DNA from: Mizuhopecten yessoensis
Lineage: Eukaryota
Assembly (NCBI RefSeq): GCF_002113885.1
Contig: NW_018408761.1
Location: 997,580 to 1,061,579 of the forward strand
Reading direction: 5' to 3'
Length of the DNA stretch: 64,000 nucleotides
Of the stretch, positions 1-64,000 are shown one piece after another. The translations under genes and the position numbers were made by a program. Each line of letters starts with the position of its first letter. The first letter of the stretch is position 1. The notes beneath the pieces were generated by a model that searched no databases, was not told where the DNA came from, and worked only from the letters and a program-made list of their open reading frames with translations.

Positions 1-235
1 TAAACTTTAATATCTTGAGTATCTTTATAAATTTTAATATATTTAATATCTTTATAAACTTTAGTATCTTTAGTATCTTTATAACCTTTAATATCTTTTG
101 TATCTTTATAAACATTAATATCTTGAGTATCTTTATAAATTTTAATATATAAATATCTTTATAAACTTTAGTATCTTTAGTATCTTTATAACCTTTAATA
201 TCTTATAGCATCTTTAGCATCTTTATTGTTATACC
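1..235. repeat. AT-rich satellite, about 10-20 bp TATCTTTATAAAC-type subunits with an approximately 110 bp higher-order period
   Basis: Direct reading: TATCTTTATAAACTTTA(A/G)TATCTT units recur. Block 1-110 recurs nearly verbatim at about 111-225. Confidence 0.8.
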
Positions 236-1095
236 CCTTTACCATTGGTTAAGTCAAGTACAGCTATAAATTACAGACCAGACGTTATATTTTGTATCCC
301 AAAGGGAGACTAATCTACACAATGCATAAATAAGGGAGACCCATTTCTCTTTATAATATCAAACATGTATTGCCCTTGATTTATGGAAACACGACTCTTT
401 CTCTCCCTGAGTTTAATCGCACCATTAGTACCGTCTCTTTCAGTCACATAGAACAAAGTTGTGGTGCATCTAACTCATTTTCCAGAGAGAGTCCGAATAA
501 GGGAAAAGGACGGGGGAATTCGAGCGCGAGAGAGAAAGCGCAGTGTTGTGTGGACCAAACCAGATTTATCTCTGTGCAATTCACACGGAAACACAATATT
601 AGTTTACAACGAAATACAATTTAAAGATGAAAACGATGATTATTGGATAGATCAGTGATTATTTAAGTGGTTAATTGATTTTATTATAATAATCAAAGCA
701 ATAATCTATTATCGTTTTTATATAGAAAAAAAAGGCTAAAAGTCATTGACATCCAATTGCCCCACAGGTGTGTATAATTTGTGCAGATTTTTTTTTTAAG
801 AATAAAAAAACCCACTAAAGGCATGAAGCCCAACCTTGTTATCGTAATATCAAGACAATTGTTAATTCATCTTATCTGGAAGTCCTTTATTGAATCTTTG
901 AATCTAACAAGGATAGGGAGACTTAATGGAAGTTCAGGGAAATGACGAACTTTCTTAAACACATTCAATTCATTGATAAAAATATTCTGGTAGCTTCGCC
1001 CTCGTGAAATACGATTGATCTCAGGGAAACAAAGATTCATGTTTCTCTGCAGTAATATATTAACAAAACAGTAAATTACTATTTACGTAAAGCAG

Positions 1096-1101
1096 TTTAT
1101 T
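1096..1101 (-). terminator. Candidate AATAAA polyadenylation signal of the coiled-coil gene
   Basis: TTTATT on the + strand (AATAAA on -), about 126 nt downstream of the stop codon at 1229-1227. Confidence 0.3.
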
Positions 1102-1226
1102 TATGTGCGTGTTATCAAAGACATAATCAGCTTGAAGTTTTCCGTAGAAATAATATCAAAAGGATTACTAATCTTGGTAGATACAAATGTTCGCTTATTA
1201 GAATACCTTTTTACCACAGAAAGATA

Positions 1227-2519
1227 TCAATCTTCATCACCCCTCACGACACACGATGGCCGGCGTGACCTTGTTCTCATTTCTCGCATTTTCCTGTCCT
1301 GATTAGTTTCCGGAAGCAACTCAATTATCTTTGCTTTCTCCTTTCTGGCCTCTTCTTTAAAATCGACCCATTTTCCGTCAAATTTTGATAGAATCATCTG
1401 CCTCTGAACCCTACTCATCAGATTCTTCATAGACTCCCAAGCCACGTTTTTCTCTCGATCGACGTTTTCGCATTCTTGTATCCGACGCGTTTTTTCATCT
1501 GCGCATGCTTTCTCAACCCATTTTGCAGCAATTTTCCTAACAAGCTCTTCCTCTACTCTAGACTTTAGTTCTCTAACTTTCTCCTTGTAGCTTTCTTCTA
1601 TCCTTTCTTCCTCCTCTAATACTTGTTGATACATCCTTCTCATGTTGTCCAGGACCTTATCAAAATTTTGAATTGCTTTGGCTCTTTCCTTGTCTTTTAG
1701 CAGGTTATTCTGTTCCATCACACGTTCCTTCTGTTCATCCTCAAACAGCTTCTTCGTCACATCTCTATCCATATTTAAAACAATCCTGATAAGAGATTCA
1801 TCCAGCATCTCCATCATGGCTCCCCGGTAATCATCATCCAAACACTTTTCGTCGTCGACAAGCCTTCCGAACGCTTCTTCCAGATCACGATTGATGTAGG
1901 TCCTCTTCTGATTCGTTTCAGACATAGCGTCGACTAAATCTTCAACACTTGGAGACTTATCAACGTTGCTTAACATCGCTCGAAGCAATTTAATCTGATG
2001 AAAACGCTCTTCTTCTGTTTCCATGGCAACCAGACCAGCGTGCGTGTAGTTCAGAAGCTGAAGCTGCATGTCATCTTTGACCTTTGCCTGGTGGTTTTTC
2101 ACAGATGCTGTTTCCGTTTTCATCTTTTTCCCGCTGAATTTCATGGTATCATCGAATTCTTTGTTCATGGGACTAAGTGCTTCACTTGCCATTAACTTCT
2201 CAGTTTCCTCAAAATGAACCTTCCTGTCTTTCTCCTTGTCAACCTCGGCGTTAATATGATGAAGTGTCAGGCGTCGAGTCGCTCTGGCCATAGGAGCCAT
2301 CCCCTCGACATCCCAATGATTTCCACTGTACGTTTTCTCATCCAGTGATTTCTGCTTGCGATCCCGTAATTCATAAAACCCGGGTTGTTTCTTTATTCCG
2401 CTGTAGTTGTTTTGTAGATTTTTCGCCTGTCTAATACCCTGTCCAAAATCTCTGTTCAAATAACGCTTTATCTGAAATTCTTCAATGCTATCCGAATCAG
2501 AATCGCTATCCGACGACAT
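1227..2519 (-). CDS. Intronless gene for a charged coiled-coil protein (430 aa from the second Met; family not recognised)
   Basis: Uninterrupted 459-codon ORF 1227-2606. I place the start at Met30 (ATG 2519-2517, MSSDSDSDSDSIEEFQIKRY...) because the first ATG of the ORF lies inside a palindromic TGACGTCA motif. Long E/K/R-rich heptad-like region (..EEEERIEESYKEKVRELKSRVEEELVRKIAAKW..). Stop TGA at 1229-1227. Confidence 0.6.
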   Translation of the reverse strand: MSSDSDSDSDSIEEFQIKRYLNRDFGQGIRQAKNLQNNYSGIKKQPGFYELRDRKQKSLDEKTYSGNHWDVEGMAPMARATRRLTLHHINAEVDKEKDRKVHFEETEKLMASEALSPMNKEFDDTMKFSGKKMKTETASVKNHQAKVKDDMQLQLLNYTHAGLVAMETEEERFHQIKLLRAMLSNVDKSPSVEDLVDAMSETNQKRTYINRDLEEAFGRLVDDEKCLDDDYRGAMMEMLDESLIRIVLNMDRDVTKKLFEDEQKERVMEQNNLLKDKERAKAIQNFDKVLDNMRRMYQQVLEEEERIEESYKEKVRELKSRVEEELVRKIAAKWVEKACADEKTRRIQECENVDREKNVAWESMKNLMSRVQRQMILSKFDGKWVDFKEEARKEKAKIIELLPETNQDRKMREMRTRSRRPSCVVRGDED

Positions 2520-2597
2520 TTTCCTGACAGTATATAGACACAACACGCGAAACTGTCGTGTGACGGCAGCCGATGCGTCGTCAAGTAGCCCCGAGGA

Positions 2598-2661
2598 TGA
2601 CGTCACAATAGATAATAATCCGGTGATTAATTGTGACGTGGCCCATTCAGTCTATGACGCA
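2598..2661. promoter_or_regulatory. Cluster of CRE/ATF-type motifs at the 5' end of the coiled-coil gene (candidate core promoter)
   Basis: TGACGTCA 2598-2605 (perfect palindromic CRE), TGACGTG 2634-2640, TGACGCA 2655-2661. They lie 80-140 bp upstream (on -) of the proposed ATG at 2519. Confidence 0.4.
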
Positions 2662-3058
2662 GCCCAAATAAACAAGTACATATTTTCCATTGCTTTCATT
2701 GACATTTCTGAATAAAGACTGTTTATCTTAATGAAACCTTGAAATGACAATACACTTTATATAACTGTTTAGAAGTTGTGGAGATGTAACCAAACATGAA
2801 CAGAAGTGCAATATAAAATTTTCATAAAAAGAATTCAGTGTAAAAGCTATGGAAAGTCCGCTTGGAGGGACCATAAAAAGGATGAGTTCTTTTTTGTTTA
2901 TTTTTTTATTGTGTGTCTATTTCTTTGTAGGTAGGTGCCTAGGTTTTATCAAATGAAAAAAAATAAGGAAATATTTGTTCATCCACGACAACAATGGTCT
3001 AGGGGAGGCGATCCTGTCATCTGTAATATTTACCGCCAGATGGCAGAGCTAGTATATA

Positions 3059-3540
3059 ATGTTTATTTCCGGGGTTGTCTGCTTTTGTCATTTCTAAATT
3101 TAGATTTAGCTTGATTTGCAAAAAGTTAAATCACAATGTTTGAGTTCTACAAAACAATATGAAGGTATCTTGGCCACCTGACAAGATGACAGACATTGAC
3201 AAATGCCAAGTCCAGAAGTTTTCTTGGCCGAAGTGGACCAGTAGCAACTTGCATCTCACGAGCGTAGTGGCAGGAGTACCCACGAGTGGAGAGCTAGGTA
3301 CACTGCATTGTCCCTTTGCTAGTACGGAAGTTTTTGTGGATTTGTAAAATGCATGCTGTTATATGAATGACTTGCACGAGGTTTGCCAAGTGTTGAGCAA
3401 ATCAATATTAGACAATAAAAGTTTATAAAACTGTTACAGTTATACTAAAATAGTATCAGGTTTTGAATGCAGTTCACCTTTACTTTCACTTTCCTATATA
3501 AATCAATGGCCATCAGGCAGACAACCCCGGAAATAAATGT
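3059..3540. mobile_element. MITE-like element bounded by 24-bp inverted repeats
   Basis: ATGTTTATTTCCGGGGTTGTCTGC (3059-3082) versus GCAGACAACCCCGGAAATAAATGT (3517-3540): reverse complements with one mismatch. Confidence 0.45.
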
Positions 3541-4043
3541 TGACTGCCTGAATACATTTTACAAAAAATGGTGAAAAAATAGCAACACGCAAATACCGGT
3601 ATTTATTTATAGGCTATACATATAATGTTTAGATAAAAGATGTGTTGAATATTTTAAAGATTTCAGAATTATTGCTAACATCACGGAATTTAAGTCCGTG
3701 CTAGCATGGACATTTCCACTCTGTTATCAGTTTCAAGAGTGAGTTAATCAGTTGGTATAGTTGTCACTTGCAAAACTTTCCACTTTTACAGTAAATACTG
3801 GGTAGTCACCCAAAATTTTAACACCTGATGAGTCATATTGAAAGCCTGATGAAATGTTGGAATTAAGATACACATCTTAAATGTTAATAGAACTTGTATA
3901 GTACTGTAGTTTTTCAAATGACACATGTTGACATTAACACATTGTCTGTATAATATGGCACAAGGATCAATGTCTTCATAAAAAATACTTATTGGCTTGA
4001 TAGTGTGTCAGTCTCTTTGGGAAAAAAATGAATGCTGCGAAAT

Positions 4044-4580
4044 GACTAGCCCGAGTTTCCTCTGGCCCTGACACCAGACTTAGACATTTTGACAGAAAGA
4101 TGTCTGGTGTGGGGCCAGAGCACACTGCTATATAAAAATGTGGAATTATCTGACACCGTTTGGTATCAGGGAGTGACTAATCCGGGGGGGTGAACAAAAA
4201 GACATGGTCCGGAAATCTTCTGAACAATAATTATATATTCCGTTTTCAGTCCCGGTTTATTGATTAGACACGACCTACAAAAATGGCATTCGCTCAGGTG
4301 AGAAATTTTTAATGAATGAAAATCGAAGACTCGACTGAATAAATTTAGCAGCTGTTGGTGATATGAGAGCTGATTTTGATCAATAAATAATCCATTTGTC
4401 ATTATATGCGAGATATGTGTTGTGTCGTAGTAGATTTTTGTTGTCAGCACCTTATAACTCTCTGATACCAAACAGTGTCGGAGAACTCCACGTTTTCACA
4501 TAGCATTGCACTCTGGCCCCACACCACCAGACATCTATTTGTCTAAGCCTGGTGTCGGGGCCAGAGGAAACTTGGGCTAC
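4044..4580. mobile_element. Foldback/MITE element with approximately 125-bp inverted arms, 200 bp upstream of the PARP4-like start codon
   Basis: Left arm GACTAGCCCGAGTTTCCTCTGGCCCTGACACCAGACTTAGAC...GGTATCAGGGAG (4044-4170). It is the imperfect reverse complement of 4458-4580 (...CTCTCTGATACC...GGTGTCGGGGCCAGAGGAAACTTGGGCTAC). Confidence 0.6.
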
Positions 4581-4779
4581 AAAATGACATATTATCAAAC
4601 AAAATACAAAATTTGATTTGTTTTTTGTATTGGAAATTTGATGTGCATTCAAGCATAAACAGATAAAGGAGTCTTGCAAATGCATGACAATCTTGGAAAG
4701 CTAAGGGAATTCCCAATTTCATTATCTTTTTTCTTCTTTCCCTTTCTACCAACCAGAAAACCCTTTAGAGAAGAAAACC

Positions 4780-4914
4780 ATGAATTCCTCCATATTCCGA
4801 CGTCTTACTGTTGTGCTTGAGTTCAACTCAATGATGCCATTCAAGGAAAAAGCCAGATGGCGCAAGAAAATTACGGACAATGGTGGGACTGTGTCCTATA
4901 TCATAACAAAGAAG
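4780..4914 (+). CDS. PARP4: PARP4-like exon 1 (BRCT, N-terminal half)
   Basis: ATG at 4780. MNSSIFRRLTVVLEFNSMMPFKEKARWRKKITDNGGTVSYIITKK. Donor AAG|GTGAGC, phase 0. Aligns with the vertebrate PARP4 N-terminus (..IKENGGKFSF..). Confidence 0.85.
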
Positions 4915-5532
4915 GTGAGCATAAACTTAGAATATTGTCTCGGCTACGTATACATATTAGTCTCAAGTAGTATGGTACAAAACATAAGTTACAGGAAACA
5001 CTACCGCTCACAAGGGTAATGCAACTGCACTGCAACATCCTACTTTTGCACAATGTCCTGCAGATTATTGTTTGTTGAGGCTGTCAGAGAAGAGTTATAA
5101 TTAACAGGACTAAAAAAATGGTCCTGAGATTCAACTGAAATCTACTATTTCTAGATGAAGTCTATTGACTGTATGGATATGTGTAAAACTATATATAGCT
5201 ATAGTTTTCCTAAGCAGCAATATAACTTGCATTTCACTCCAGGTGCCACCATTTAGGGAATACAATTTTAATTTTTGTATACTAACCAGCAGGCAGATTT
5301 GTTTCTATCTCGTGAAATTTTCCACCCTGAACACTGTTAGCCAAACTCTTTACGGTTTTGTTTTCTTAACTTTAGAATAAAAACATACATTTTTTGTATA
5401 AATGTTTTTCCATGATTCATATCAAACAAAATTGTGCTTCTGATATTCTTTGTTTATTATTCCTTTGTTAGAAACGTTAACCTTCTCAGATTCTGTGATG
5501 ACATTTTGACAACATTTGTGATTTGTTTACAG

Positions 5533-5731
5533 ATATCCTGCCTGGTTTTATTTAACGACATGTTGGAGAAATCTACATACAAAGTTCGTCAGGCTAGAAG
5601 GTGCAGGGTGCCCGTGTTGAGGGCCGAGTTTATTGACGACAGTCTGCAGCAGCAGCAGAGACTGTCCATGACTACTTATATTGCTGGAGAGGCTATGGAG
5701 GGCAAGAATTTCCAGAAGGGAAAAATAATGA
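5533..5731 (+). CDS. PARP4: PARP4-like exon 2 (BRCT, C-terminal half)
   Basis: Acceptor TTGTTTACAG|. ISCLVLFNDMLEKSTYKVRQARRCRVPVLRAEFIDDSLQQQQRLSMTTYIAGEAMEGKNFQKGKIM. Donor ATGA|GTAAAT, ends in phase 1. Confidence 0.8.
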
Positions 5732-6052
5732 GTAAATCAATTCTTATTTAACCTTACATCTTATATAAAAAAAAATCTTGTACATATTGGCAACATATCT
5801 TTTTATTTGAACACAAAAAAAAAGGTCCGCTTTATATGAGTTTTGTAAAACATTATTATTTCTAATTCAATTTCCATGGAAGTATTGGTGTTATACACAG
5901 AAATATCATTTAGATTTTCTGCTCCACTTTCCATCCAGTCCTGTGTAACATTTGTTGACCTGTGATCTAGATATATGTTAGTTTGAACGTATTGACACTA
6001 TTGCATTTATTTTATTCCTGAACTTCACATGCACTTGGTTTGAATTTGACAG

Positions 6053-6195
6053 CCCCACAGCAGCGATTAGTACGGAAGAAGAAACGGAAAATACATATGA
6101 ACCTGAACAGCCTAGAGTGCTGGCCCCTTGGTGACCCAGATAGTCCTGAGTATGACGAGGAGGGATACTCTGTGGCCAAATGGGCGGTTCTCAAA
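6053..6195 (+). CDS. PARP4: PARP4-like exon 3 (linker with basic NLS-like RKKKRK)
   Basis: Acceptor TTTGACAG|. (T)PQQRLVRKKKRKIHMNLNSLECWPLGDPDSPEYDEEGYSVAKWAVLK. Donor AAA|GTAGGT. Phase is consistent with exon 2. Confidence 0.75.
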
Positions 6196-6442
6196 GTAGG
6201 TACTCACTTCTAGTCTGCCACGAAAAATCAAAATGATATCAGTAATATGTTTATTGATGATTTCAAATACTAAATTGTGTGTATGGTTCTTGAGAAAGTT
6301 GCTTATAAAACTTCATTCATATGTACACTCAGTATTAAAGCCAGCTTCCTTTAGTGTCATATAGAAATATTTGCTAAATATTACTTGTACTTGGTCAAAC
6401 TTGTGAACAGGTTAAGTACTTAAGTAACTAATTTACCCCATT

Positions 6443-6886
6443 TTTAGGTCAACTTAGCTTTAGCTCCTGACAAAGTGTTGATAGTTTTTCGGGTCAATCA
6501 GAAATCCAATATGGCCGCCACGGCCGCCATTTTGAAAAACTATTTCAAACTTAAAGTCAAGTTCTACTGGGCCGATTGAACTGAAACTTTGTAGGAATGA
6601 TCGACTCATGGTCCTGACAAAGTGTTATTATTATATTTCGGGTCGATCAGAAATCCAATATGGCTGCCACGGCCGTCATTTTGAAAAACTATTTCAAACT
6701 TAAAGTCAAGTTCTAATAGGCCGATTGAACTGAAAATTGGTCTAGGAATGATCAGTTCATGGTCCTGACAAACTTAAGTTAACGTTATACTTAACAATTT
6801 TTTACTCAAATTGGTACATATTTCAACAACAAAAATTAATACTGTAGGACTCAGGTGACCGTTAAGGCCCATGGACCTCTTGTTTT
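6443..6886 (+). mobile_element. Composite non-autonomous element, family B (ends TTAGGTCA... / CAGGTGACCGTTAAGGCCC.TGG.CCTCTTGTT) with internal approximately 131-bp tandem units
   Basis: Units GGTCCTGACAAAGTGTTG...TTCGGGTC.ATCAGAAATCCAATATGGCCGCCACGGCCGCCATTTTGAAAAAC...AATGATCGACTCATG appear about 2.5 times. The same unit and tail recur at 43240-43925 and 56229-56956. Confidence 0.65.
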
Positions 6887-7530
6887 ATGGTAAAATCCCC
6901 TTTAGGTTTTTGGGGGAAAGAATTAACCTTTTTGTTATCTAACTGTATGGGTCTTATGTAGAATTTCATGTTTTCCTTTATGTCTCCTAAATAGAGGAAA
7001 TTGGAGAAAACTGCATGTGCTACAACCTTTTTTTTCTTTTTCTTATATGTTTCTGGTATTTCTACCCAGTGTGGCCTTGTATGATATCACAGATAACAAA
7101 ATCCAAATTCTATTTATCAGAGATTGATGTATGAAAAGCATAAGATTTATTTTTTCTTACATTCAAAACCAGATTATAAAAGAAAACAATGCTGTGATGA
7201 AGACTTTGAAGGCTAATCTGAAGAAATAAATATATGTCGGAGTTGGGCCTACATATATAAATGTCTTTGATAGCCTGAACAAGACTTGTGTATAATGAAG
7301 TCTCAGTGAAAGTAAATGTAGTAAAACCTTTTTATACTGCCACCATTTGTTTGACAATAAATTGGAGTAATTGTTTAAAATAATTCTTAAGAAAACGAGA
7401 AAAGGGTCATTGAATTTTTTTGGCGATAAACGTGGTGCCAAATGAAACAAGGGGCATTATATCAAGGTTTTACTGTATAAACATTTCTAAAAATGTCTTA
7501 CAAAAATGTGTCCCATGTTCTCTTTTGCAG

Positions 7531-7632
7531 TCTAAAGAGTCTGTCCAGATCCTGGAGGTACACACCAGCCAGTGTGATGTTGATCTTCCCTACCGTCTAT
7601 ACTCTCAGGCAGGATCATTGTCAGAGAAAATG
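7531..7632 (+). CDS. PARP4: PARP4-like exon 4
   Basis: Acceptor CTTTTGCAG|. SKESVQILEVHTSQCDVDLPYRLYSQAGSLSEKM. Donor ATG|GTATGG. An earlier in-frame donor, GAG|GTACAC after 7557, is an alternative. Confidence 0.65.
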
Positions 7633-8024
7633 GTATGGTTTGGCAACACTTGCAAGAAAACATCTTGTTGTAATCCTACTGAGATTCAATTGTAACTGCT
7701 GTTCAGTGGAAAGACAGACATCTCCTCTTGATTAGCCAGTTTATTTATATCTTAGTAAGAAATTTCAAGAAATATTGGTACATTTTGTGCATGTTATACA
7801 GCCAGCATTTGTCTATAGAAATGATTACATTATAAAGAGGTTTGCCAATAAATTGAGGGGAATTTTTAAGAAAAAGAGAAATAGGAACCTTGAAATATGT
7901 TAGCAGTAAGCAAAGGGGAAAGGAACATGGTGCTTTATATCACAGTTTTACTGAATATCAGTGTTGCTTTGTTTAAACAGACTCACGACAACATGATATA
8001 TGTAAGTGTTTTATGTTTTGACAG

Positions 8025-8195
8025 ACTAGTGATAACAAAGACACTCCTGTAGCCTGGTATGTGAGCACGTCCGAGGAGGTTGTGAGTGGATATGAACAGT
8101 TGTACCAGCAATACACCTCACATCCCTATAACATGTCTGTATGGGATAACCCTGTGCTAACTAACAGTACCTTGGGGTCTCCCAAACTCCGACTG
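8025..8195 (+). CDS. PARP4: PARP4-like exon 5
   Basis: Acceptor TGTTTTGACAG|. TSDNKDTPVAWYVSTSEEVVSGYEQLYQQYTSHPYNMSVWDNPVLTNSTLGSPKLRL. Donor CTG|GTAGGT. Confidence 0.7.
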
Positions 8196-8299
8196 GTAGG
8201 TAGCTTGTCATCACAGAAATGTTTCTCTCAGAACATCATACTGGAGATCAGTTTTCCTTTTTTGAATAAAATGAATACTGATGTCTCATTTCCTGAAAC

Positions 8300-8700
8300 C
8301 TAAAAGATTCTTTCACTTTAGCCGTGGTTCTGTTATTTTGTCATATGTATCTCTATGCATTTTGGAATAGCTTACCATATGCTATTAGAAAGTCAAATAC
8401 CCTGGCTAAATTCAAGCAGAACATCAAAACACACCTCTTCACATCGACATCAAAACACACCTCTTCACGTCTGCATTTTAGGGTCTCTGTAAAGACGTCA
8501 TGTAAATACCACCCTTTATTTATTCATTTATGTACACATTGAGATGATTATCTGCTTGCTTAATGTATAATGGTTATTGTAAGCCTTTGTTTTTGTTTCA
8601 CAATTATAACTAATACTATTATCAATATGTTGTAAAGCGCTTTAGAGTAATTTTACAAATTATATAGGGCGCTATATAAATGTTGTATATTATTATCATG
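8300..8700 (+). mobile_element. 3' fragment of a LINE-type retrotransposon (ORF2 C-terminal tail motif)
   Basis: ORF 8324-8542 contains ..FWNSLPYAIRKSNTLAKFKQNIKTHLF... It is followed by ..AAGCGCTTTAGAG..GGGCGCTATATAAATG..ATTATTATC. This is a widespread non-LTR 3' end pattern (WN.LP....R......FK..LKTHLF). Boundaries are approximate. Confidence 0.45.
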
Positions 8701-9226
8701 GCAATGCTATGGTAACATGTCTGACATTGTTTACATTGTGACATTATTGGTATTGACATGCGATATAGTCAAACATCCATAAATCAAAATTCAAAGATTC
8801 AAATTTCTTGATGTGTCCAACTTGACAGAGCCCAGATTTTCCCCTTATATAACAATACTGATATTCCATTTATGAATTAAACTTTATTAAGTCAAATTTC
8901 TCACTGTTTCGAACTACAATCAATACCCAGTCATAAGGATAACATTGAAAATAACTACTAACAGATTGAAGTAGAACAATTAGCTGTACAAGAACATTGA
9001 AATGTCCCACAGTCATTTTAACACCTAAACATGCAATCTACAGTGTATAAATTTATGTAAAAATATTTTCTAATTACTTTGAATCCAATTTTTATCAATT
9101 CCAAATTTTTCTCGCATTGTGTTGCGTTACTTAACAATCAAATTTGGTCTTATGCAGTATATACAGGATCTCAAAGATGTTTTCATTTCTACTTTTGTGA
9201 GCCGAAGTTGTGATTTTGCAAATGTT

Positions 9227-9372
9227 TCTCATTGGTCCCCCAAAGTTCTCATTGGTCCTACAAAGTTCTCATCGGTCCCCCAAAGTTCTCATTGGTCCCA
9301 CAAAGTTCTCATTGGTCCCACAAAGTTCTCATTGGTCCCGCAAAGTTCTCATTGGTCCCCCAAAGTTCTCAA
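9227..9372. repeat. 20-bp minisatellite, 7 copies (TCATTGGTCCCNCAAAGTTC)
   Basis: Direct reading. It generates the repetitive ORFs 9119-9433 and 9210-9467. Confidence 0.9.
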
Positions 9373-9767
9373 CATCAGAAAGTTTGACTGTAGTTCTAAA
9401 ACTAAAGAGAAAGGGTCAAATGTATTTCAATAGGGTCACTTTCATTATCCCGTTCTCAATGGTGTGACTTGTTGGATTAGACTTTTTGTTCATGAAATTG
9501 TTGACTGATGTTGTTTTCAAGTGAGCCTTGACAAAGACTTTCAATGCATCATTTAATGTATATTTATATAAATCTCCGAGGGTTTTCCTCTGTAAATGTT
9601 TCCAATCATTTATTAGATGATGAACCAGTTGTTCTACATATACAAGAAAATAAAATGTTCTTTGGTAAAGAGAAAAACAGTATGAAATCCATCCTATAGA
9701 TTTTGTAAAGGATTGAGATCAGTCTGTATGGAAGGTGTTGTATTACATCATATCATATTTGTCACAG

Positions 9768-9905
9768 TTGCTGGGAGAGTTGTGTACCCTGACAACGGAG
9801 ATCAGTCCAGAGGTTGGTCAGCTGGTGGAACTGGTTTGGGCAGAGGCGAGTCACGAGGCTGAGACACAACTGAACACGAAACTCCAGCACATCAAGCAAG
9901 AAAAG
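9768..9905 (+). CDS. PARP4: PARP4-like exon 6 (helical region preceding the catalytic domain)
   Basis: Acceptor TTTGTCACAG|. LLGELCTLTTEISPEVGQLVELVWAEASHEAETQLNTKLQHIKQEK (compare vertebrate ..SQEVSDLVEMIWAEALGHLE..). Donor AAG|GTGACA. Confidence 0.8.
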
Positions 9906-11130
9906 GTGACAGAATTAGCATACACCAAGTTGTGCAAAATTTTTGGTTGACCAAGACTGGTTACATGAATCATAGGTCTTATAAGCCTGTTGTCTTGTTC
10001 TATCAATATTGTGAAACTATTGTCAGTAAAATTTGTCGAAATTGAAAACTAGATATTTGAATGTCAATATTGATTTGTTTTACCTGTTAAGCATGTATGC
10101 CCATATGGCATATCAATCTAGCCAGGGAATATGAGGGGAAACTTACACAGCCTTACTGACAAGCTAGCTTTCCAGCGATGTGGTATAACCCTGGGACATG
10201 CTCACTAGTTCTGCAACATAAAGCGTCAACACTATGACATCACTTTAGTTTACTTCTTCTGCCAGTAAAAGAAACATTGAGGGCAATTCCAGATATGAAT
10301 TTATTAGGATTCATAAGAATCGAGGTGGGCACAAATGATTTATAAAATATATTGGTGATGGTGTATCAAATGATACTTTATTAGACAAACTTTAGGGTGA
10401 TGGATATCACAAAAAACGTGTATTATATGAGTTTACCCTGACTTAACCTTGATCCTGTAGTCTTCAGTGACTAGCTTCCAGTGGTCCAGTAAAACATATT
10501 GGTAATGAACCCATGGGACCTCGGATACAAGTTTGATTTAAGTGTGAACACATGAACATTTATTTATAGGTTTTAGATGTACACAATATATACTATACAG
10601 ATTTCCAAAACATTGCCCACTCAAACACTTTCTGCAAGAAAAATGTCCAGCTTTACAGTATGTATAGAATTATGTTATACAGTTTGGTGTTCAAATCACT
10701 TCATTACAAGTAATAATTTACAATAAGAATATTATTATTTAACATTTAAGGCCATCACAATATATTGGAAAACTAGTATATATCGCAATTCACAGGCATA
10801 CCATATCGTATCGCAATATAGAAATGAAATATGGCTGTATCACAATATTTTCCAAAAGTTTATTTTTATGTACCTGCTGTGTGTTTTAGCTTTTGAAATT
10901 ACTACTGACAGTTTTAAAATCCATATAATAAATGCTTCAGTTTGATATCTGACCACAATTTCTTTTTAAATTGAACACCTTTTAATAAGATTTTCCTATG
11001 ACAATATATCGGGATATGTATCACAGTACATTCCTTCTGTATTGCAAAATACCTTGATACACTCTAGGGGTATTGTGACACCCCTGATAAGATGCATTAA
11101 ATTACTAAACATATTTTACTGTGTTGACAG

Positions 11131-11307
11131 GTTGAAGAAGCTGAGGCAGCACTGTTACAACTGAAGGCCTCAGTGATAGAAGGAGCTGACAACACCAAGA
11201 TAAGTGGTTTACTGGAGGAGTTCTACTCTGCAATGCCACATAAAGACATGTACAGAAAGGATACCATGTCACTTAAAGATATCTCGACGAAACAGGATCT
11301 CTGTCAG
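11131..11307 (+). CDS. PARP4: PARP4-like exon 7
   Basis: Acceptor GTGTTGACAG|. VEEAEAALLQLKASVIEGADNTKISGLLEEFYSAMPHKDMYRKDTMSLKDISTKQDLCQ (compare vertebrate ..MTEFYRLIPHKG...KKADLCQ). Donor CAG|GTATAT. See the finding on the exon 7/8 junction. Confidence 0.8.
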
Positions 11308-12033
11308 GTATATAGGTTACACCATCATATCACATACACACAGCTGTGGGATACCCCAACTAACACTTCAGTCCTGACAGATCACATTTAACGCTCTGAA
11401 CTTTTGAAATCACTATGAAATATTCTGAGATAACAATTGTCTTCTGATGTCAATTCAAGTACGCACTCAGGTGTTCAAAGATTTCAAATATCTTGTGATA
11501 TTATGTCCTAAACAATTATGTGTCTTAGGCCCCTTTCGTGTATCCGGTTGAACCTGAAAGAAAACGACAGGCGCAGATCTGAACCAAGGTTGACCTCCGG
11601 AATATTTGGCACGTGTAGATTGTGGGTTCCAGAGGTGCCTGACCGAAACTAAAATGCTGACTATTTTTAGTTTGCATTATTTCTTTATAAAACAAGGTCA
11701 ACCCACATATAGATTTTAAGCTACGTTATATAATTTACTTGACGCGTGAAAAAAGAACATATAATTCTAGATGTATTGTTTTCTGTTCTCCGAAACTGCA
11801 TTTTTAGCTCCACCTTCAGTTCGGTCCAAGTGCATTTGTTTATGGTGGAATATTTCTGGGCCACCTGAACCGTTTAGACTCGTATACACAAATGCGACCT
11901 TAATCTATATGTCTTGAATTCTCGAGGATTAAGCTTGTAATCTGTCCATGCTATAAGAAATGAGTACAGAATGAATAAAAAAATAACATTTTTTTGGCCG
12001 TAGCTTGTTAATGACATCCTAGGTGTGAGTGAG

Positions 12034-12164
12034 GCGACAGACTGGTCCGATGAGGCAACAACCAATGCCAAATATAGAGCTCTTCGATGTCATGTGACCA
12101 GTCTGGATCAATCATCAAAAGAGTTCCAAAATGTGTCTGAAATGGTGACAAGTACATCGGAAAG
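12034..12164 (+). CDS. PARP4: PARP4-like exon 8 (5' boundary ambiguous: 12023 or 12034)
   Basis: ATDWSDEATTNAKYRALRCHVTSLDQSSKEFQNVSEMVTSTSE. The AKYRALRC motif is shared with vertebrate PARP4. Donor AAAG|GTTTGT, phase 2. The strong acceptor CATCCTAG| (exon start 12023) fits only a weak phase-1 donor at 11302. The phase-0 solution uses a weak GAG| acceptor (start 12034). Confidence 0.65.
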
Positions 12165-12885
12165 GTTTGTAATGAGGTTTTTTCCTGAATAAAATAAATA
12201 CCACTAGAATCCATTATATTATTTCTAAAGTCAATCAGTTTGTGCAAGGCTGATTAGAAACAAGTTGAGTTTTGGTGATAACCTACCAAAAATATCAAAT
12301 TTTCTTCACCTTTTATAATACCAGCTCTCTGTGTTTTCTCGACAGTCTCCACTTATGGATGTGTCAATATCTAAATCAAACATTTTCTCTTCTACCTCTT
12401 TTCATTAATTTTTGCTTTAATTATTTGCCTGTTCTATGACTGTTTTGACTCTCCTTATGCCTTTGTGAAATTAATAGCCCATTAAAATCACATCATTCAA
12501 TAAATCAGGAGTCCTTTATTAAACCTGAAAAACTTCTATTAAGGCACTCTCTGCTTTAATTCGGCTGTTGATAGGACGTTAAACATACTAAACCAAACCA
12601 AACCATTGTGAAATATTTTTTTCATTAGAATACTATTATTCCAAAAGCAGATATCATCACTAACTTATCTGTCATTCCATACCATTATTGTGTGTGTTTC
12701 ATTGTTGGACAGGGAATAAAAAGTTGTGTATAGTTGCTAAGAAGTAAATACACCACTTAAAAGTACTTTTTTCGAGGACTTAACTTGGATTCACATTTGA
12801 AAATTCCTCGTAGTTACTTATAATGTGAAAACTTTTAGAAGAAATTAAGGTGTTCTTTTCGTAACCAAATTTTCCTTGTCCTCAG

Positions 12886-13014
12886 TGTTGAGGTGAAGAA
12901 TATCTACAGTGTCTGTCGCACATTGGAGGAGCTGGAATTTCAGTCGGACATTGGAAATGTAACCTCACTGATGCACGCATCTTCCACACATAACTTCCTA
13001 GGAATAATGTCTAG
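12886..13014 (+). CDS. PARP4: PARP4-like exon 9 (PARP catalytic, His)
   Basis: Acceptor CCTTGTCCTCAG|. (S)VEVKNIYSVCRTLEELEFQSDIGNVTSLMHASSTHNFLGIMS. Donor TAG|GTGAGT, phase 2. Confidence 0.9.
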
Positions 13015-13199
13015 GTGAGTTTATCATGCTTTACTATATTGACACAAGGACAAGGTAGCTAAAATCATGTCAAATCATATTTTCACCTAGGTAACCTTTT
13101 TAAGTTTTTGAGAAAAGTTTTGTATGACAAACTTTATTTTCTACAAAAAGAAAATATGAATTGAATGGCAATGGTATCCTTTAATTTTTTCCAATTTAG

Positions 13200-13298
13200 G
13201 GGTTTGTTGCTGCCGAACCTTGTGGAAAGCTCATTTGGGGTCACCCGAACAGATAGAGGCATGCTGGGATGTGGAATATACTTCTCTAACTCTGCCAG
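13200..13298 (+). CDS. PARP4: PARP4-like exon 10 (PARP catalytic, Tyr)
   Basis: Acceptor TTCCAATTTAG|. (R)GLLLPNLVESSFGVTRTDRGMLGCGIYFSNSA (compare vertebrate RGLLLPKVVEDRGVQRTDVGNLGSGIYFSDS). Donor CAG|GTAATT, phase 2. Confidence 0.9.
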
Positions 13299-13845
13299 GT
13301 AATTAATGATTGAATATTAAGTCAGAACCATTATAAACATAATTGCATAGGTTTTTATTTATAAGTAATTACGTCTCAATATCATGTGTAAAATTATATT
13401 GGACACAAACAGTAACATCTACAGTTGCCCTGGGTAACCGATGTTGTGCAACATCTCGAGAAAGTTGTCTGTTGCTGTTGGAATATTGCTAGACTATATT
13501 ATTCTCTATGTAATTTTATCTGCTATATATGCATGAAGTTACTGATAATGATAATAATAAAACTACTCTGATATCTAGAGATATAGATACAATCAAATTT
13601 CAGTATCTGATTCTGTTTTCTAAACTTGATCATTCTCACCTTTCTGAAATTATTTAAATGTAATTTCGAATTATTGAACAAAATTTAATTATGTCTATAG
13701 TTAATATCTTAAGAAATATATACAATATACTTTCAGACCTATATCTATAGCTGACAGTGAAGATACAAAGGAAACATTTCAAATAATCAATCTTTGTCTG
13801 TAATGATTTGATTGTAATGTCTAATGCACTTTCTCTGTCGTACAG

Positions 13846-14029
13846 CACTTGTTTAAAGTACTCCGTTCCGAGTCCCATCTATGGGTGTCGCCTTCTCCTG
13901 GTATGTGAGGTGGCACTGGGCCGACAGTGTCCTTACACAAGTACTGACTACTCCCTCACAGCATCTCCCACTGGTTACCATAGCACCCATGGGGTCAAAA
14001 GGTCATCTGATGTCAACAGTCACTTTGAG
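13846..14029 (+). CDS. PARP4: PARP4-like exon 11 (PARP catalytic)
   Basis: Acceptor CTCTGTCGTACAG|. (S)TCLKYSVPSPIYGCRLLLVCEVALGRQCPYTSTDYSLTASPTGYHSTHGVKRSSDVNSHFE. Donor GAG|GTCAGT. Confidence 0.9.
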
Positions 14030-14403
14030 GTCAGTATGATATTTGATGTTAGTATGATATTTTATCTCAATCAGATGAGGTACAATTTACCTCTAACCTG
14101 TAAGCAAAATAATGATTATGTTTTTTTTCTATCATTCTGCTCAATTATGTTTTTTGGAGTCCCCTACTAGTACTAAGTGAAGGACTAAGATAGGTTTGCA
14201 ATTCATCTGTCCATCTGTCTGTCCTTTATGGGACCCTTTGCTTTTACTTCAAACCTTTAACTACAAATGTAGGACTAAATTTGTTCTTTGACCATGGAAA
14301 TGATAGTTCAAGTTATTCTTATATATTTAACTTTTTGCCTTTTATCTGGAAAATATCGGTTAAGATATTATCCTTGAATGTCTGTCCTTTAATTGTTGAC
14401 CAG

Positions 14404-14563
14404 GATGATGAGTTTGTGGTGTACAGTCCGAGACAACAAAGGATCCGGTATGTGGTGGAGTTTTCTCTCCCTGAGGATCCCAAGGTGGCCGTCCCCTCGC
14501 TCAGCCTCCAGTCTGACAAAGACACCGAAAACGAAGACCTCTCCAGCAACCTAGCTGATATTG
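14404..14563 (+). CDS. PARP4: PARP4-like exon 12 (PARP catalytic, Glu; end of domain)
   Basis: Acceptor TTGTTGACCAG|. DDEFVVYSPRQQRIRYVVEFSLPEDPKVAVPSLSLQSDKDTENEDLSSNLADI. Donor ATTG|GTAAGA, phase 1. Confidence 0.9.
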
Positions 14564-14645
14564 GTAAGAGCTATATTTTTTACCATTTTTTCTCTTTTGG
14601 TCATCTAACAAATAGCAGTCAGGCACATATTTAACCCTTGTCAAT

Positions 14646-16213
14646 TTTTTAGGTCACCTGGTTGGATTTTTTTCAAACTTGGTCAGAATCATCCTTGGTA
14701 GATGAGGCTACAAAATTGTAAAATTGGGATTCCTACCCCAACCCCTGGGGCCAGGGCGGGGCCCCAAAGGGAAAATTAACCAATATTTCAAAAATCTTCT
14801 TCTTCAGACTCAGAGGTACTACATTTTCTCTACACGAAAAGAAAGATCATCAGTGGCTTTACTTAAATTGTAAATTTCAGGACCCCCAAGCTATCCGTTC
14901 TCCCTTGGGGAGGGGGTAAAGTTTACTATAGTTTATATAGGGAAATAACACTTTTGGGTATATTTTGACAACTTTCTGTAGGAAATTATTTTTACTTGGT
15001 GAGAATTATCCTTGGAGGTAGATGGTTTCAAATTGTAAAATTGAGATTCCTACCCCGACCCCTGGGGCCAGGGCGGGGCCCCAAAGGGAAAATTAATCAA
15101 TATTTCAAAAATCTTCTTCTCCAGACTCAGAGGTACTACAGTGATTTTCTCTACGTGGAAAGAAAGATCATCAGGGGCTTTACTTAAATTGTAAATTTCA
15201 GGACCCCCGAGCTATCCGTTCTCCCTTGGGGAGGGGGTAAAGTTTACTATAGTTTATATAGGGAAATAACACTTTTGGGTATATTTTGACAACTTTCTGT
15301 AGGAAATTATTTTTACTTGGTGAGAATTATCCTTGGAGGTAGATGGTTTCAAATTGTAAAATTGAGATTCCTACCCCGACCCCTGGGGCCAGGGCGGGGC
15401 CCCAAAGGGAAAATTAATCAATATTTCAAAAATCTTCTTCTCCAGACTCAGAGGTACTACAGTGATTTTCTCTACGTGGAAAGAAAGATCATCAGGGGCT
15501 TTACTTAAATTGTAAATTTCAGGACCCCCGAGCTATCCGTTCTCCCTTGGGGAGGGGGTAAAGTTTACTATAGTTTATATAGGGAAATAACACTTTTGGG
15601 TATATTTTGACAACTTTCTGTAGGAAATTATTTTTACTTGGTGAGAATTATCCTTGGAGGTAGATGGTTTCAAATTGTAAAATTGAGATTCCTACCCCGA
15701 CCCCTGGGGCCAGGGCGGGGCCCCAAAGGGAAAATTAACCAATATTTCAAAAATCTTCTTCTCCAGACTCAGAGGTATTACAGTCATTTTCTCTGCATGG
15801 ATGGAAAGATCACCAGGGGTTTTATTTAAATTGTAAATTTCAGGACCCCCGAGCTATCCGTTCTCCCTTGGGGAGGGGGTAAAGTTTACTATAGTTTATA
15901 TAGGGAAATAACACTTTTGGATATATATTTTATCCATTTTCAGCAGAAAATTACTCAAACTTAGTCAGAATCATCTTTGGTGAATGAGAGTATTACTTTG
16001 GGAATCCTGTCCCATCCCCAGGGGCTAGGGCGGGGCCCCAAAGGGAACATTTACCAATATTTTCAAATTCTTATCCTTTGATGTCATGACAAGTATTGTA
16101 TTTCACTTAGTTTACATGCTGATTTCCACTTCACATCTAAACAATAAAATAAAGCTACCAGTACCTATGATATAACTCAGGTGACCGCTAAGGCCCTTGG
16201 GCCTCTTGTTTTT
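14646..16213 (+). mobile_element. Composite non-autonomous element, family B, with internal 321-bp tandem array
   Basis: Head TTTTTAGGTCACCTGG (14646). Tail CTCAGGTGACCGCTAAGGCCCTTGGGCCTCTTGTTTTT (ends about 16213). Lies in intron 12. Confidence 0.7.
14680..16080. repeat. 321-bp tandem repeat, about 4.3 copies
   Basis: Two identical 63-codon ORFs and one variant copy start at 14996, 15317 and 15638, an exact 321-bp spacing. Partial diverged copies lie at both ends. Confidence 0.95.
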
Positions 16214-18305
16214 AAATGAATTGAAAAAACCTATACCATCAAACCTCATTAATCAAGTCTCTTTGGTTCTAAAATATTTTCCAGATTATTATACCCTAGT
16301 CAACTAATCGTTGAGGGTATATAGGGATCTGCCCGTACATTTTTTCATCCTACGTACATAGGTGTCCCAAATGGTGTCACTGCTCTACAGACTTCATTTC
16401 TTATTTGTTTTTCACAAAATTTTACACACATTTTGCAAACATCATTTCTTATTCAAAAAATGGTAGTTTCTACTTCTGCTTAGCGCTCAGCATTTTGGAA
16501 GTGGGACAACTGATTCGCCCAATGTCAGTATAATGTGACCGGGTGAGGTGTCCTGTTGGATGTCTTCGGTAGAATGCTTTAGTGCGGTAGTACTATAAAG
16601 TTGACATCAGTTCGCGCTATCACAAGAGGACAAACACGAACATAACACTTCACGCATGCATCTCGCACACCACAAAAATATATGCCGTCTCATCCCTGAT
16701 GTCGTGTATAATGTCGTGTATACACGACAATTAAGAGACTTTGGTGTTACCTGCCTTATTTTTAGCTAGTAATTGCACACGAAAGTCGCGTAATCAAATT
16801 AATTGTCGCTAAAATCACCACCCACTATTTGGAAAAAAAAAAAAATTTATAGGTGCAGGGTACACATTTTTCATCATGTGACCTATTGTTTTCAAATTTC
16901 CCACAAGATTTTTGCATTTACTGGTCTCCAACATACACAATATGGCGGCGACTTAATTCGGTACGAACACTCGTAATATTATCACTAATTATGTAATGAG
17001 ACTTTTGGAAGTAAATAGGAATATTATGTACAATAGTTGTTATATATGTACCAAAGAAAGGAAGCTATCTGGATACGCCGCAGTGGGCCAGTTCTAAATC
17101 GAGACGAGGGGGCTCAAAGACTCTCACGTCTATGACCAAGTGTTAACAAAGCGTAGCTGAACTGAGTCATTTCGGTACATATATAACAACTATTGTACAT
17201 ATACGTTTCCAGCGTAGCCGAAATCGACATAGATTTTATGGATAACTCGTACACATTTTACACCTTTGTGTGCATATGCTTCATTGGTCATTTGTCTGAT
17301 GAAGGTGACAGTGTACATATCGTACTAGTCATCGAAACGTCACATAGAAAATGTTATTGGTTGTGTAAAAAGAACTTCTCATAATCCATACTTACCAACC
17401 TGATTTTTTTTTTTAGAAAAAACAAAAGGAATCATATTGTTCGTGCCGGACAAATGTCGATTTCTCATTCATAATCAGTTGCAAGTTAGTCATAATGCTT
17501 CAGAAATGAAGATGTGTATGTCTTTAAACAATTCCATAAAACAGTAACAACATTTGTTCACGGTTACCTGTTTATTTCTTGCAGCAGTTACACCTCGTCT
17601 TAAAAGTACATTAATAATCCGCCATTTTTTTATATGTGCGGGGGCGATTTTAGTAAGGACATCGGATACGGAATCCGGACTGGAGTTGCGGTACGGAAGT
17701 AGTTAAACAATACAAACCAAACCTTATCCGATTGTCACGAAACTTCACACACCATAGACCATTTGATTAGGAATCTGCTGGGTTATTAATCTAACAGACT
17801 TTTATCACTATTCTAGTATTTATTGTAAGATTGACCACTTCAAAACTGTAATACAGATTTTTAATTCACACTTCTTAAAACCATTTATAATGAAGTGTTT
17901 TTTGGAGGAATCTGTATAGTTTTAATGAGCAACTGTTCAAGCTGTAAATTGCTTTCAATTTCATTTTTTCTCTGTTAATGAAATGAAGTTCATCTATAGT
18001 GGACATGGCTTTAAAATTTACAAATCGCATTCAAGATTAGATATTAGACAAATTTTGTTTACACAGAGAACTGTTGATTTATAGAACAATCTTCCGTCTA
18101 ATGTTGCCGGTTCAAGCATAGTTAAACAATATAAACAATAAGATGAACACTGGCAACACCAAATGCAGAAATACAGTGTTGAAGAAAAAATCGAAATCTT
18201 AATGTCAAAACTTGTGAAATATGTTTTTATTAAAATATTTTTTATTTAAGAGCTGACTATCAAAGGATTGTAAAATCCTAATTTTTCAACTAACCAATTT
18301 TTCAG

Positions 18306-18433
18306 ACATATCTGATGTTAAAGACCTTCCAGACCCTCTCCAGAAAGTCCCTGGGGGCCTGATTGGGGGTAAAAAATCAGTACCTCTCAAGTGTGTCCAT
18401 ATCAGGGCCAGTATGCTGGACATGGTGGCTAAG
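18306..18433 (+). CDS. PARP4: PARP4-like exon 13 (linker / start of VIT)
   Basis: Acceptor CAATTTTTCAG|. (D)ISDVKDLPDPLQKVPGGLIGGKKSVPLKCVHIRASMLDMVAK. Donor AAG|GTCAGT. Confidence 0.75.
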
Positions 18434-18652
18434 GTCAGTGAAATGCCAGAAACATCTGTGTTAAAAGTAAATCCATAGTTTTACAGATCAGACCTCTGTA
18501 AGTAATAAGTGAATGGTTTAAGGTTGGTCCATAAATATGAGGAGATGGAGTTGGTAGGTACTAATCTTTGTGTCCCCACCTGCTGCAATTAGTTTTTTGC
18601 ACAATTTCTGTCTTACTCTGATCTGTAAATTCTTTGGATCATTTAAATCAAT

Positions 18653-19404
18653 GGGCAGGTGAGCTAATGCCATGGCACAGCGTTCGTCGTTCTTCGTCCA
18701 TCCATCCATCAACTTTTCCTTTAAAACACTACTTGTCCTGAATGGCCTAGTAGATTTTGACTAAATTTGGTCTGGAGCATCTTTAGGCTAAGGGGACTCA
18801 ATGTTATATAAATGGTGGGTGTGGACTCCCTTGGGGCAGACGGGTGGGGACGAATAGGGGAAATTGAGGTAAAACATTTAAAATCCTTCTTCTACCATAG
18901 CAATTAAGGGATTATATCTTAATTTGGTCTGGAGCATCCTTGGACTAAGGGGACTCAATGTTGTATAAACGGTGGGTTTAGACCCCCTTGGGGCAGAGGG
19001 GTGGGGCCAAATAGGGGAAATAGAGGTAAACTTTTAATATATTTCTTTTACCATAGGGATCAAGGGATTTCATCCCAATTTATTTTTGGAGCATCCTTGG
19101 GCCAAGGGGACTCAATTTTATATAATTGGTGGGTTTGGACCTCCCTGGGGCAGAGTTGCATCACCCAATAGGGGAAATAGAGGTAAAAAACTTTGAAATC
19201 CTGCTTATACAATAGGGATCAATGGATTTCCGGGTGAGGCCTCTCTGGGTGCTGAGAGTTGCGGGGCCAAATAGGCAAAAGAGAAATTCGAGGTTTTAAT
19301 CTTTAAATTCTTTCTTCTTCTCCATTGGAGGGATTTTATGTAATAAAAATAATTTCCCATTATTGCTTTATTATCCAGGTGAGCGATACTGGGCCTCTTG
19401 TTTT
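18653..19404 (+). mobile_element. Composite non-autonomous element, family A (5'-truncated), with internal approximately 150-bp units
   Basis: Begins inside the head motif (GGGCAGGTGAGCTAATGCCATGGCACAGCG). There are 4 units of GGTCTGGAGCATCCTTGG.CTAAGGGGACTCAATGTT.TATAAA.GGTGGGT..GGAC.CCCTTGGGGCAGAG.GGTGGGGCCAAATAGGGGAAAT. Tail TCCAGGTGAGCGATACTGGGCCTCTTGTTTT. Confidence 0.6.
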
Positions 19405-19424
19405 ACTTTCAATTATCAACTCAG

Positions 19425-19590
19425 ATACATACAAACACTGTTAATGTTTTATCACAGATTCATACAAACACTGTTAATGTTTTATCACAGATACATACAA
19501 ACACTGTTAATGTTTTATTACAGTTACATACAAACACTGTTAATGTTTTATCACAGATACATACAAACACTGTTAATGTTTTATCACAAG
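19425..19590. repeat. 33-bp tandem repeat, 5 copies, 19 bp upstream of the exon 14 acceptor; each unit ends in a pyrimidine-rich ..TTTTATCACAG
   Basis: ATACATACAAACACTGTTAATGTTTTATCACAG five times. It explains the repetitive N-terminal part of track ORF 19363-19752. Confidence 0.95.
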
Positions 19591-19608
19591 AACTACTCTT
19601 TGTTCCAG

Positions 19609-19735
19609 GTTGTGGTTCTCCAGAAATACAGAAATGACAACGACTCGGCGATCGAGGCCAAGTACATCTTCCCACTGGATGACACAGCAGCTGTTTGTGG
19701 GTTTGAAGCATTCATTAATGGAAAACACATTGTTG
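19609..19735 (+). CDS. PARP4: PARP4-like exon 14 (VIT core)
   Basis: Acceptor CTTTGTTCCAG|. VVVLQKYRNDNDSAIEAKYIFPLDDTAAVCGFEAFINGKHIV, near-identical to the vertebrate PARP4 VIT core. Donor GTTG|GTGAGT, phase 1. Confidence 0.95.
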
Positions 19736-20030
19736 GTGAGTCATACATTTGATTATTAAAAACATTTTAAGATAAACATGGTCTGCTTATTAACAGTGTC
19801 CAGAGATTTTAATAATGTTTTGAATCAGGACTGTAGGATTGTACATTTTAATTAGTTGTATTAAACTCTATACCATATCAATGTGAAGCTAGTGAGACAT
19901 GTTTGCCAGCACTTTGTGGGCAAGATTTTGAGTGTCTTAAATATCATACTGAATTCTACACAAATGGTAAATAACTAATTATTGTATGAAAAAGAAAATT
20001 ACCAAATTTTGTGGACTGATTCGTTTTCAG

Positions 20031-20122
20031 GTAAGGTGAAGGAAAAGAAGACTGCCCACAAAGAGTACAAGGAGGCTATCAGTAAAGGACATGGTGCCTA
20101 CCTCATGGATGAGGAGGAGCCG
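20031..20122 (+). CDS. PARP4: PARP4-like exon 15 (VIT)
   Basis: Acceptor TCGTTTTCAG|. (G)KVKEKKTAHKEYKEAISKGHGAYLMDEEEP. Donor CCG|GTAAGA. Confidence 0.95.
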
Positions 20123-20570
20123 GTAAGATTATATAAACACCCATAACTGTCAACCCCTGCCTCATTAGGAGGAAGACCTCCTCATTTTGACCAAAATTTA
20201 CCAATTTCCCTCATTCAAGTCCAAACTCACACAAACGCAAAATCTACATCCTGTGGTCAAATGATCTCCTAGTTACTGCAGGGCGGTTGAGACGATCCTA
20301 ACAGGTATGTGTGAATCAAATGAAGTTTTTTTGGAGCTTATTTATTTGATGCATTAAAAGGGGAAAATAAATTGAGCAAATCAGTTTCTGTCATGTTTCA
20401 CACACTTTCCCCCTCGTTTGAAATGTGGAATGAGAGATCCCTGTCATTGGAGGTTTCAGAGGCTGACACCTACAAATACAGGGCAGACTTTTGTGTTCAT
20501 TCATGAGTCGTGGTGTATTTTGTTTTAATTGAATACTGTAAACATACACATTTTGGCAAACTTTTGATTT

Positions 20571-21494
20571 TTTAACTCACCTGCCCGAAGGGCAAGTGAG
20601 CTTATGCCATGGTGCGGCGTCCGTCGTCTGTCGTCCGTCTGTCCGGCGTCAACTTTTTACTTTAAACAACTTCTTTTCAGTAACCAAAAGGCCTAGGATG
20701 ATGATATTTGGCCAGTAGCATGCTGGGATGAAGGGCTACCAATTTTGTTCAAATGAATGACCTTGACCAATGTTCAAGGTCACAGGGGTCAAATGTCTTT
20801 AAATATTCAAACAACTTCTGCTCAATAACCAAAAGGCCCAGTGTACTGATATTGGGCCTGTAGCATGCTGGGATGAAGGACTGCCAAGTTTGTTCAAATG
20901 AATGACCTTGACCAACTTTCAAGGTCAAAGGGGTCAAATGTCTTAAAATCTTCAAACAACCTCTTCTCAATAACCAAAAGGCCAATGGAACTGATATTAG
21001 GCCTGTATCATGCTGGGATGAAGGGCTACCAAGTTTGTTCAAATAAATGACCTTGACCAACTTTGAAGGTCACTGGGGTCAGATGTCTTAAAATCTTCAA
21101 ACAACTTCTTCTCAATAACCAAAAGGCCCACGGTACTGATATTGAACCTGTAGCATGCTGGGATGAAGGACTACCAAGTTTGTTAAAATGAATGACCTTG
21201 ACCAATTTTCAGGGTCACAGGGGTCAAATGTCTTTAAATCTTCAAACGACTTCTTCTCAATAACCAAAAGGCCCAGGGTACTGAAATTGGACCTGTAGCA
21301 TGCTGGGATGAAGGACTACCAAGTTTGTTCAAATGAATGACCTTGACCAACTTTCAACCTAATGTCCTTGTTTGACAATCAAGGTCACAGGCATCATATG
21401 TTTAAATCTTTTAATAGGTTCTTATGAAATCTTATGATTACAAGTGTGAGATTAATACCAGGTGAGCGATGCAGGCCCATTGGGCCTCTTGTTT
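20571..21494 (+). mobile_element. Composite non-autonomous element, family A (ends TTAACTCACCTGCCCGAAGGGCAAGTGAGCTTATGCCATGG... / CCAGGTGAGCGATGCAGGCCCATTGGGCCTCTTGTTT), with internal approximately 120-bp units
   Basis: There are 6 units of ..AACAACTTCTTCTCAATAACCAAAAGGCCCA.GGTACTGATATTGGGCCTGTAGCATGCTGGGATGAAGG.CTACCAAGTTTGTTCAAATGAATGACCTTGACCAACTTTCAAGGTCACAGGGGTCAAATGTCTT. The termini are inverted (AGCTCACCTG / CAGGTGAGC). Confidence 0.7.
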
Positions 21495-21954
21495 AATGGA
21501 CTAATCCATTGATGAATGGGCACATCAACCAAATAAACTTCAATTTAGTGCAATCATAAAATTACACTAAGAAGCACTAAAATGTGAAATTACTGCTAAA
21601 ATATGTTCATTTCCAGTATCTTATAAAAAAATAATTAATTCAGGCGACATATTGCTCTTATTCCTTTTGCAAGATCTAATTAATTCCGAATTATCCTTGG
21701 GAGTAAGTTGTTGAAAAAAACAATCATGAAAAGAAGTATTTACAAAATTTAATGCTTTACAGTTTTTGTCTAAACATTGTCTGTAAACCTGAACCTTAAG
21801 TAGGTAGGAAAATCAAATTGTATTACAGATTTGCCGAAGCACTGTTTAAAAAAAGAATTCCTGAATAAATAGACTTTTCCCAGGAAAAGAATTTACGTTC
21901 TAAATCTGAAGATGAGTTAGAAATATGTCAGTGATTTTTGTCTTTGTATGACAG

Positions 21955-22119
21955 GATGTGTTTACAGTTAGCGTGGGTAACTTGCCACCTAAGTCAGATG
22001 TCCTGATCAAGATTACCTATATCACAGAGCTACAGGTGGAGGGAGAGAGCATCGCGTTCAGAGTGCCAGCCTCTGTTGCTCCATGGGTCAAAGATACAGC
22101 ACTGGCACAGCAGACTCAG
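21955..22119 (+). CDS. PARP4: PARP4-like exon 16 (VIT)
   Basis: Acceptor TTGTATGACAG|. DVFTVSVGNLPPKSDVLIKITYITELQVEGESIAFRVPASVAPWVKDTALAQQTQ. Donor CAG|GTGAGT. Confidence 0.95.
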
Positions 22120-22647
22120 GTGAGTGGTTCTCTTGTATAGAGATAATTTCAATATATGCTGTCCAAATTATCTTATTACAGCACATGGACTTAGGTACTG
22201 GTATATGCAGTCAGCTTACCTTGATGCCTCATACAAATGTGATGTACTTTTAAGAAAGTTTATTATCTCCAGTCTACCACAGAGCTTTATACCAGAATAG
22301 TCCATCAGCTATAACTCCCAGCCGTAGGTTCTTTGTTACAATGCATGTAAAAGACATCTGTAGAGGTTGATATCATTACTGAGGCTGCTTACTTCAAGAG
22401 TGACTAATGAGATGAGCAACATATGAAATATGTAGAAAGCTGCTGTCCTTACGTTTGTCTTGGGAAAGTTTTATATTCTATTTACTTTAAAGCAAATATA
22501 GCTTGTTCACAATATCAGAAAAAAAATGTTCCGACTCTATCGACCAACAAATTTTAAGTCTGGAAGCAGTCACATCTTTGAAAATATTTTTTCATATCTA
22601 AAAATTTAACATAAAAAGTATTACAGATGTTTATTTAACTTTTCAAG

Positions 22648-22770
22648 GTTGACCTTGACACACTCAAGATCCAAGATGGTGGAAGGTCATCACTGTCACT
22701 ACAGGTTTCCATGGAGATGCCTTTTGATATACGCAATGTTATGTCACCAACGCACCTGGTCAAATACAAG
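22648..22770 (+). CDS. PARP4: PARP4-like exon 17
   Basis: Acceptor AACTTTTCAAG|. VDLDTLKIQDGGRSSLSLQVSMEMPFDIRNVMSPTHLVKYK (compare vertebrate ..SFSLTMSIEMPYVI..). Donor AAG|GTAAAT. Confidence 0.85.
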
Positions 22771-22974
22771 GTAAATATTGTAGATAGAGCTGTCATACCT
22801 TTAAATACAAGGGAAATTCCCATTGGGATTAAGATTTTGTTTTGTTATATGAAAGTGAGGTTAGGTTTTTATACTTAATATGTAAAACCGATTATATAGC
22901 TTACTTACCATATTTCCAAACTATCATACATCTCTGGTGTAATTTTACGTACATTGGAATACTTTTTTGAATAG

Positions 22975-23109
22975 AAAACAGCCACAAAAGCCGTAGTAGA
23001 GCTCCCAAGGAATGCCCGACTGGACGATGGTTTTATTCTCCTGGTCACCTTGGCTGAAATCCATGTACCCCGTATGTGGGTGGAGAGACATCCAACCAAG
23101 GGCAGTCAG
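22975..23109 (+). CDS. PARP4: PARP4-like exon 18
   Basis: Acceptor CTTTTTTGAATAG|. KTATKAVVELPRNARLDDGFILLVTLAEIHVPRMWVERHPTKGSQ (compare vertebrate ..YLPRMWVEKHPEKESE). Donor CAG|GTAAGT. Confidence 0.9.
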
Positions 23110-23387
23110 GTAAGTGACATGATCAGTCATTGGGAAAAACACCCATTGGACCTTAAGCTTGTCTACATGGGGAATTTTCATTTATCCTGAATGATTGCTG
23201 TCTCTATGTTTAAAAAACATTTTTTCAAGGGGTTAAATCTGGCAAACCTGCAAAGGTTTATGCAAGCATTGTCATGGCTCATCAAAAAACAAACTGGGTT
23301 TATATATCTATTTGATTAATAAAACTTCTGGTCCAACTGAACTATTTAGGATGCGAGAAACATGAACATCCAGCTCCTTACTCGACC

Positions 23388-23567
23388 AGGGCCGTTTTCG
23401 TTTAAACGGTTGAACTGGTCAGACCACAGTTGTTCGTTCATGAAATAAGGTCAGACCTAGTAATCTAATGCTGCTTAAAACATATGCAGGTCCGCCAGGA
23501 TCTATACCCGAAACTGTTGCATTTAAAAATGGACAAACAGGTTGTTCCACATAAACAAACAGGCCCC
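23388..23567. mobile_element. MITE (imperfect TIR GGGCCGTTTTCGTTTA... / ...TAAACAAACAGGCCCC)
   Basis: A related copy lies at 59577-59801. Shared core: ..TCATGAAATAAG(G)TCAGACCTAGTAATCT(A/G)ATGCTG.. and ..TTGTTCC(A/G)CATAAACAAACAGGCCC. Confidence 0.55.
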
Positions 23568-23720
23568 AGATGTCAAAATCCAGCTTGAACAGTTTGAAAG
23601 GAAATTTTATTGAGGCAGTCTTTAAATGTTTATATAATTTTTTGTAATGAGTGGTGTCGGAGTTATCTGTGATTTTTTGCCCTGGATAAACGATTTTAGA
23701 TTTTTGTGGCTTTTCAATAG

Positions 23721-23840
23721 GCTTGTATGCTGGCGTTCTACCCCGAGTTTGAGGCGGAGTTAGAGGAGGACCCCGAGATTGTATTCCTGCTGGACATGTC
23801 TAATTCCATGAAGGGTCAGTCAGCTCGAGATGCAAAAAAG
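23721..23840 (+). CDS. PARP4: PARP4-like exon 19 (VWA, MIDAS DxSxS)
   Basis: Acceptor GCTTTTCAATAG|. ACMLAFYPEFEAELEEDPEIVFLLDMSNSMKGQSARDAKK. Donor AAG|GTAGGT. Confidence 0.9.
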
Positions 23841-24158
23841 GTAGGTTACAAGGATAAGCAAGTTCAAGTAAGGTCATGATAGATTGAAAAGTTTGAAACC
23901 TAATTTTGATCAATTTAGAATGTCAGAACCAATGTCTTTAAATGATAAAAATTTTACATTGTACCTAAAGGTTAACATAAGGGGAAAACATTAAAACTGT
24001 TATCTGTTTTTAGGTGTATATTGGGTATGAAAAGTATTGTGATAAGGCAAACCATATTTAAATCTTTATTTAACTCATCTGTTTTAGCTGAATATAAGGT
24101 ATGAGATCAGGTATTGTGATAACAAACAATAGTATACAGGTGATTACTTAACCAACAG

Positions 24159-24299
24159 GTGTTCCTGTTAGCTGTTGAAAAGTTACCAGAGAAAGCCCTC
24201 ATCAATGTAGTCAGTTTTGGCACATCTTACTCGGAACTCTTTCCTTCACCTCAAAAGATGACAAAACAGACTTTACAGAAAGTTACAGAATTTGTACAG
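24159..24299 (+). CDS. PARP4: PARP4-like exon 20 (VWA)
   Basis: Acceptor TTAACCAACAG|. VFLLAVEKLPEKALINVVSFGTSYSELFPSPQKMTKQTLQKVTEFVQ. Donor CAG|GTAAGA. Confidence 0.85.
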
Positions 24300-25165
24300 G
24301 TAAGATTTTCACTTTGTATGATTTCTTGTTCAAGGCATTATCTTACAATGATTTCACATTTCAGAACAGAAAGGACTTACCCAGTGAAACATGCTCACTC
24401 ACGCTTAGTTTCGATCACTTCATTATAATGGATTTTTTTTATGCTCCTTGAATGATTTTTTCGGTAGAAAATATATAACCATCACTTATATGAGCATTAT
24501 TTACAATATATTACATCGGATGAAATGTATTAGAGAAAACCACCTTAATTGTAAGTATCTTTTCTGTGCTTCATTTTAAACCTGGTTTACTTTGTATATA
24601 ATATAGCCCAAAACAGCTGAAAAGTATGTAGATTTATGGTTTATAGTTACAGTGCAATTGTTTTACTTAGTTTACAACACAAACTTTACATCAACATTTT
24701 AAACAGAAATATGTTACAGCAAATATTTCAAAATTAAGGAAAATATCAAGGAATATCAAGGTGACAGATGGGTCCATTTTCAATATAATTTTGATTAATT
24801 TTATTCAGCATTTTGGTGGCTTTTTAATCTAGAAAGTTGGATTTTGAGTTTTTAAAGTGAATTCAGACAGATGATTCTAGTACTTCTGTAAGTTTGAATA
24901 AACCACAAATAAGTTGAAATGATAGTTAAATGGGGATACACATGTTACAAGTCTACAATGTATCTCTGCCTAGTTGTTTAACAATACTACATTACATTAA
25001 TATTTCCCAGTTTAGATTCCAGAGGAAATTCCAAAATCCCATCAATGTTTTACTCAAATATAACATGAAACTGAATTTTAACATTGTACAAAAGAAGAAC
25101 TATGCTGAAACAAAAACTTCTTCCTTATAACTGAGGAAGTGTACCAAATCGCTGCTCCTTTTGCA

Positions 25166-25340
25166 TTATAGATCTACACCTGGAAAGGTTGTGGAATTTC
25201 TGTTTTCATCTCCAATAATTATGTTCGTTGAACCAGTAGTGGATGATTCAACAGGTAATGTTGTTGGATCCATAGGGTTTGAATCCCGAAGTATTAAACC
25301 AGTTGTTGTTGAATGAGTAGTTGAATCAGTTGTTATACGC
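25166..25340 (-). CDS. Candidate nested gene, exon 3 (Ser/Thr-rich tail)
   Basis: Acceptor TTTAAACTCGACAG|. (R)RITTDSTTHSTTTGLILRDSNPMDPTTLPVESSTTGSTNIIIGDENRNSTTFPGVDL. Stop TAA at 25168-25166. 594+200+175 = 969 nt = 323 codons, so the model is frame-consistent. Confidence 0.35.
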
Positions 25341-25384
25341 CTGTCGAGTTTAAAAGTGAATAAATATTAGATTGGAATAATGCA

Positions 25385-26977
25385 TCCTACCAGGATTGGC
25401 CCTAAGCTACTTCAAGGTCATAGGAGTCAACTATGTCAAAAACTTCTAACGACTTTTTCTAAAAAAACGAGGCCAAAAATTGTACTATTTGGCAAGCAGC
25501 TTCTTGGGAAAGAGCCCAATAAAGTTTGCAAACAAATATTACTTTGATCCACTTTCAAGGTTGCAGGGATCAGACATGCCAAATATTCAAACAACTTCTT
25601 TTGAAAAACAAAAATAACCAAGAGTCATGATATTTGGGTATAGGCTTTCTGGGGTACATTCAGCCAAAGTTTGCTAAATAAAATTACTTTGACTTACTTT
25701 CAAGTTGAAAGGGTTCAAAAGAAGGCATAGAATCATGATATTTGGCCAGTAGCTTTCTGGGACAGAGCCATACAATGTGTGTGGGGGGAAAAAGTGGGCT
25801 TGACCTACTTTGAAGGTCCCCAGAGTCAGATATAAAATAACTAGAGTCATGGTATCTTGCTGGTTGCTTTCTAGGATGGAGCCCATCATCATTTCCATGT
25901 CAAGAGTTGACCTTGACATACTTTCAAGGTCACAGACGTCAAATATGTCAAGAAATTCAAATGACTTCTTTCAAAAGGCCTGGAATCATGACAATTTGAA
26001 TGATCCCAAGAATGTATAGGTTGAAAAAAGAAATGACTGACCTTTGACTATCCAGGTCACAAACATAAAATTGTGCTGAGTCATTTAGGGCAAATAAGGT
26101 GTAGATTAAGTACATTCACAATTTCATATTACTGGTATTGTTGAAATAAACCAATTAAATATTACAGACGTCCACTAATATCTTGCACACCAAATCACTT
26201 TACACATTGGACAAGTGAGGAATACAGGCACTTTTTACCACCTGTTAGATTTAGGTCAATTATTACATCACCTTCATTATTTTCATTCTTGACTACCAAA
26301 AGGCCTAGGGTGATGATATTTGGCCAGTAGCATGCTGGAATAAAGGACTGGCAAGTTGTTCAAATGAATGACCCTGACCAATAGTCAAGGTCACAGGAGT
26401 CAAATTTATTGAAAAAATTCAAACAACTTCTTCTGAATAACCAAGAAGCATAGGGAGGTTATATTTGGCCAATAACATGCTGAGATGAAAGGTTATCAAG
26501 TTGAAGAGAATGAACTTCAACCGTATTCAAGGTCACAGGGTTCAAATTTGTTAAAAACTTCAAACAACTTCTTCTGAATAACCAAATGACATAGGGTAAT
26601 GTTATTTAGCCAGTAATATACTGCAATGCATGGTTATCAAATTTGTTCGAATGAATGACTTTGACCTATTTTCAAGGACACAGGGGTCAAATTTGTTTAT
26701 ATGATGTGTTAAAAGTGAATAAATAACTAGACTAACCATCTTTAGTTCAGATCAATAAAATATGTTCAAATCTTCCAACAAAGATTCACAAAGATACATA
26801 AGGTGTAGAGTAATAAAATGTTTTGAGGAAGACCCAAAAAAGTGTATAGCCTGTTTTAACAGCTAAATGAGTTTCTGATACTCCCTTTGATAAACATGTA
26901 TCGTATCCAAAAGGTTGAAAAATTAAAAAAAATAAAATTTAGGTGAGCTAGCTATCAAGGCCCCTGGGCAGTTTGTT
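25385..26977 (+). mobile_element. Degenerate family A-type element (diverged approximately 120-bp 'TTCAAGGTCACAGG.GTCAAAT' units)
   Basis: Diverged copies of the 20571-21494 unit run throughout. Tail-like TTAGGTGAGCTAGCTATCAAGGCCCCTGGGCAGTTTGTT ends about 26977. The 5' boundary is approximate. Confidence 0.5.
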
Positions 26978-27391
26978 GACTATGTTCTGCATTAAGGTTC
27001 ATGCAACTTTACATATTTATGTGCTTTTATCAGAAGAAAATGTCCCACAATATTTTTAAATCCTTGACTATGACCTTGACCTCTATGAAATTGCTTTGGG
27101 TCTTAAGTGTGGGAAGTGGACATCCCTGTCTAACAGACACATTTCTAGTTGAACCTGAAAAGAAGTTTCAGTCGTTCAATTGATGACAACCACGAATATG
27201 GGATTTACTCTGAAAAAGGCCTGTATTCTTTGTGTAAGATTAGAAAACAATGTTAGTATATAACAAAAATTCAAGTTATCTGACAGACACATGGTTTAAG
27301 CTGATTTAAGGCTAAGGGGCCAAGCAAATTATATCTCTACACTGAAAAACTTATTTAAAAAACAAAAACGCTAAGATGCAATAAAACTGAC

Positions 27392-27591
27392 CTTGAAATA
27401 GTTGATGGAGAACTTGGGTGTACTGGTGGTGTTAAGGGTTGTGTTACAGTACTCATCTGGTACATCCTGTAGTTGTAGTGTACATCTCCTAGTTGGACAC
27501 GGTTGCTGCCAGCCTGGTACACAAACTTAAACACTACCGCTGTGGTGGCAGCGGTGGGATGTGATAGGTCAGCACTGCATGTGGTGCCAAT
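27392..27591 (-). CDS. Candidate nested gene, exon 2
   Basis: Acceptor ATACCACTACAG|. IGTTCSADLSHPTAATTAVVFKFVYQAGSNRVQLGDVHYNYRMYQMSTVTQPLTPPVHPSSPSTIS. Donor CAAG|GTCAGT, phase 2. Confidence 0.4.
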
Positions 27592-27865
27592 CTGTAGTGG
27601 TATCACATCAGTGGAATAGCATGTCGATGTGAGATTTGTCCACGAGATGATGTCTGTTGTTGTTTAAATCCAAACTGTTTGTTTGGCCTCTTGTCAAATT
27701 TTAAAATGGTAACACTAGTTTTTGACTGACTAGTAGTAAGTTTTGACAAATCAGCCAGTTTGAGCAACTCAGTTGTTTCCATTGTTGCAACGTCCTCTTG
27801 ATTGGGATAAAAGTTCATATAAATCCCTGCCTCACTTAGATGGCTTTCCATGATGTACTTCTCAC

Positions 27866-28459
27866 GGTTGAATTTATCTGGACTCGAGAATTGTATAACA
27901 TTCTTTGAGTCAATAACACTAACACAAGAATAGAACCACTTAACATAATTGTTAGTCCAAGGATCTTGGTAAATAGCAGACATTTTGTGTCAGTTTTTCT
28001 CTTGTTTTTTGATAGTTTCGTGTTCTGCAAATCCTTTTTCGAAAATGTGACACTGATTATGGTCAAGACCTCTAACATCACTGCTATGGCCTTAACCATT
28101 TGTAAAATACTGACTGCCACCTTGCAACATCCTGCAATGTAGACATTAAGGAATATCAATGGAACATTTTCCCATACCAAAATCACATTTGCTCCGTCCA
28201 ATAGCCATGAGGGGAGGTGACTCTCATCCTTCACATCCATAATTATAACAATCACCTCTGTTATGTAAGTCATGGTTCCTATAACAGAGAAGGCAAGAAG
28301 TGATGACATCACACTACATGTACTAGGAAATGGTTCAAATACAAGGCCTTGTTCCAGGCCACTGACCTCATAATAAAACAGCCAATCACAAATTAGGTCA
28401 AAGGTCAACGCCAGAGATGAGATGATGAGAATCAAAATTTTGTTTGTGCGGGAATCCAT
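27866..28459 (-). CDS. Candidate nested antisense gene in PARP4 intron 20, exon 1: multi-pass membrane protein
   Basis: ATG at 28459. MDSRTNKILILIISSLALTFDLICDWLFYYEV...ILGLTIMLSGSILVLVLLTQRMLYNSRVQINST. Five hydrophobic 18-23 aa segments. Donor ACC|GTGAGA, phase 0 (the raw ORF runs on to a stop at 27836). Confidence 0.5.
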
Positions 28460-31334
28460 CTCTGTAGGAAATTCTTGATTTGTTTTGTCTCAACTGGTTA
28501 GTAAATCAAGTACGCTAGTGATGTCTGAAGTATATGTTATAAAATGACACCTCTTTTAGAGCCTATCACTTTTGGCCTCAACCCTTTTCCTATAATAACA
28601 AATGATGATAAATAGAAATACTTGGCGAAATAAAATTAGAGGTTATATATTTTGACAAAAATGATGTTACAAAATTTACTTGGTAAAGTTACCATTCTTG
28701 ATGCAAATCTATGAAGAAAATTGTTATCATTAAACATGTTTACCTATCAGCATTTTCCTGTAATTGTGTTTTTCAGCAAGAATGTTGGAATTTGAAAAAA
28801 TTCAAAAATGATGATATTGACTCTTAAATCAAATCTGGAAGACAAACATATTTTTCATTACACATGAATCGCATGTTGCTTATCGCTTACCTTTTGTAAC
28901 TTTAATAACAAATTTACCTGTATGCACATAGTGGTTTTCCTCGTCTTGAATGTTTATAATCAAGCTGTTTATCCTAGAGGACTTTGAGAAGAAAATGAAG
29001 CCCGCAATATCTTTCTACAACCATGGCTACAAATCTGTCTATTACTGAGATGTAGTAGATGGATTCTCAACAGTTATCTATTATATGAAGATGAGACTAA
29101 GACTGGTTAGTCCTAAGTGTATTTATTCTGTGTTGGGTGGCCCATGTTAAAAGTGATTATTACAGACATGTATTGTAAGTTTGTCTTGTCTTCTTTAAAT
29201 CATTATTGATCCATATGCATATATTTTGGTAATATTTTCTTAATTTAAAAATGATTGTTTACCGTATTCAGACTTCATGTTTGAGTTATGTTAATTTGAC
29301 CCTCCTGTACGGAACTGCAACTGTAGTTCTGGTAATATAACACTTCAGTGATTATTTAATTAAATATATATAAAAACAGATATTTAGCTTTTGACCTTGT
29401 TAACATTATCAATTTAAATTATAGGTTGTTTTTATATAATATGCAGCAATTTTTATGATTATGTGTGACAATATCCTTAATTTGGTAAACTCGTGACGAT
29501 ACAGAAATTGGCTTGTTCTCAGGGTTCACTGTTGGTGCTGTATGGTCTTTTTGTGAACATTGTTTACATTTGTATGAATTAAACATACACATCTCTGTAA
29601 AATTGTTTAGAAGTTTAAAAGTCCACCAGTATTTGTCCGTCCTGTTAACATACACATTTTGTGCTTGTCAGTTAATGTTATTTGTGACAGCTTTTCAACT
29701 GGATTTCTAAACAGTGATATAAGATATCTCTGTAGCTGTGGCTAAATCATCGGAGCAATGTAACGCTCTTTTTTCATTAAAACTGTGTTTAGGAAATAAT
29801 TTTTATGAACAAATTGAGGCAGCATAAGAGGGTTTTACGGTAATTCAACGTAAAGTTTGAAAATATTTATTCAATAAAAGAAAGGTTTTTTCTTATCAAA
29901 AAATTGTATAATTTTGATTTGTTAAATATACTTAAGTATTTGATAAAATATTAAATACTACTTCACTGTCTAAACCAGGCGGTTCAAATATAGATTTTTA
30001 TTTTGTCTAAAATAAGAATTTGGTTCCAGCAATGAAAATCTATTATACCGTTAAACAATTAGACTATCTACCATCCAGAACATGCAGGAAATCGGCTATC
30101 ATTGCTTGGTCCTAGCTAGGAGTGTTTGTCCACACTTATAGTTTTTGGTGATTATTTCAGAATCCAGAAGTCCAAAACTTATGAAATTTTATATGGTGAT
30201 TTACTGTTATATGCACATATGCAATGGTAGTTATAAAAGTTCATAAGGTCAAAGTCAATATGCACATGCATGTGCAATGGGAGTTTAAAAAGAGCGTAAG
30301 GTCAGTCACTATTGCTAAAACTTCATTGCCTGTGTGACCTGTCAGTGTTGCATTTTTAATTGTTGGTTATGCTTCATTTATACATTGTAGCACCATATAA
30401 CCTTGAACCCGTAATCCAAGATTGCAACAAGTCAAGGTCAAGGTCACTGATACTAATAATAAAACAGGAGTGATTTACTGTTAAAACTACATTTTATGAC
30501 TTGGTCAGTGTTTGTTATGATTGCAAATGTTACTTGGCAGATATCCTGTACATCTATAATGCCATATTTCCTTAATCCTGAAATCTAAGATGGCCGACAT
30601 CTATTGCTTCTGACTGGCTGAGACATAACTTTTGTTTTGTTAATACAATTTTGTTCATATGTCATGGAAAATGATGCTTATAAGGGACAGTCCATATGGT
30701 GAATATGAACATATTGTCCGATACCCATGAAACAAGTTGGCTGACATAGTTTCTCATTGGCTGGGGTTTCAACTTTGAAGTCATATTACCTAGTCTGTAA
30801 CTTTTTATTACAATGTTCCAAATTCCTAGTGATCACTGCATAAGACTTTTTCTTCGCAATTTTGCATTCTAGATAAACTGTCAGGATGGGGCCATTATTT
30901 GCTGACCTATATCTGAGTTCTATGTAATTGGTTCCTGATTTAAATACCTACTAAATTGTGTTCACATTGCATAAATCGCATTGTATATACTGCATTACCC
31001 CAAAATAATTTTGATTTTTCCTTATACATAATGTAATTGCATTAAAAAAGCCAAACAACACTTTCAAGGGCATAGTTAATGAATATTTATTCAAAAATAA
31101 TTTTGCACATAACACAGCATTAATGATTATGCTGTAACTTAATTCATCATCAAGCATCCATTCAGAATTTAAAATTAAAAATACTGCGACAAACATTGTG
31201 GTATAATTCACACCTGGGAAAATCATTGCAACAGTAAATATCACATGAAAGAAATGGGATGTTTAAATTTTGAATTGATGTGATTATTGAATAACGTCAA
31301 ATATACTGATTATAATGTTATAATGATATTTCAG

Positions 31335-31522
31335 GCTGTGCAGCCACATTTGGGAGGAAGCAATGTTGATTACCCAGTAGAGTCCTTGTTCCTTCTCAGT
31401 CCAGCAGAGGGCAGCAGGAGTGTCTTCCTCATCTCAGATGGTTACCTTAGCAACAGTGATGTGTTGCTGTCAACAATCAGGAAAGGAAATGCTAAAAATA
31501 GAGTCTTCACCATTGGTGTTGG
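31335..31522 (+). CDS. PARP4: PARP4-like exon 21 (VWA)
   Basis: Acceptor TGATATTTCAG|. AVQPHLGGSNVDYPVESLFLLSPAEGSRSVFLISDGYLSNSDVLLSTIRKGNAKNRVFTIGV(G). Donor TGG|GTAAAT, phase 2. Confidence 0.9.
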
Positions 31523-32388
31523 GTAAATATGGTATATGTAATGATTATTTTGTAAATTAAGATTTTATATGAAAAAGATAAGTTAAGTTTGATCGGTGCG
31601 TTTCATTTATGTTGAATTTCTACTAACCAGTTGGTATTATTCATGGAAGATTGAATTTTGCTATTTTCAAGGCCATTCAAAATTATGAAAATTTAACATC
31701 TAGCCAATATTTAATATTGCTGTCAATTATAACTGCTGTGACTATAAACAGGCCCACATAGAGTGTATAGACATGCTTATAATTACTGCTAAAAAAACAG
31801 GTGACCAAACTTCAACCAGCTGACCATGTTGTGGTGTTGTCGATGTCAGTTTGTTTTCAAACCTTTCCCAAGCAAGGTTGTTATTAAACAATTAGTAAAA
31901 ACAAATGTGATTTACACGCTTTTATTGAAAAGTAAATAAACCTCACCTGTAAATTGGACATGTCCATGACTTGAGGGTTGTGCGGTACTAATCTAACTTG
32001 CCTACAGTATTATAAATCAATTTTACCTAGTTTCAGAGAATTAGATGGGATTGCTATCTAAGTCTGTGCTAGTACCTATACCAAAGTAGCCAGTGACACT
32101 GAAGTTTTGACTTGCTGGTGTTTCAAAAATTTTCATCCCTGTGAAATAGTTCCAATCAAGATAGCTGCATAACATGAGCCCTTTAAAATTAGATTTGAAA
32201 TTAAACAACTATACAGTATGTAAATGGATGTGCAAGTGTTTCACAGGATAGAGGCAGGACGTATGATGTTGAGGTGTAGGCTATTGATTATCAATTGGAA
32301 TTGAAGCATGATGGGTTTTTTCAAAATGTATATAAAGGTATTTATGTGTAAAGTAAGTAATATTTTGAACTTTGATGTTTTTATGAAG

Positions 32389-32488
32389 ACAAAACGTGAA
32401 CCACCACCTGATGCGGAGCCTGGCGTCACGAGGAGGCGGTACCTATTACCATTACAACTATAAGACACGCTCCGTTTGGGAGGCCAGG
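32389..32488 (+). CDS. PARP4: PARP4-like exon 22 (VWA end)
   Basis: Acceptor GTTTTTATGAAG|. (G)QNVNHHLMRSLASRGGGTYYHYNYKTRSVWEAR (compare vertebrate STANRHVLRILSQCGAGVFEYFNAKSKHSWRKQ). Donor AGG|GTGAGT. Confidence 0.85.
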
Positions 32489-33507
32489 GTGAGTGATCCA
32501 GTCTCATCACCTTGTTGTATGAGGCTTTGTTATTGTTGGTTGTAAGCAAGGGAGAAACTCTCAGCATCATCCTGAGAAAATAATCTGACCCAAGCATCTG
32601 CACTAACAAATCTCATATGAAGGATTGTAATTTTAACACAGTACTGGGTCTCTTCTAAAGTGGTGGACGTTTTTTTGTTTCAAACATTACTATACTGTAG
32701 ACCTTGGTTTGAACTCTCATACTAGTAGAATGACTCAGGCATTTATATTCACAAAGTTCACTACAAAGCAAACAGTCATTTAAGTCAGAATGAACAAAAA
32801 ATATAACACTGAGTTCCTTGTTAAATTTCTTTTTGCAAATAATGTTAACGAGCTTTCCTTTAGCATAGGAAAGGGGGTGAGTCTAAATTACAGGTAACAA
32901 ACTTAGTGGTTAAACTATATCATAGTGATCTCAATGTCTTTACTCTAATATACAATTTCGCAACTTTCGTGTTGAGCGATAAACTTCATGTTTTTCCTGC
33001 CATATAATTTCACTGAACCTATTGGAACAGAAGATAATGCCCAAATTCTTCAAGAATTTCTTGAAGTCTCTCAAAAAACAGGGACATAATTCAAATCAGA
33101 GCTTAGTCAATGATTAAAGCTTAATAGGGTAGAAACATGCAGACTAGATCACAAATTAAAAACAAATTTTGCTACTGAAATCATCACATTACATATTGGA
33201 ATACTGGTAGAAGTGGTTCAGTATGATTTACAGAAACAATTATACATATAGATTTGAAATATAGCATTACAAAGAGACAATCTACAGGAAATACGTGTTT
33301 AAAGCTGTCAATCAATATCCATTCCCTTAGTTAACTCATTCACCCCTGATTTCATAATGAATTATTCCAAACTTTGAATTGGAAGAGTTCAAATGTGTCT
33401 TCAGGGGTAATTGAGTTAAATATGATCTCTGAAAATTTCATCTTTAAGAGATATTTAAGAGGTAGTCTTGTACTTCTATGTCACTTTTATGTTTTAATAC
33501 TCTCCAG

Positions 33508-33678
33508 ATGAACACTCAAGTTCAGAAGGCATGCCGTCCAGGTATTTCTGGTGTTAAAGTGGAGTGGCAGCAAAACATGGACACGACCAACAGACCTCTT
33601 CAGGCCCCTAATCACATCCCAAGTTTGTTTTCTGGGTCACGACAGGTCGTGTATGGCTTTGTACCTAACTGTACACAG
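33508..33678 (+). CDS. PARP4: PARP4-like exon 23
   Basis: Acceptor ATACTCTCCAG|. MNTQVQKACRPGISGVKVEWQQNMDTTNRPLQAPNHIPSLFSGSRQVVYGFVPNCTQ (compare vertebrate ..VSVKWQQ...LQAPAQVPSLF...LLVYGFIPHCTQ). Donor CAG|GTGAGA. Confidence 0.9.
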
Positions 33679-35760
33679 GTGAGAATTTTTATTACACTGA
33701 TGTGCTGGTAAGCAGGGGTTCAACTAGTTATATCTTTGTATGGCTTTGTACCTAACTGCACACAGGTGAGAATTTTTATTACACTGATGTGCTGGTAAGC
33801 AGGGGTTCAACTACTCCCCTCGGTAGGGACAAGTTATATCTTTGTATGGCTTTGTACCTAGCTGTACACAGGTGAGACTTTGTATTACACTGATGTACTG
33901 GTAAGCAGGGGTTCAACTACTCACCTCGTTAGGGACAAGTTATATCTTATCTTTGTATGGCTTTGTACCTAACTGTACACAGGCGAGAATTTTTATTACG
34001 AGGATGTGCTGGTAAGCAGGGGTTCAACTACTCGCCTCGTTAGGGACAAGTTATATCTTTGTATGGCTTTGTACCTGAATTTAGGCAGGGGAGGCTTTGT
34101 ATTACACTGATGTGCTGGTAAGCAGGGGCTCAACTACTCACCTCGGTAGGGACAAGTTATATCTTCATATGGCTTTGTACCTAACTGTACACAGGTGAGA
34201 ATTTTTATTACGAGGATGTGCTGGTAAGCAGGGTTTCAACTACTCACCTCGGTAGGGACAAGTTATATCTATGTATGGCTTTGTACCTAACTGTACACAG
34301 GTGAGACTTTTTATTACGAGGATGTGCTGGTAAGCAGGGGTTCAACTACTCCCCTCGGTAGGGACAAGTTATATCTTTGTATGGCTTTGTACCTGAATTT
34401 AGGCAGGGGAGGCTTTGTATTACACTGATGTGCTGGTAAGCAGGGGTTCAACTACTTATTTCTGGTGTTAAAGTGGAGTGGCAGCAAAACATGGACACGA
34501 CCAACAGACCTCTTCAGGCCCCAAATCACATCCCAAGTTTGTTTTCTGGGTCACGACAGGTCGTGTATGGCTTTGTACCTAACTGTACACAAGTGAGAAT
34601 TTTTATTACGAGGATGTGCTGGTAAGCAGGGTTTCAACTACTCACCTCGGTAGGGACAAGTTATATCTTCATATGGCTTTGTACCTAACTGTACACAGGT
34701 GAGAATTTTTATTACACTGATGTGCTGGTAAGCAGGGGTTCAACTACTCCCCTCGGTAGGGACAAGTTATATCTTTGTATGGCTTTGTGCCTAACTGTAC
34801 ACAGGTGAGACTTTGTATTACACTAATGTGCTGGTAAGCAGGGGTTCAACTACTCACATCGGTAGGGACAAGTTATATCACGCTTTATATCTAGATAAAA
34901 TAAAACGAGTTCATTACAAAGATGACCGGACAAAAAATGATGTATTCAATATCAATATCAATATTGATATATCTTTGTATGGCTTTGTACCTAACTGTAC
35001 ACAGGTAAGACTTTGTATTACACTGATGTACTGGTAAGCAGGGGTTCAACTACTTACCTCGTTAGGGACAAGTTATATCTTTGTATGGCTTTGTACCTAA
35101 CTGTGCACAGGTGAGACTTTGTATTACACTGATGTGCTGGTAAGCAGGGATTCAACTAGTTATATCTTTGTATGGCTTTGTACCTAACTGTACACTGGTG
35201 AGACTTTGTATTACGAGGATGTGCTGGTAAGCCGGGGTTCAACTACTCACCTCGGTAGGGACAAGTTATATCTATGTATGGCTTTGTACCTAACTGTACA
35301 CAGGTGACACTTTGTATTACGAGGATGTGCTGGTAAGCAGGGGTTCAACTACTCCCCTCGGTAGGGACAAGTTATATCTTTGTATGGCTTTGTACCTAAC
35401 TGCACACAGGTGAGAATTTTTATTACACTGATGTGCTGGTAAGCAGGGGTTCAACTAGTTATATCTTTGTATGGCTTTGTACCTAACTGCACACAGGTGA
35501 GAATTTTTATTACACTGATGTGCTGGTAAGCAGGGGTTCAACTAGTTATATCTTTGTATGGCTTTGTACCTAACTGCACACAGGTGAGAATTTTTATTAC
35601 ACTGATGTGCTGGTAAGCAGGGGTTCAACTAGTTATATCTTTGTATGGCTTTGTACCTAACTGTGCACAGGTGAGACTTTGTATTACACTGATGTGCTGG
35701 TAAGCAGGGGTTCAACTACTCACATCGGTAGGGACAAGTTATATCACGCTTTATATCTAG
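33543..35760 (+). repeat. Minisatellite (about 86-110 bp unit, about 19 copies) seeded from the last codons plus 5' splice site of exon 23; includes a 136-nt second copy of the exon 3' part at 34457-34592
   Basis: Each unit starts with TATGGCTTTGTACCTAACTGTACACAG|GTGAGA (YGFVPNCTQ plus donor). It continues with ATTTTTATTACACTGATGTGCTGGTAAGCAGGGGTTCAACTAC(TCACCTCGGTAGGGACAA)GTTATATCTTTG. Confidence 0.9.
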
Positions 35761-35920
35761 ATAAAATAAAACGAGTTCATTACAAAGCTGACAGGACCAA
35801 AAATGATGTATTCAATATCAATATCAATATTGATTATATTAGGAGACTGTAAGTGCAGAATTAAGTTCTTTGCAAAGGGGTTTTTAATGTGTGGTGGAAC
35901 TGGAATGGGTTGATTGTCGG

Positions 35921-36010
35921 TGGCCAGGTAGCTCAAATAGTAGTGTCTGTCTAGTGTTGTGAGGGTTCCAGGTTTGAACCCCAGTCTGGCCATTGCATTT
36001 CTGTTTTGCA
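35921..36010 (+). mobile_element. tRNA-derived SINE head (degenerate A and B boxes)
   Basis: GGCCAGGTAGCTCAAATAGTAG...GGTTCCAGGTTTGAACCCCAGTCTGGCCATTGCATTTC. A related, better preserved copy lies at 62690-62790. Confidence 0.45.
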
Positions 36011-36078
36011 ACAAATGTATTGTTGTGTCTGGTTGTAATTTGGTTAGTCTGTTTAATGAAGAAGGTAAAAAGGTTATA

Positions 36079-37118
36079 TTAGCTCACCTATGAGCTTATG
36101 GTATGGCGTGTTGTCACTCGTCTGTCATCCGCCCGTCATTGAGTCTGTCGTTCATCGTCCCATCAACGTTTTCTTTGAATGGCTTGTTCTCAAGAACTGG
36201 AGGACCTAGGGCCATGATATTTGTTCAGTAGGTACCTGGGACAGAGTGCTGTAATATTTTCTCAAATAAATGACCTTAACTTACTTTCTATGTCACAGGG
36301 GTTAAATATATAAAAAAACCTTTAAACAACTTCTTCTGAATAACCAGGAGGCCCAGAGTAATAATACTAGGTCAGTATGTACCTGGCATGAAGTGCTATA
36401 AAGTGTCCTCAAACAAATGACCTTGACTTACTTTCAAGGTCACAGGGGTCAAATGTGTTTAAAAACCTTTAAAACATCTTCTTCTGAATTTCTGAATAAC
36501 CAGTAGGCTAAGAGTCATGATATTTGGTTTGGCCAGTAGGTTCATGGGACAGAGTGCTATAAGTTTTCCTCCAATAAATAACCTTGACCTACTTTCAAGG
36601 TCATGGGTTAAATATGTAAAAAATAAATTAAACATCTTCTTCTAAATAACCAGGAAGCCCAAAGTAATAATACTTGGCCAGTAGGTACCTGGCATGAAGT
36701 GCTATAAAGTTTCCTCAAATAAATGATCTTGACATACTTTCAATGTCACAGGGTTCAAAATTGTAAAAATCTTTAAACAACTTCTTCTGAATAGCTAAGA
36801 GGCTTAGAGCAATGATATTTGGCTAGTAGGTACCTGGGACAGAATGCTATCACGTTTCCTCATATAAATTACCTAGACCTCCTTTACAGTCACAGGGTTC
36901 AAATATGTGAATACTTCTTCTGCAATACCAGGATGCCCTCATTGATGATGTTTGACAAGTAGCATGCTGGGATAGAGTAGTATAAAGCTTCATTTAGTCT
37001 GGAGCATTCTTAAGCCAAGGAAACTCAATATATTAAAATATTTACAAAAGTACTTTTATTGAGAATATTTTCCCATGATTGCTCAAATAACCAGGTGAGT
37101 GATAAGAGGGCCTCTTGT
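36079..37118 (+). mobile_element. Composite non-autonomous element, family A, with approximately 120-140-bp internal units
   Basis: Head TTAGCTCACCTATGAGCTTATGGTATGGCGTG. Tail AACCAGGTGAGTGATAAGAGGGCCTCTTGTA. The internal units are related to those at 20571-21494. Confidence 0.65.
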
Positions 37119-37340
37119 AAAATGATTAAAGAGTTTCTCCATTTCAGAATGTTGTCAGTCTGTTAGAGATATATATAGATGGTAATATTTGCCTCGGACA
37201 AATAACAAACTTACAATGTCGGATCATACCAAGGTAAATATCTCTTTGTAACAATAACAAACTTACAATGTCGGATCATAACAAGGTAAATATCTCTTTG
37301 TAACAATAACAAATTACAGCAACCATCATTTATTTTACAG

Positions 37341-37421
37341 GCCTATTTGAAGGCAACTGTGGACAACATGGAGGTTTCTACGATGGTAGCAACAACAGAA
37401 CTCAACATTACACAAGGAGAG
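37341..37421 (+). CDS. PARP4: PARP4-like exon 24
   Basis: Acceptor TTTATTTTACAG|. AYLKATVDNMEVSTMVATTELNITQGE (compare vertebrate ..EFRTMVSTTELQKTTGT). Donor GAG|GTAATC. Confidence 0.85.
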
Positions 37422-37803
37422 GTAATCAACATCAATTAGAAATGGAAAATGTATTCTATTATAATATCTCATTGCTTGTGAACAGAACTCCTTTTTCAAC
37501 ATCTCGTTCATTCAGATAAATTAAAGTCTATCTACCAGAAGCATAACATTTACATCAGACTTCCAAAGGTGAATTCAAAGCATTTCTCTTGGTTGTCATT
37601 TATATTTACTTGATATTTTGTACTTTACACCACAAGCTTTCTAGTTAATTAAATCAGATTATCAGGGCCCTAGCTGGTGATTTTTATGTGAGTAAATAAA
37701 TTCTACAACCTGTGTGAAAGTTTGATGGAATAGCAGCATTGAAAACAATGTTACCTGTTTTACATGTAGTTCTCTCCCCTGATTGGATATATTTTGTCCC
37801 CAG

Positions 37804-37884
37804 ATGCTGCATCAGCTGACGGCTCGTGCGGTGATCCGTGACTACGAGGATGGCATCCTTTGTGAGGACAAGATACAACAGCGG
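37804..37884 (+). CDS. PARP4: PARP4-like exon 25
   Basis: Acceptor TTTTGTCCCCAG|. MLHQLTARAVIRDYEDGILCEDKIQQR (compare vertebrate MIHKLAARALIRDYEDGILHE). Donor CGG|GTAGGT. Confidence 0.9.
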
Positions 37885-38640
37885 GTAGGTACTCGTGCAA
37901 ACATAATCTCTTATTTTGCAATTATTCAAATGCTATTGGTACAAATTCTCAAGAAACACAAAAAAAAAAATCATAACATTAAATTACTTTTGAATAATTG
38001 AAATAATACAGAGTTGGCTGTTGGCTGTCATTGACCGTGACAAAAGGTGGATTGTTGTTCTGATGGTACTTACCAAACATACAAAACTTGTTTGCAAAGC
38101 TGTCCTTTCTGGTTTGGTCCTCTATACATCAACTAGCCAAAGATATTGCAATGATTCCCATGAAGGTTTTGTTGTAATGATTGAATCATTGCAATTAACT
38201 TAGTCATGATGAATGGATACAACCAATATTTCAGATCTAGTATTATCAAAGTTTTGTTAGTGTATAACCTGTTTCTCCATGATCAAAGAATTTTAACGTG
38301 TTTGGTGCCAACTCATGCTGGATATCTTATAGACTCTATACTGCAGATAACTCTGACCAAGATCACTGTTTCCAAGTGCTTCCATTGTGCTAAACCCTTG
38401 GTTAACGGTTACTATCCCATTGTTCTATAGATTAACCTGAAGAGAAATTCCATCTAGCCGAATCAGTAACAAAGTTTCTAAATAATTCACCACTTTGACA
38501 TAGCCCTCCATGGAAGGACCTGACCCCTAAGACTTCAGTGACAACCATAATTATGCCTTTAAGAGTAAGGCTAAAGAGATGATAAAACATAGTATTGTGA
38601 TCACATTGTAAGCACCAGTGTATACGTAACTGAGATCCTT

Positions 38641-39365
38641 ATTTCTCTTACCCTGGACAGGTGTATACACACTTTTCCTGTTGTGAGTTTATAATAGAAT
38701 CTTTCACCCCAAAGGGTGAGATGAGGGAATCTCAACCCGAGGGGGAAGATTCTTAAGTTGACAGCAAAGCCTCAGGTTCGGCAACTTAGGAGAATCTCAA
38801 CCATTCTTTCCCTGAGGGTTGAGATTCTCCTATCTCACCCCCAGGGGGATGAGAGATTATTTTTCTCTTACCCTGTTCTTGCATTGTGTATAATATACAT
38901 ATTGTAATGTTACAGGCTAAATTCAGGGTTGACGTGACGTTGATGGATTGTTTATGTGACGTCATACCATTGTTATGAATAGGGGAATCCCCCCGTTTCA
39001 ACCCTAGGGTGTGACATTGATATATCACACCGGTAAAAGTGTGGATACACCTGTCCAGGGTAAGAGAAATCCTTGTCTTTCCTAGGGTTGAGACGGGGGG
39101 ATTCCCCTATTCATAACAACTGTATGACGTTACGTCAACATTACATCAGCATCATGTCAACAACGTATTATATGATACACAATGAGTGAACAGGGTATTA
39201 AGAGAAAAATAATTATTGACCCGCTTGTGGTTGAGATTGGGGAAATATTCTTAAGTTGCCTTACACTCGGCAAAACCTCATGTTTGTCAACTTAAGAATC
39301 GTCCCCATCATGTTGAGATTCCGCTATCTCACCCGCAAGGGGTGAGAGATTCTATTATTCCAAGT
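38641..39365. mobile_element. Long imperfect palindrome / foldback element in intron 25
   Basis: TTTCTCTTACCCTGGACAGGTGTATACACACTTTT (38641-38675) versus AAAAGTGTGGATACACCTGTCCAGGGTAAGAGAAA (39035-39069). Also about 38690-39010 is mirrored as a reverse complement at about 39078-39365. For example, TTGTTATGAATAGGGGAATCCCCCCGTTTCAACCCTAGG matches CCTAGGGTTGAGACGGGGGGATTCCCCTATTCATAACAA. Confidence 0.65.
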
Positions 39366-39537
39366 TCACCCGCTAGGTCTCTAATCCAGATTTACAAAAT
39401 TCAAATCCATTCTAAACTTTCTCCTAATTATCAGAGTCAACAAGTGATTAGATGCTTCTCTACTTTGACAATCAGAAAGCCAGTACTAGCTGAATAAGTT
39501 CTCAGAATTGATTTCAGTATGAACTGTGCTTCTTCAG

Positions 39538-39639
39538 GTGCTGAAACAGGAGAGAAAGAACACCATTATACAGCTGAGCACGGAGTACTCCATTGTGACC
39601 CCCTACACCAGCTTTGTGGCCATTGAGGAAAGAGATCAG
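39538..39639 (+). CDS. PARP4: PARP4-like exon 26
   Basis: Acceptor GTGCTTCTTCAG|. VLKQERKNTIIQLSTEYSIVTPYTSFVAIEERDQ (compare vertebrate ..LSKENSLITQFTSFVAVEKRDE). Donor CAG|GTATTT. Confidence 0.9.
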
Positions 39640-40474
39640 GTATTTACAGTGTTAATAACTTGTATCTCTTGTACAGATCTGGGAAATATTAAGGGATTCC
39701 TTTACAACCTTTGGTTGGTTGGTTCACATGTTTATCAGTCAGTGTGGGGGAGGGGGGTTAAGTGGCCTTTACAAACCCTCCTAGTCATGTGTGTCTATGC
39801 ATGATCCCCACGGCACTCCTATCCCTAAGCAATCCTGTGAATGCTTCTTATATATATATTTATATACCAGATGCAAATTAAAGTCAACCTGTCTTTGTCA
39901 GCACCTCTGTTAATAAGCAGACACTTCTCTAATCCTGCCACTGTTAAGGAATATAGTACTGTATAACATGAAATGTTCGATGTGTATAAACATTCGAGGT
40001 TTTCGTGGTTTCTATTGAATCACGAAAATAAATTCAAACAAATTTGAATGATATAAGTGTCTACTGTTTGTTATTATAGGATATCCACAAAAGTTTGTAC
40101 CATGAAACGATCTAAATGGCTTCAATCCACTAAGGAAAATAGCCACGAACATTTTGTGTTATACAGTATTATAGTTATAGTCAAACAATTAATTAGAACT
40201 TGTATAATAGCCACTTGTATTCAGCAGCCACTTTTGACGATCCCTAAATCAGGTTTTACCATACAATACCTTGTCGATCTTGAATAACTAGGCCCACTGA
40301 GGACGACTCATCTTACATATGAAACAACATCTGTTGATATCTGAAATAACACACAAAATTGTCCAACTGTAATGACTTTTTTATGCTGCTTGACATTGTT
40401 TTATCATATTATTGAACTTTTTATCAAACAGCACATGAAAACATAAAATTGTTTGTGTTTCTTACCATTGTCAG

Positions 40475-40582
40475 GATGAGCAGATAACAGATGGACCATC
40501 TATTGATGACCTGGTTGCTGAGGAATCTGTAGACATTTTGGATTATGTAGGCTGGCAGAACCCTGATTTCTTTGATGAAAAG
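40475..40582 (+). CDS. PARP4: PARP4-like exon 27
   Basis: Acceptor CTTACCATTGTCAG|. DEQITDGPSIDDLVAEESVDILDYVGWQNPDFFDEK (compare vertebrate ..ELIAKEDVDFLPYMSWQGEPQ). Donor AAG|GTAAGT. Confidence 0.75.
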
Positions 40583-41235
40583 GTAAGTTCACCATAACTC
40601 TCTCTTTTTGTTAGATTCCTGATGATACCTGATTTAGTTTGTTTTAAATTTTCAAAATTCTTCATTAATAGGTTTGAATATTTTGATATGGTGAAATGTC
40701 AGGATATGTTAGTTAAAAGAAATTCTGTAGAATTTTCACTTCAAAATTGTAGAAATAATTGGGTCCCAGTGGAGGATTTAAAGTAAATCTTGTAAATTCT
40801 ATTCCTTTAGTACCAATGTAAGGATATTCTTTTTATTAATGGAGGGTGTGGACCCACTTAGGGCTGAGAGACAGGGCTCAGTTAGGGAAGTAATGTCAAA
40901 TAAAAACTTGAAAATCCTATTCCTTTGATACTGGTTAAGTTCTTTTTACCAAAGTTATTCTGTGCTCCTTAAGGGGACTCAATAATGTATTAATGGAGGG
41001 TGTCGACCCTCTGAGGGTGGAGTGGCAGGGCTCAATTCGAAAAATAAAATGTTATTCTTCCTTTTTCAGTACTGGTTAAGGGATTTTAACCAAATTTGGT
41101 CTTGGGGCTTAGGGGAGGGAATTGATTGTTGCATAAACATTTAAGTGTGTAGCACAACAAAATTATGAATAAAAGTGAAGTACAATAAGATCAACATAGC
41201 ATTTAATTTTGTTTGCTTGTTTGATTCTGATCTAG

Positions 41236-41382
41236 GAGCCAGAAGAAATTGTAGAGGAACTGTTAAGAAAAGCTTTGATTGCAGAGAGCTTCTCACAACA
41301 GGAGGCAAATAGAACCTATGCCTCTATCTTAGATTACAAATCCTGTCTTCAAAACGATGCCAACAACGAACTCAAAGAAAAG
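41236..41382 (+). CDS. PARP4: PARP4-like exon 28 (lineage-specific linker; no homology recognised)
   Basis: Acceptor TTGATTCTGATCTAG|. EPEEIVEELLRKALIAESFSQQEANRTYASILDYKSCLQNDANNELKEK. Donor AAG|GTAACT. Phase 0 to 0. Confidence 0.6.
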
Positions 41383-41443
41383 GTAACTGCACTGAATTTG
41401 ATGAAAAACAAGTCAGCCATACTTTATAATTTGTCATTGCTTT

Positions 41444-41855
41444 TTATGCACCTACCATAAAATGGGGGGGGGGGGGGGCATATATAGTGTTGCCCATGTC
41501 TGTCCTGTCCCGTTCCGGTTCAATGTAAACACCCGTCCCGTCCCATCCCATCCCGTCACTCTTGTTGGCCCTTGCCACAACTCATACTGATCACTCTTGT
41601 TGGCCCTTGCCACAACTCATACTGATCACTCTAGATCTTGTTGGCCCTTGTTACAACTCATACTGATCATTCTTGTTGGCCCTTGTTACAACTCATACTG
41701 ATCACTCTTGTTGGCCCGGATGTTAGCGTGCAGGGAGTCTTACTGTTGGAGGAAACTAGTGTTCCCGGAGAAAACCCACATGATCGGGTTGGTGACCCAT
41801 ACCTTTTCACGTCTGATTGGGGAATCGAACCCTGGCCGCCTTAGTGAAATTGAAC
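41444..41855. mobile_element. Element sharing its head with 57419-58000 (TTATGC.CC.ACCATAAAATGGGG..GGCATATATAGTGTT.CCCATGTCTGTCC); poly-G tract, 4 copies of a 30-bp unit, tRNA-like end
   Basis: G14 run at about 41466-41479. Four copies of CTCTTGTTGGCCCTTGCCACAACTCATACTGATCA. The right end, ..GGGGAATCGAACCCTGGCCGCC, is the reverse complement of a T-arm-like GGGTTCGATTCCCC. The right boundary is uncertain. Confidence 0.45.
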
Positions 41856-41999
41856 ATTGATTAACGTGTAAGTTCATAGACTAAATTGAATAATGTGTCA
41901 AGACAGTCCTTGTAAAGCTTATATACATATATACTTAAATCAAGTGTTGAACAAGCTGGGAAGTATATATTTTTACCTTGTATGTTTTTGTTTTCAAAG

Positions 42000-42087
42000 G
42001 TTATGGAAGCAGCTGAAAGATTTTTCTCCTGTTCTAAAGATGACATTAGCCAAAATATGTTGGCAGAGTTTCGGAAAAGTTTTCCTT
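42000..42087 (+). CDS. PARP4: PARP4-like exon 29 (leader of the ubiquitin-like module)
   Basis: Acceptor GTTTTTGTTTTCAAAG|. VMEAAERFFSCSKDDISQNMLAEFRKSFP(F). Donor CCTT|GTAAGT, phase 1. This is the only frame compatible with both neighbouring exons. It contains an in-frame ATG at 42003. Confidence 0.6.
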
Positions 42088-42549
42088 GTAAGTATTAAAA
42101 TATGTTACTTAATATGTAAATGAGTGATAAGCTAGACAGACTATCCTGTATGTGCAGATTTGGCAGAGAAGTTAACACTCATGTCTCCCACAAACGCTGG
42201 AATGCAATCCCTTGAGCTATTTTAGCATGGATTTTCATTCCTCAGAGCTTTTGCAGCATAGATTTTTCAGAGAACATGTTTTTCTCCAATAATCCAGACG
42301 GAGAATTAAATTGTCTGCAGTGGGTGCTATAGTGACTGGGATGTAACAATCAAGTGAGATGTCACTGTGGTGAAAGATTTAATTAATACACCAGCCCACT
42401 GCACGACACAAACAAATGGAGATTTAGACGGAGCCTTTCCTTCTAATGTCTGTAGTTACTGTGTACCAGATGTTGATAATACTCTTTTCATATCAAAATA
42501 TATTTTGAAAAAAGAATTGATGAAAGTTTTACATTTATTCCCATTGCAG

Positions 42550-42726
42550 TCCCAATCGAGATACACACCCTGACTGGTAGGACTATCCCCGTGAGTGTGT
42601 CCGAGGGCGACACCGTGTCTGACTTGAAGAATAAGATCCATCAGATAGATGGACTTGACCCAGAGCAGCAGAGATTGATTGTTGGTGGGAAACCGCTGAA
42701 GGATCTCGCTGTTCTCTCCGATCTTG
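42550..42726 (+). CDS. PARP4: PARP4-like exon 30 (ubiquitin-like domain, first three quarters)
   Basis: Acceptor TTATTCCCATTGCAG|. (F)PIEIHTLTGRTIPVSVSEGDTVSDLKNKIHQIDGLDPEQQRLIVGGKPLKDLAVLSDL, which aligns with ubiquitin [58 protein letters not shown]. Donor CTTG|GTAATT, phase 1. Confidence 0.85.
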
Positions 42727-42744
42727 GTAATTATACCCCACATA

Positions 42745-43166
42745 ACGTTGTATAAACGGTGGGTCTGATCCCCATTTGGGACAGAGAGGCGGGGCTTTAA
42801 TATCCTTCTTCTTCCGTTGGGATGAAGGTATTTTGACCAAACTTGAACAGTAGCATCCTATGGGGAAGGGAAATCCATATTAGGTCTAATGCATCCTTGG
42901 GTGAAGGGGACCTAATTTTGTATCAATTGTGGGTCTAACCCTCCTATGGGCAAAGGGGCGGGGCCCAATAGAGGAAACATAGCAAATTCTTCAAATCCTC
43001 CTTTTCCTGTAGGAATGACAAGATTTTGTCCAATTGCATATAAATATAATCCCTGACTAATCATGTAATACATGTACATTTCCAGCATCATCTGGCTATT
43101 TCAACTTCAATTTTGCTAACATTTCCAGGTGAGCTATACAGGTCCTCTGGGCCTCTTGTTTTTTTT
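42745..43166 (+). mobile_element. Family A element, 5'-truncated, starting about 18 bp after the exon 30 donor
   Basis: Units of the ..TGTATAAA..GTGGGTCT.....CC......GGG.....GGGGC....AATAG.GGAAA type. Tail TTCCAGGTGAGCTATACAGGTCCTCTGGGCCTCTTGTTTTTT. Confidence 0.55.
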
Positions 43167-43239
43167 ATTTTATGAAACTCAACAAATGTAATCTTACACC
43201 ACACTCTGAAGTGTTGCTTTTCTTTTTTTCATCAAATAG

Positions 43240-43925
43240 TGGGCTGTTCAAATCACTATTCATCTGTGGTCTGTCTTCCATTCATCATTCAGTCCATCCA
43301 TCCATCCATTTGTCCTTAAACAATTCTTGATAGTGCTATTTCTCAGAGAGATCTTTCTCAAGTTTCACCTGAAGGTTCCCTTTGTTCCCTAGTTATGCTT
43401 ATCAAATTAAGGGTCCTGACAAAGTGTTGTTATTTTTCGGGTCGATCAAAATTCCAATATGGCCGACATGGCCACCATTTTGAAAAAAAACAATTTCAAA
43501 CTTAAGGTCAAGTTCTGCTGGGCCGATTAAACTTAAACTTTTTAGGAATGATCGACTTATTGTCCTGACAAAGTGTTGTTATATTTCGGGTCAATCAGAA
43601 ATCCAATATGGCCACCACGGCCCCCATTTTGAAAAACTATTTCAAACTTAAAGTCAAGTTCTAATGGGCCGATTAAACTGAAACTTTGTAGGAATGATCG
43701 ACTCATGGTCCTGACAAAGTGTTGTTATTTTTCGGGTCGATCAGAAATACAATTTGGCTGCCATGGCCGCTATTTTGAAAATAACTATTTCAAACTTAAA
43801 ATCAAGTTCTAATAGGCCCATTTAACTGAAACTCTTTCTAAGAATGATCAGCTCATGGTCCTGACAAACTTAAGTTAACGTTATACTTAACTATTTTTTA
43901 CTCAAATTGGTACATATTTCAACAA
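43240..43925 (+). mobile_element. Family B element (approximately 131-bp units, about 3.5 copies), 3'-truncated
   Basis: Same GGTCCTGACAAAGTGTTGTTATTTTTCGGGTCGATCA.AAAT.CAATATGGCC...GCC.CCATTTTGAAAA units as 6443-6886. No tail motif. Confidence 0.55.
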
Positions 43926-44738
43926 CAACAAAAAATCTTGGATTTCAACAGTTCAGTTTGTTGTCACTTTTTCCCATAAAGTCCTTAAACAATAAGCATT
44001 GTACTAGTAAATAGGTAAAACAACCAGCTCGCTTTGAAAGAACAGTGTCATACACAGCAGAATGAAGGCTTTGCTCAAAAGTTACCACAATTAAGGTGCG
44101 TTACTGTTAACGTGACTCAATCTTACAGATAAGAGAGAAAAGAAGAATCTTACATAGAATCTATGAAGATAATAAGAATAATATCTTTTATTTAACCAGG
44201 GTTACATATTTAGACAATGTCTAGTTTACAATATGGCGCTGAAGCAAACTATATATACAAGCATGACAACAATTTAAGATAACAGTATAACACTGCAGTA
44301 TATGGTATCATCACAGTCAATGTAACTTGAAGTTAAGTAATCCTAAATTAGAATTTAATAGTGAACACTTGCATATCACACGAGTGTTACTGAATGATAT
44401 GGTTAAAGCATAGTCAAATATACATAATATGTTAATATGGCAAAGCGTAAAAAATGACAAGATATACACCAATTAGTCCAATATAGTGTGTATTAAAATG
44501 AGACAAAGAAGTCGGTGGTGTGAAAAATAATAATTTATGATAGAAATATGATGGTACGATAGTCGGTGTCAAGGTCCCCCGGGGATCTCTTGTTTTAAAA
44601 GACAGAAAGATGTGAAAATGAAAATAAAGCATTAATGGGGAAAATAAAACACGAACTGCTAAAGAGGTTAATGTCGTTTTCTTTAAGGCAGTGGCCAATC
44701 ATATCGTCCACAGTCATATCTAAAAGCAGATCTATGCT

Positions 44739-46463
44739 TTTTAGCTCACCGGCCTGAAGGGCAAGTGAGCTTATGCTATGGCGCGGCGTCAGGCATCCGT
44801 CATCTTTTCCTAAAAAACGCTACTTGTCATAAACGACTGAGCAGATTTTGACCAAATTTGGTCAGAAGCATCCTTATGGGAAGGGGAACAAATTTTGTAT
44901 AAATGGTGGGTCTGGCCCCCTAGGGGCTGAGGGGTGGGGCCCAATAGGGAAAATATAGCAAATTCTTTAAAATCCTTCTTCTTTTGTAGGAATAAAAGGA
45001 TTGGTTCCATATTTGGTCTGAAGCATCCTTGGGGGAAGAGGAACCAATTTTGTATAAATGGGGGGTCTGGCCCCTGAGGGGCCTGAGCGACAGGCCAAAT
45101 AGGGGAAACATAGCAAATTCTTTAAAATCCTTCTTCTGTAGGAATGAAAGGATTTGTTCCATATTTAGTCTTAAGCATCCTTGGGTTAAGGGGAACCAAT
45201 TTTGTATAAACTGTGGGTCTGGCCCCTTTGGGGCCTGAGCGACGGGGCCCAATAGGGGAAACATAGCAAATTCTTTAAAATCTTTCTTCTGCAGGAATGA
45301 AAGGATTTGTTCCATATTTGGTCTGAAGCATCCTTGGGTGAAGTGGAACCGATTTTGTATAAGCAAGGGGTCTAGCCCCCATGGATCTGAGGGGCGGGGC
45401 CAAAAGGGGTCAATTGCGCTATATTGATTTAAGCGACTTCTTCTCTGGAACTAAGAGATGGATATCAACCATATTTGACTGGAAGCATCCCTCTGTAGTG
45501 GAGATTCACAATTGTACAAATGGTTGGGCTGACATCCCAGGGGGCTGAGGTGCGGGTCCAAAAGGGCGCAATTTGGCTATATTGGTGTACGACTTCTTCT
45601 GTAGCATTATACCATGGATATCGATCATATTTGGTCAGAAGCTTTCATGGGAAGTAGGGATTCAAAATTGTACAAATGGTGGGGCTGACCCCCCGTGCTA
45701 AGGGGTGGGGCCAAAAAAAGTTTATTACTTGGAAATGGTTGAGATCCCAACCATATAACCATATATATAATTGTGGAGTATGAAGAGAAGCATTCACATT
45801 TGCTTCAAGGATGGCCTAGGGTCTGGCCCCACCCTTTGAGACATAGTCCCTGGGTCATATCTTTGAAACGATTGAGATCCGCACCCCAGAACTATATATA
45901 CAAATGCTTGGCATAAAGAGACAAAAGTAGTCATGGTATTAAAATAGACCCTGGGGTCTGACCGAACCCCTAGGGACCTAGTTTCTTAGTCACAGCTTCG
46001 AAACAGTTGAGATCCCCACCCTATAACTATGCATATATACAATTGCTGAGTATAAAGAGATGAATGCACATATGCTTCCAGGATGGCCTTGGGGTCTGCC
46101 CAAACTTTGCAGACTTAACCCCTGGGTAAATATAACTTTGAAACAGTTGAGATCCCCACCCCAAGACTATAAATACAAATGCTAGACAAAAAGAGACGAA
46201 TATAGTCATGATATTATAATTGATCCTGGCGTCTGGCCACAACCCGAGGGATCTAGTTTCTGAGTCACAGCTTGGAAACAGTTGAGATCCCCACCCCATT
46301 ACCATACATTAAATTGCTGGGCATGAAAAATCTAATACAGACATACTACAAGAATTGACATTGGGGTCTGGCATATACCCTTGGATCTCATTTGGAGAAT
46401 ATTTTGCTTTTTGATTGCTTAGATATTCAGGTGAGGAATTCAGGCCCTCTGTGCCTCTTGTTT
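44739..46463 (+). mobile_element. Long family A composite element (three different internal tandem arrays), ending about 130 bp upstream of exon 31
   Basis: Head TTTTTAGCTCACCGGCCTGAAGGGCAAGTGAGCTTATGCTATGGCGCGGCGTC. Internal arrays of about 120 bp (44860-45400), about 165 bp (45400-45720) and about 150 bp (45720-46320). Tail TTCAGGTGAGGAATTCAGGCCCTCTGTGCCTCTTGTTT. Confidence 0.7.
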
Positions 46464-46593
46464 ACCATAAGAATACATCATATTTGATTGAGAGGATGTG
46501 CTTTTAGAGGTGGCAGCTGTTTTGATACAACGTTATGTGAGGGCATGAGTTAGCCTCTATATAACAATTGTATTTTTTTTCTATATTCTTCAG

Positions 46594-46694
46594 ATCTGGA
46601 GTATAATGCTGTCTTCCTGTTACCAAGGCTGCGAGGGGGACTTAGTTTTGGTCTCAAGGAAGATTTGAAAACAAAGCGTATTCTCGCGGAAAAC
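46594..46694 (+). CDS. PARP4: PARP4-like exon 31 (ubiquitin-like domain C-terminus with RLRGG)
   Basis: Acceptor TTTTCTATATTCTTCAG|. (D)LEYNAVFLLPRLRGGLSFGLKEDLKTKRILAEN. RLRGG is at 46626-46640. Donor AAC|GTATGA, phase 0. Read-through of the donor gives V then TGA. Confidence 0.8.
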
Positions 46695-46777
46695 GTATGA
46701 TATGACAATAAGACATAAAATGTGGATTCCACTCTCAAAAATCTAAGGGTGGGGTAGAAAGTGGTTTATTGGACATT

Positions 46778-48637
46778 TTTAGCTCACCTGCCCGAACGGC
46801 AAGTGAGCTTATGCCATGGCGCGGCGTCCAGCATCCTTCAACTTTTCCTAAAAATCGCTACTAGTCATAAACGACTGAGCAGATTTTGACCAAATTTGGT
46901 CAGAAGCATCCTTATGGGAAGGGGAACAAATTTTGTATAAATGGTGGGTCTGGCCCCCCTGGTGGCTGAGGGGTGTGGCCCAATAGGGAACACATAGTAA
47001 ATTCTTTAAAATCCTTCTCCTTCTGTAGGATTGAAAGGATTTGTTCCATATTTGGTCTGATGCATCCTTAGAGAAAGAGGAACCAATTTTGTATAAACCG
47101 TGGGTCTGGACCCCGAGGGGCCTGAGGGGTGGGGCCCAATAGGGAACACATAGTAAATTCTTTAAAAACCTTCCTCTTCTGTAGGAATGAAAGGATTTGT
47201 TCCATATTTGGTCTGAAGCATCCTTAGGGAAAGAGGAACCAATTTTGTATAAACCGCGGGTCTGGCCCCCGAGGGGCCTGAGGGGTGGGGCCCTATAGGG
47301 ATCACATAGTAAATTCTTTAAAATCCTTCCTCTTCTGTAGGAATAAAAGGATTTGTTCCATATTTAGTCTGAAGCATCCTTGGGTAAAGGGGAACCAATT
47401 TTTTATAAACCATGGGTCTGGCCCCACAGGGGCCTGAGCGACGGGGCCCAGTATGGGAAACTGAACAATTTCTTTAAAATCCTTCTTCTCTGTAGGAATG
47501 AAAGGATTTGTTCCATATTTGGTCGGAAGCATCCTTCGGTGAAGGGGAACCAATTTTGTATAAACAAGAGGTCTGGCCCCCAGGAACTTGAGGGGCGGGG
47601 CCAAAAGGGGGCAGTTGCGCTATATTAATTTAAGCGACTTCTTCTCTGGAACTAAGGGATAGATATCAACCATATTTGACTGAAAGCATCCCTCGGAAGA
47701 GGAGATTCAAAATTGTACAAATGGTTGGGCTGACCCCCCGTGCTAAGGGGTGAGGGTTGCTATTAACGACTTATTCTGTAGAATTATGCTAAGGATATCA
47801 ATCATATTTGGTCAGAAGTATTCATGGGAGGTAGGGATTCAAAATTGTACAAATGTTTGGGCTGACCCCCCTGTGCTAAGGGGTTGGGCCAAAAAAGGTT
47901 TATTACTTGGAAATGGTTGAGATCCCCGCGGTATAACCATATATACAATTGTGGAGTATAAAGGGAAGCATGCACATTTGCTCCCAGGATGGCCTAGGGT
48001 CTGGCCCCACCCTTTGAGACATAGTCCCTGGGTCATAACTTTGAAATGATTGAGATTTCCACCCCAGAACTATATATACAAATGCTTGGCATATAGAGAC
48101 AAAAGTAGTCATGGTATTAGAATAGACCCTGGGGTCTGACCGAACCCCTAGGGACCTAGTTTCTTAGGCAAAGCTTCGAAACAGTTGAGATCCCCACCCT
48201 ATAACCATGCATATATACAATTGCTGAGTATGAAGAGATGATTGCACATATGCTTCCAGGATGGCCTTGGGGTCTGCCCCACCCTTGCAGACTTAACCCC
48301 TGTGTCATAACTTTGAAACAGTTGAGATCCCCACTTTAAAACTATATACAAATGCTGGGCTTAAAGAGAAGAAACCAGTCATGATATTAAGAATTGATCC
48401 AGGGGTCTGGCCACAACCCTAGGGATCTAGTTTCTGAGTCACAGCTTGGAAACAGTTGAGATCCCCACCCCATAACCATACATTAAATTGCTGGGCATGG
48501 AAAATCTAATACAGACATACTACAAGAATTGGCATTTGGATCTGGCATATTCCCTTGGATCTCATTTGGAGAATATTTTGCCATGATTGCTTAGATATCC
48601 AGGTGAGCGATTCAGGCCCTCTGGGCCTCTTGTTTTT
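46778..48637 (+). mobile_element. Long family A composite element, starting about 84 bp downstream of exon 31
   Basis: Head TTTTTAGCTCACCTGCCCGAACGGCAAGTGAGCTTATGCCATGGCGCGGCGTC. Same array order as 44739-46463. Tail TCCAGGTGAGCGATTCAGGCCCTCTGGGCCTCTTGTTTTTT. Confidence 0.7.
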
Positions 48638-48765
48638 TAAATCTACTCTTCATGAATGATAGGTTTCTTCAGTACCTTTAAATTGTGAATGCAATTACCC
48701 TGATGTCTCCCATTCACCACTGGGAAGGGGGAAATTCTGCTACATTTCCTATGGTTATAACAGCT

Positions 48766-50481
48766 TTTAGCTCACCTGGTCCGAAGGACCAGGGTGAGCT
48801 TATGCCATACCATGGCATCCGTCGTCCGTACGTACGTCAACAATTTCTTTAAACGACTTCTTCTTCTTAACCACTGGTTGGAATTAAACTAATTTTGACT
48901 GGAAGCATCCCTAGGTGGTTGGGATTCAAAATTGTACAAATGGTGGGGCTGACTCCCCAGGGGGCTGAGGGGTGGGGCCAAAAGGGGTCAATTTGCCCAT
49001 ATTGCTGTAAGCGACTTCTTCTCTGGAACTAAGAATTGGATATCAACCATATTTGACTGGAAGCATCCCTAGGTGGTGGTGATTAAAAATTGTACAAATG
49101 GCGGGGCTGACTCCCCAGGGGGCTTAGGGGGGGCCAAAAGGGGGCAATTTTGCTATATTGCTACAAACGACTTCTTCTGTAGAACTGTGCACTGGATATC
49201 AATCATATTTGATCAAAAGCATTCCTGGGAGGCAGGGATTTAAAATTGTACAAATGGTGTGGCTGACCCCCCAGGGGGCTGAGGGGCAGGGCCAAAAAGG
49301 GTATTTGGCTATACTGCTTTAAGTGACTTCTTCTCTGGAACTAAGTGATGGATATCAACCTTATTTGACTGGAAGCATCTCTAGGTGGTGGAGATTCAAA
49401 ATTGTACAAACGGTTGGGCTGACCCCCCAGGGGGCTGAGGGGCGGGGCCAAAAGGGGGCAATTTGGTTATATTGCTATAAATGACTTCTTCTGCAGAACT
49501 ATGCCATGGATATTGATCATATTTGGTCGGAAGTATTCATGGGAGGCAGGGATTCAAAATTGTACAAATGGTGGGGCTGACCCCCCGGGCTAAGGGGTGG
49601 GGCCAATAAAATGTATTACTTGGAAATGGTTGAGATCCCCACCATATAACCATATATACAATTGCTGAGTATAAAGAGAAGAATGCACATTTGCTTCCAG
49701 GATGTCCCTAGGGTCTGGCCCCACCCTTGGAGACATAGTCCCTGGGCCATAACTTTAAAACGGTTGAGATCCCCACCCCAAAACTATATATACAAATGCT
49801 GGGCATAAAGAGACGAATGCAATCATGATATCAGAATAGACCCTGGGGTCTGACCGAACCCCTAGGGACCTAGTTTCTTAGTCACAGCTTGGAAACAGTT
49901 GAGAGCCCCACCCTATAACCGTATATATACAATTGCTGAGTATAAAGAGATGATTGCACATATGCTTCCAGGTTGGCCTTGGGGACTGCCCCACCCTTGG
50001 AGACTTAACCCCTGGGTCATAACTTTGAAATGGTTAATATCCCCACCCCAAAACTATATATACAATTGTTGGGCATAAAGAGACGAATGCAGTCATGACA
50101 TTAGAATTGATCCCAGGGTCTGCCCCACCCTTGCAGACTTGGCCCCTGGGTCATAACTTTGAAACGGTTGAGATCCCCACACCAAAACTTTATATACAAA
50201 TGCTTGGCAAAAAGAGACAAATGCAGTCACGATATTAGAATCGATCCTGGGGTCTGGCCACAACTCTAGGGACCTAGTTTCTGAGTCAAAGCTTGGAAAC
50301 AGTTGAGATCCCCACCCCATAACCATACATAAAATTGCTGGGCATGAAAAATTTAATATAGCTATGCTACAAGGATTGGCCTTGGGGTCTGGCATATTCT
50401 CTTGATCTCATTTGGAGAATAGTTTGCCATGATTGCTTAGGTATCCAGGTGAGCGATACAGGCCCTCTGGGCCTCTTGTTT
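48766..50481 (+). mobile_element. Long family A composite element (third consecutive copy)
   Basis: Head TTTTAGCTCACCTGGTCCGAAGGACCAGGGTGAGCTTATGCCATACCATGGCATCCGTCGTC. Tail TCCAGGTGAGCGATACAGGCCCTCTGGGCCTCTTGTTT. Confidence 0.7.
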
Positions 50482-50554
50482 ATTTATCCTCAGCAGAAAA
50501 TAATTCAGTTCAATTTTTGTTATGGCATGGCATCGATATAGAATCTATTTTAGT

Positions 50555-51060
50555 TGTTGTACAACATAAAGATTTGTGGTTAAATTCTAAGCTATGAGAT
50601 ATGAAGTCTCTCTTACTCACCGGTACTCAGTATAACATGAAGATTTGTGGTTAAATTCTTAGCTATGAGATATGAAGTCTCTCTTACTCACCGGTACTTA
50701 GTATAACATGAAGATTTGTGGTTAAATTCTTAGCTATGAGATATGAAATCTCTTTTACTTGCTGTATAACATGAAGATTTGTGGTTAAATTCTTAGCAAT
50801 GAGATATGAAATCTCTTTTACTTGCTGTATTATATGGAGATTTGTGGTTATATTCTCAGCTATATGATATAGAATCTCTTTTACTTGGTGTATAATATGG
50901 AGATTTGTAGTTATATTCTCAGCTATATGATATAGAATCTCTTTTACTTGCTGTATAACATGTAGATTTGTGGTTAAATTCTCAGACATGTGATATAGAA
51001 TATCCTTTACATGGGGAAAATATGAAGTTTGTTGGTAAATTATTAGCTATTTTTAGTGAA
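50555..51060. repeat. 62-71-bp minisatellite, about 8 copies, 170 bp upstream of exon 32
   Basis: The (A/G)AGATTTGTGGTTAAATTCT.AGCTATGAGATATGAA.TCTCT.TTACT.. units are spaced 71, 71, 63, 62, 65, 63 and 62 bp apart. This generates ORF 50684-50989 (-). Confidence 0.9.
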
Positions 51061-51232
51061 CATTGATTAATCAGCCTTAATATTTTTACTTTTGTCAGTT
51101 AAACTATATTTAGTCACTATACTCAATGTAAACTTCTTAATAATACCCACAAAAACCACAGAAGCAATGATTCATGAGTTTACTATTGTACAGTACAGGT
51201 ACATGTGAAGTATTAACATTTCTGTATTTCAG

Positions 51233-51459
51233 GACATGAATGAGTATGATCAGATATATGGTAAGAAGGTGCATACGGAAAAGGACAAAAGCTGTACTGA
51301 TGATGGAAAAAACCCGGTGAAGATGTCCTCATTGTTTTCTCCTTTTAGGCAATCCTTACGAATGATGGCTCCAAGGAAACAGTTAGCAACCAAAGCTGCC
51401 AGAAAATCTGCACCTGCAAACTTTGATGAAAATGAGGAGGAGCAGAATGAGGATGACAG

Positions 51460-51497
<38 letters not shown>

Positions 51498-54313
51498 TTG
51501 AAAAGATGGGCAACTTTAGCTGCATGGCACTTCCAGATGACAACGTGGTTGATGATGCTACGAACAAGAAACAGGAAGTGTCAGATGTAGGAAGAATACC
51601 AGACTCTCCACTCTCAGCAACACAGTTTGGCCCCTTGTCTCCAAAATGTTCAGATTCATTTGGTACAAACTTTGAAAAATTTGAAATCTCTCAGTATTTA
51701 GATGAAGACATGGAGATTGATTTAGATACTGAAGACCCGGCATTCCTCATTCTCACTTCTGAAATATCTGACATATTTTCACCTTCAATGGCAGGCCATT
51801 CTCAGGACACTCCAGCCTATATATCAACCTCCCCATCTTACAAACCAACTTCCCCATCCTATTCGCCCACTTCCCCATCTTACAAACCAACTTCCCCATC
51901 CTATTCGCCCACCTCCCCATCTTACAAACCAACTTCCCCATCCTATTCGCCCACCTCCCCATCTTACAAACCAACTTCTCTATCCTATTCGCCCACTTCC
52001 CCATCTTACAAACCAACTTCTCCATCCTATTCACCAAATAGAAGAGCACGAAGAGCCAAATCAACATTTGAGGATTTCCAACATGAATCAACATCAAACA
52101 ATAAAGATTTTGTGGTTTCAGGTTCAAGACAAGCAAAGTCAAGCAGCACATCTAGTGAACATGGTTTGTGTGGAGCTCCAGTGCAAGCAGAACCAGGCAG
52201 TAAACCAAGTCAGAGCTTCAATTTTAATGCTTCGCTACAAACAGCATCAAGCAATGAACCAACACAAAGTTTGGGATTGGGGGCTCCAAACCTAGCAGAA
52301 CTAGGCGGTAAACCAAGTCAGGGGTTCAATTTTAGTGCTCCTCTAGTAACAGCATCAAGAAATATATCAACACAAAGTTTGGGATTGGGGGCTCCAAACC
52401 TAGCAGAACCAAACACAATGCCAAGTCAAGGGTTTTCCTTTGGAGCTCGAATGCAAACAACTCAAAGCGCTTCACCAGCCGAAGGTTTCAGTTTTTCTCA
52501 GAATCAAACATTGCAGAGCATTACCAGTAAAGGAAGCCATTGTTTTGGATTTGGGACTTCAAAACCAGCCGGAGCAAGCAGAACGACAAGTCAAGGGTTT
52601 TCCTTTGGCGCTCAAATGCAGTCCCAACGATGCAATATACCAACCCAAGATTTCTATTTTGGAGCTTCAAATTCAGCAGGTTTTGGAGATGACGGTGACA
52701 GACGTGGTGGTTATGGAGGTGTCAGTGTTAGACCTGGTGGTTATGGAGATGACAGTGACAGACGTGGTGGTTATGGAGGTGTCAGTGTTAGACGTGGTGG
52801 TTATGGAGGTGTCAGTGAGGGACTTGGTGGTTATGGAGGTGTCAGTGTTAGACGTGGTAGTTATGGAGGTGACAGTGTTAGATGTGGTGGTTATGGAGGT
52901 GTCAGTGAGGAATGTGGTGGTTATGGAGGTGTCAGTGAGGGACTTGGTAGTTATGGAGGTGTCAGTGAGGGACTTGGTAGTTATGGAGATGACGGTGTCG
53001 GACGTGGTGGTTATGGAGATGACAGTGTCGGACGTGGTGGTTATGGAGGTGACAGTGTCGGAGGTGATGGTTATGGAGGTGTCAGTGAGGGATTTGGTGG
53101 TTATGGAGGTGACAGTGAGGGATGTGGTGGTTATGGAGGTGTCAGTGTTAGATGTGGTGGTTATGGAGGTGTCAGTGAGGGACGTGGTGGTTATGGAGGT
53201 GACAGTGAGGGACGTGGTGGTCCTAGACTTGCTGGTTCTAAAGATGGACATGTTTCTTACATAGAAACAGCACCAACATTTACATATTTGAAGGATCTTG
53301 ACTTGAATTTAGCAAAACATGATCCAAAAACTAGGATATTGAAGGAAAATGACAGAAGACCTTCCAGTGTAACAGAGAAGGATCTGCCTTCACAGCCTTT
53401 CAGACATGTACAGGATAAAATGTTCCCACCAGACTTTGATGAATCCTTATTACCTAAACAAAAGAGAAAAATTCCTCCTGTTGGAAGAGGAGGTTCTGGA
53501 TTCACTGCAAGGAATGACCAGGGTCCTGCTGAAACAACCAAAGAACAAGGTCGAAGGTCATTAAAGTCAGTCAGAGGCGCAATGCATGGTGCAAGATCAA
53601 GAGACAGAAATAGGGAACAATCTCGTGAGCTTATTGTGCTGGATAAGAGTAAAAAACTAAGTTTGAGTCATGACAGAAGGCGGAGGAGTTTGAGTAGAAG
53701 TTTGAGTCGAGACAGAAGACAGAGGAGTTTGAGTAGAAGTTTGAGTCGAGACAGAAGGCGGAGGAGTTTGAGTAGAAGTTTGAGTCGAGACAGAAGGCGG
53801 AGGAGTTTGAGTAGAAGTTTGAGTCGAGGAAGGGGGAGAAGAGACTTGGAAAGATGTTACAGTAGAGATAGAGCAAGAAAGGAAAATAAAAAAATGCACA
53901 GATCAAGTGGAAATAATGATACAAACAGTAGGAATAAAAATAGGGACAAAGCAGGAAGCAAAATAGACAGAGATCCTGCAAGAGAAAGTAAGAAACAGAT
54001 AAAGCATAAAAATGAAAAGAAGGAGCAAACAAAGGCTGATGAACAGGTTGTCAAAACATTTGGGAAAAAAGGGAAGAAAAGGGAACAGACAAGGGATGAT
54101 GAAGAGATTGTCAAAACTGGAGGGAAGAACCTGTCAGGAAAGTTGGAATATGATGATCATGAGAAAATGGACTTTACAGTGGACATGGCACCAACTTTGA
54201 AAGTCTGGGATGTAACATCAGAGACAGGCAAGGACATTGTGAAATTCATAAAGTATATTTCTGATTCAATCTTCTTTTATATACAAAAGATCTGTAATTT
54301 TCTACAAATTCAA
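51233..54313 (+). CDS. PARP4: PARP4-like exon 32: 3081-nt low-complexity exon (H3-tail copy, poly-Asp, CTD-like heptads, FG-like, GGYGG, RS and Lys-rich modules)
   Basis: Acceptor TTCTGTATTTCAG| with phase 0 from exon 31. Single open frame of 1027 codons (the track ORF 51236-54337 is the same frame). Donor CAA|GTGAGC after ..KICNFLQIQ (compare vertebrate PARP4 ..SCFLQIK..). An alternative weaker donor is ATCT|GTAATT after 54293. Confidence 0.8.
51368..51418 (+). other. Histone H3 tail copy: [17 protein letters not shown] (identical to H3 residues 15-31)
   Basis: Direct translation of GCT CCA AGG AAA CAG TTA GCA ACC AAA GCT GCC AGA AAA TCT GCA CCT GCA in the exon 32 frame. Confidence 0.9.
51461..51496 (+). 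repeat. (GAT)12 coding microsatellite, poly-Asp tract
   Basis: Twelve uninterrupted GAT codons within [18 protein letters not shown]. Confidence 0.95.
51824..52039 (+). repeat. RNA polymerase II CTD-like heptad array (42-bp two-heptad unit, about 10 heptads)
   Basis: [72 protein letters not shown]. Confidence 0.9.
52214..52687 (+). other. FG-nucleoporin-like segment
   Basis: SFNF, GFNFS, GFSFG, GFSFS, CFGFG, GFSFG, FYFG and AGFG motifs, separated by uncharged S/T/Q/N/A/G/P-rich spacers. Includes a 34-aa duplicated unit ([20 protein letters not shown]). Confidence 0.7.
52700..53221 (+). repeat. 30-bp coding tandem repeat, about 17 copies of the decapeptide (R/L/C)GGYGG(V/D)S(V/E)(R/G)
   Basis: [50 protein letters not shown]...[14 protein letters not shown]. 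Other frames on both strands stay open across it because of the repeat. Confidence 0.9.
53657..53833 (+). repeat. 42-bp coding tandem repeat, 4 copies of [14 protein letters not shown] (RS-domain-like)
   Basis: [62 protein letters not shown]. Confidence 0.9.
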
Positions 54314-54344
54314 GTGAGCTTAAGTGAACTTTCTTGATTAGCTT

Positions 54345-54975
54345 GTAATGATATACAGTCCTGCAGTAAAACTTGTCTAAGAACTCACCTGTCTAAATCA
54401 TCTTGTAGTGTTACAGTCCTACAGTAAAACTTGTCTTAGAACTCACCTGTCTAAATCATCTTGTAATTATATTTATACAGCCCTACAGTAAAACTTGTCT
54501 AAGAACTCACCTGTCTAAATCATCTTGTAATTATATATATACAGTCCTACAGTAAAACTTGTCTTAGAACTCACCTGTCTAAATCATCTTGTAATTATAT
54601 ATATACAGCCCTACAGTAAAACTTGTCTAAGAACTCACCTGTCTAAATCATCTTTTAGTGTTACAGCCCTACAGTAAAACTTGTCTAAGAACTCACCTCT
54701 CTTAATCATCTTGTAATTATATATATACAGTCCGACAGTAAAACTTGTCTTAAAACTCACCTGTCTAAATCATCTTTTAGTGTTACAGCCCTACAGTAAA
54801 ACTTGTCTAAGAATTCACCTGTCTAAATCATCTTGTAGTGTTACAGTACTACAGTAAAACTTGTCTAAGAATTCACCTGTCTAAATCATCTTGTAGTGTT
54901 ACAGCCCTACAGTAAAACTTGTCTAAGAACTCACCTGTCTTAATCATCTTGTAATTATATATATACAGTCCTACA
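54345..54975. repeat. 57-65-bp minisatellite, about 10 copies, starting about 30 bp after the exon 32 donor
   Basis: CCTACAGTAAAACTTGTCT(A/T)AGAACTCACCTGTCTAAATCATCTTGTA(GTGTTACAG / ATTATATATATACAG) repeated. Confidence 0.9.
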
Positions 54976-55605
54976 GCATTTCATGTCTCAGAATCGATTT
55001 GTGTAAACCAACTTGTGTCCATGTTATATTTCATGGTAATCTCAAAATCCAAGATGGTTGCCCTTAGTTATCCTTTTCATTGGGTAAAACCCTTCCTCTG
55101 AGACATTTTCAATTTTTGTATACTAGAAAATGTTTCTTATGTGAAACTCAAATAATGTTGTTACTTTTCATGACAAAAATACAAGATAGCCACCAATGGC
55201 TCCGATTTGCAGACAGTTGCTATTTCTCTATAACAGTAGCAATTGACTTCTAACTAATCTAAATGATTCAAATTTAATGTTCCTGTATTGTTTAAAAAAA
55301 ATGTAATTCATGTGAGCGTTAAAGCTTATTTCGTTTCTTGTTATTATACATATATCTACACTGTCCATAACAACCAAATGCATGCTCAAGGAAAGGCTAA
55401 CTGTTAAAACAGAATCTGATGTCATGCACTTTTTTCCCATATTGATCATTAAGTTTCATTCAACAAACCTTAATCGTTGGATATGGAAAAAATATCCTAG
55501 AATAGATAACAAACTACAGTTTAGAAGTATCATAAATCATTTGGTATATCTAGAACATCTAATTAAAAAGAAAAGAGAATAATAACATTTGTTCTATTGT
55601 TACAG

Positions 55606-55640
55606 GTGAAGCAGCTCCCTCCTCAGTTCCTGCGATGTAA
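55606..55640 (+). CDS. PARP4: PARP4-like exon 33 (mini-exon; donor choice uncertain)
   Basis: Acceptor TTCTATTGTTACAG|. VKQLPPQFLRC(N) using donor TAA|GTATGA (ends 55640, phase 2). An alternative frame, (C)EAAPSSVPA(I), uses donor GAT|GTAAGT (ends 55636). It is also phase-consistent if exon 32 ends at 54293. Confidence 0.55.
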
Positions 55641-55733
55641 GTATGACAATGTTGAAGTTGGACTGTCTAAAGAAATATTAAACTTACTTATTGAAGAAAT
55701 GAAGAAAACTATTAAGAAAATCAATTTTGTGGT

Positions 55734-56228
55734 TTTTAGCTCACCTGGCCCCTTGGCCCATGCCGTGGTGCGGCATCCGGCGTCAATATTTTACTTTAAA
55801 CAACTTCTCAATAACCAAAAGGCCCTAGGTACTGATATTGGGCCTGCAGCATGCTGGGATGAAGGGCTACCAAGTTTGTTCAAATGAATGACCTTGACCC
55901 ACTTTCAAGGTCACAGGAGTCAAATATCTTAAAATCTTCAAACAACTTCTTCTCAATAACCAAAAGGCCCAGGGTACTGATATTGGGCCTGTAGCATGCT
56001 GGGATGAAGGGCTACCAAGTTTGTTCAAATGAATGACCTTGACCCACTTTCAACCCAATATCCTTGTTCGACATTCAAGGTCACAGGCGTCATATGTTTA
56101 AATCTTGTAATAGGATCTTATGAATCAAACACTGATATTCTGCCTGTAGCTGTATTTTAGTCCACTCTTAAGATTACAAGTGTGAAATAATACCAGGTGA
56201 GCGATGCAGGCCCATTGGGCCTCTAGTT
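55734..56228 (+). mobile_element. Family A composite element, about 94 bp after exon 33
   Basis: Head TTTTTAGCTCACCTGGCCCCTTGGCCCATGCCGTGGTGCGGCATCC. About 120-bp units as in 20571-21494. Tail ACCAGGTGAGCGATGCAGGCCCATTGGGCCTCTAG. Confidence 0.65.
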
Positions 56229-56956
56229 TTTAGGTCACTTGAGCTTAAGCTCAATTGACCTATTGTTATCCGTCTTTGTCCGTCGTCTTCCGTCGTGCGT
56301 CGTCAGTCGTGTGTCGTCATTTTACATTTTCAACTTAAGCTGAAATACTGGCAAAGGGATTTCATTAATATTTCATGGGAAGTTTACTGACATTTTCCAG
56401 ACAAAGTGTTAATATTTTTCGGGTCAATCAGAAATCCAATATGGCCACCACGTCTGCTATTTTGAAAAACTATTTCAAACTTAAAGTCAAGTTCTGCTAA
56501 GCCGATTGAACTGAAACTTTGTCGGAATGATCGACTCATGGTCCTGACAAAGTATTGTTATTTTTCGGGTTGATCCGAAATCTGATATGGCCGACATGGC
56601 CGCCATTTTGAAAAACTCTTTCAAACTTAAAGTCAAGTTCTACTGGGCCGATTGAACTAAAACTTAATAGGAATGATCGACTCATGGTCCTGACAAAGTG
56701 TTGTTATTTTTCGGGTCGATCAGAAATCCAATATGGCCACCAAGGCCGCCATTTTGAAAATAACTATTTCAAACTTAAAGTCAAGTTCTGCTAGGCCGAT
56801 TTAACTGAATCTTTTTAGGAATTATTGACTCATGGTCCTGACAAACTTAAGTTAACGTTATACTTAACTATTTTTTACTCAAATTGGTACATATTTCAAC
56901 AACAAAAATAAATACTGTAGGACTCGGGTGACCGTTAAGGCCCATGGGCCTCTTGT
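56229..56956 (+). mobile_element. Family B composite element directly abutting the previous element
   Basis: Head TTTTTAGGTCACTTGAGCTTAAGCTCAATTGACC. About 131-bp units, about 3.5 copies. Tail CTCGGGTGACCGTTAAGGCCCATGGGCCTCTTGTT. Confidence 0.65.
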
Positions 56957-57305
56957 TATAATTATGTTTTAAGTACAATAATGCATACAGAAGTATTTTG
57001 TTTTCTTTTATTATCTTTTAGGATAGCTATTTAAATGTTTTGTTCATGAGTAACTGTAATGGAAACCAGCCTTCAGGAGAATATTCTCTTATTTATTTGC
57101 TTTTTATTACAAGGGCTTCTGTATACCACTAGGTATCCTCCTTAAACCTAGAAGAAGAATGTAATACTTCGATGTATAATGGATATTCGATTTCTACACT
57201 TGATTTCAACTCATTAATTATTGGAAACATTACAGAATTCTGCTGCTGATATATCACACATTAAATCAAATTGAATTAAATTTGAATGCAAAATTCACTT
57301 TCAGT

Positions 57306-57393
57306 TGTGAGGATGTCGGGATCTGGAAAGGCATTGTACGAAAGATTTCAAAAGTCCCTAACACTGAGGATCTCCTGCAACACATTAATACGG
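57306..57393 (+). CDS. PARP4: PARP4-like exon 34 (C-terminal vault-interaction-like region)
   Basis: Acceptor AAATTCACTTTCAG|. (N)CEDVGIWKGIVRKISKVPNTEDLLQHINT (compare vertebrate ..WQDAVPWTELLSLQTED). Donor ACG|GTACAG, phase 0. The other frames hit stops here or in exon 35. Confidence 0.7.
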
Positions 57394-57418
57394 TACAGAA
57401 ATAGTTAGTCTTGTTTTT

Positions 57419-58000
57419 TATGCCCCCACCATAAAATGGGGAGGCATATATAGTGTTACCCATGTCTGTCCCGTCGCGTCCCGTCCCGTCCCGATTCAAT
57501 GTAAACACTTGGCAGCTTCATTCTTCGACAGATTTTGGTCAAACTTTATACAAAGGTCAAGTATGAGTATACTTCGGACATCGTTTTATTTCAGGGATCC
57601 AAGGTCAAGGCCAAGATCACACTTGCTATATATAGAAAATCATCAACTGATACAATTTAAACACTTAGCAACTTCATTCTTTCAAGGATTTTGGTCAAAC
57701 TTTATGCAAAGGTCAAGTATGAGTATACTTCGGACATTGTTGTGTTTCAGGGTTCCAAGGTCAAGGCCCAGGTCAATGTTGCTATATATAGAAAATCATC
57801 TACTGATTAAATTTAAATGCTTAGCAACTTCATTCAATATGTTATGGAGATGGTAATAACATACAGAAAATACATATGAATATTAAAATCAACTTTAAGT
57901 GTAGTACCTTGTGTGTGTGCATGTTTCAGGGTATCAAGATCAAAGTGGTTGTAACTTTTTATAGAACACAGAAACTAATTTCACATGGCAGTGGGGGCAT
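57419..58000. mobile_element. TIR element (ATGCCCCCAC ... GTGGGGGCAT) with internal approximately 140-bp tandem units, starting about 26 bp after the exon 34 donor
   Basis: ATGCCCCCAC at 57421-57430 and GTGGGGGCAT at 57991-58000. The internal duplicated unit produces the repetitive ORF 57509-57856. Confidence 0.6.
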
Positions 58001-58426
58001 TTATGTCTTATAGACATTTTCTCGTTATAAGTAAGATACACTGAGAAATAGTTAGTCCATCTCACTTTTCAGTGAGGTACGTTAAGAAACAGGGTCACTA
58101 CCTGTGTTACTTATCAGTAAGGTACATCAAGAAGTATTTAGTCGGTCCTCAGTTGAGAAATAAAACACTCGATCCTACTGATTTAATGTGTTTACTGGTA
58201 TTAGATCACCTTGCCGATCAAGTGAGCATATGAAATGGAGAATTGTCCATCTTTCAAGTTTCATCTAAAACCTTATCTTGATCCGACTGCCCCGTATATA
58301 CTGTAAAACTTTAGAGCACTGATTGAAAGCAGACTTCAAGTTTGGTGCAATACAATGATCGGGTCTAGTGGAGAGGTCCTGCACTGGAAACTAACTCTTG
58401 AGTAACTCTGTAAAAGTCGCATTTTT

Positions 58427-58840
58427 GTGTCGCCTGCAACACGAGGCGACATATAGGTATTACTTTGTCTGCGTCGTCAGAAACAAGGTTTCGGTGTGAT
58501 AACTTGAGTTCCTTTGGGTTGATTGAACTCGACTTTGGTACACGTATGGCATACCAACAAAACTCAGACAGGTACGTATTTCAGAAGTTTACATGCATCT
58601 TTAGTGGAGTTATGCCCCTTTTATTGCCAGATAAGGGCATTGTGTTGTAAATTTATGCAAGAACTTTTTTATTTTATCAATTCCTTTCAAATTTTGTACG
58701 GTAATGCTAGAAGCAATAATGTTCAACATATATTATGGGTTTTTCTGTCGAGTTTCAACATTCCGCGTTTTGGCATATCTGTTTACGTGATAACTCAAGC
58801 CAAAACACTTTTCCTACTAAAAGCGCTGTGCAGGCGACAC
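58427..58840. mobile_element. MITE with TIR GTGTCGCCTGCAAC / GTGCAGGCGACAC, ending about 73 bp upstream of exon 35
   Basis: GTGTCGCCTGCAACACGAGGCGACAT at 58427 onward, versus ..GCTGTGCAGGCGACAC ending at 58840. Confidence 0.5.
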
Positions 58841-58913
58841 ATCCACTTCCGTGGAATTCTTGTTTATTTCTGTGTTGTTGGAAAATCATTTTGTATATTC
58901 TTGTGTTTCACAG

Positions 58914-59013
58914 GGACAATATTGGGAACTGACTCCAGAGCTGTGTCAAACCCTCGGTGTTTTCTACATCAAGGTCACCAACCAGCTGAAGCTACATGGC
59001 CTGTACTCCTTAG
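58914..59013 (+). CDS. PARP4: PARP4-like exon 35 (C-terminal vault-interaction-like region)
   Basis: Acceptor TTCTTGTGTTTCACAG|. GQYWELTPELCQTLGVFYIKVTNQLKLHGLYSL(G) (compare vertebrate DGFWKLTPELGLILNLNTNGLHSFLKQKGIQSLG). Donor TTAG|GTATGT, phase 1. Confidence 0.85.
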
Positions 59014-59576
59014 GTATGTATACAGACCCTTGAGGGTTCTCGTAATTATGTCACAATATACGTCTTTGGTCATACAGCTCACACGTCTTGAGCTCAATAT
59101 GGCTTGACATCCATCGTCTATCAGCCATCTGTCAACTTTTTATTTAAATGACTCCTTGTCCAGAAAAGTTAAACTGATTTCAATTAAATATGATGTGGAC
59201 AATTCCTTGTAAATGGGACTCAACATTGTATCAACTTAGTGTGTGGTTGTTTTGCCTACTTGCCAACTTTTTGAAATTTCCATGGGGGAGATAATGCATG
59301 CTCAGAATGAAAACCATTAATAAAATGTGTGTATCATCAGGTCATAGAAAATAGGTAGAGTTTAGCAAATTAAATGGTTAAAAATCATTTTTGGGTCCAA
59401 AATCGAGAGTCTCCCTCTAAAATAAGGAGAGTTGACAAGTATGCTTGTGGGGGCAGAGAGATGGGGCCTGATACAGGAAATAGAAGTTCAATTTTCAGAG
59501 GACTTCTCCTTCAGTATTAGTGAAGGGAATCAATTTTAAGTAATAAGTAATAAAGGATCCCTTGACCAAGGAGACT

Positions 59577-59801
59577 AGGGCTGCTTTCGTTAATCGCGAT
59601 TCGAAATGTTGAACAGGTTTGGACCATTGTTGTTCCTTTATGAAATAAGTCAGACCTAGTAATCTGATGCTGTTTTCAGGCGAGCTTTGACTATGCCTTG
59701 CAAGGCCTGCATTTATATTTGCAGGTCAGCCAGTATTTATACCTGAAAATGTCACATTTAAAAACAGACAAACCGATTGTTCCGCATAAACAAACAGGCC
59801 C
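59577..59801. mobile_element. MITE, second copy of the 23388-23567 family
   Basis: GGGCTGCTTTCGTTAATCG...TTTATGAAATAAGTCAGACCTAGTAATCTGATGCTG...TTGTTCCGCATAAACAAACAGGCCC. Confidence 0.55.
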
Positions 59802-60475
59802 TTATGTTTATTAAGGGAAGACTCTTGCTCCCTATGGGGACAGAGGGGTGGGTCCAGATACAGATAATAGGGGTTAAATCTTTAAAATACTAAGCCTCCA
59901 GTAGGAGGGAAACAGTTTTAATCCAATTTGCTTGAAATGATCTCTTGACCATGGAACTTAATACTATTGTAAAAGAAGGGTGTGGACCCCTTGGAGCAGA
60001 GAGGAGGGGCATACAATAGGGAAATATGGGGAATTCTTTTAAAATGTTATTTAAACAAATTGTTTGCCTGCCTTAACTTTTTTGGAACAATGGTGTGGGG
60101 CTCAATAGTGTAAACTAAGGTCAATTTGAACAATAAATACATAACAATGTTATATAAATACACAAAAGCATTCTGAGAATATAGAATAATCAGCTTTAAA
60201 TTGAAGTATGCTATTACAGTTCAGATAATCTTTGAATTACTGTATATTGTTCAATGCAGTTTAACTTAAGCCATTTTGCCCTCGGTAATGACAGCAAATT
60301 TATCATGACAGCAACTATTGATACACGCTATACTATACATAGCCATTGCATGAGAGGGCAAAAATAACACTTGGTGAAAAATTTTACAAGTAAATGGCGA
60401 CAGTTTCCCAGCTGTAAACAGTATGGTTTTACAGTATGAAATGTAGTCACTTGTAAAAATAAATCTGTGTTGTAG

Positions 60476-60843
60476 GAAGCCATGCTGCATCCTTAGGAGA
60501 AAACATGGTAGCAACATATCTTGTGGTCCTCAAGATAATACAGATCATTTACCAGCAGATGAACAGAAAACCACTGAAATTGGACCTGGCCGGATTTGCG
60601 TCTTTGGACTTGATGAACTGGACATTGAATTGTAACAATACCCTGTCCATCAAGTTAGATACTACGCGGTCAACAGGATGCTCAGCGGTGTTGTATCTCC
60701 ACAATGAAATATCAGGTGTTCACAAATGGTTGACCGAGAAGCGTGGTGAACATGAACGACTCTGTAGGCAGTTAGAACTAGGACATTCCTTACAAACTTT
60801 CACTTGGAACCTTTTCTGTGCTCTCAACGAAAAGCCAGTCTGA
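60476..60843 (+). CDS. PARP4: PARP4-like exon 36 (last coding exon)
   Basis: Acceptor AATCTGTGTTGTAG|. (G)SHAASLGENMVATYLVVLKIIQIIYQQMNRKPLKLDL...SAVLYLHNEISGVHKWLTEKRGEHERLCRQLELGHSLQTFTWNLFCALNEKPV. Stop TGA at 60841-60843. Compare vertebrate ..LLDLIATMLVLQFIRTRLEKEG...AFEAIKQASEWVRRTEGQYPSICPRLELGNDW. Confidence 0.85.
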
Positions 60844-61703
60844 TTGTTAAATTTTCATTTATATCCTTGAAAAGGAAGAAAGACATGCATATACATTTGA
60901 ACAAAACCTATGCAACTGAAATGGAAATCCTCGTGAAGTTTCAGATAATTCTGTTATTTAAAGTATGATGTTATAATGTTGGTTTGAGATCACAGAATGG
61001 TACTGTTGAGAGATTGTTCCTTTTTTTAATTGCAGTGATTGTGATAATGTAGTTTACAGTACAACATATCCTACATATAATCAGAGAGACCTCTCATTCG
61101 CATTGTTTGCATTAGAGCATGTTGTATGTATACATATAAACAACATGACAATCTTGTTTTTGTATAGTGATTACCGGTATCCCATATACATTTAAGTATA
61201 AATGTTTTATTATTTCCTTCTTGAATGTTCAGCTTATTTCAATTTACGTGATGTATTGTTTAACCATGCTAAAGATAGAAGCTGTATTTATATTGAAATG
61301 AACAGAGAAGATGAACTTAAGTTCCTGATGAATGAGCAAGGCCTGCAGCTTTAAGTAGCTTAGTGTATATATAGCATGATGCGTAGACCCAGGTTGCTAA
61401 GTATTTAAGTGTATATATATATTTGACTTAATACAATATCGTGGATATTATCTGATATATTAATTAATTTTAAGCATGTACATTTTAATATAACATCATC
61501 TTTTAGAATGTATTATCATAGGCCTATATAATATCTGATATATTTTAAGTGTGTACATTTCGTCATTTTTTTAGAGTGTCTCATAGGCCAACTATGGCCG
61601 GATGTTAATACATCATGATATATAATTAGAAATGAAGATATTTTAATTTTCCATTTTAAAATGTCATTGTTTTAGTATGTATTAACATGTGACATTATGA
61701 TAA

Positions 61704-61709
61704 AATAAA
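61704..61709 (+). terminator. Candidate AATAAA polyadenylation signal of the PARP4-like gene
   Basis: First canonical AATAAA I found after the stop codon (about 860 nt downstream), followed by a T/G-rich stretch (TTGTTTTGTATTGT). Confidence 0.3.
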
Positions 61710-62239
61710 TTGTTTTGTATTGTACTGGTCTGCAGATCATACATAGCAGTATACATTGAAGATTTAAAGATGAAATGGTATATTTTTTGGGAATTGTCAT
61801 GTCTGTATGAAGTGCAATAGGGTTTATATATGGCATCTATTTAGAATTTCAATACACTTACATGTAGTATAAGTATATAGTAGAGTATATTAGAATAAGT
61901 TTTGAATATGTCTGCAAGTCACTGCTTACCATTCTATTTAGTGTGTATGTACCGAGTAGTACCATTACATAACTACAAGCCTATTGTCTGTGATAAGATA
62001 CCATCAGGAGTCGCCCTCATCACAGTATACAGGGAACTTTTGGTACGTCACTAGTGAAGTCTATATTCGCCCATCAAAAATGTTACCCTTCACATGTTAT
62101 AATTATATATAATCAACTCACCGTTACCTCACCGTTGTCGACGCCATACCATTGATCTACGACTATACTATTGACACATCTACTGGTGTAACTGGTACAC
62201 ACTCCCGGTCTGTACCTCCCGCTCTGTAGCATGCGGGGC

Positions 62240-62640
62240 TAAAGTTGCCTGGGTGTTCCTTTCATGCACGGTTCAGTCTTGACTACCGTTCAATAAAGGC
62301 AGTGTTTACAATTTCAGGTGTTAGATTGTTCCAGAGTTCTTTAGTCACACGGTGTGAAAAAGCGTTTCCTCTTAGTTTTGTTCCAAAACGTTTTTTGTTG
62401 TGTCCTCTAGTGTTGTGCATGTTCTGTCCAGTCGCGAATATTGTGAATTTATCTACATTGGCCTCCACCAGACCGTTTATTTTATGGTGTGAATTAATAT
62501 TTGCTGTCAGGATAAATTTGCAGTCATTATGGACAGCTAAAAAGGCTAAAGTTAAACTGCTCCGAACATTTCCCGATATACAGTGTAACTGCTTAGGGAA
62601 TGAGAGTTGGAGGTACGTGTTGTAAATAGTTTATATCTTC
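62240..62640 (-). mobile_element. 3' fragment of a LINE-type retrotransposon
   Basis: The - strand ORF 62283-62468 reads ..NTRGHNKKRFGTKLRGNAFSHRVTKELWNNLTPEIVNTAFIER. This is a degenerate form of the common non-LTR ORF2 C-terminal pattern TRGH..KL.......R..FFS.RV...WN.LP..VV.A.S...F. Boundaries are approximate. Confidence 0.45.
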
Positions 62641-62689
62641 GGGGGCAAAGACTTAGGAAAAGGATTGTTAAATATAGCAGAACTGGACT

Positions 62690-62790
62690 GGGTCGATCTC
62701 GGCGACCAGGTAGCTCAGTTGGTATAGCGTCCGTCAAGAGTTCGGAGGTACTAGGGTTCGAACCCCAGTCTGGCCGTTGCATTTCAGACT
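62690..62790 (+). mobile_element. tRNA-derived SINE head (not a functional tRNA)
   Basis: GACCAGGTAGCTCAGTTGGTATAGCGTCCGTCAAGAGTTCGGAGGTACTAGGGTTCGAACCCCAGTCTGGCCG has A-box and B-box-like motifs. However, the D, anticodon and T stems are mismatched and position 33 is not T. Confidence 0.5.
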
Positions 62791-63532
62791 TTCTACTGTT
62801 ACACAGATATGATATACATTATGTTTCAGTTGTGTATCTTGTTATTATTATTATATAACATAATTGTGTGGAACCCAAACTACTTCAAACGAAATTATTC
62901 TAAGGTGCTTCATATTCAAGAAATGATGTACAGCATTCCACACAGAAGAGTGTGGGAACATCCTTACTGAAGCCCATCATACAACTTGATTCTCATTAGT
63001 GCCTTTGTGAGGGTGTGCGAGTGTGTATTAAAGGATGTATAGGTGTTCTGCTTGTTTTGCGTCAGTATTTTTAACAGCTCATTTATCATGCTTTAACAGT
63101 GGACTACTGCAGCATGGAAACCATAAAACTAACATACTACAGGTTTTATATTGTGTTACGGTTACAGAATTTGATGTGCAGTATTATTTTATACTAGTTG
63201 AAGGTTCAAAATATTAAGCACCATACTACAGTTTTGTAAAAACTTTTTTTCTGAGAATTATTCATCCAAAATAATATTCATGAAGGTTCAGATTCAAGAA
63301 GGAGCAAAAAGTTATATATGTTTAAATATTTTCTTAAAGGGGCATCACGGTGAAGTAACTTTATTTTTTGTCTTTTTTTCAAATACTACATAAACATATC
63401 AAGTGAGACTTCTTATGGAAAAAAACGATCGGATTTGGCTGAAATAGATTCATAAAAATGATTAAATCTAAGAAAATCATCGGTATTTCTACCTGTCTGA
63501 CCAACGTTTTGTTCAGGGATTTCCCTCTACTG

Positions 63533-63542
63533 GCGCATGCGC
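63533..63542. promoter_or_regulatory. GCGCATGCGC palindrome (NRF1-type motif), possible promoter of a gene continuing beyond the window
   Basis: Exact GCGCATGCGC. About 30 bp downstream lies CAAAATGACTGGCCGTGTGAA|GTAAGC (an ATG followed by a strong donor). Confidence 0.25.
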
Positions 63543-64000
63543 ATAGCACACCATTTCTTTGTAAACAAAATGACTGGCCGTGTGAAGTAAGCGAAAGAAA
63601 AGTGTTGTACCGTGTCAGCTACGAAACGAAAAGTTGCCAAATGGTCAAAAGATAGCGCAAGGAGTACGTTACGGTATCATTTTTGCAGGTGGGCAGTATT
63701 CAAAGGAGAAAATAACTGCCGTAGCAGTTAGTACGGTGCATGTATTCTTCCGGATAGCCGGTTAAGCTGAAATGGAATCGACAGAAATGCTAGCGCTGTT
63801 TATGTTATGAATAAATATCTAAAACTATTAAGCTCGCTAGTATCTTTGTCTGAGTTTGAACACAGATGAACTTAGTTTAATATGTTAATGGGCATGTATT
63901 GGAGAGAGTTTACTTTGTGTTTCTATAATTATACAGTGGTTTATGCGAAAGGAAGGGATAAGTGACTGGTTAGTTTGATTTTTCCATGAGGCCCTCCAAG

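Follow-up and report, generated by a model that had tools for sequence, protein, structure and literature searches.

SR proteins have been defined by one or two N-terminal RRMs, a C-terminal RS region of at least about 50 residues with more than 40% RS content (in animals), consecutive RS/SR repeats, activity in pre-mRNA splicing, and phosphorylation by SRPK or CLK (Manley and Krainer 2010, as restated in PMC9767378). The RS domain acts like an arginine-rich mixed-charge domain that phosphorylation can tune; poorly phosphorylated, net-positive arginine tracts end up in nucleoli or in aberrant bodies (bioRxiv 10.1101/771592). Blocky or net-positive arginine patterns move proteins from the speckle to the nucleolus (PMC9324279), and K-blocks with E-rich regions make up a nucleolar grammar (PMC11938373). 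PIE-1, Pgc and Pem are taxon-specific, disordered repressors that act in the germline and interfere with phosphorylation of the Pol II CTD (PMC5927453).

As listed in Table 1, an Arg/Ser-rich array was found inside a 1033-aa ORF of the window, that is, the whole 64-kb stretch of scallop DNA analysed here. It was revealed that the array is a 39-bp tandem repeat. TRF places it at 53659-53828 with period 39, 95% matches, 0% indels, a score of 312 and 4.4 copies, a copy number that is uncertain since the assembly dates from the short-read era. A separate repeat search gave spacings of 39, 39 and 39. The preliminary description had read four copies of a 42-bp, 14-residue unit. The actual period is 39 bp or 13 residues, the 14-mers sharing one Arg where they overlap, and there are three good units flanked by a degenerate leading unit and a degenerate trailing unit. 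The array had also been ended at 53833, while the translation puts its end at 53842. On the other hand, the peptide quoted for the array, the 13-mer upstream and the two Lys-rich units downstream agree exactly with the translation in the ORF frame, and the Lys-rich duplication is real. Its two units differ by one in-frame 3-nt indel, and their alignment score was reached in none of 2000 shuffles. On the plus strand, the array is open in the ORF frame only; the other two frames have one to three stops per unit. The array is best read as a young in-frame minisatellite, and the explanation of which this is a part, given below, is rated at about an even chance.

Table 1. Features of the 1033-aa ORF and its 5′ border, in coordinates of the window
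Feature	Position	Strand	Basis or remark
Splice-acceptor-like ttctgtatttcag, just 5′ of the 1033-aa ORF	end at 51232	+	sequence
ORF containing the array, 1033 aa	51236..54337	+	stop-to-stop 1042 codons; longest in the window; no gene model
Histone H3-like 17-mer	51368..51418	+	17/17 identity to H3 residues 15-31
Nine contiguous Pol II CTD-type heptads (4 YSPTSPS, 5 YKPTS[PL]S)	51839..52027	+	repeat and RPB1 matches
FxF(G)-type tract, seven FxF motifs, including a 108-bp repeat	52172..52678	+	repeat and motif count
GY/RGG array, 18 x 30-bp units encoding G(Y)GG(V/D)S..(R)G	52679..53221	+	repeat and motif count
Basic cluster PKQKRKIPP, aa 740-748	53453..53479	+	sequence
Upstream mixed-charge flank, 22 aa	53591..53656	+	sequence read directly
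RS-like array, aa 808-869, 62 aa	53657..53842	+	TRF, repeat spacing, frame translation
Five 39-bp array units	starts 53657, 53696, 53735, 53774, 53813	+	first and last degenerate
K/R/D/E/N-rich linker, non-repetitive, net positive, ending in KHKNE	53843..54016	+	sequence, composition
Lys-rich tandem duplication, 19-aa units	54017-54073 / 54074-54133	+	alignment, 57 vs 60 nt
Sole predicted secondary-structure element, helix aa 996-1023	54221..54304	+	AF2 pLDDT 60-69

The ORF exceeds by far the runner-up of the window, which has 474 aa. Stop codons occur window-wide at 0.059 per codon, and at this rate the 637 codons outside the repeats would stay open with a probability of about 1e-17; shuffles of the region reached an open frame of 210 aa at most. 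The codon log-likelihood is -3.94 in the ORF frame and -3.87 in neighbouring scallop coding DNA, whereas the other frames (-4.13 and -4.37), the reverse strand and the intergenic controls range from -4.13 to -4.40. The position-specific base composition is likewise coding-like in the ORF frame, which sets this frame apart from the others and from the controls. In TRF, each of the four large coding arrays has a period that is a multiple of three (42, 108, 30 and 39) and 0% indels. In the AF2 model, the mean pLDDT is 34, and 984 of the 1033 residues lie below 50; the protein is thus predicted to be almost wholly disordered, with no folded domain in the model. Scanned against Pfam, as a whole and in its N- and C-terminal parts, the ORF gave no RRM and no family above the cut-off. 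A weak GT donor at 54253 could provide an alternative exon end inside the helix-coding segment.

The array had been described as the fifth distinct mimic-like module in one exon, and a single continuous ORF indeed holds it together with other low-complexity modules. The heptads are encoded by a 42-bp repeat with 96% matches (TRF), and in the protein search with the whole ORF they match RPB1 down to E 1e-83. The FxF(G) tract is charge-poor (14 of 169 residues are charged), and its comparison with PDB sequences gave nothing significant, the only matches being chance ones at E ~1. The whole ORF has eight RGG motifs, seven of them within the 30-bp array, and 17 [GS]YG motifs; a poly-Asp run is also present. 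In short, the ORF as a whole is unusual, while the array alone is ordinary.

Does this ORF have relatives elsewhere? No protein containing it was found in a collection of 5.8 billion sequences. The search with the whole ORF was swamped by the RPB1 CTD matches and has no word on orthologues, beyond showing that the collection lacks an identical protein. When the unique C-terminal flanks were combined into a 286-aa query, the protein collection had no match for it. For the C-terminal 373 aa (aa 661-1033), no homologue was found among 1.84 billion representatives; the only phmmer match, P0128 (E 8.5e-5), was discarded as an artefact of repeat aligning with repeat, being an unrelated protein of RDTWIRHLDKTLG repeats. 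A viral contig scan showed no relative of the same 373 aa, so an endogenous-virus origin is without support. Exact-sequence look-ups of the 1033-aa ORF, of a 207-aa ORF at 27.8 kb and of the neighbour protein P0121 returned no record, and the Rfam search of the window returned nothing. A neighbour ORF is 100% identical to the Mizuhopecten yessoensis 'caldesmon-like' protein, which identifies the window as Yesso scallop DNA. Since this gene is annotated, the species has been annotated at NCBI, and still the 1033-aa ORF has no protein in the collection. Orthologues of the neighbour gene were found in Pecten maximus, Ylistrum balloti and four Logan-derived ('lgn') sequences, and none of these yielded the 1033-aa ORF. 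Thus, conservation of the ORF is not demonstrated. The preliminary description had counted a lack of conservation as fatal to its reading; provisionally, this is the situation, as no orthologue was found. The ORF, absent from the protein collections searched, is best explained as a lineage-restricted orphan, a reading held with the confidence of a coin toss. In the literature, nothing relevant was found on a protein uniting these modules or on scallop orphan repeat genes.

The surroundings of the ORF were also inspected. Satellite arrays lie on both sides, and neither LTRs nor inverted repeats were found around the ORF, satellites only. An upstream ubiquitin-family exon (42551-42726) was considered as a partner and rejected, since its phase is incompatible with direct splicing to the ORF; a search from 42.7 to 55 kb did not recover the remainder of the ubiquitin fold. 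No convincing coding piece was found downstream, from 54.3 to 64 kb.

The foremost alternative, which is possible but somewhat unlikely, is that the ORF is a non-functional gene: a recent, decaying or never-expressed frame made of in-frame minisatellites and captured gene fragments. The RS-like array would then be a mere 39-bp minisatellite without a role at the protein level. The absence of the ORF from the proteome of an annotated species and from 5.8 billion proteins, the failure to find either an orthologue or a distant relative, and the satellite DNA in which the locus is embedded on both sides all agree with this. So does the 95-96% identity within arrays, which indicates very recent expansion. 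The pN/pS between units, a poor test for young and concertedly evolving arrays, is not below 1 in the FG repeat (2.45) and the GY array (3.55), and is 0.52 in the RS array, where there are only 18 differences. These values show no sign of purifying selection on the protein and, being uninformative or contradictory for arrays of this sort, were not weighed on either side. Against a non-functional gene, however, stands an open frame of 1042 codons that is far beyond chance, whether judged by the stop rate or by the shuffles. Its codon usage and position-specific base composition are coding-like, and the coding arrays all stay in frame without indels, even the indel of the Lys-rich duplicate being a 3-nt one. 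Furthermore, the perfect 17-residue match to H3 is written in A/T-ending codons (AGG, AGA, TTA). Histone genes presumably use other codons; if they do, this codon choice disfavours a recent raw copy of a histone gene.

Less probable, indeed rather improbable, is a secreted molluscan structural protein of the shell matrix or byssus type, composed of repetitive low-complexity domains. Its matrix-type modules would be the poly-Asp, Gly/Tyr-rich and basic K/R-rich blocks; the RS-like array, as a basic block, would bind acidic matrix components or mineral, and the likeness to nuclear proteins would be due to chance. In favour are the bivalve source of the DNA, the joint occurrence in one ORF of a poly-Asp run, of 18 G/Y-rich units in an array and of basic K/R-rich tracts, and the acceptor-like site at 51232, upstream of which a signal-peptide exon could lie. 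Mollusc mantle secretomes typically hold fast-evolving orphan proteins with such blocks (shematrin-like, KRMP-like and Asp-rich), and byssal adhesives have Y/K/P/S/T repeats. However, no signal peptide was seen when the N-terminus of the ORF was read directly. Coincidence is far from sufficient to account for the 17/17 identity to H3 15-31 and the exact YSPTSPS heptads, both of which indicate nuclear parents; the FxF(G) tract shares its low charge with nucleoporin FG domains, and an SV40-like basic cluster is present.

How far, then, does the array resemble an RS domain? It contains 26 Arg and 18 Ser in its 62 residues (R+S 71%) and has a net charge of about +22. It lies in the C-terminal quarter of the ORF and is longer than the 50 residues or so expected of an SR protein, and 28 of its 62 residues (45%) belong to RS or SR dipeptides, only marginally above the 40% level. 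The RS-domain rule of Greig et al. (60-aa window, R+S at least 0.6, S/R of 1 +/- 1; bioRxiv 10.1101/771592) selects 38 windows starting at aa 795-833, the best having an R+S of 0.72 and an S/R of 0.72. Their mixed-charge rule (60-aa window, fraction charged at least 0.7, positive:negative 1:1 +/- 0.3) selects no window of the unmodified sequence (fraction charged 0.48; 25 positive vs 4 negative) and 58 windows with every Ser counted as negative. The serines of the array lie in basophilic-kinase motifs of the types RRxS-hydrophobic (three), RxRxxS (four) and RSxSx (eight). The array had been called RS-domain-like and characterised by alternating Arg-Ser dipeptides. The likeness stands as far as Arg/Ser richness and the compositional rule go, and it does not extend to an RRM, to any other Pfam domain or to PDB similarity, HMMER giving no PDB chain at E <= 10 for the RS region. 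The alternation was not borne out: the longest alternating R/S run is 3 residues, SP is absent from the array, and RSRS occurs neither there nor anywhere in the ORF. What is present instead is RSLSR, interrupted by Leu, together with RRRR blocks. Having no RRM, no alternating RS run and no PDB or family similarity, the array is RS-like by composition and falls outside the SR-protein family. Judged by its sequence, it is an RS domain in composition, as distinct from the kind that SR splicing factors carry. It may be a poor SRPK substrate because consecutive RS dipeptides are lacking.

Taken literally, the preliminary reading would make the array an authentic RS domain, belonging to a splicing factor of the SR or SR-related kind, processively phosphorylated by SRPK and CLK and active in splicing. 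This is therefore very improbable: the length of at least 50 aa, the dipeptide content, the compositional rule and RD/RE-rich flanks like the mixed RS/RD tracts of U1-70K-type proteins speak for it, but no RRM or other RNA-binding domain, no consecutive RS dipeptides or SP sites and no homologues were found, the PDB library without a match includes SR proteins and U1-70K from spliceosome entries, and the remainder of the ORF is unlike a splicing factor.

The reading preferred here, with about as much to be said for it as against it, is that a young 39-bp in-frame minisatellite gave rise to a phosphorylation-tunable, basic, disordered tract in a long, coding-like, disordered orphan ORF. Translation of the ORF, like the phosphorylation, kinase class and localisation of its product, is presumed in what follows. 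The region of aa 870-965 contains K20, R11, D9 and E9, and the strict K(K/R)x(K/R) motif occurs only at aa 944, inside the Lys-rich duplication. To the eye, PKQKRKIPP looks like a nuclear localisation signal of the SV40 type. Provided that the ORF is translated, the unphosphorylated RRRR clusters, the K/R-rich tail and PKQKRKIPP would most likely act jointly; they would bind RNA and acidic partners and would make the protein accumulate in the nucleus, preferentially in the nucleolus. With its 18 Ser phosphorylated, the tract would come near charge balance (26 positive vs 22 negative, each Ser being taken as a negative charge), and this would shift it to a speckle-like mixed-charge behaviour, or release it. 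In a translated ORF, the array would probably serve in nuclear or nucleolar targeting. Phosphorylation by SRPK/CLK and speckle targeting, which had been proposed at the outset, might also apply to it.

By itself, the array is one more common Arg/Ser-rich low-complexity tract, to which the non-canonical RSLSR adds little, and it matters only via its host ORF. It illustrates how RS-like domains may be built from scratch by in-frame minisatellite expansion in a young gene. All wider significance hinges on expression of the ORF. Its expression would make it a natural experiment on how the different 'grammars' of disordered regions combine, and it could then be a lineage-specific decoy for the chromatin, transcription, splicing or transport machinery. 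The boldest form of this idea is an expressed, scallop-specific nuclear 'multi-mimic', in which H3 15-31, CTD heptads, FxFG, RGG/GY and RS-like modules in one disordered chain serve as a decoy, sponge or scaffold. Such modules are known ligand classes of nuclear enzymes, readers, condensates or import receptors, and the RS-like array would supply phosphorylation-controlled targeting to nuclear bodies, or import. I regard this as a long shot.

One example of such a protein would be an analogue of PIE-1, Pgc and Pem, the germline transcription repressors, that arose independently of them. PIE-1 reportedly acts via a CTD-like motif. The comparison concerns the whole ORF only, the RS array having no counterpart in these repressors. 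Like them, the ORF, with its CTD-like heptads and no homologues, appears lineage-restricted and disordered. In contrast, its heptads are phosphorylatable consensus repeats rather than a non-phosphorylatable analogue.

With the RS domains of SRSF1-12, SRRM1/2 and U1-70K-type proteins, the array has in common that it is Arg/Ser-rich, disordered and at least 50 aa long. Its R+S of 0.72, S/R of 0.72, 45% of residues in RS or SR dipeptides and RD/RE-containing flanks are further likenesses, and it would be strongly positive unless phosphorylated. The array differs in having no RRM and no consecutive RS run, in its Leu-interrupted RSLSR and RRRR blocks, in the lack of detectable sequence homology and in its source, a young 39-bp minisatellite in an orphan ORF. 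As regards the arginine-enriched mixed-charge domains (Greig et al., bioRxiv 10.1101/771592; Miyagi et al. 2022, PMC9324279), the array is likewise an arginine-based, charged, low-complexity tract, but qualifies only with Ser counted as phosphorylated (58 windows). Unphosphorylated, it differs by a fraction charged of 0.48 and a positive:negative ratio of 25:4, and its Arg is clustered (RRRR), a pattern tied to the nucleolus and not to speckles in PMC9324279. The third comparison is with the K-block and E-rich nucleolar proteins (King et al. 2024, PMC11938373), a class defined by patterning z-scores and compared here by raw composition. The tract of aa 870-965 is short, and D is about as common in it as E; like those proteins, it alternates KK/KKGKK blocks with D/E-containing stretches.

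By direct translation, it was confirmed that the sequence from 53657 to 53842 (+), read in the frame of a long ORF, encodes an Arg/Ser-rich peptide of 62 residues (aa 808-869), the RS-like array. The peptide quoted in the preliminary description matches this translation, but its 42-bp period is actually 39 bp (13 aa), because Tandem Repeats Finder returned a period of 39 bp (53659-53828, 4.4 copies, 95% matches, 0% indels, score 312) and an independent repeat search gave start-to-start spacings of 39, 39, and 39. The 14-residue units described before share a boundary arginine, and the array ends at 53842 rather than at 53833. Units 3 and 4 are identical, unit 2 differs by two nucleotides (RRQR versus RRRR), and the units at either end are degenerate. 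Both other forward frames are interrupted by one to three stops in each unit. The Lys-rich duplicated units reported downstream are real; the copies (54017-54073 and 54074-54133) differ by an in-frame 3-nt indel, and their alignment score was reached by 0 of 2000 shuffles.

Is this array an RS domain? It comprises R26, S18, L10, and D4 (R+S = 0.71), and RS or SR dipeptides take in 45% of its residues. The alternation of Arg and Ser that had been claimed does not extend beyond a run of three residues, and neither RSRS nor SP occurs. In 2010, Manley and Krainer reportedly made consecutive RS dipeptides a requirement for SR proteins. The definition has been restated as an RRM plus an RS region of ~50 aa with >40% RS content (PMC9767378). 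The array has this length and RS content; no RRM was detected in the Pfam scan of the ORF, and there are no consecutive RS dipeptides in the array sequence. A canonical splicing-factor RS domain was rejected by this membership test. On the other hand, 38 windows in the array region pass the compositional RS rule of Greig et al. (60-aa window, R+S >= 0.6, S/R = 1 +/- 1; bioRxiv 10.1101/771592). Thus, the array is RS-like by composition and is not an SR-protein family member; the earlier interpretation is partly supported, holding for the Arg/Ser-rich composition but not for an SR-type RS domain, and the function is putative. Under the mixed-charge-domain rule of the same authors, 0 windows pass with the sequence as is (fraction charged 0.48; 25 positive versus 4 negative), and 58 pass with all serines counted as negative. 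The array plausibly acts like a phospho-tunable arginine-rich tract. HMMER found no match of the region among PDB chains at E <= 10. Since the array serines equally fit basophilic-kinase motifs (three RRxS-hydrophobic, four RxRxxS, and eight RSxSx, the last being the 14-3-3 mode-1 motif minus its proline), SRPK and CLK may not be the sole candidate kinases.

The host ORF and its features are listed in the table. Across the six frames of the 64-kb window, the runner-up ORF is 474 aa in length. At the stop frequency of the window (0.059 per codon), the chance of an open frame over the 637 ORF codons outside tandem arrays was calculated as ~1e-17, and mononucleotide shuffles of the region never gave an ORF of >210 aa. 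With a codon table built on 688 codons taken from real scallop coding DNA nearby, and with scoring limited to the 523 most strictly non-repetitive codons, the ORF frame scored -3.94 per codon versus -3.87 for the reference coding DNA; the two other frames scored -4.13 and -4.37, and the reverse strand and three intergenic controls -4.26 to -4.40. The position-specific base composition agrees with that of the reference. The large arrays within the ORF have periods of 42, 108, 30, and 39, all divisible by three, with no indels; several flanking non-coding satellites have periods of 58, 122, 134, and 146, not divisible by three, with indels up to 22%. AlphaFold2 (single sequence) gave a mean pLDDT of 34, with 984 of 1033 residues <50 and a helix (aa 996-1023) as the sole predicted structural element. 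Because of the length statistics, codon usage, in-frame arrays, and predicted disorder, the ORF resembles a coding exon of an intrinsically disordered protein, one that is genuine or was so until very recently. A Pfam scan of all its parts gave no family match. A pyrimidine tract and AG (ttctgtatttcag) ends three bases 5′ of the first ATG, and thus upstream exons are possible, while a weak GT at 54253 could terminate the exon ahead of the stop codon. Two alternative-frame ORFs, 274 aa at 52440-53264 (+) and 192 aa at 52673-53251 (-), cross the 30-bp array; they were rejected as independent genes, being by-products of the stop-free repeat.

Features of the host ORF and its flanks
Feature	Position	Strand	Remark
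Host ORF, 1033 aa	51236-54337	+	1042 codons stop-to-stop
Histone H3-like peptide	51368-51418, aa 45-61	+	17/17 identical to H3 residues 15-31
Poly-Asp run	between H3-like peptide and heptads
Pol II CTD-type heptads, nine contiguous	51839-52027, aa 202-264	+	4 YSPTSPS, 5 YKPTS[PL]S
FxF(G) tract, then G/Y array	52172-53221	+
Basic cluster PKQKRKIPP	aa 740-748
Satellite DNA boxing in the ORF	43300-50500, 50535-51050, 54346-54976, 56390-56850, 57493-57835

The window comes from the annotated genome of the Yesso scallop, since a single-exon coiled-coil ORF at 1230-2606 (-) matches NCBI 'caldesmon-like [Mizuhopecten yessoensis]' with 100% identity. Pecten maximus and Ylistrum balloti have orthologues of this gene (77-78% identity), and Logan and ENA sources gave four more relatives (41-75%). 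The 1033-aa ORF has no detectable gene model or orthologue in the collections searched. It is absent from a 5.8-billion-protein collection, in which the whole-ORF query drew RPB1 CTD matches only and the unique C-terminal flanks, queried as 286 aa, had no match; an exact-sequence look-up found no record, and a search of viral contigs found nothing. The single phmmer match of aa 661-1033 among 1.84 billion representatives (E 8.5e-5) was rejected as an unrelated RDTWIRHLDKTLG repeat protein. No paralogue was found elsewhere in the window. As for the flanks, ~155-bp satellite arrays are found at 44.8-49.6 kb, a 63-bp array stops 185 bp 5′ of the ORF, and a 58/122-bp array begins 9 bp 3′ of its stop. 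By eye, translated repeat pieces at ~43.3-43.8 kb closely resemble the 146-bp satellite at 56.4-56.85 kb, and thus one satellite family may lie on both sides. These satellite-rich surroundings, together with the very young arrays, the uninformative pN/pS, and the lack of annotation and relatives, would suit a non-functional young ORF or minisatellite, which is nevertheless rather unlikely in view of the length statistics and codon usage.

Upstream of the ORF, on the same strand, lie several exons of a vWA-domain gene (~31000-40600), whose concatenated pieces match VWA_3 (E 1.7e-6); VWA5A/VIT-like C-terminal motifs such as SIVTPYTSFVAIEE were seen by eye. At 42551-42726 (+), an isolated exon flanked by good splice sites (cag/ ... 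/gtaatt) matches a ubiquitin-family domain over positions 1-57 of 72 (PF00240, E 2e-15). No sequence for the remainder of the fold was found downstream, and the phase of this exon does not allow direct joining to the ORF exon. The exon may represent a ubiquitin-like gene that is truncated or pseudogenised, or a piece of an incomplete gene model. A 207-aa ORF at 27836-28459 (-), with several hydrophobic segments, resembles a membrane protein; no Pfam family matched it, and the exact-sequence look-up found no record. A possible 31-nt mini-exon with near-consensus splice sites (ttgttacag/GTGAAGCAGCTCCCTCCTCAGTTCCTGCGAT/gtaagt) was noticed by eye at 55606-55636 (+).

Within the putative coding exon, the modules run in the order H3 peptide, poly-Asp, heptads, FxF(G) tract, and G-Y-G-G array. 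The H3-like peptide has abrupt boundaries and includes K18, K23, R26, K27, and S28, and an RQS 5′ of it aligns with R8-K9-S10 of H3. Its codons are A/T-ending (AGG, AGA, TTA), unlike the codon use of typical histone genes, and the peptide may stem either from capture or from convergence. The heptads alternate YKPTSPS and YSPTSPS in a 42-bp coding repeat (96% matches) and drew RPB1 matches down to E 1e-83. The H3 and Pol II CTD resemblances far exceed chance. The FxF(G) tract has seven FxF motifs and is charge-poor (14 of 169 residues), and the G-Y-G-G array is made up of 30-bp units, 18 in all, that encode GYGG(V/D)S..RG and contains seven of the eight RGG motifs of the whole ORF; the FG-nucleoporin and FUS/RGG-type resemblances of these tracts are compositional only. 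A secreted repetitive protein of the shell-matrix or byssus type would fit the host, a bivalve, and also the poly-Asp, G/Y-rich, and basic blocks, but is improbable for an ORF which lacks a signal peptide and whose other modules have nuclear identities.

Three published observations underlie a proposed working of the array. RS domains behave as mixed-charge domains rich in arginine, in which phosphorylation tunes the net charge, and tracts that are net-positive and poorly phosphorylated end up in nucleoli or aberrant bodies (bioRxiv 10.1101/771592); arginine clustering and net positive charge move such tracts out of speckles and into nucleoli (PMC9324279); and K-blocks combined with E-rich regions form a nucleolar grammar (PMC11938373). 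The unphosphorylated array carries RRRR blocks, and its net charge is ~+22. Every step past the encoding of the array peptide is an inference: the unphosphorylated array, acting with the PKQKRKIPP cluster and the K/R-rich tail, would drive accumulation in the nucleus and nucleolus and would bind RNA or acidic proteins, and phosphorylated serines would neutralise the array, so that the tract would be shifted or released.

On its own, the RS-like array is of modest significance; the composite orphan ORF merits attention more than the array alone. No described protein is known to combine H3, CTD heptad, FxFG, RGG/GY, and RS-like modules, and literature searches found none with this combination. 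Since the combination lacks a described counterpart, a small probability is kept for a decoy or scaffold role. PIE-1, Pgc, and Pem, which are taxon-specific germline repressors (PMC5927453), would be loosely analogous to such a role, although they are unrelated proteins.
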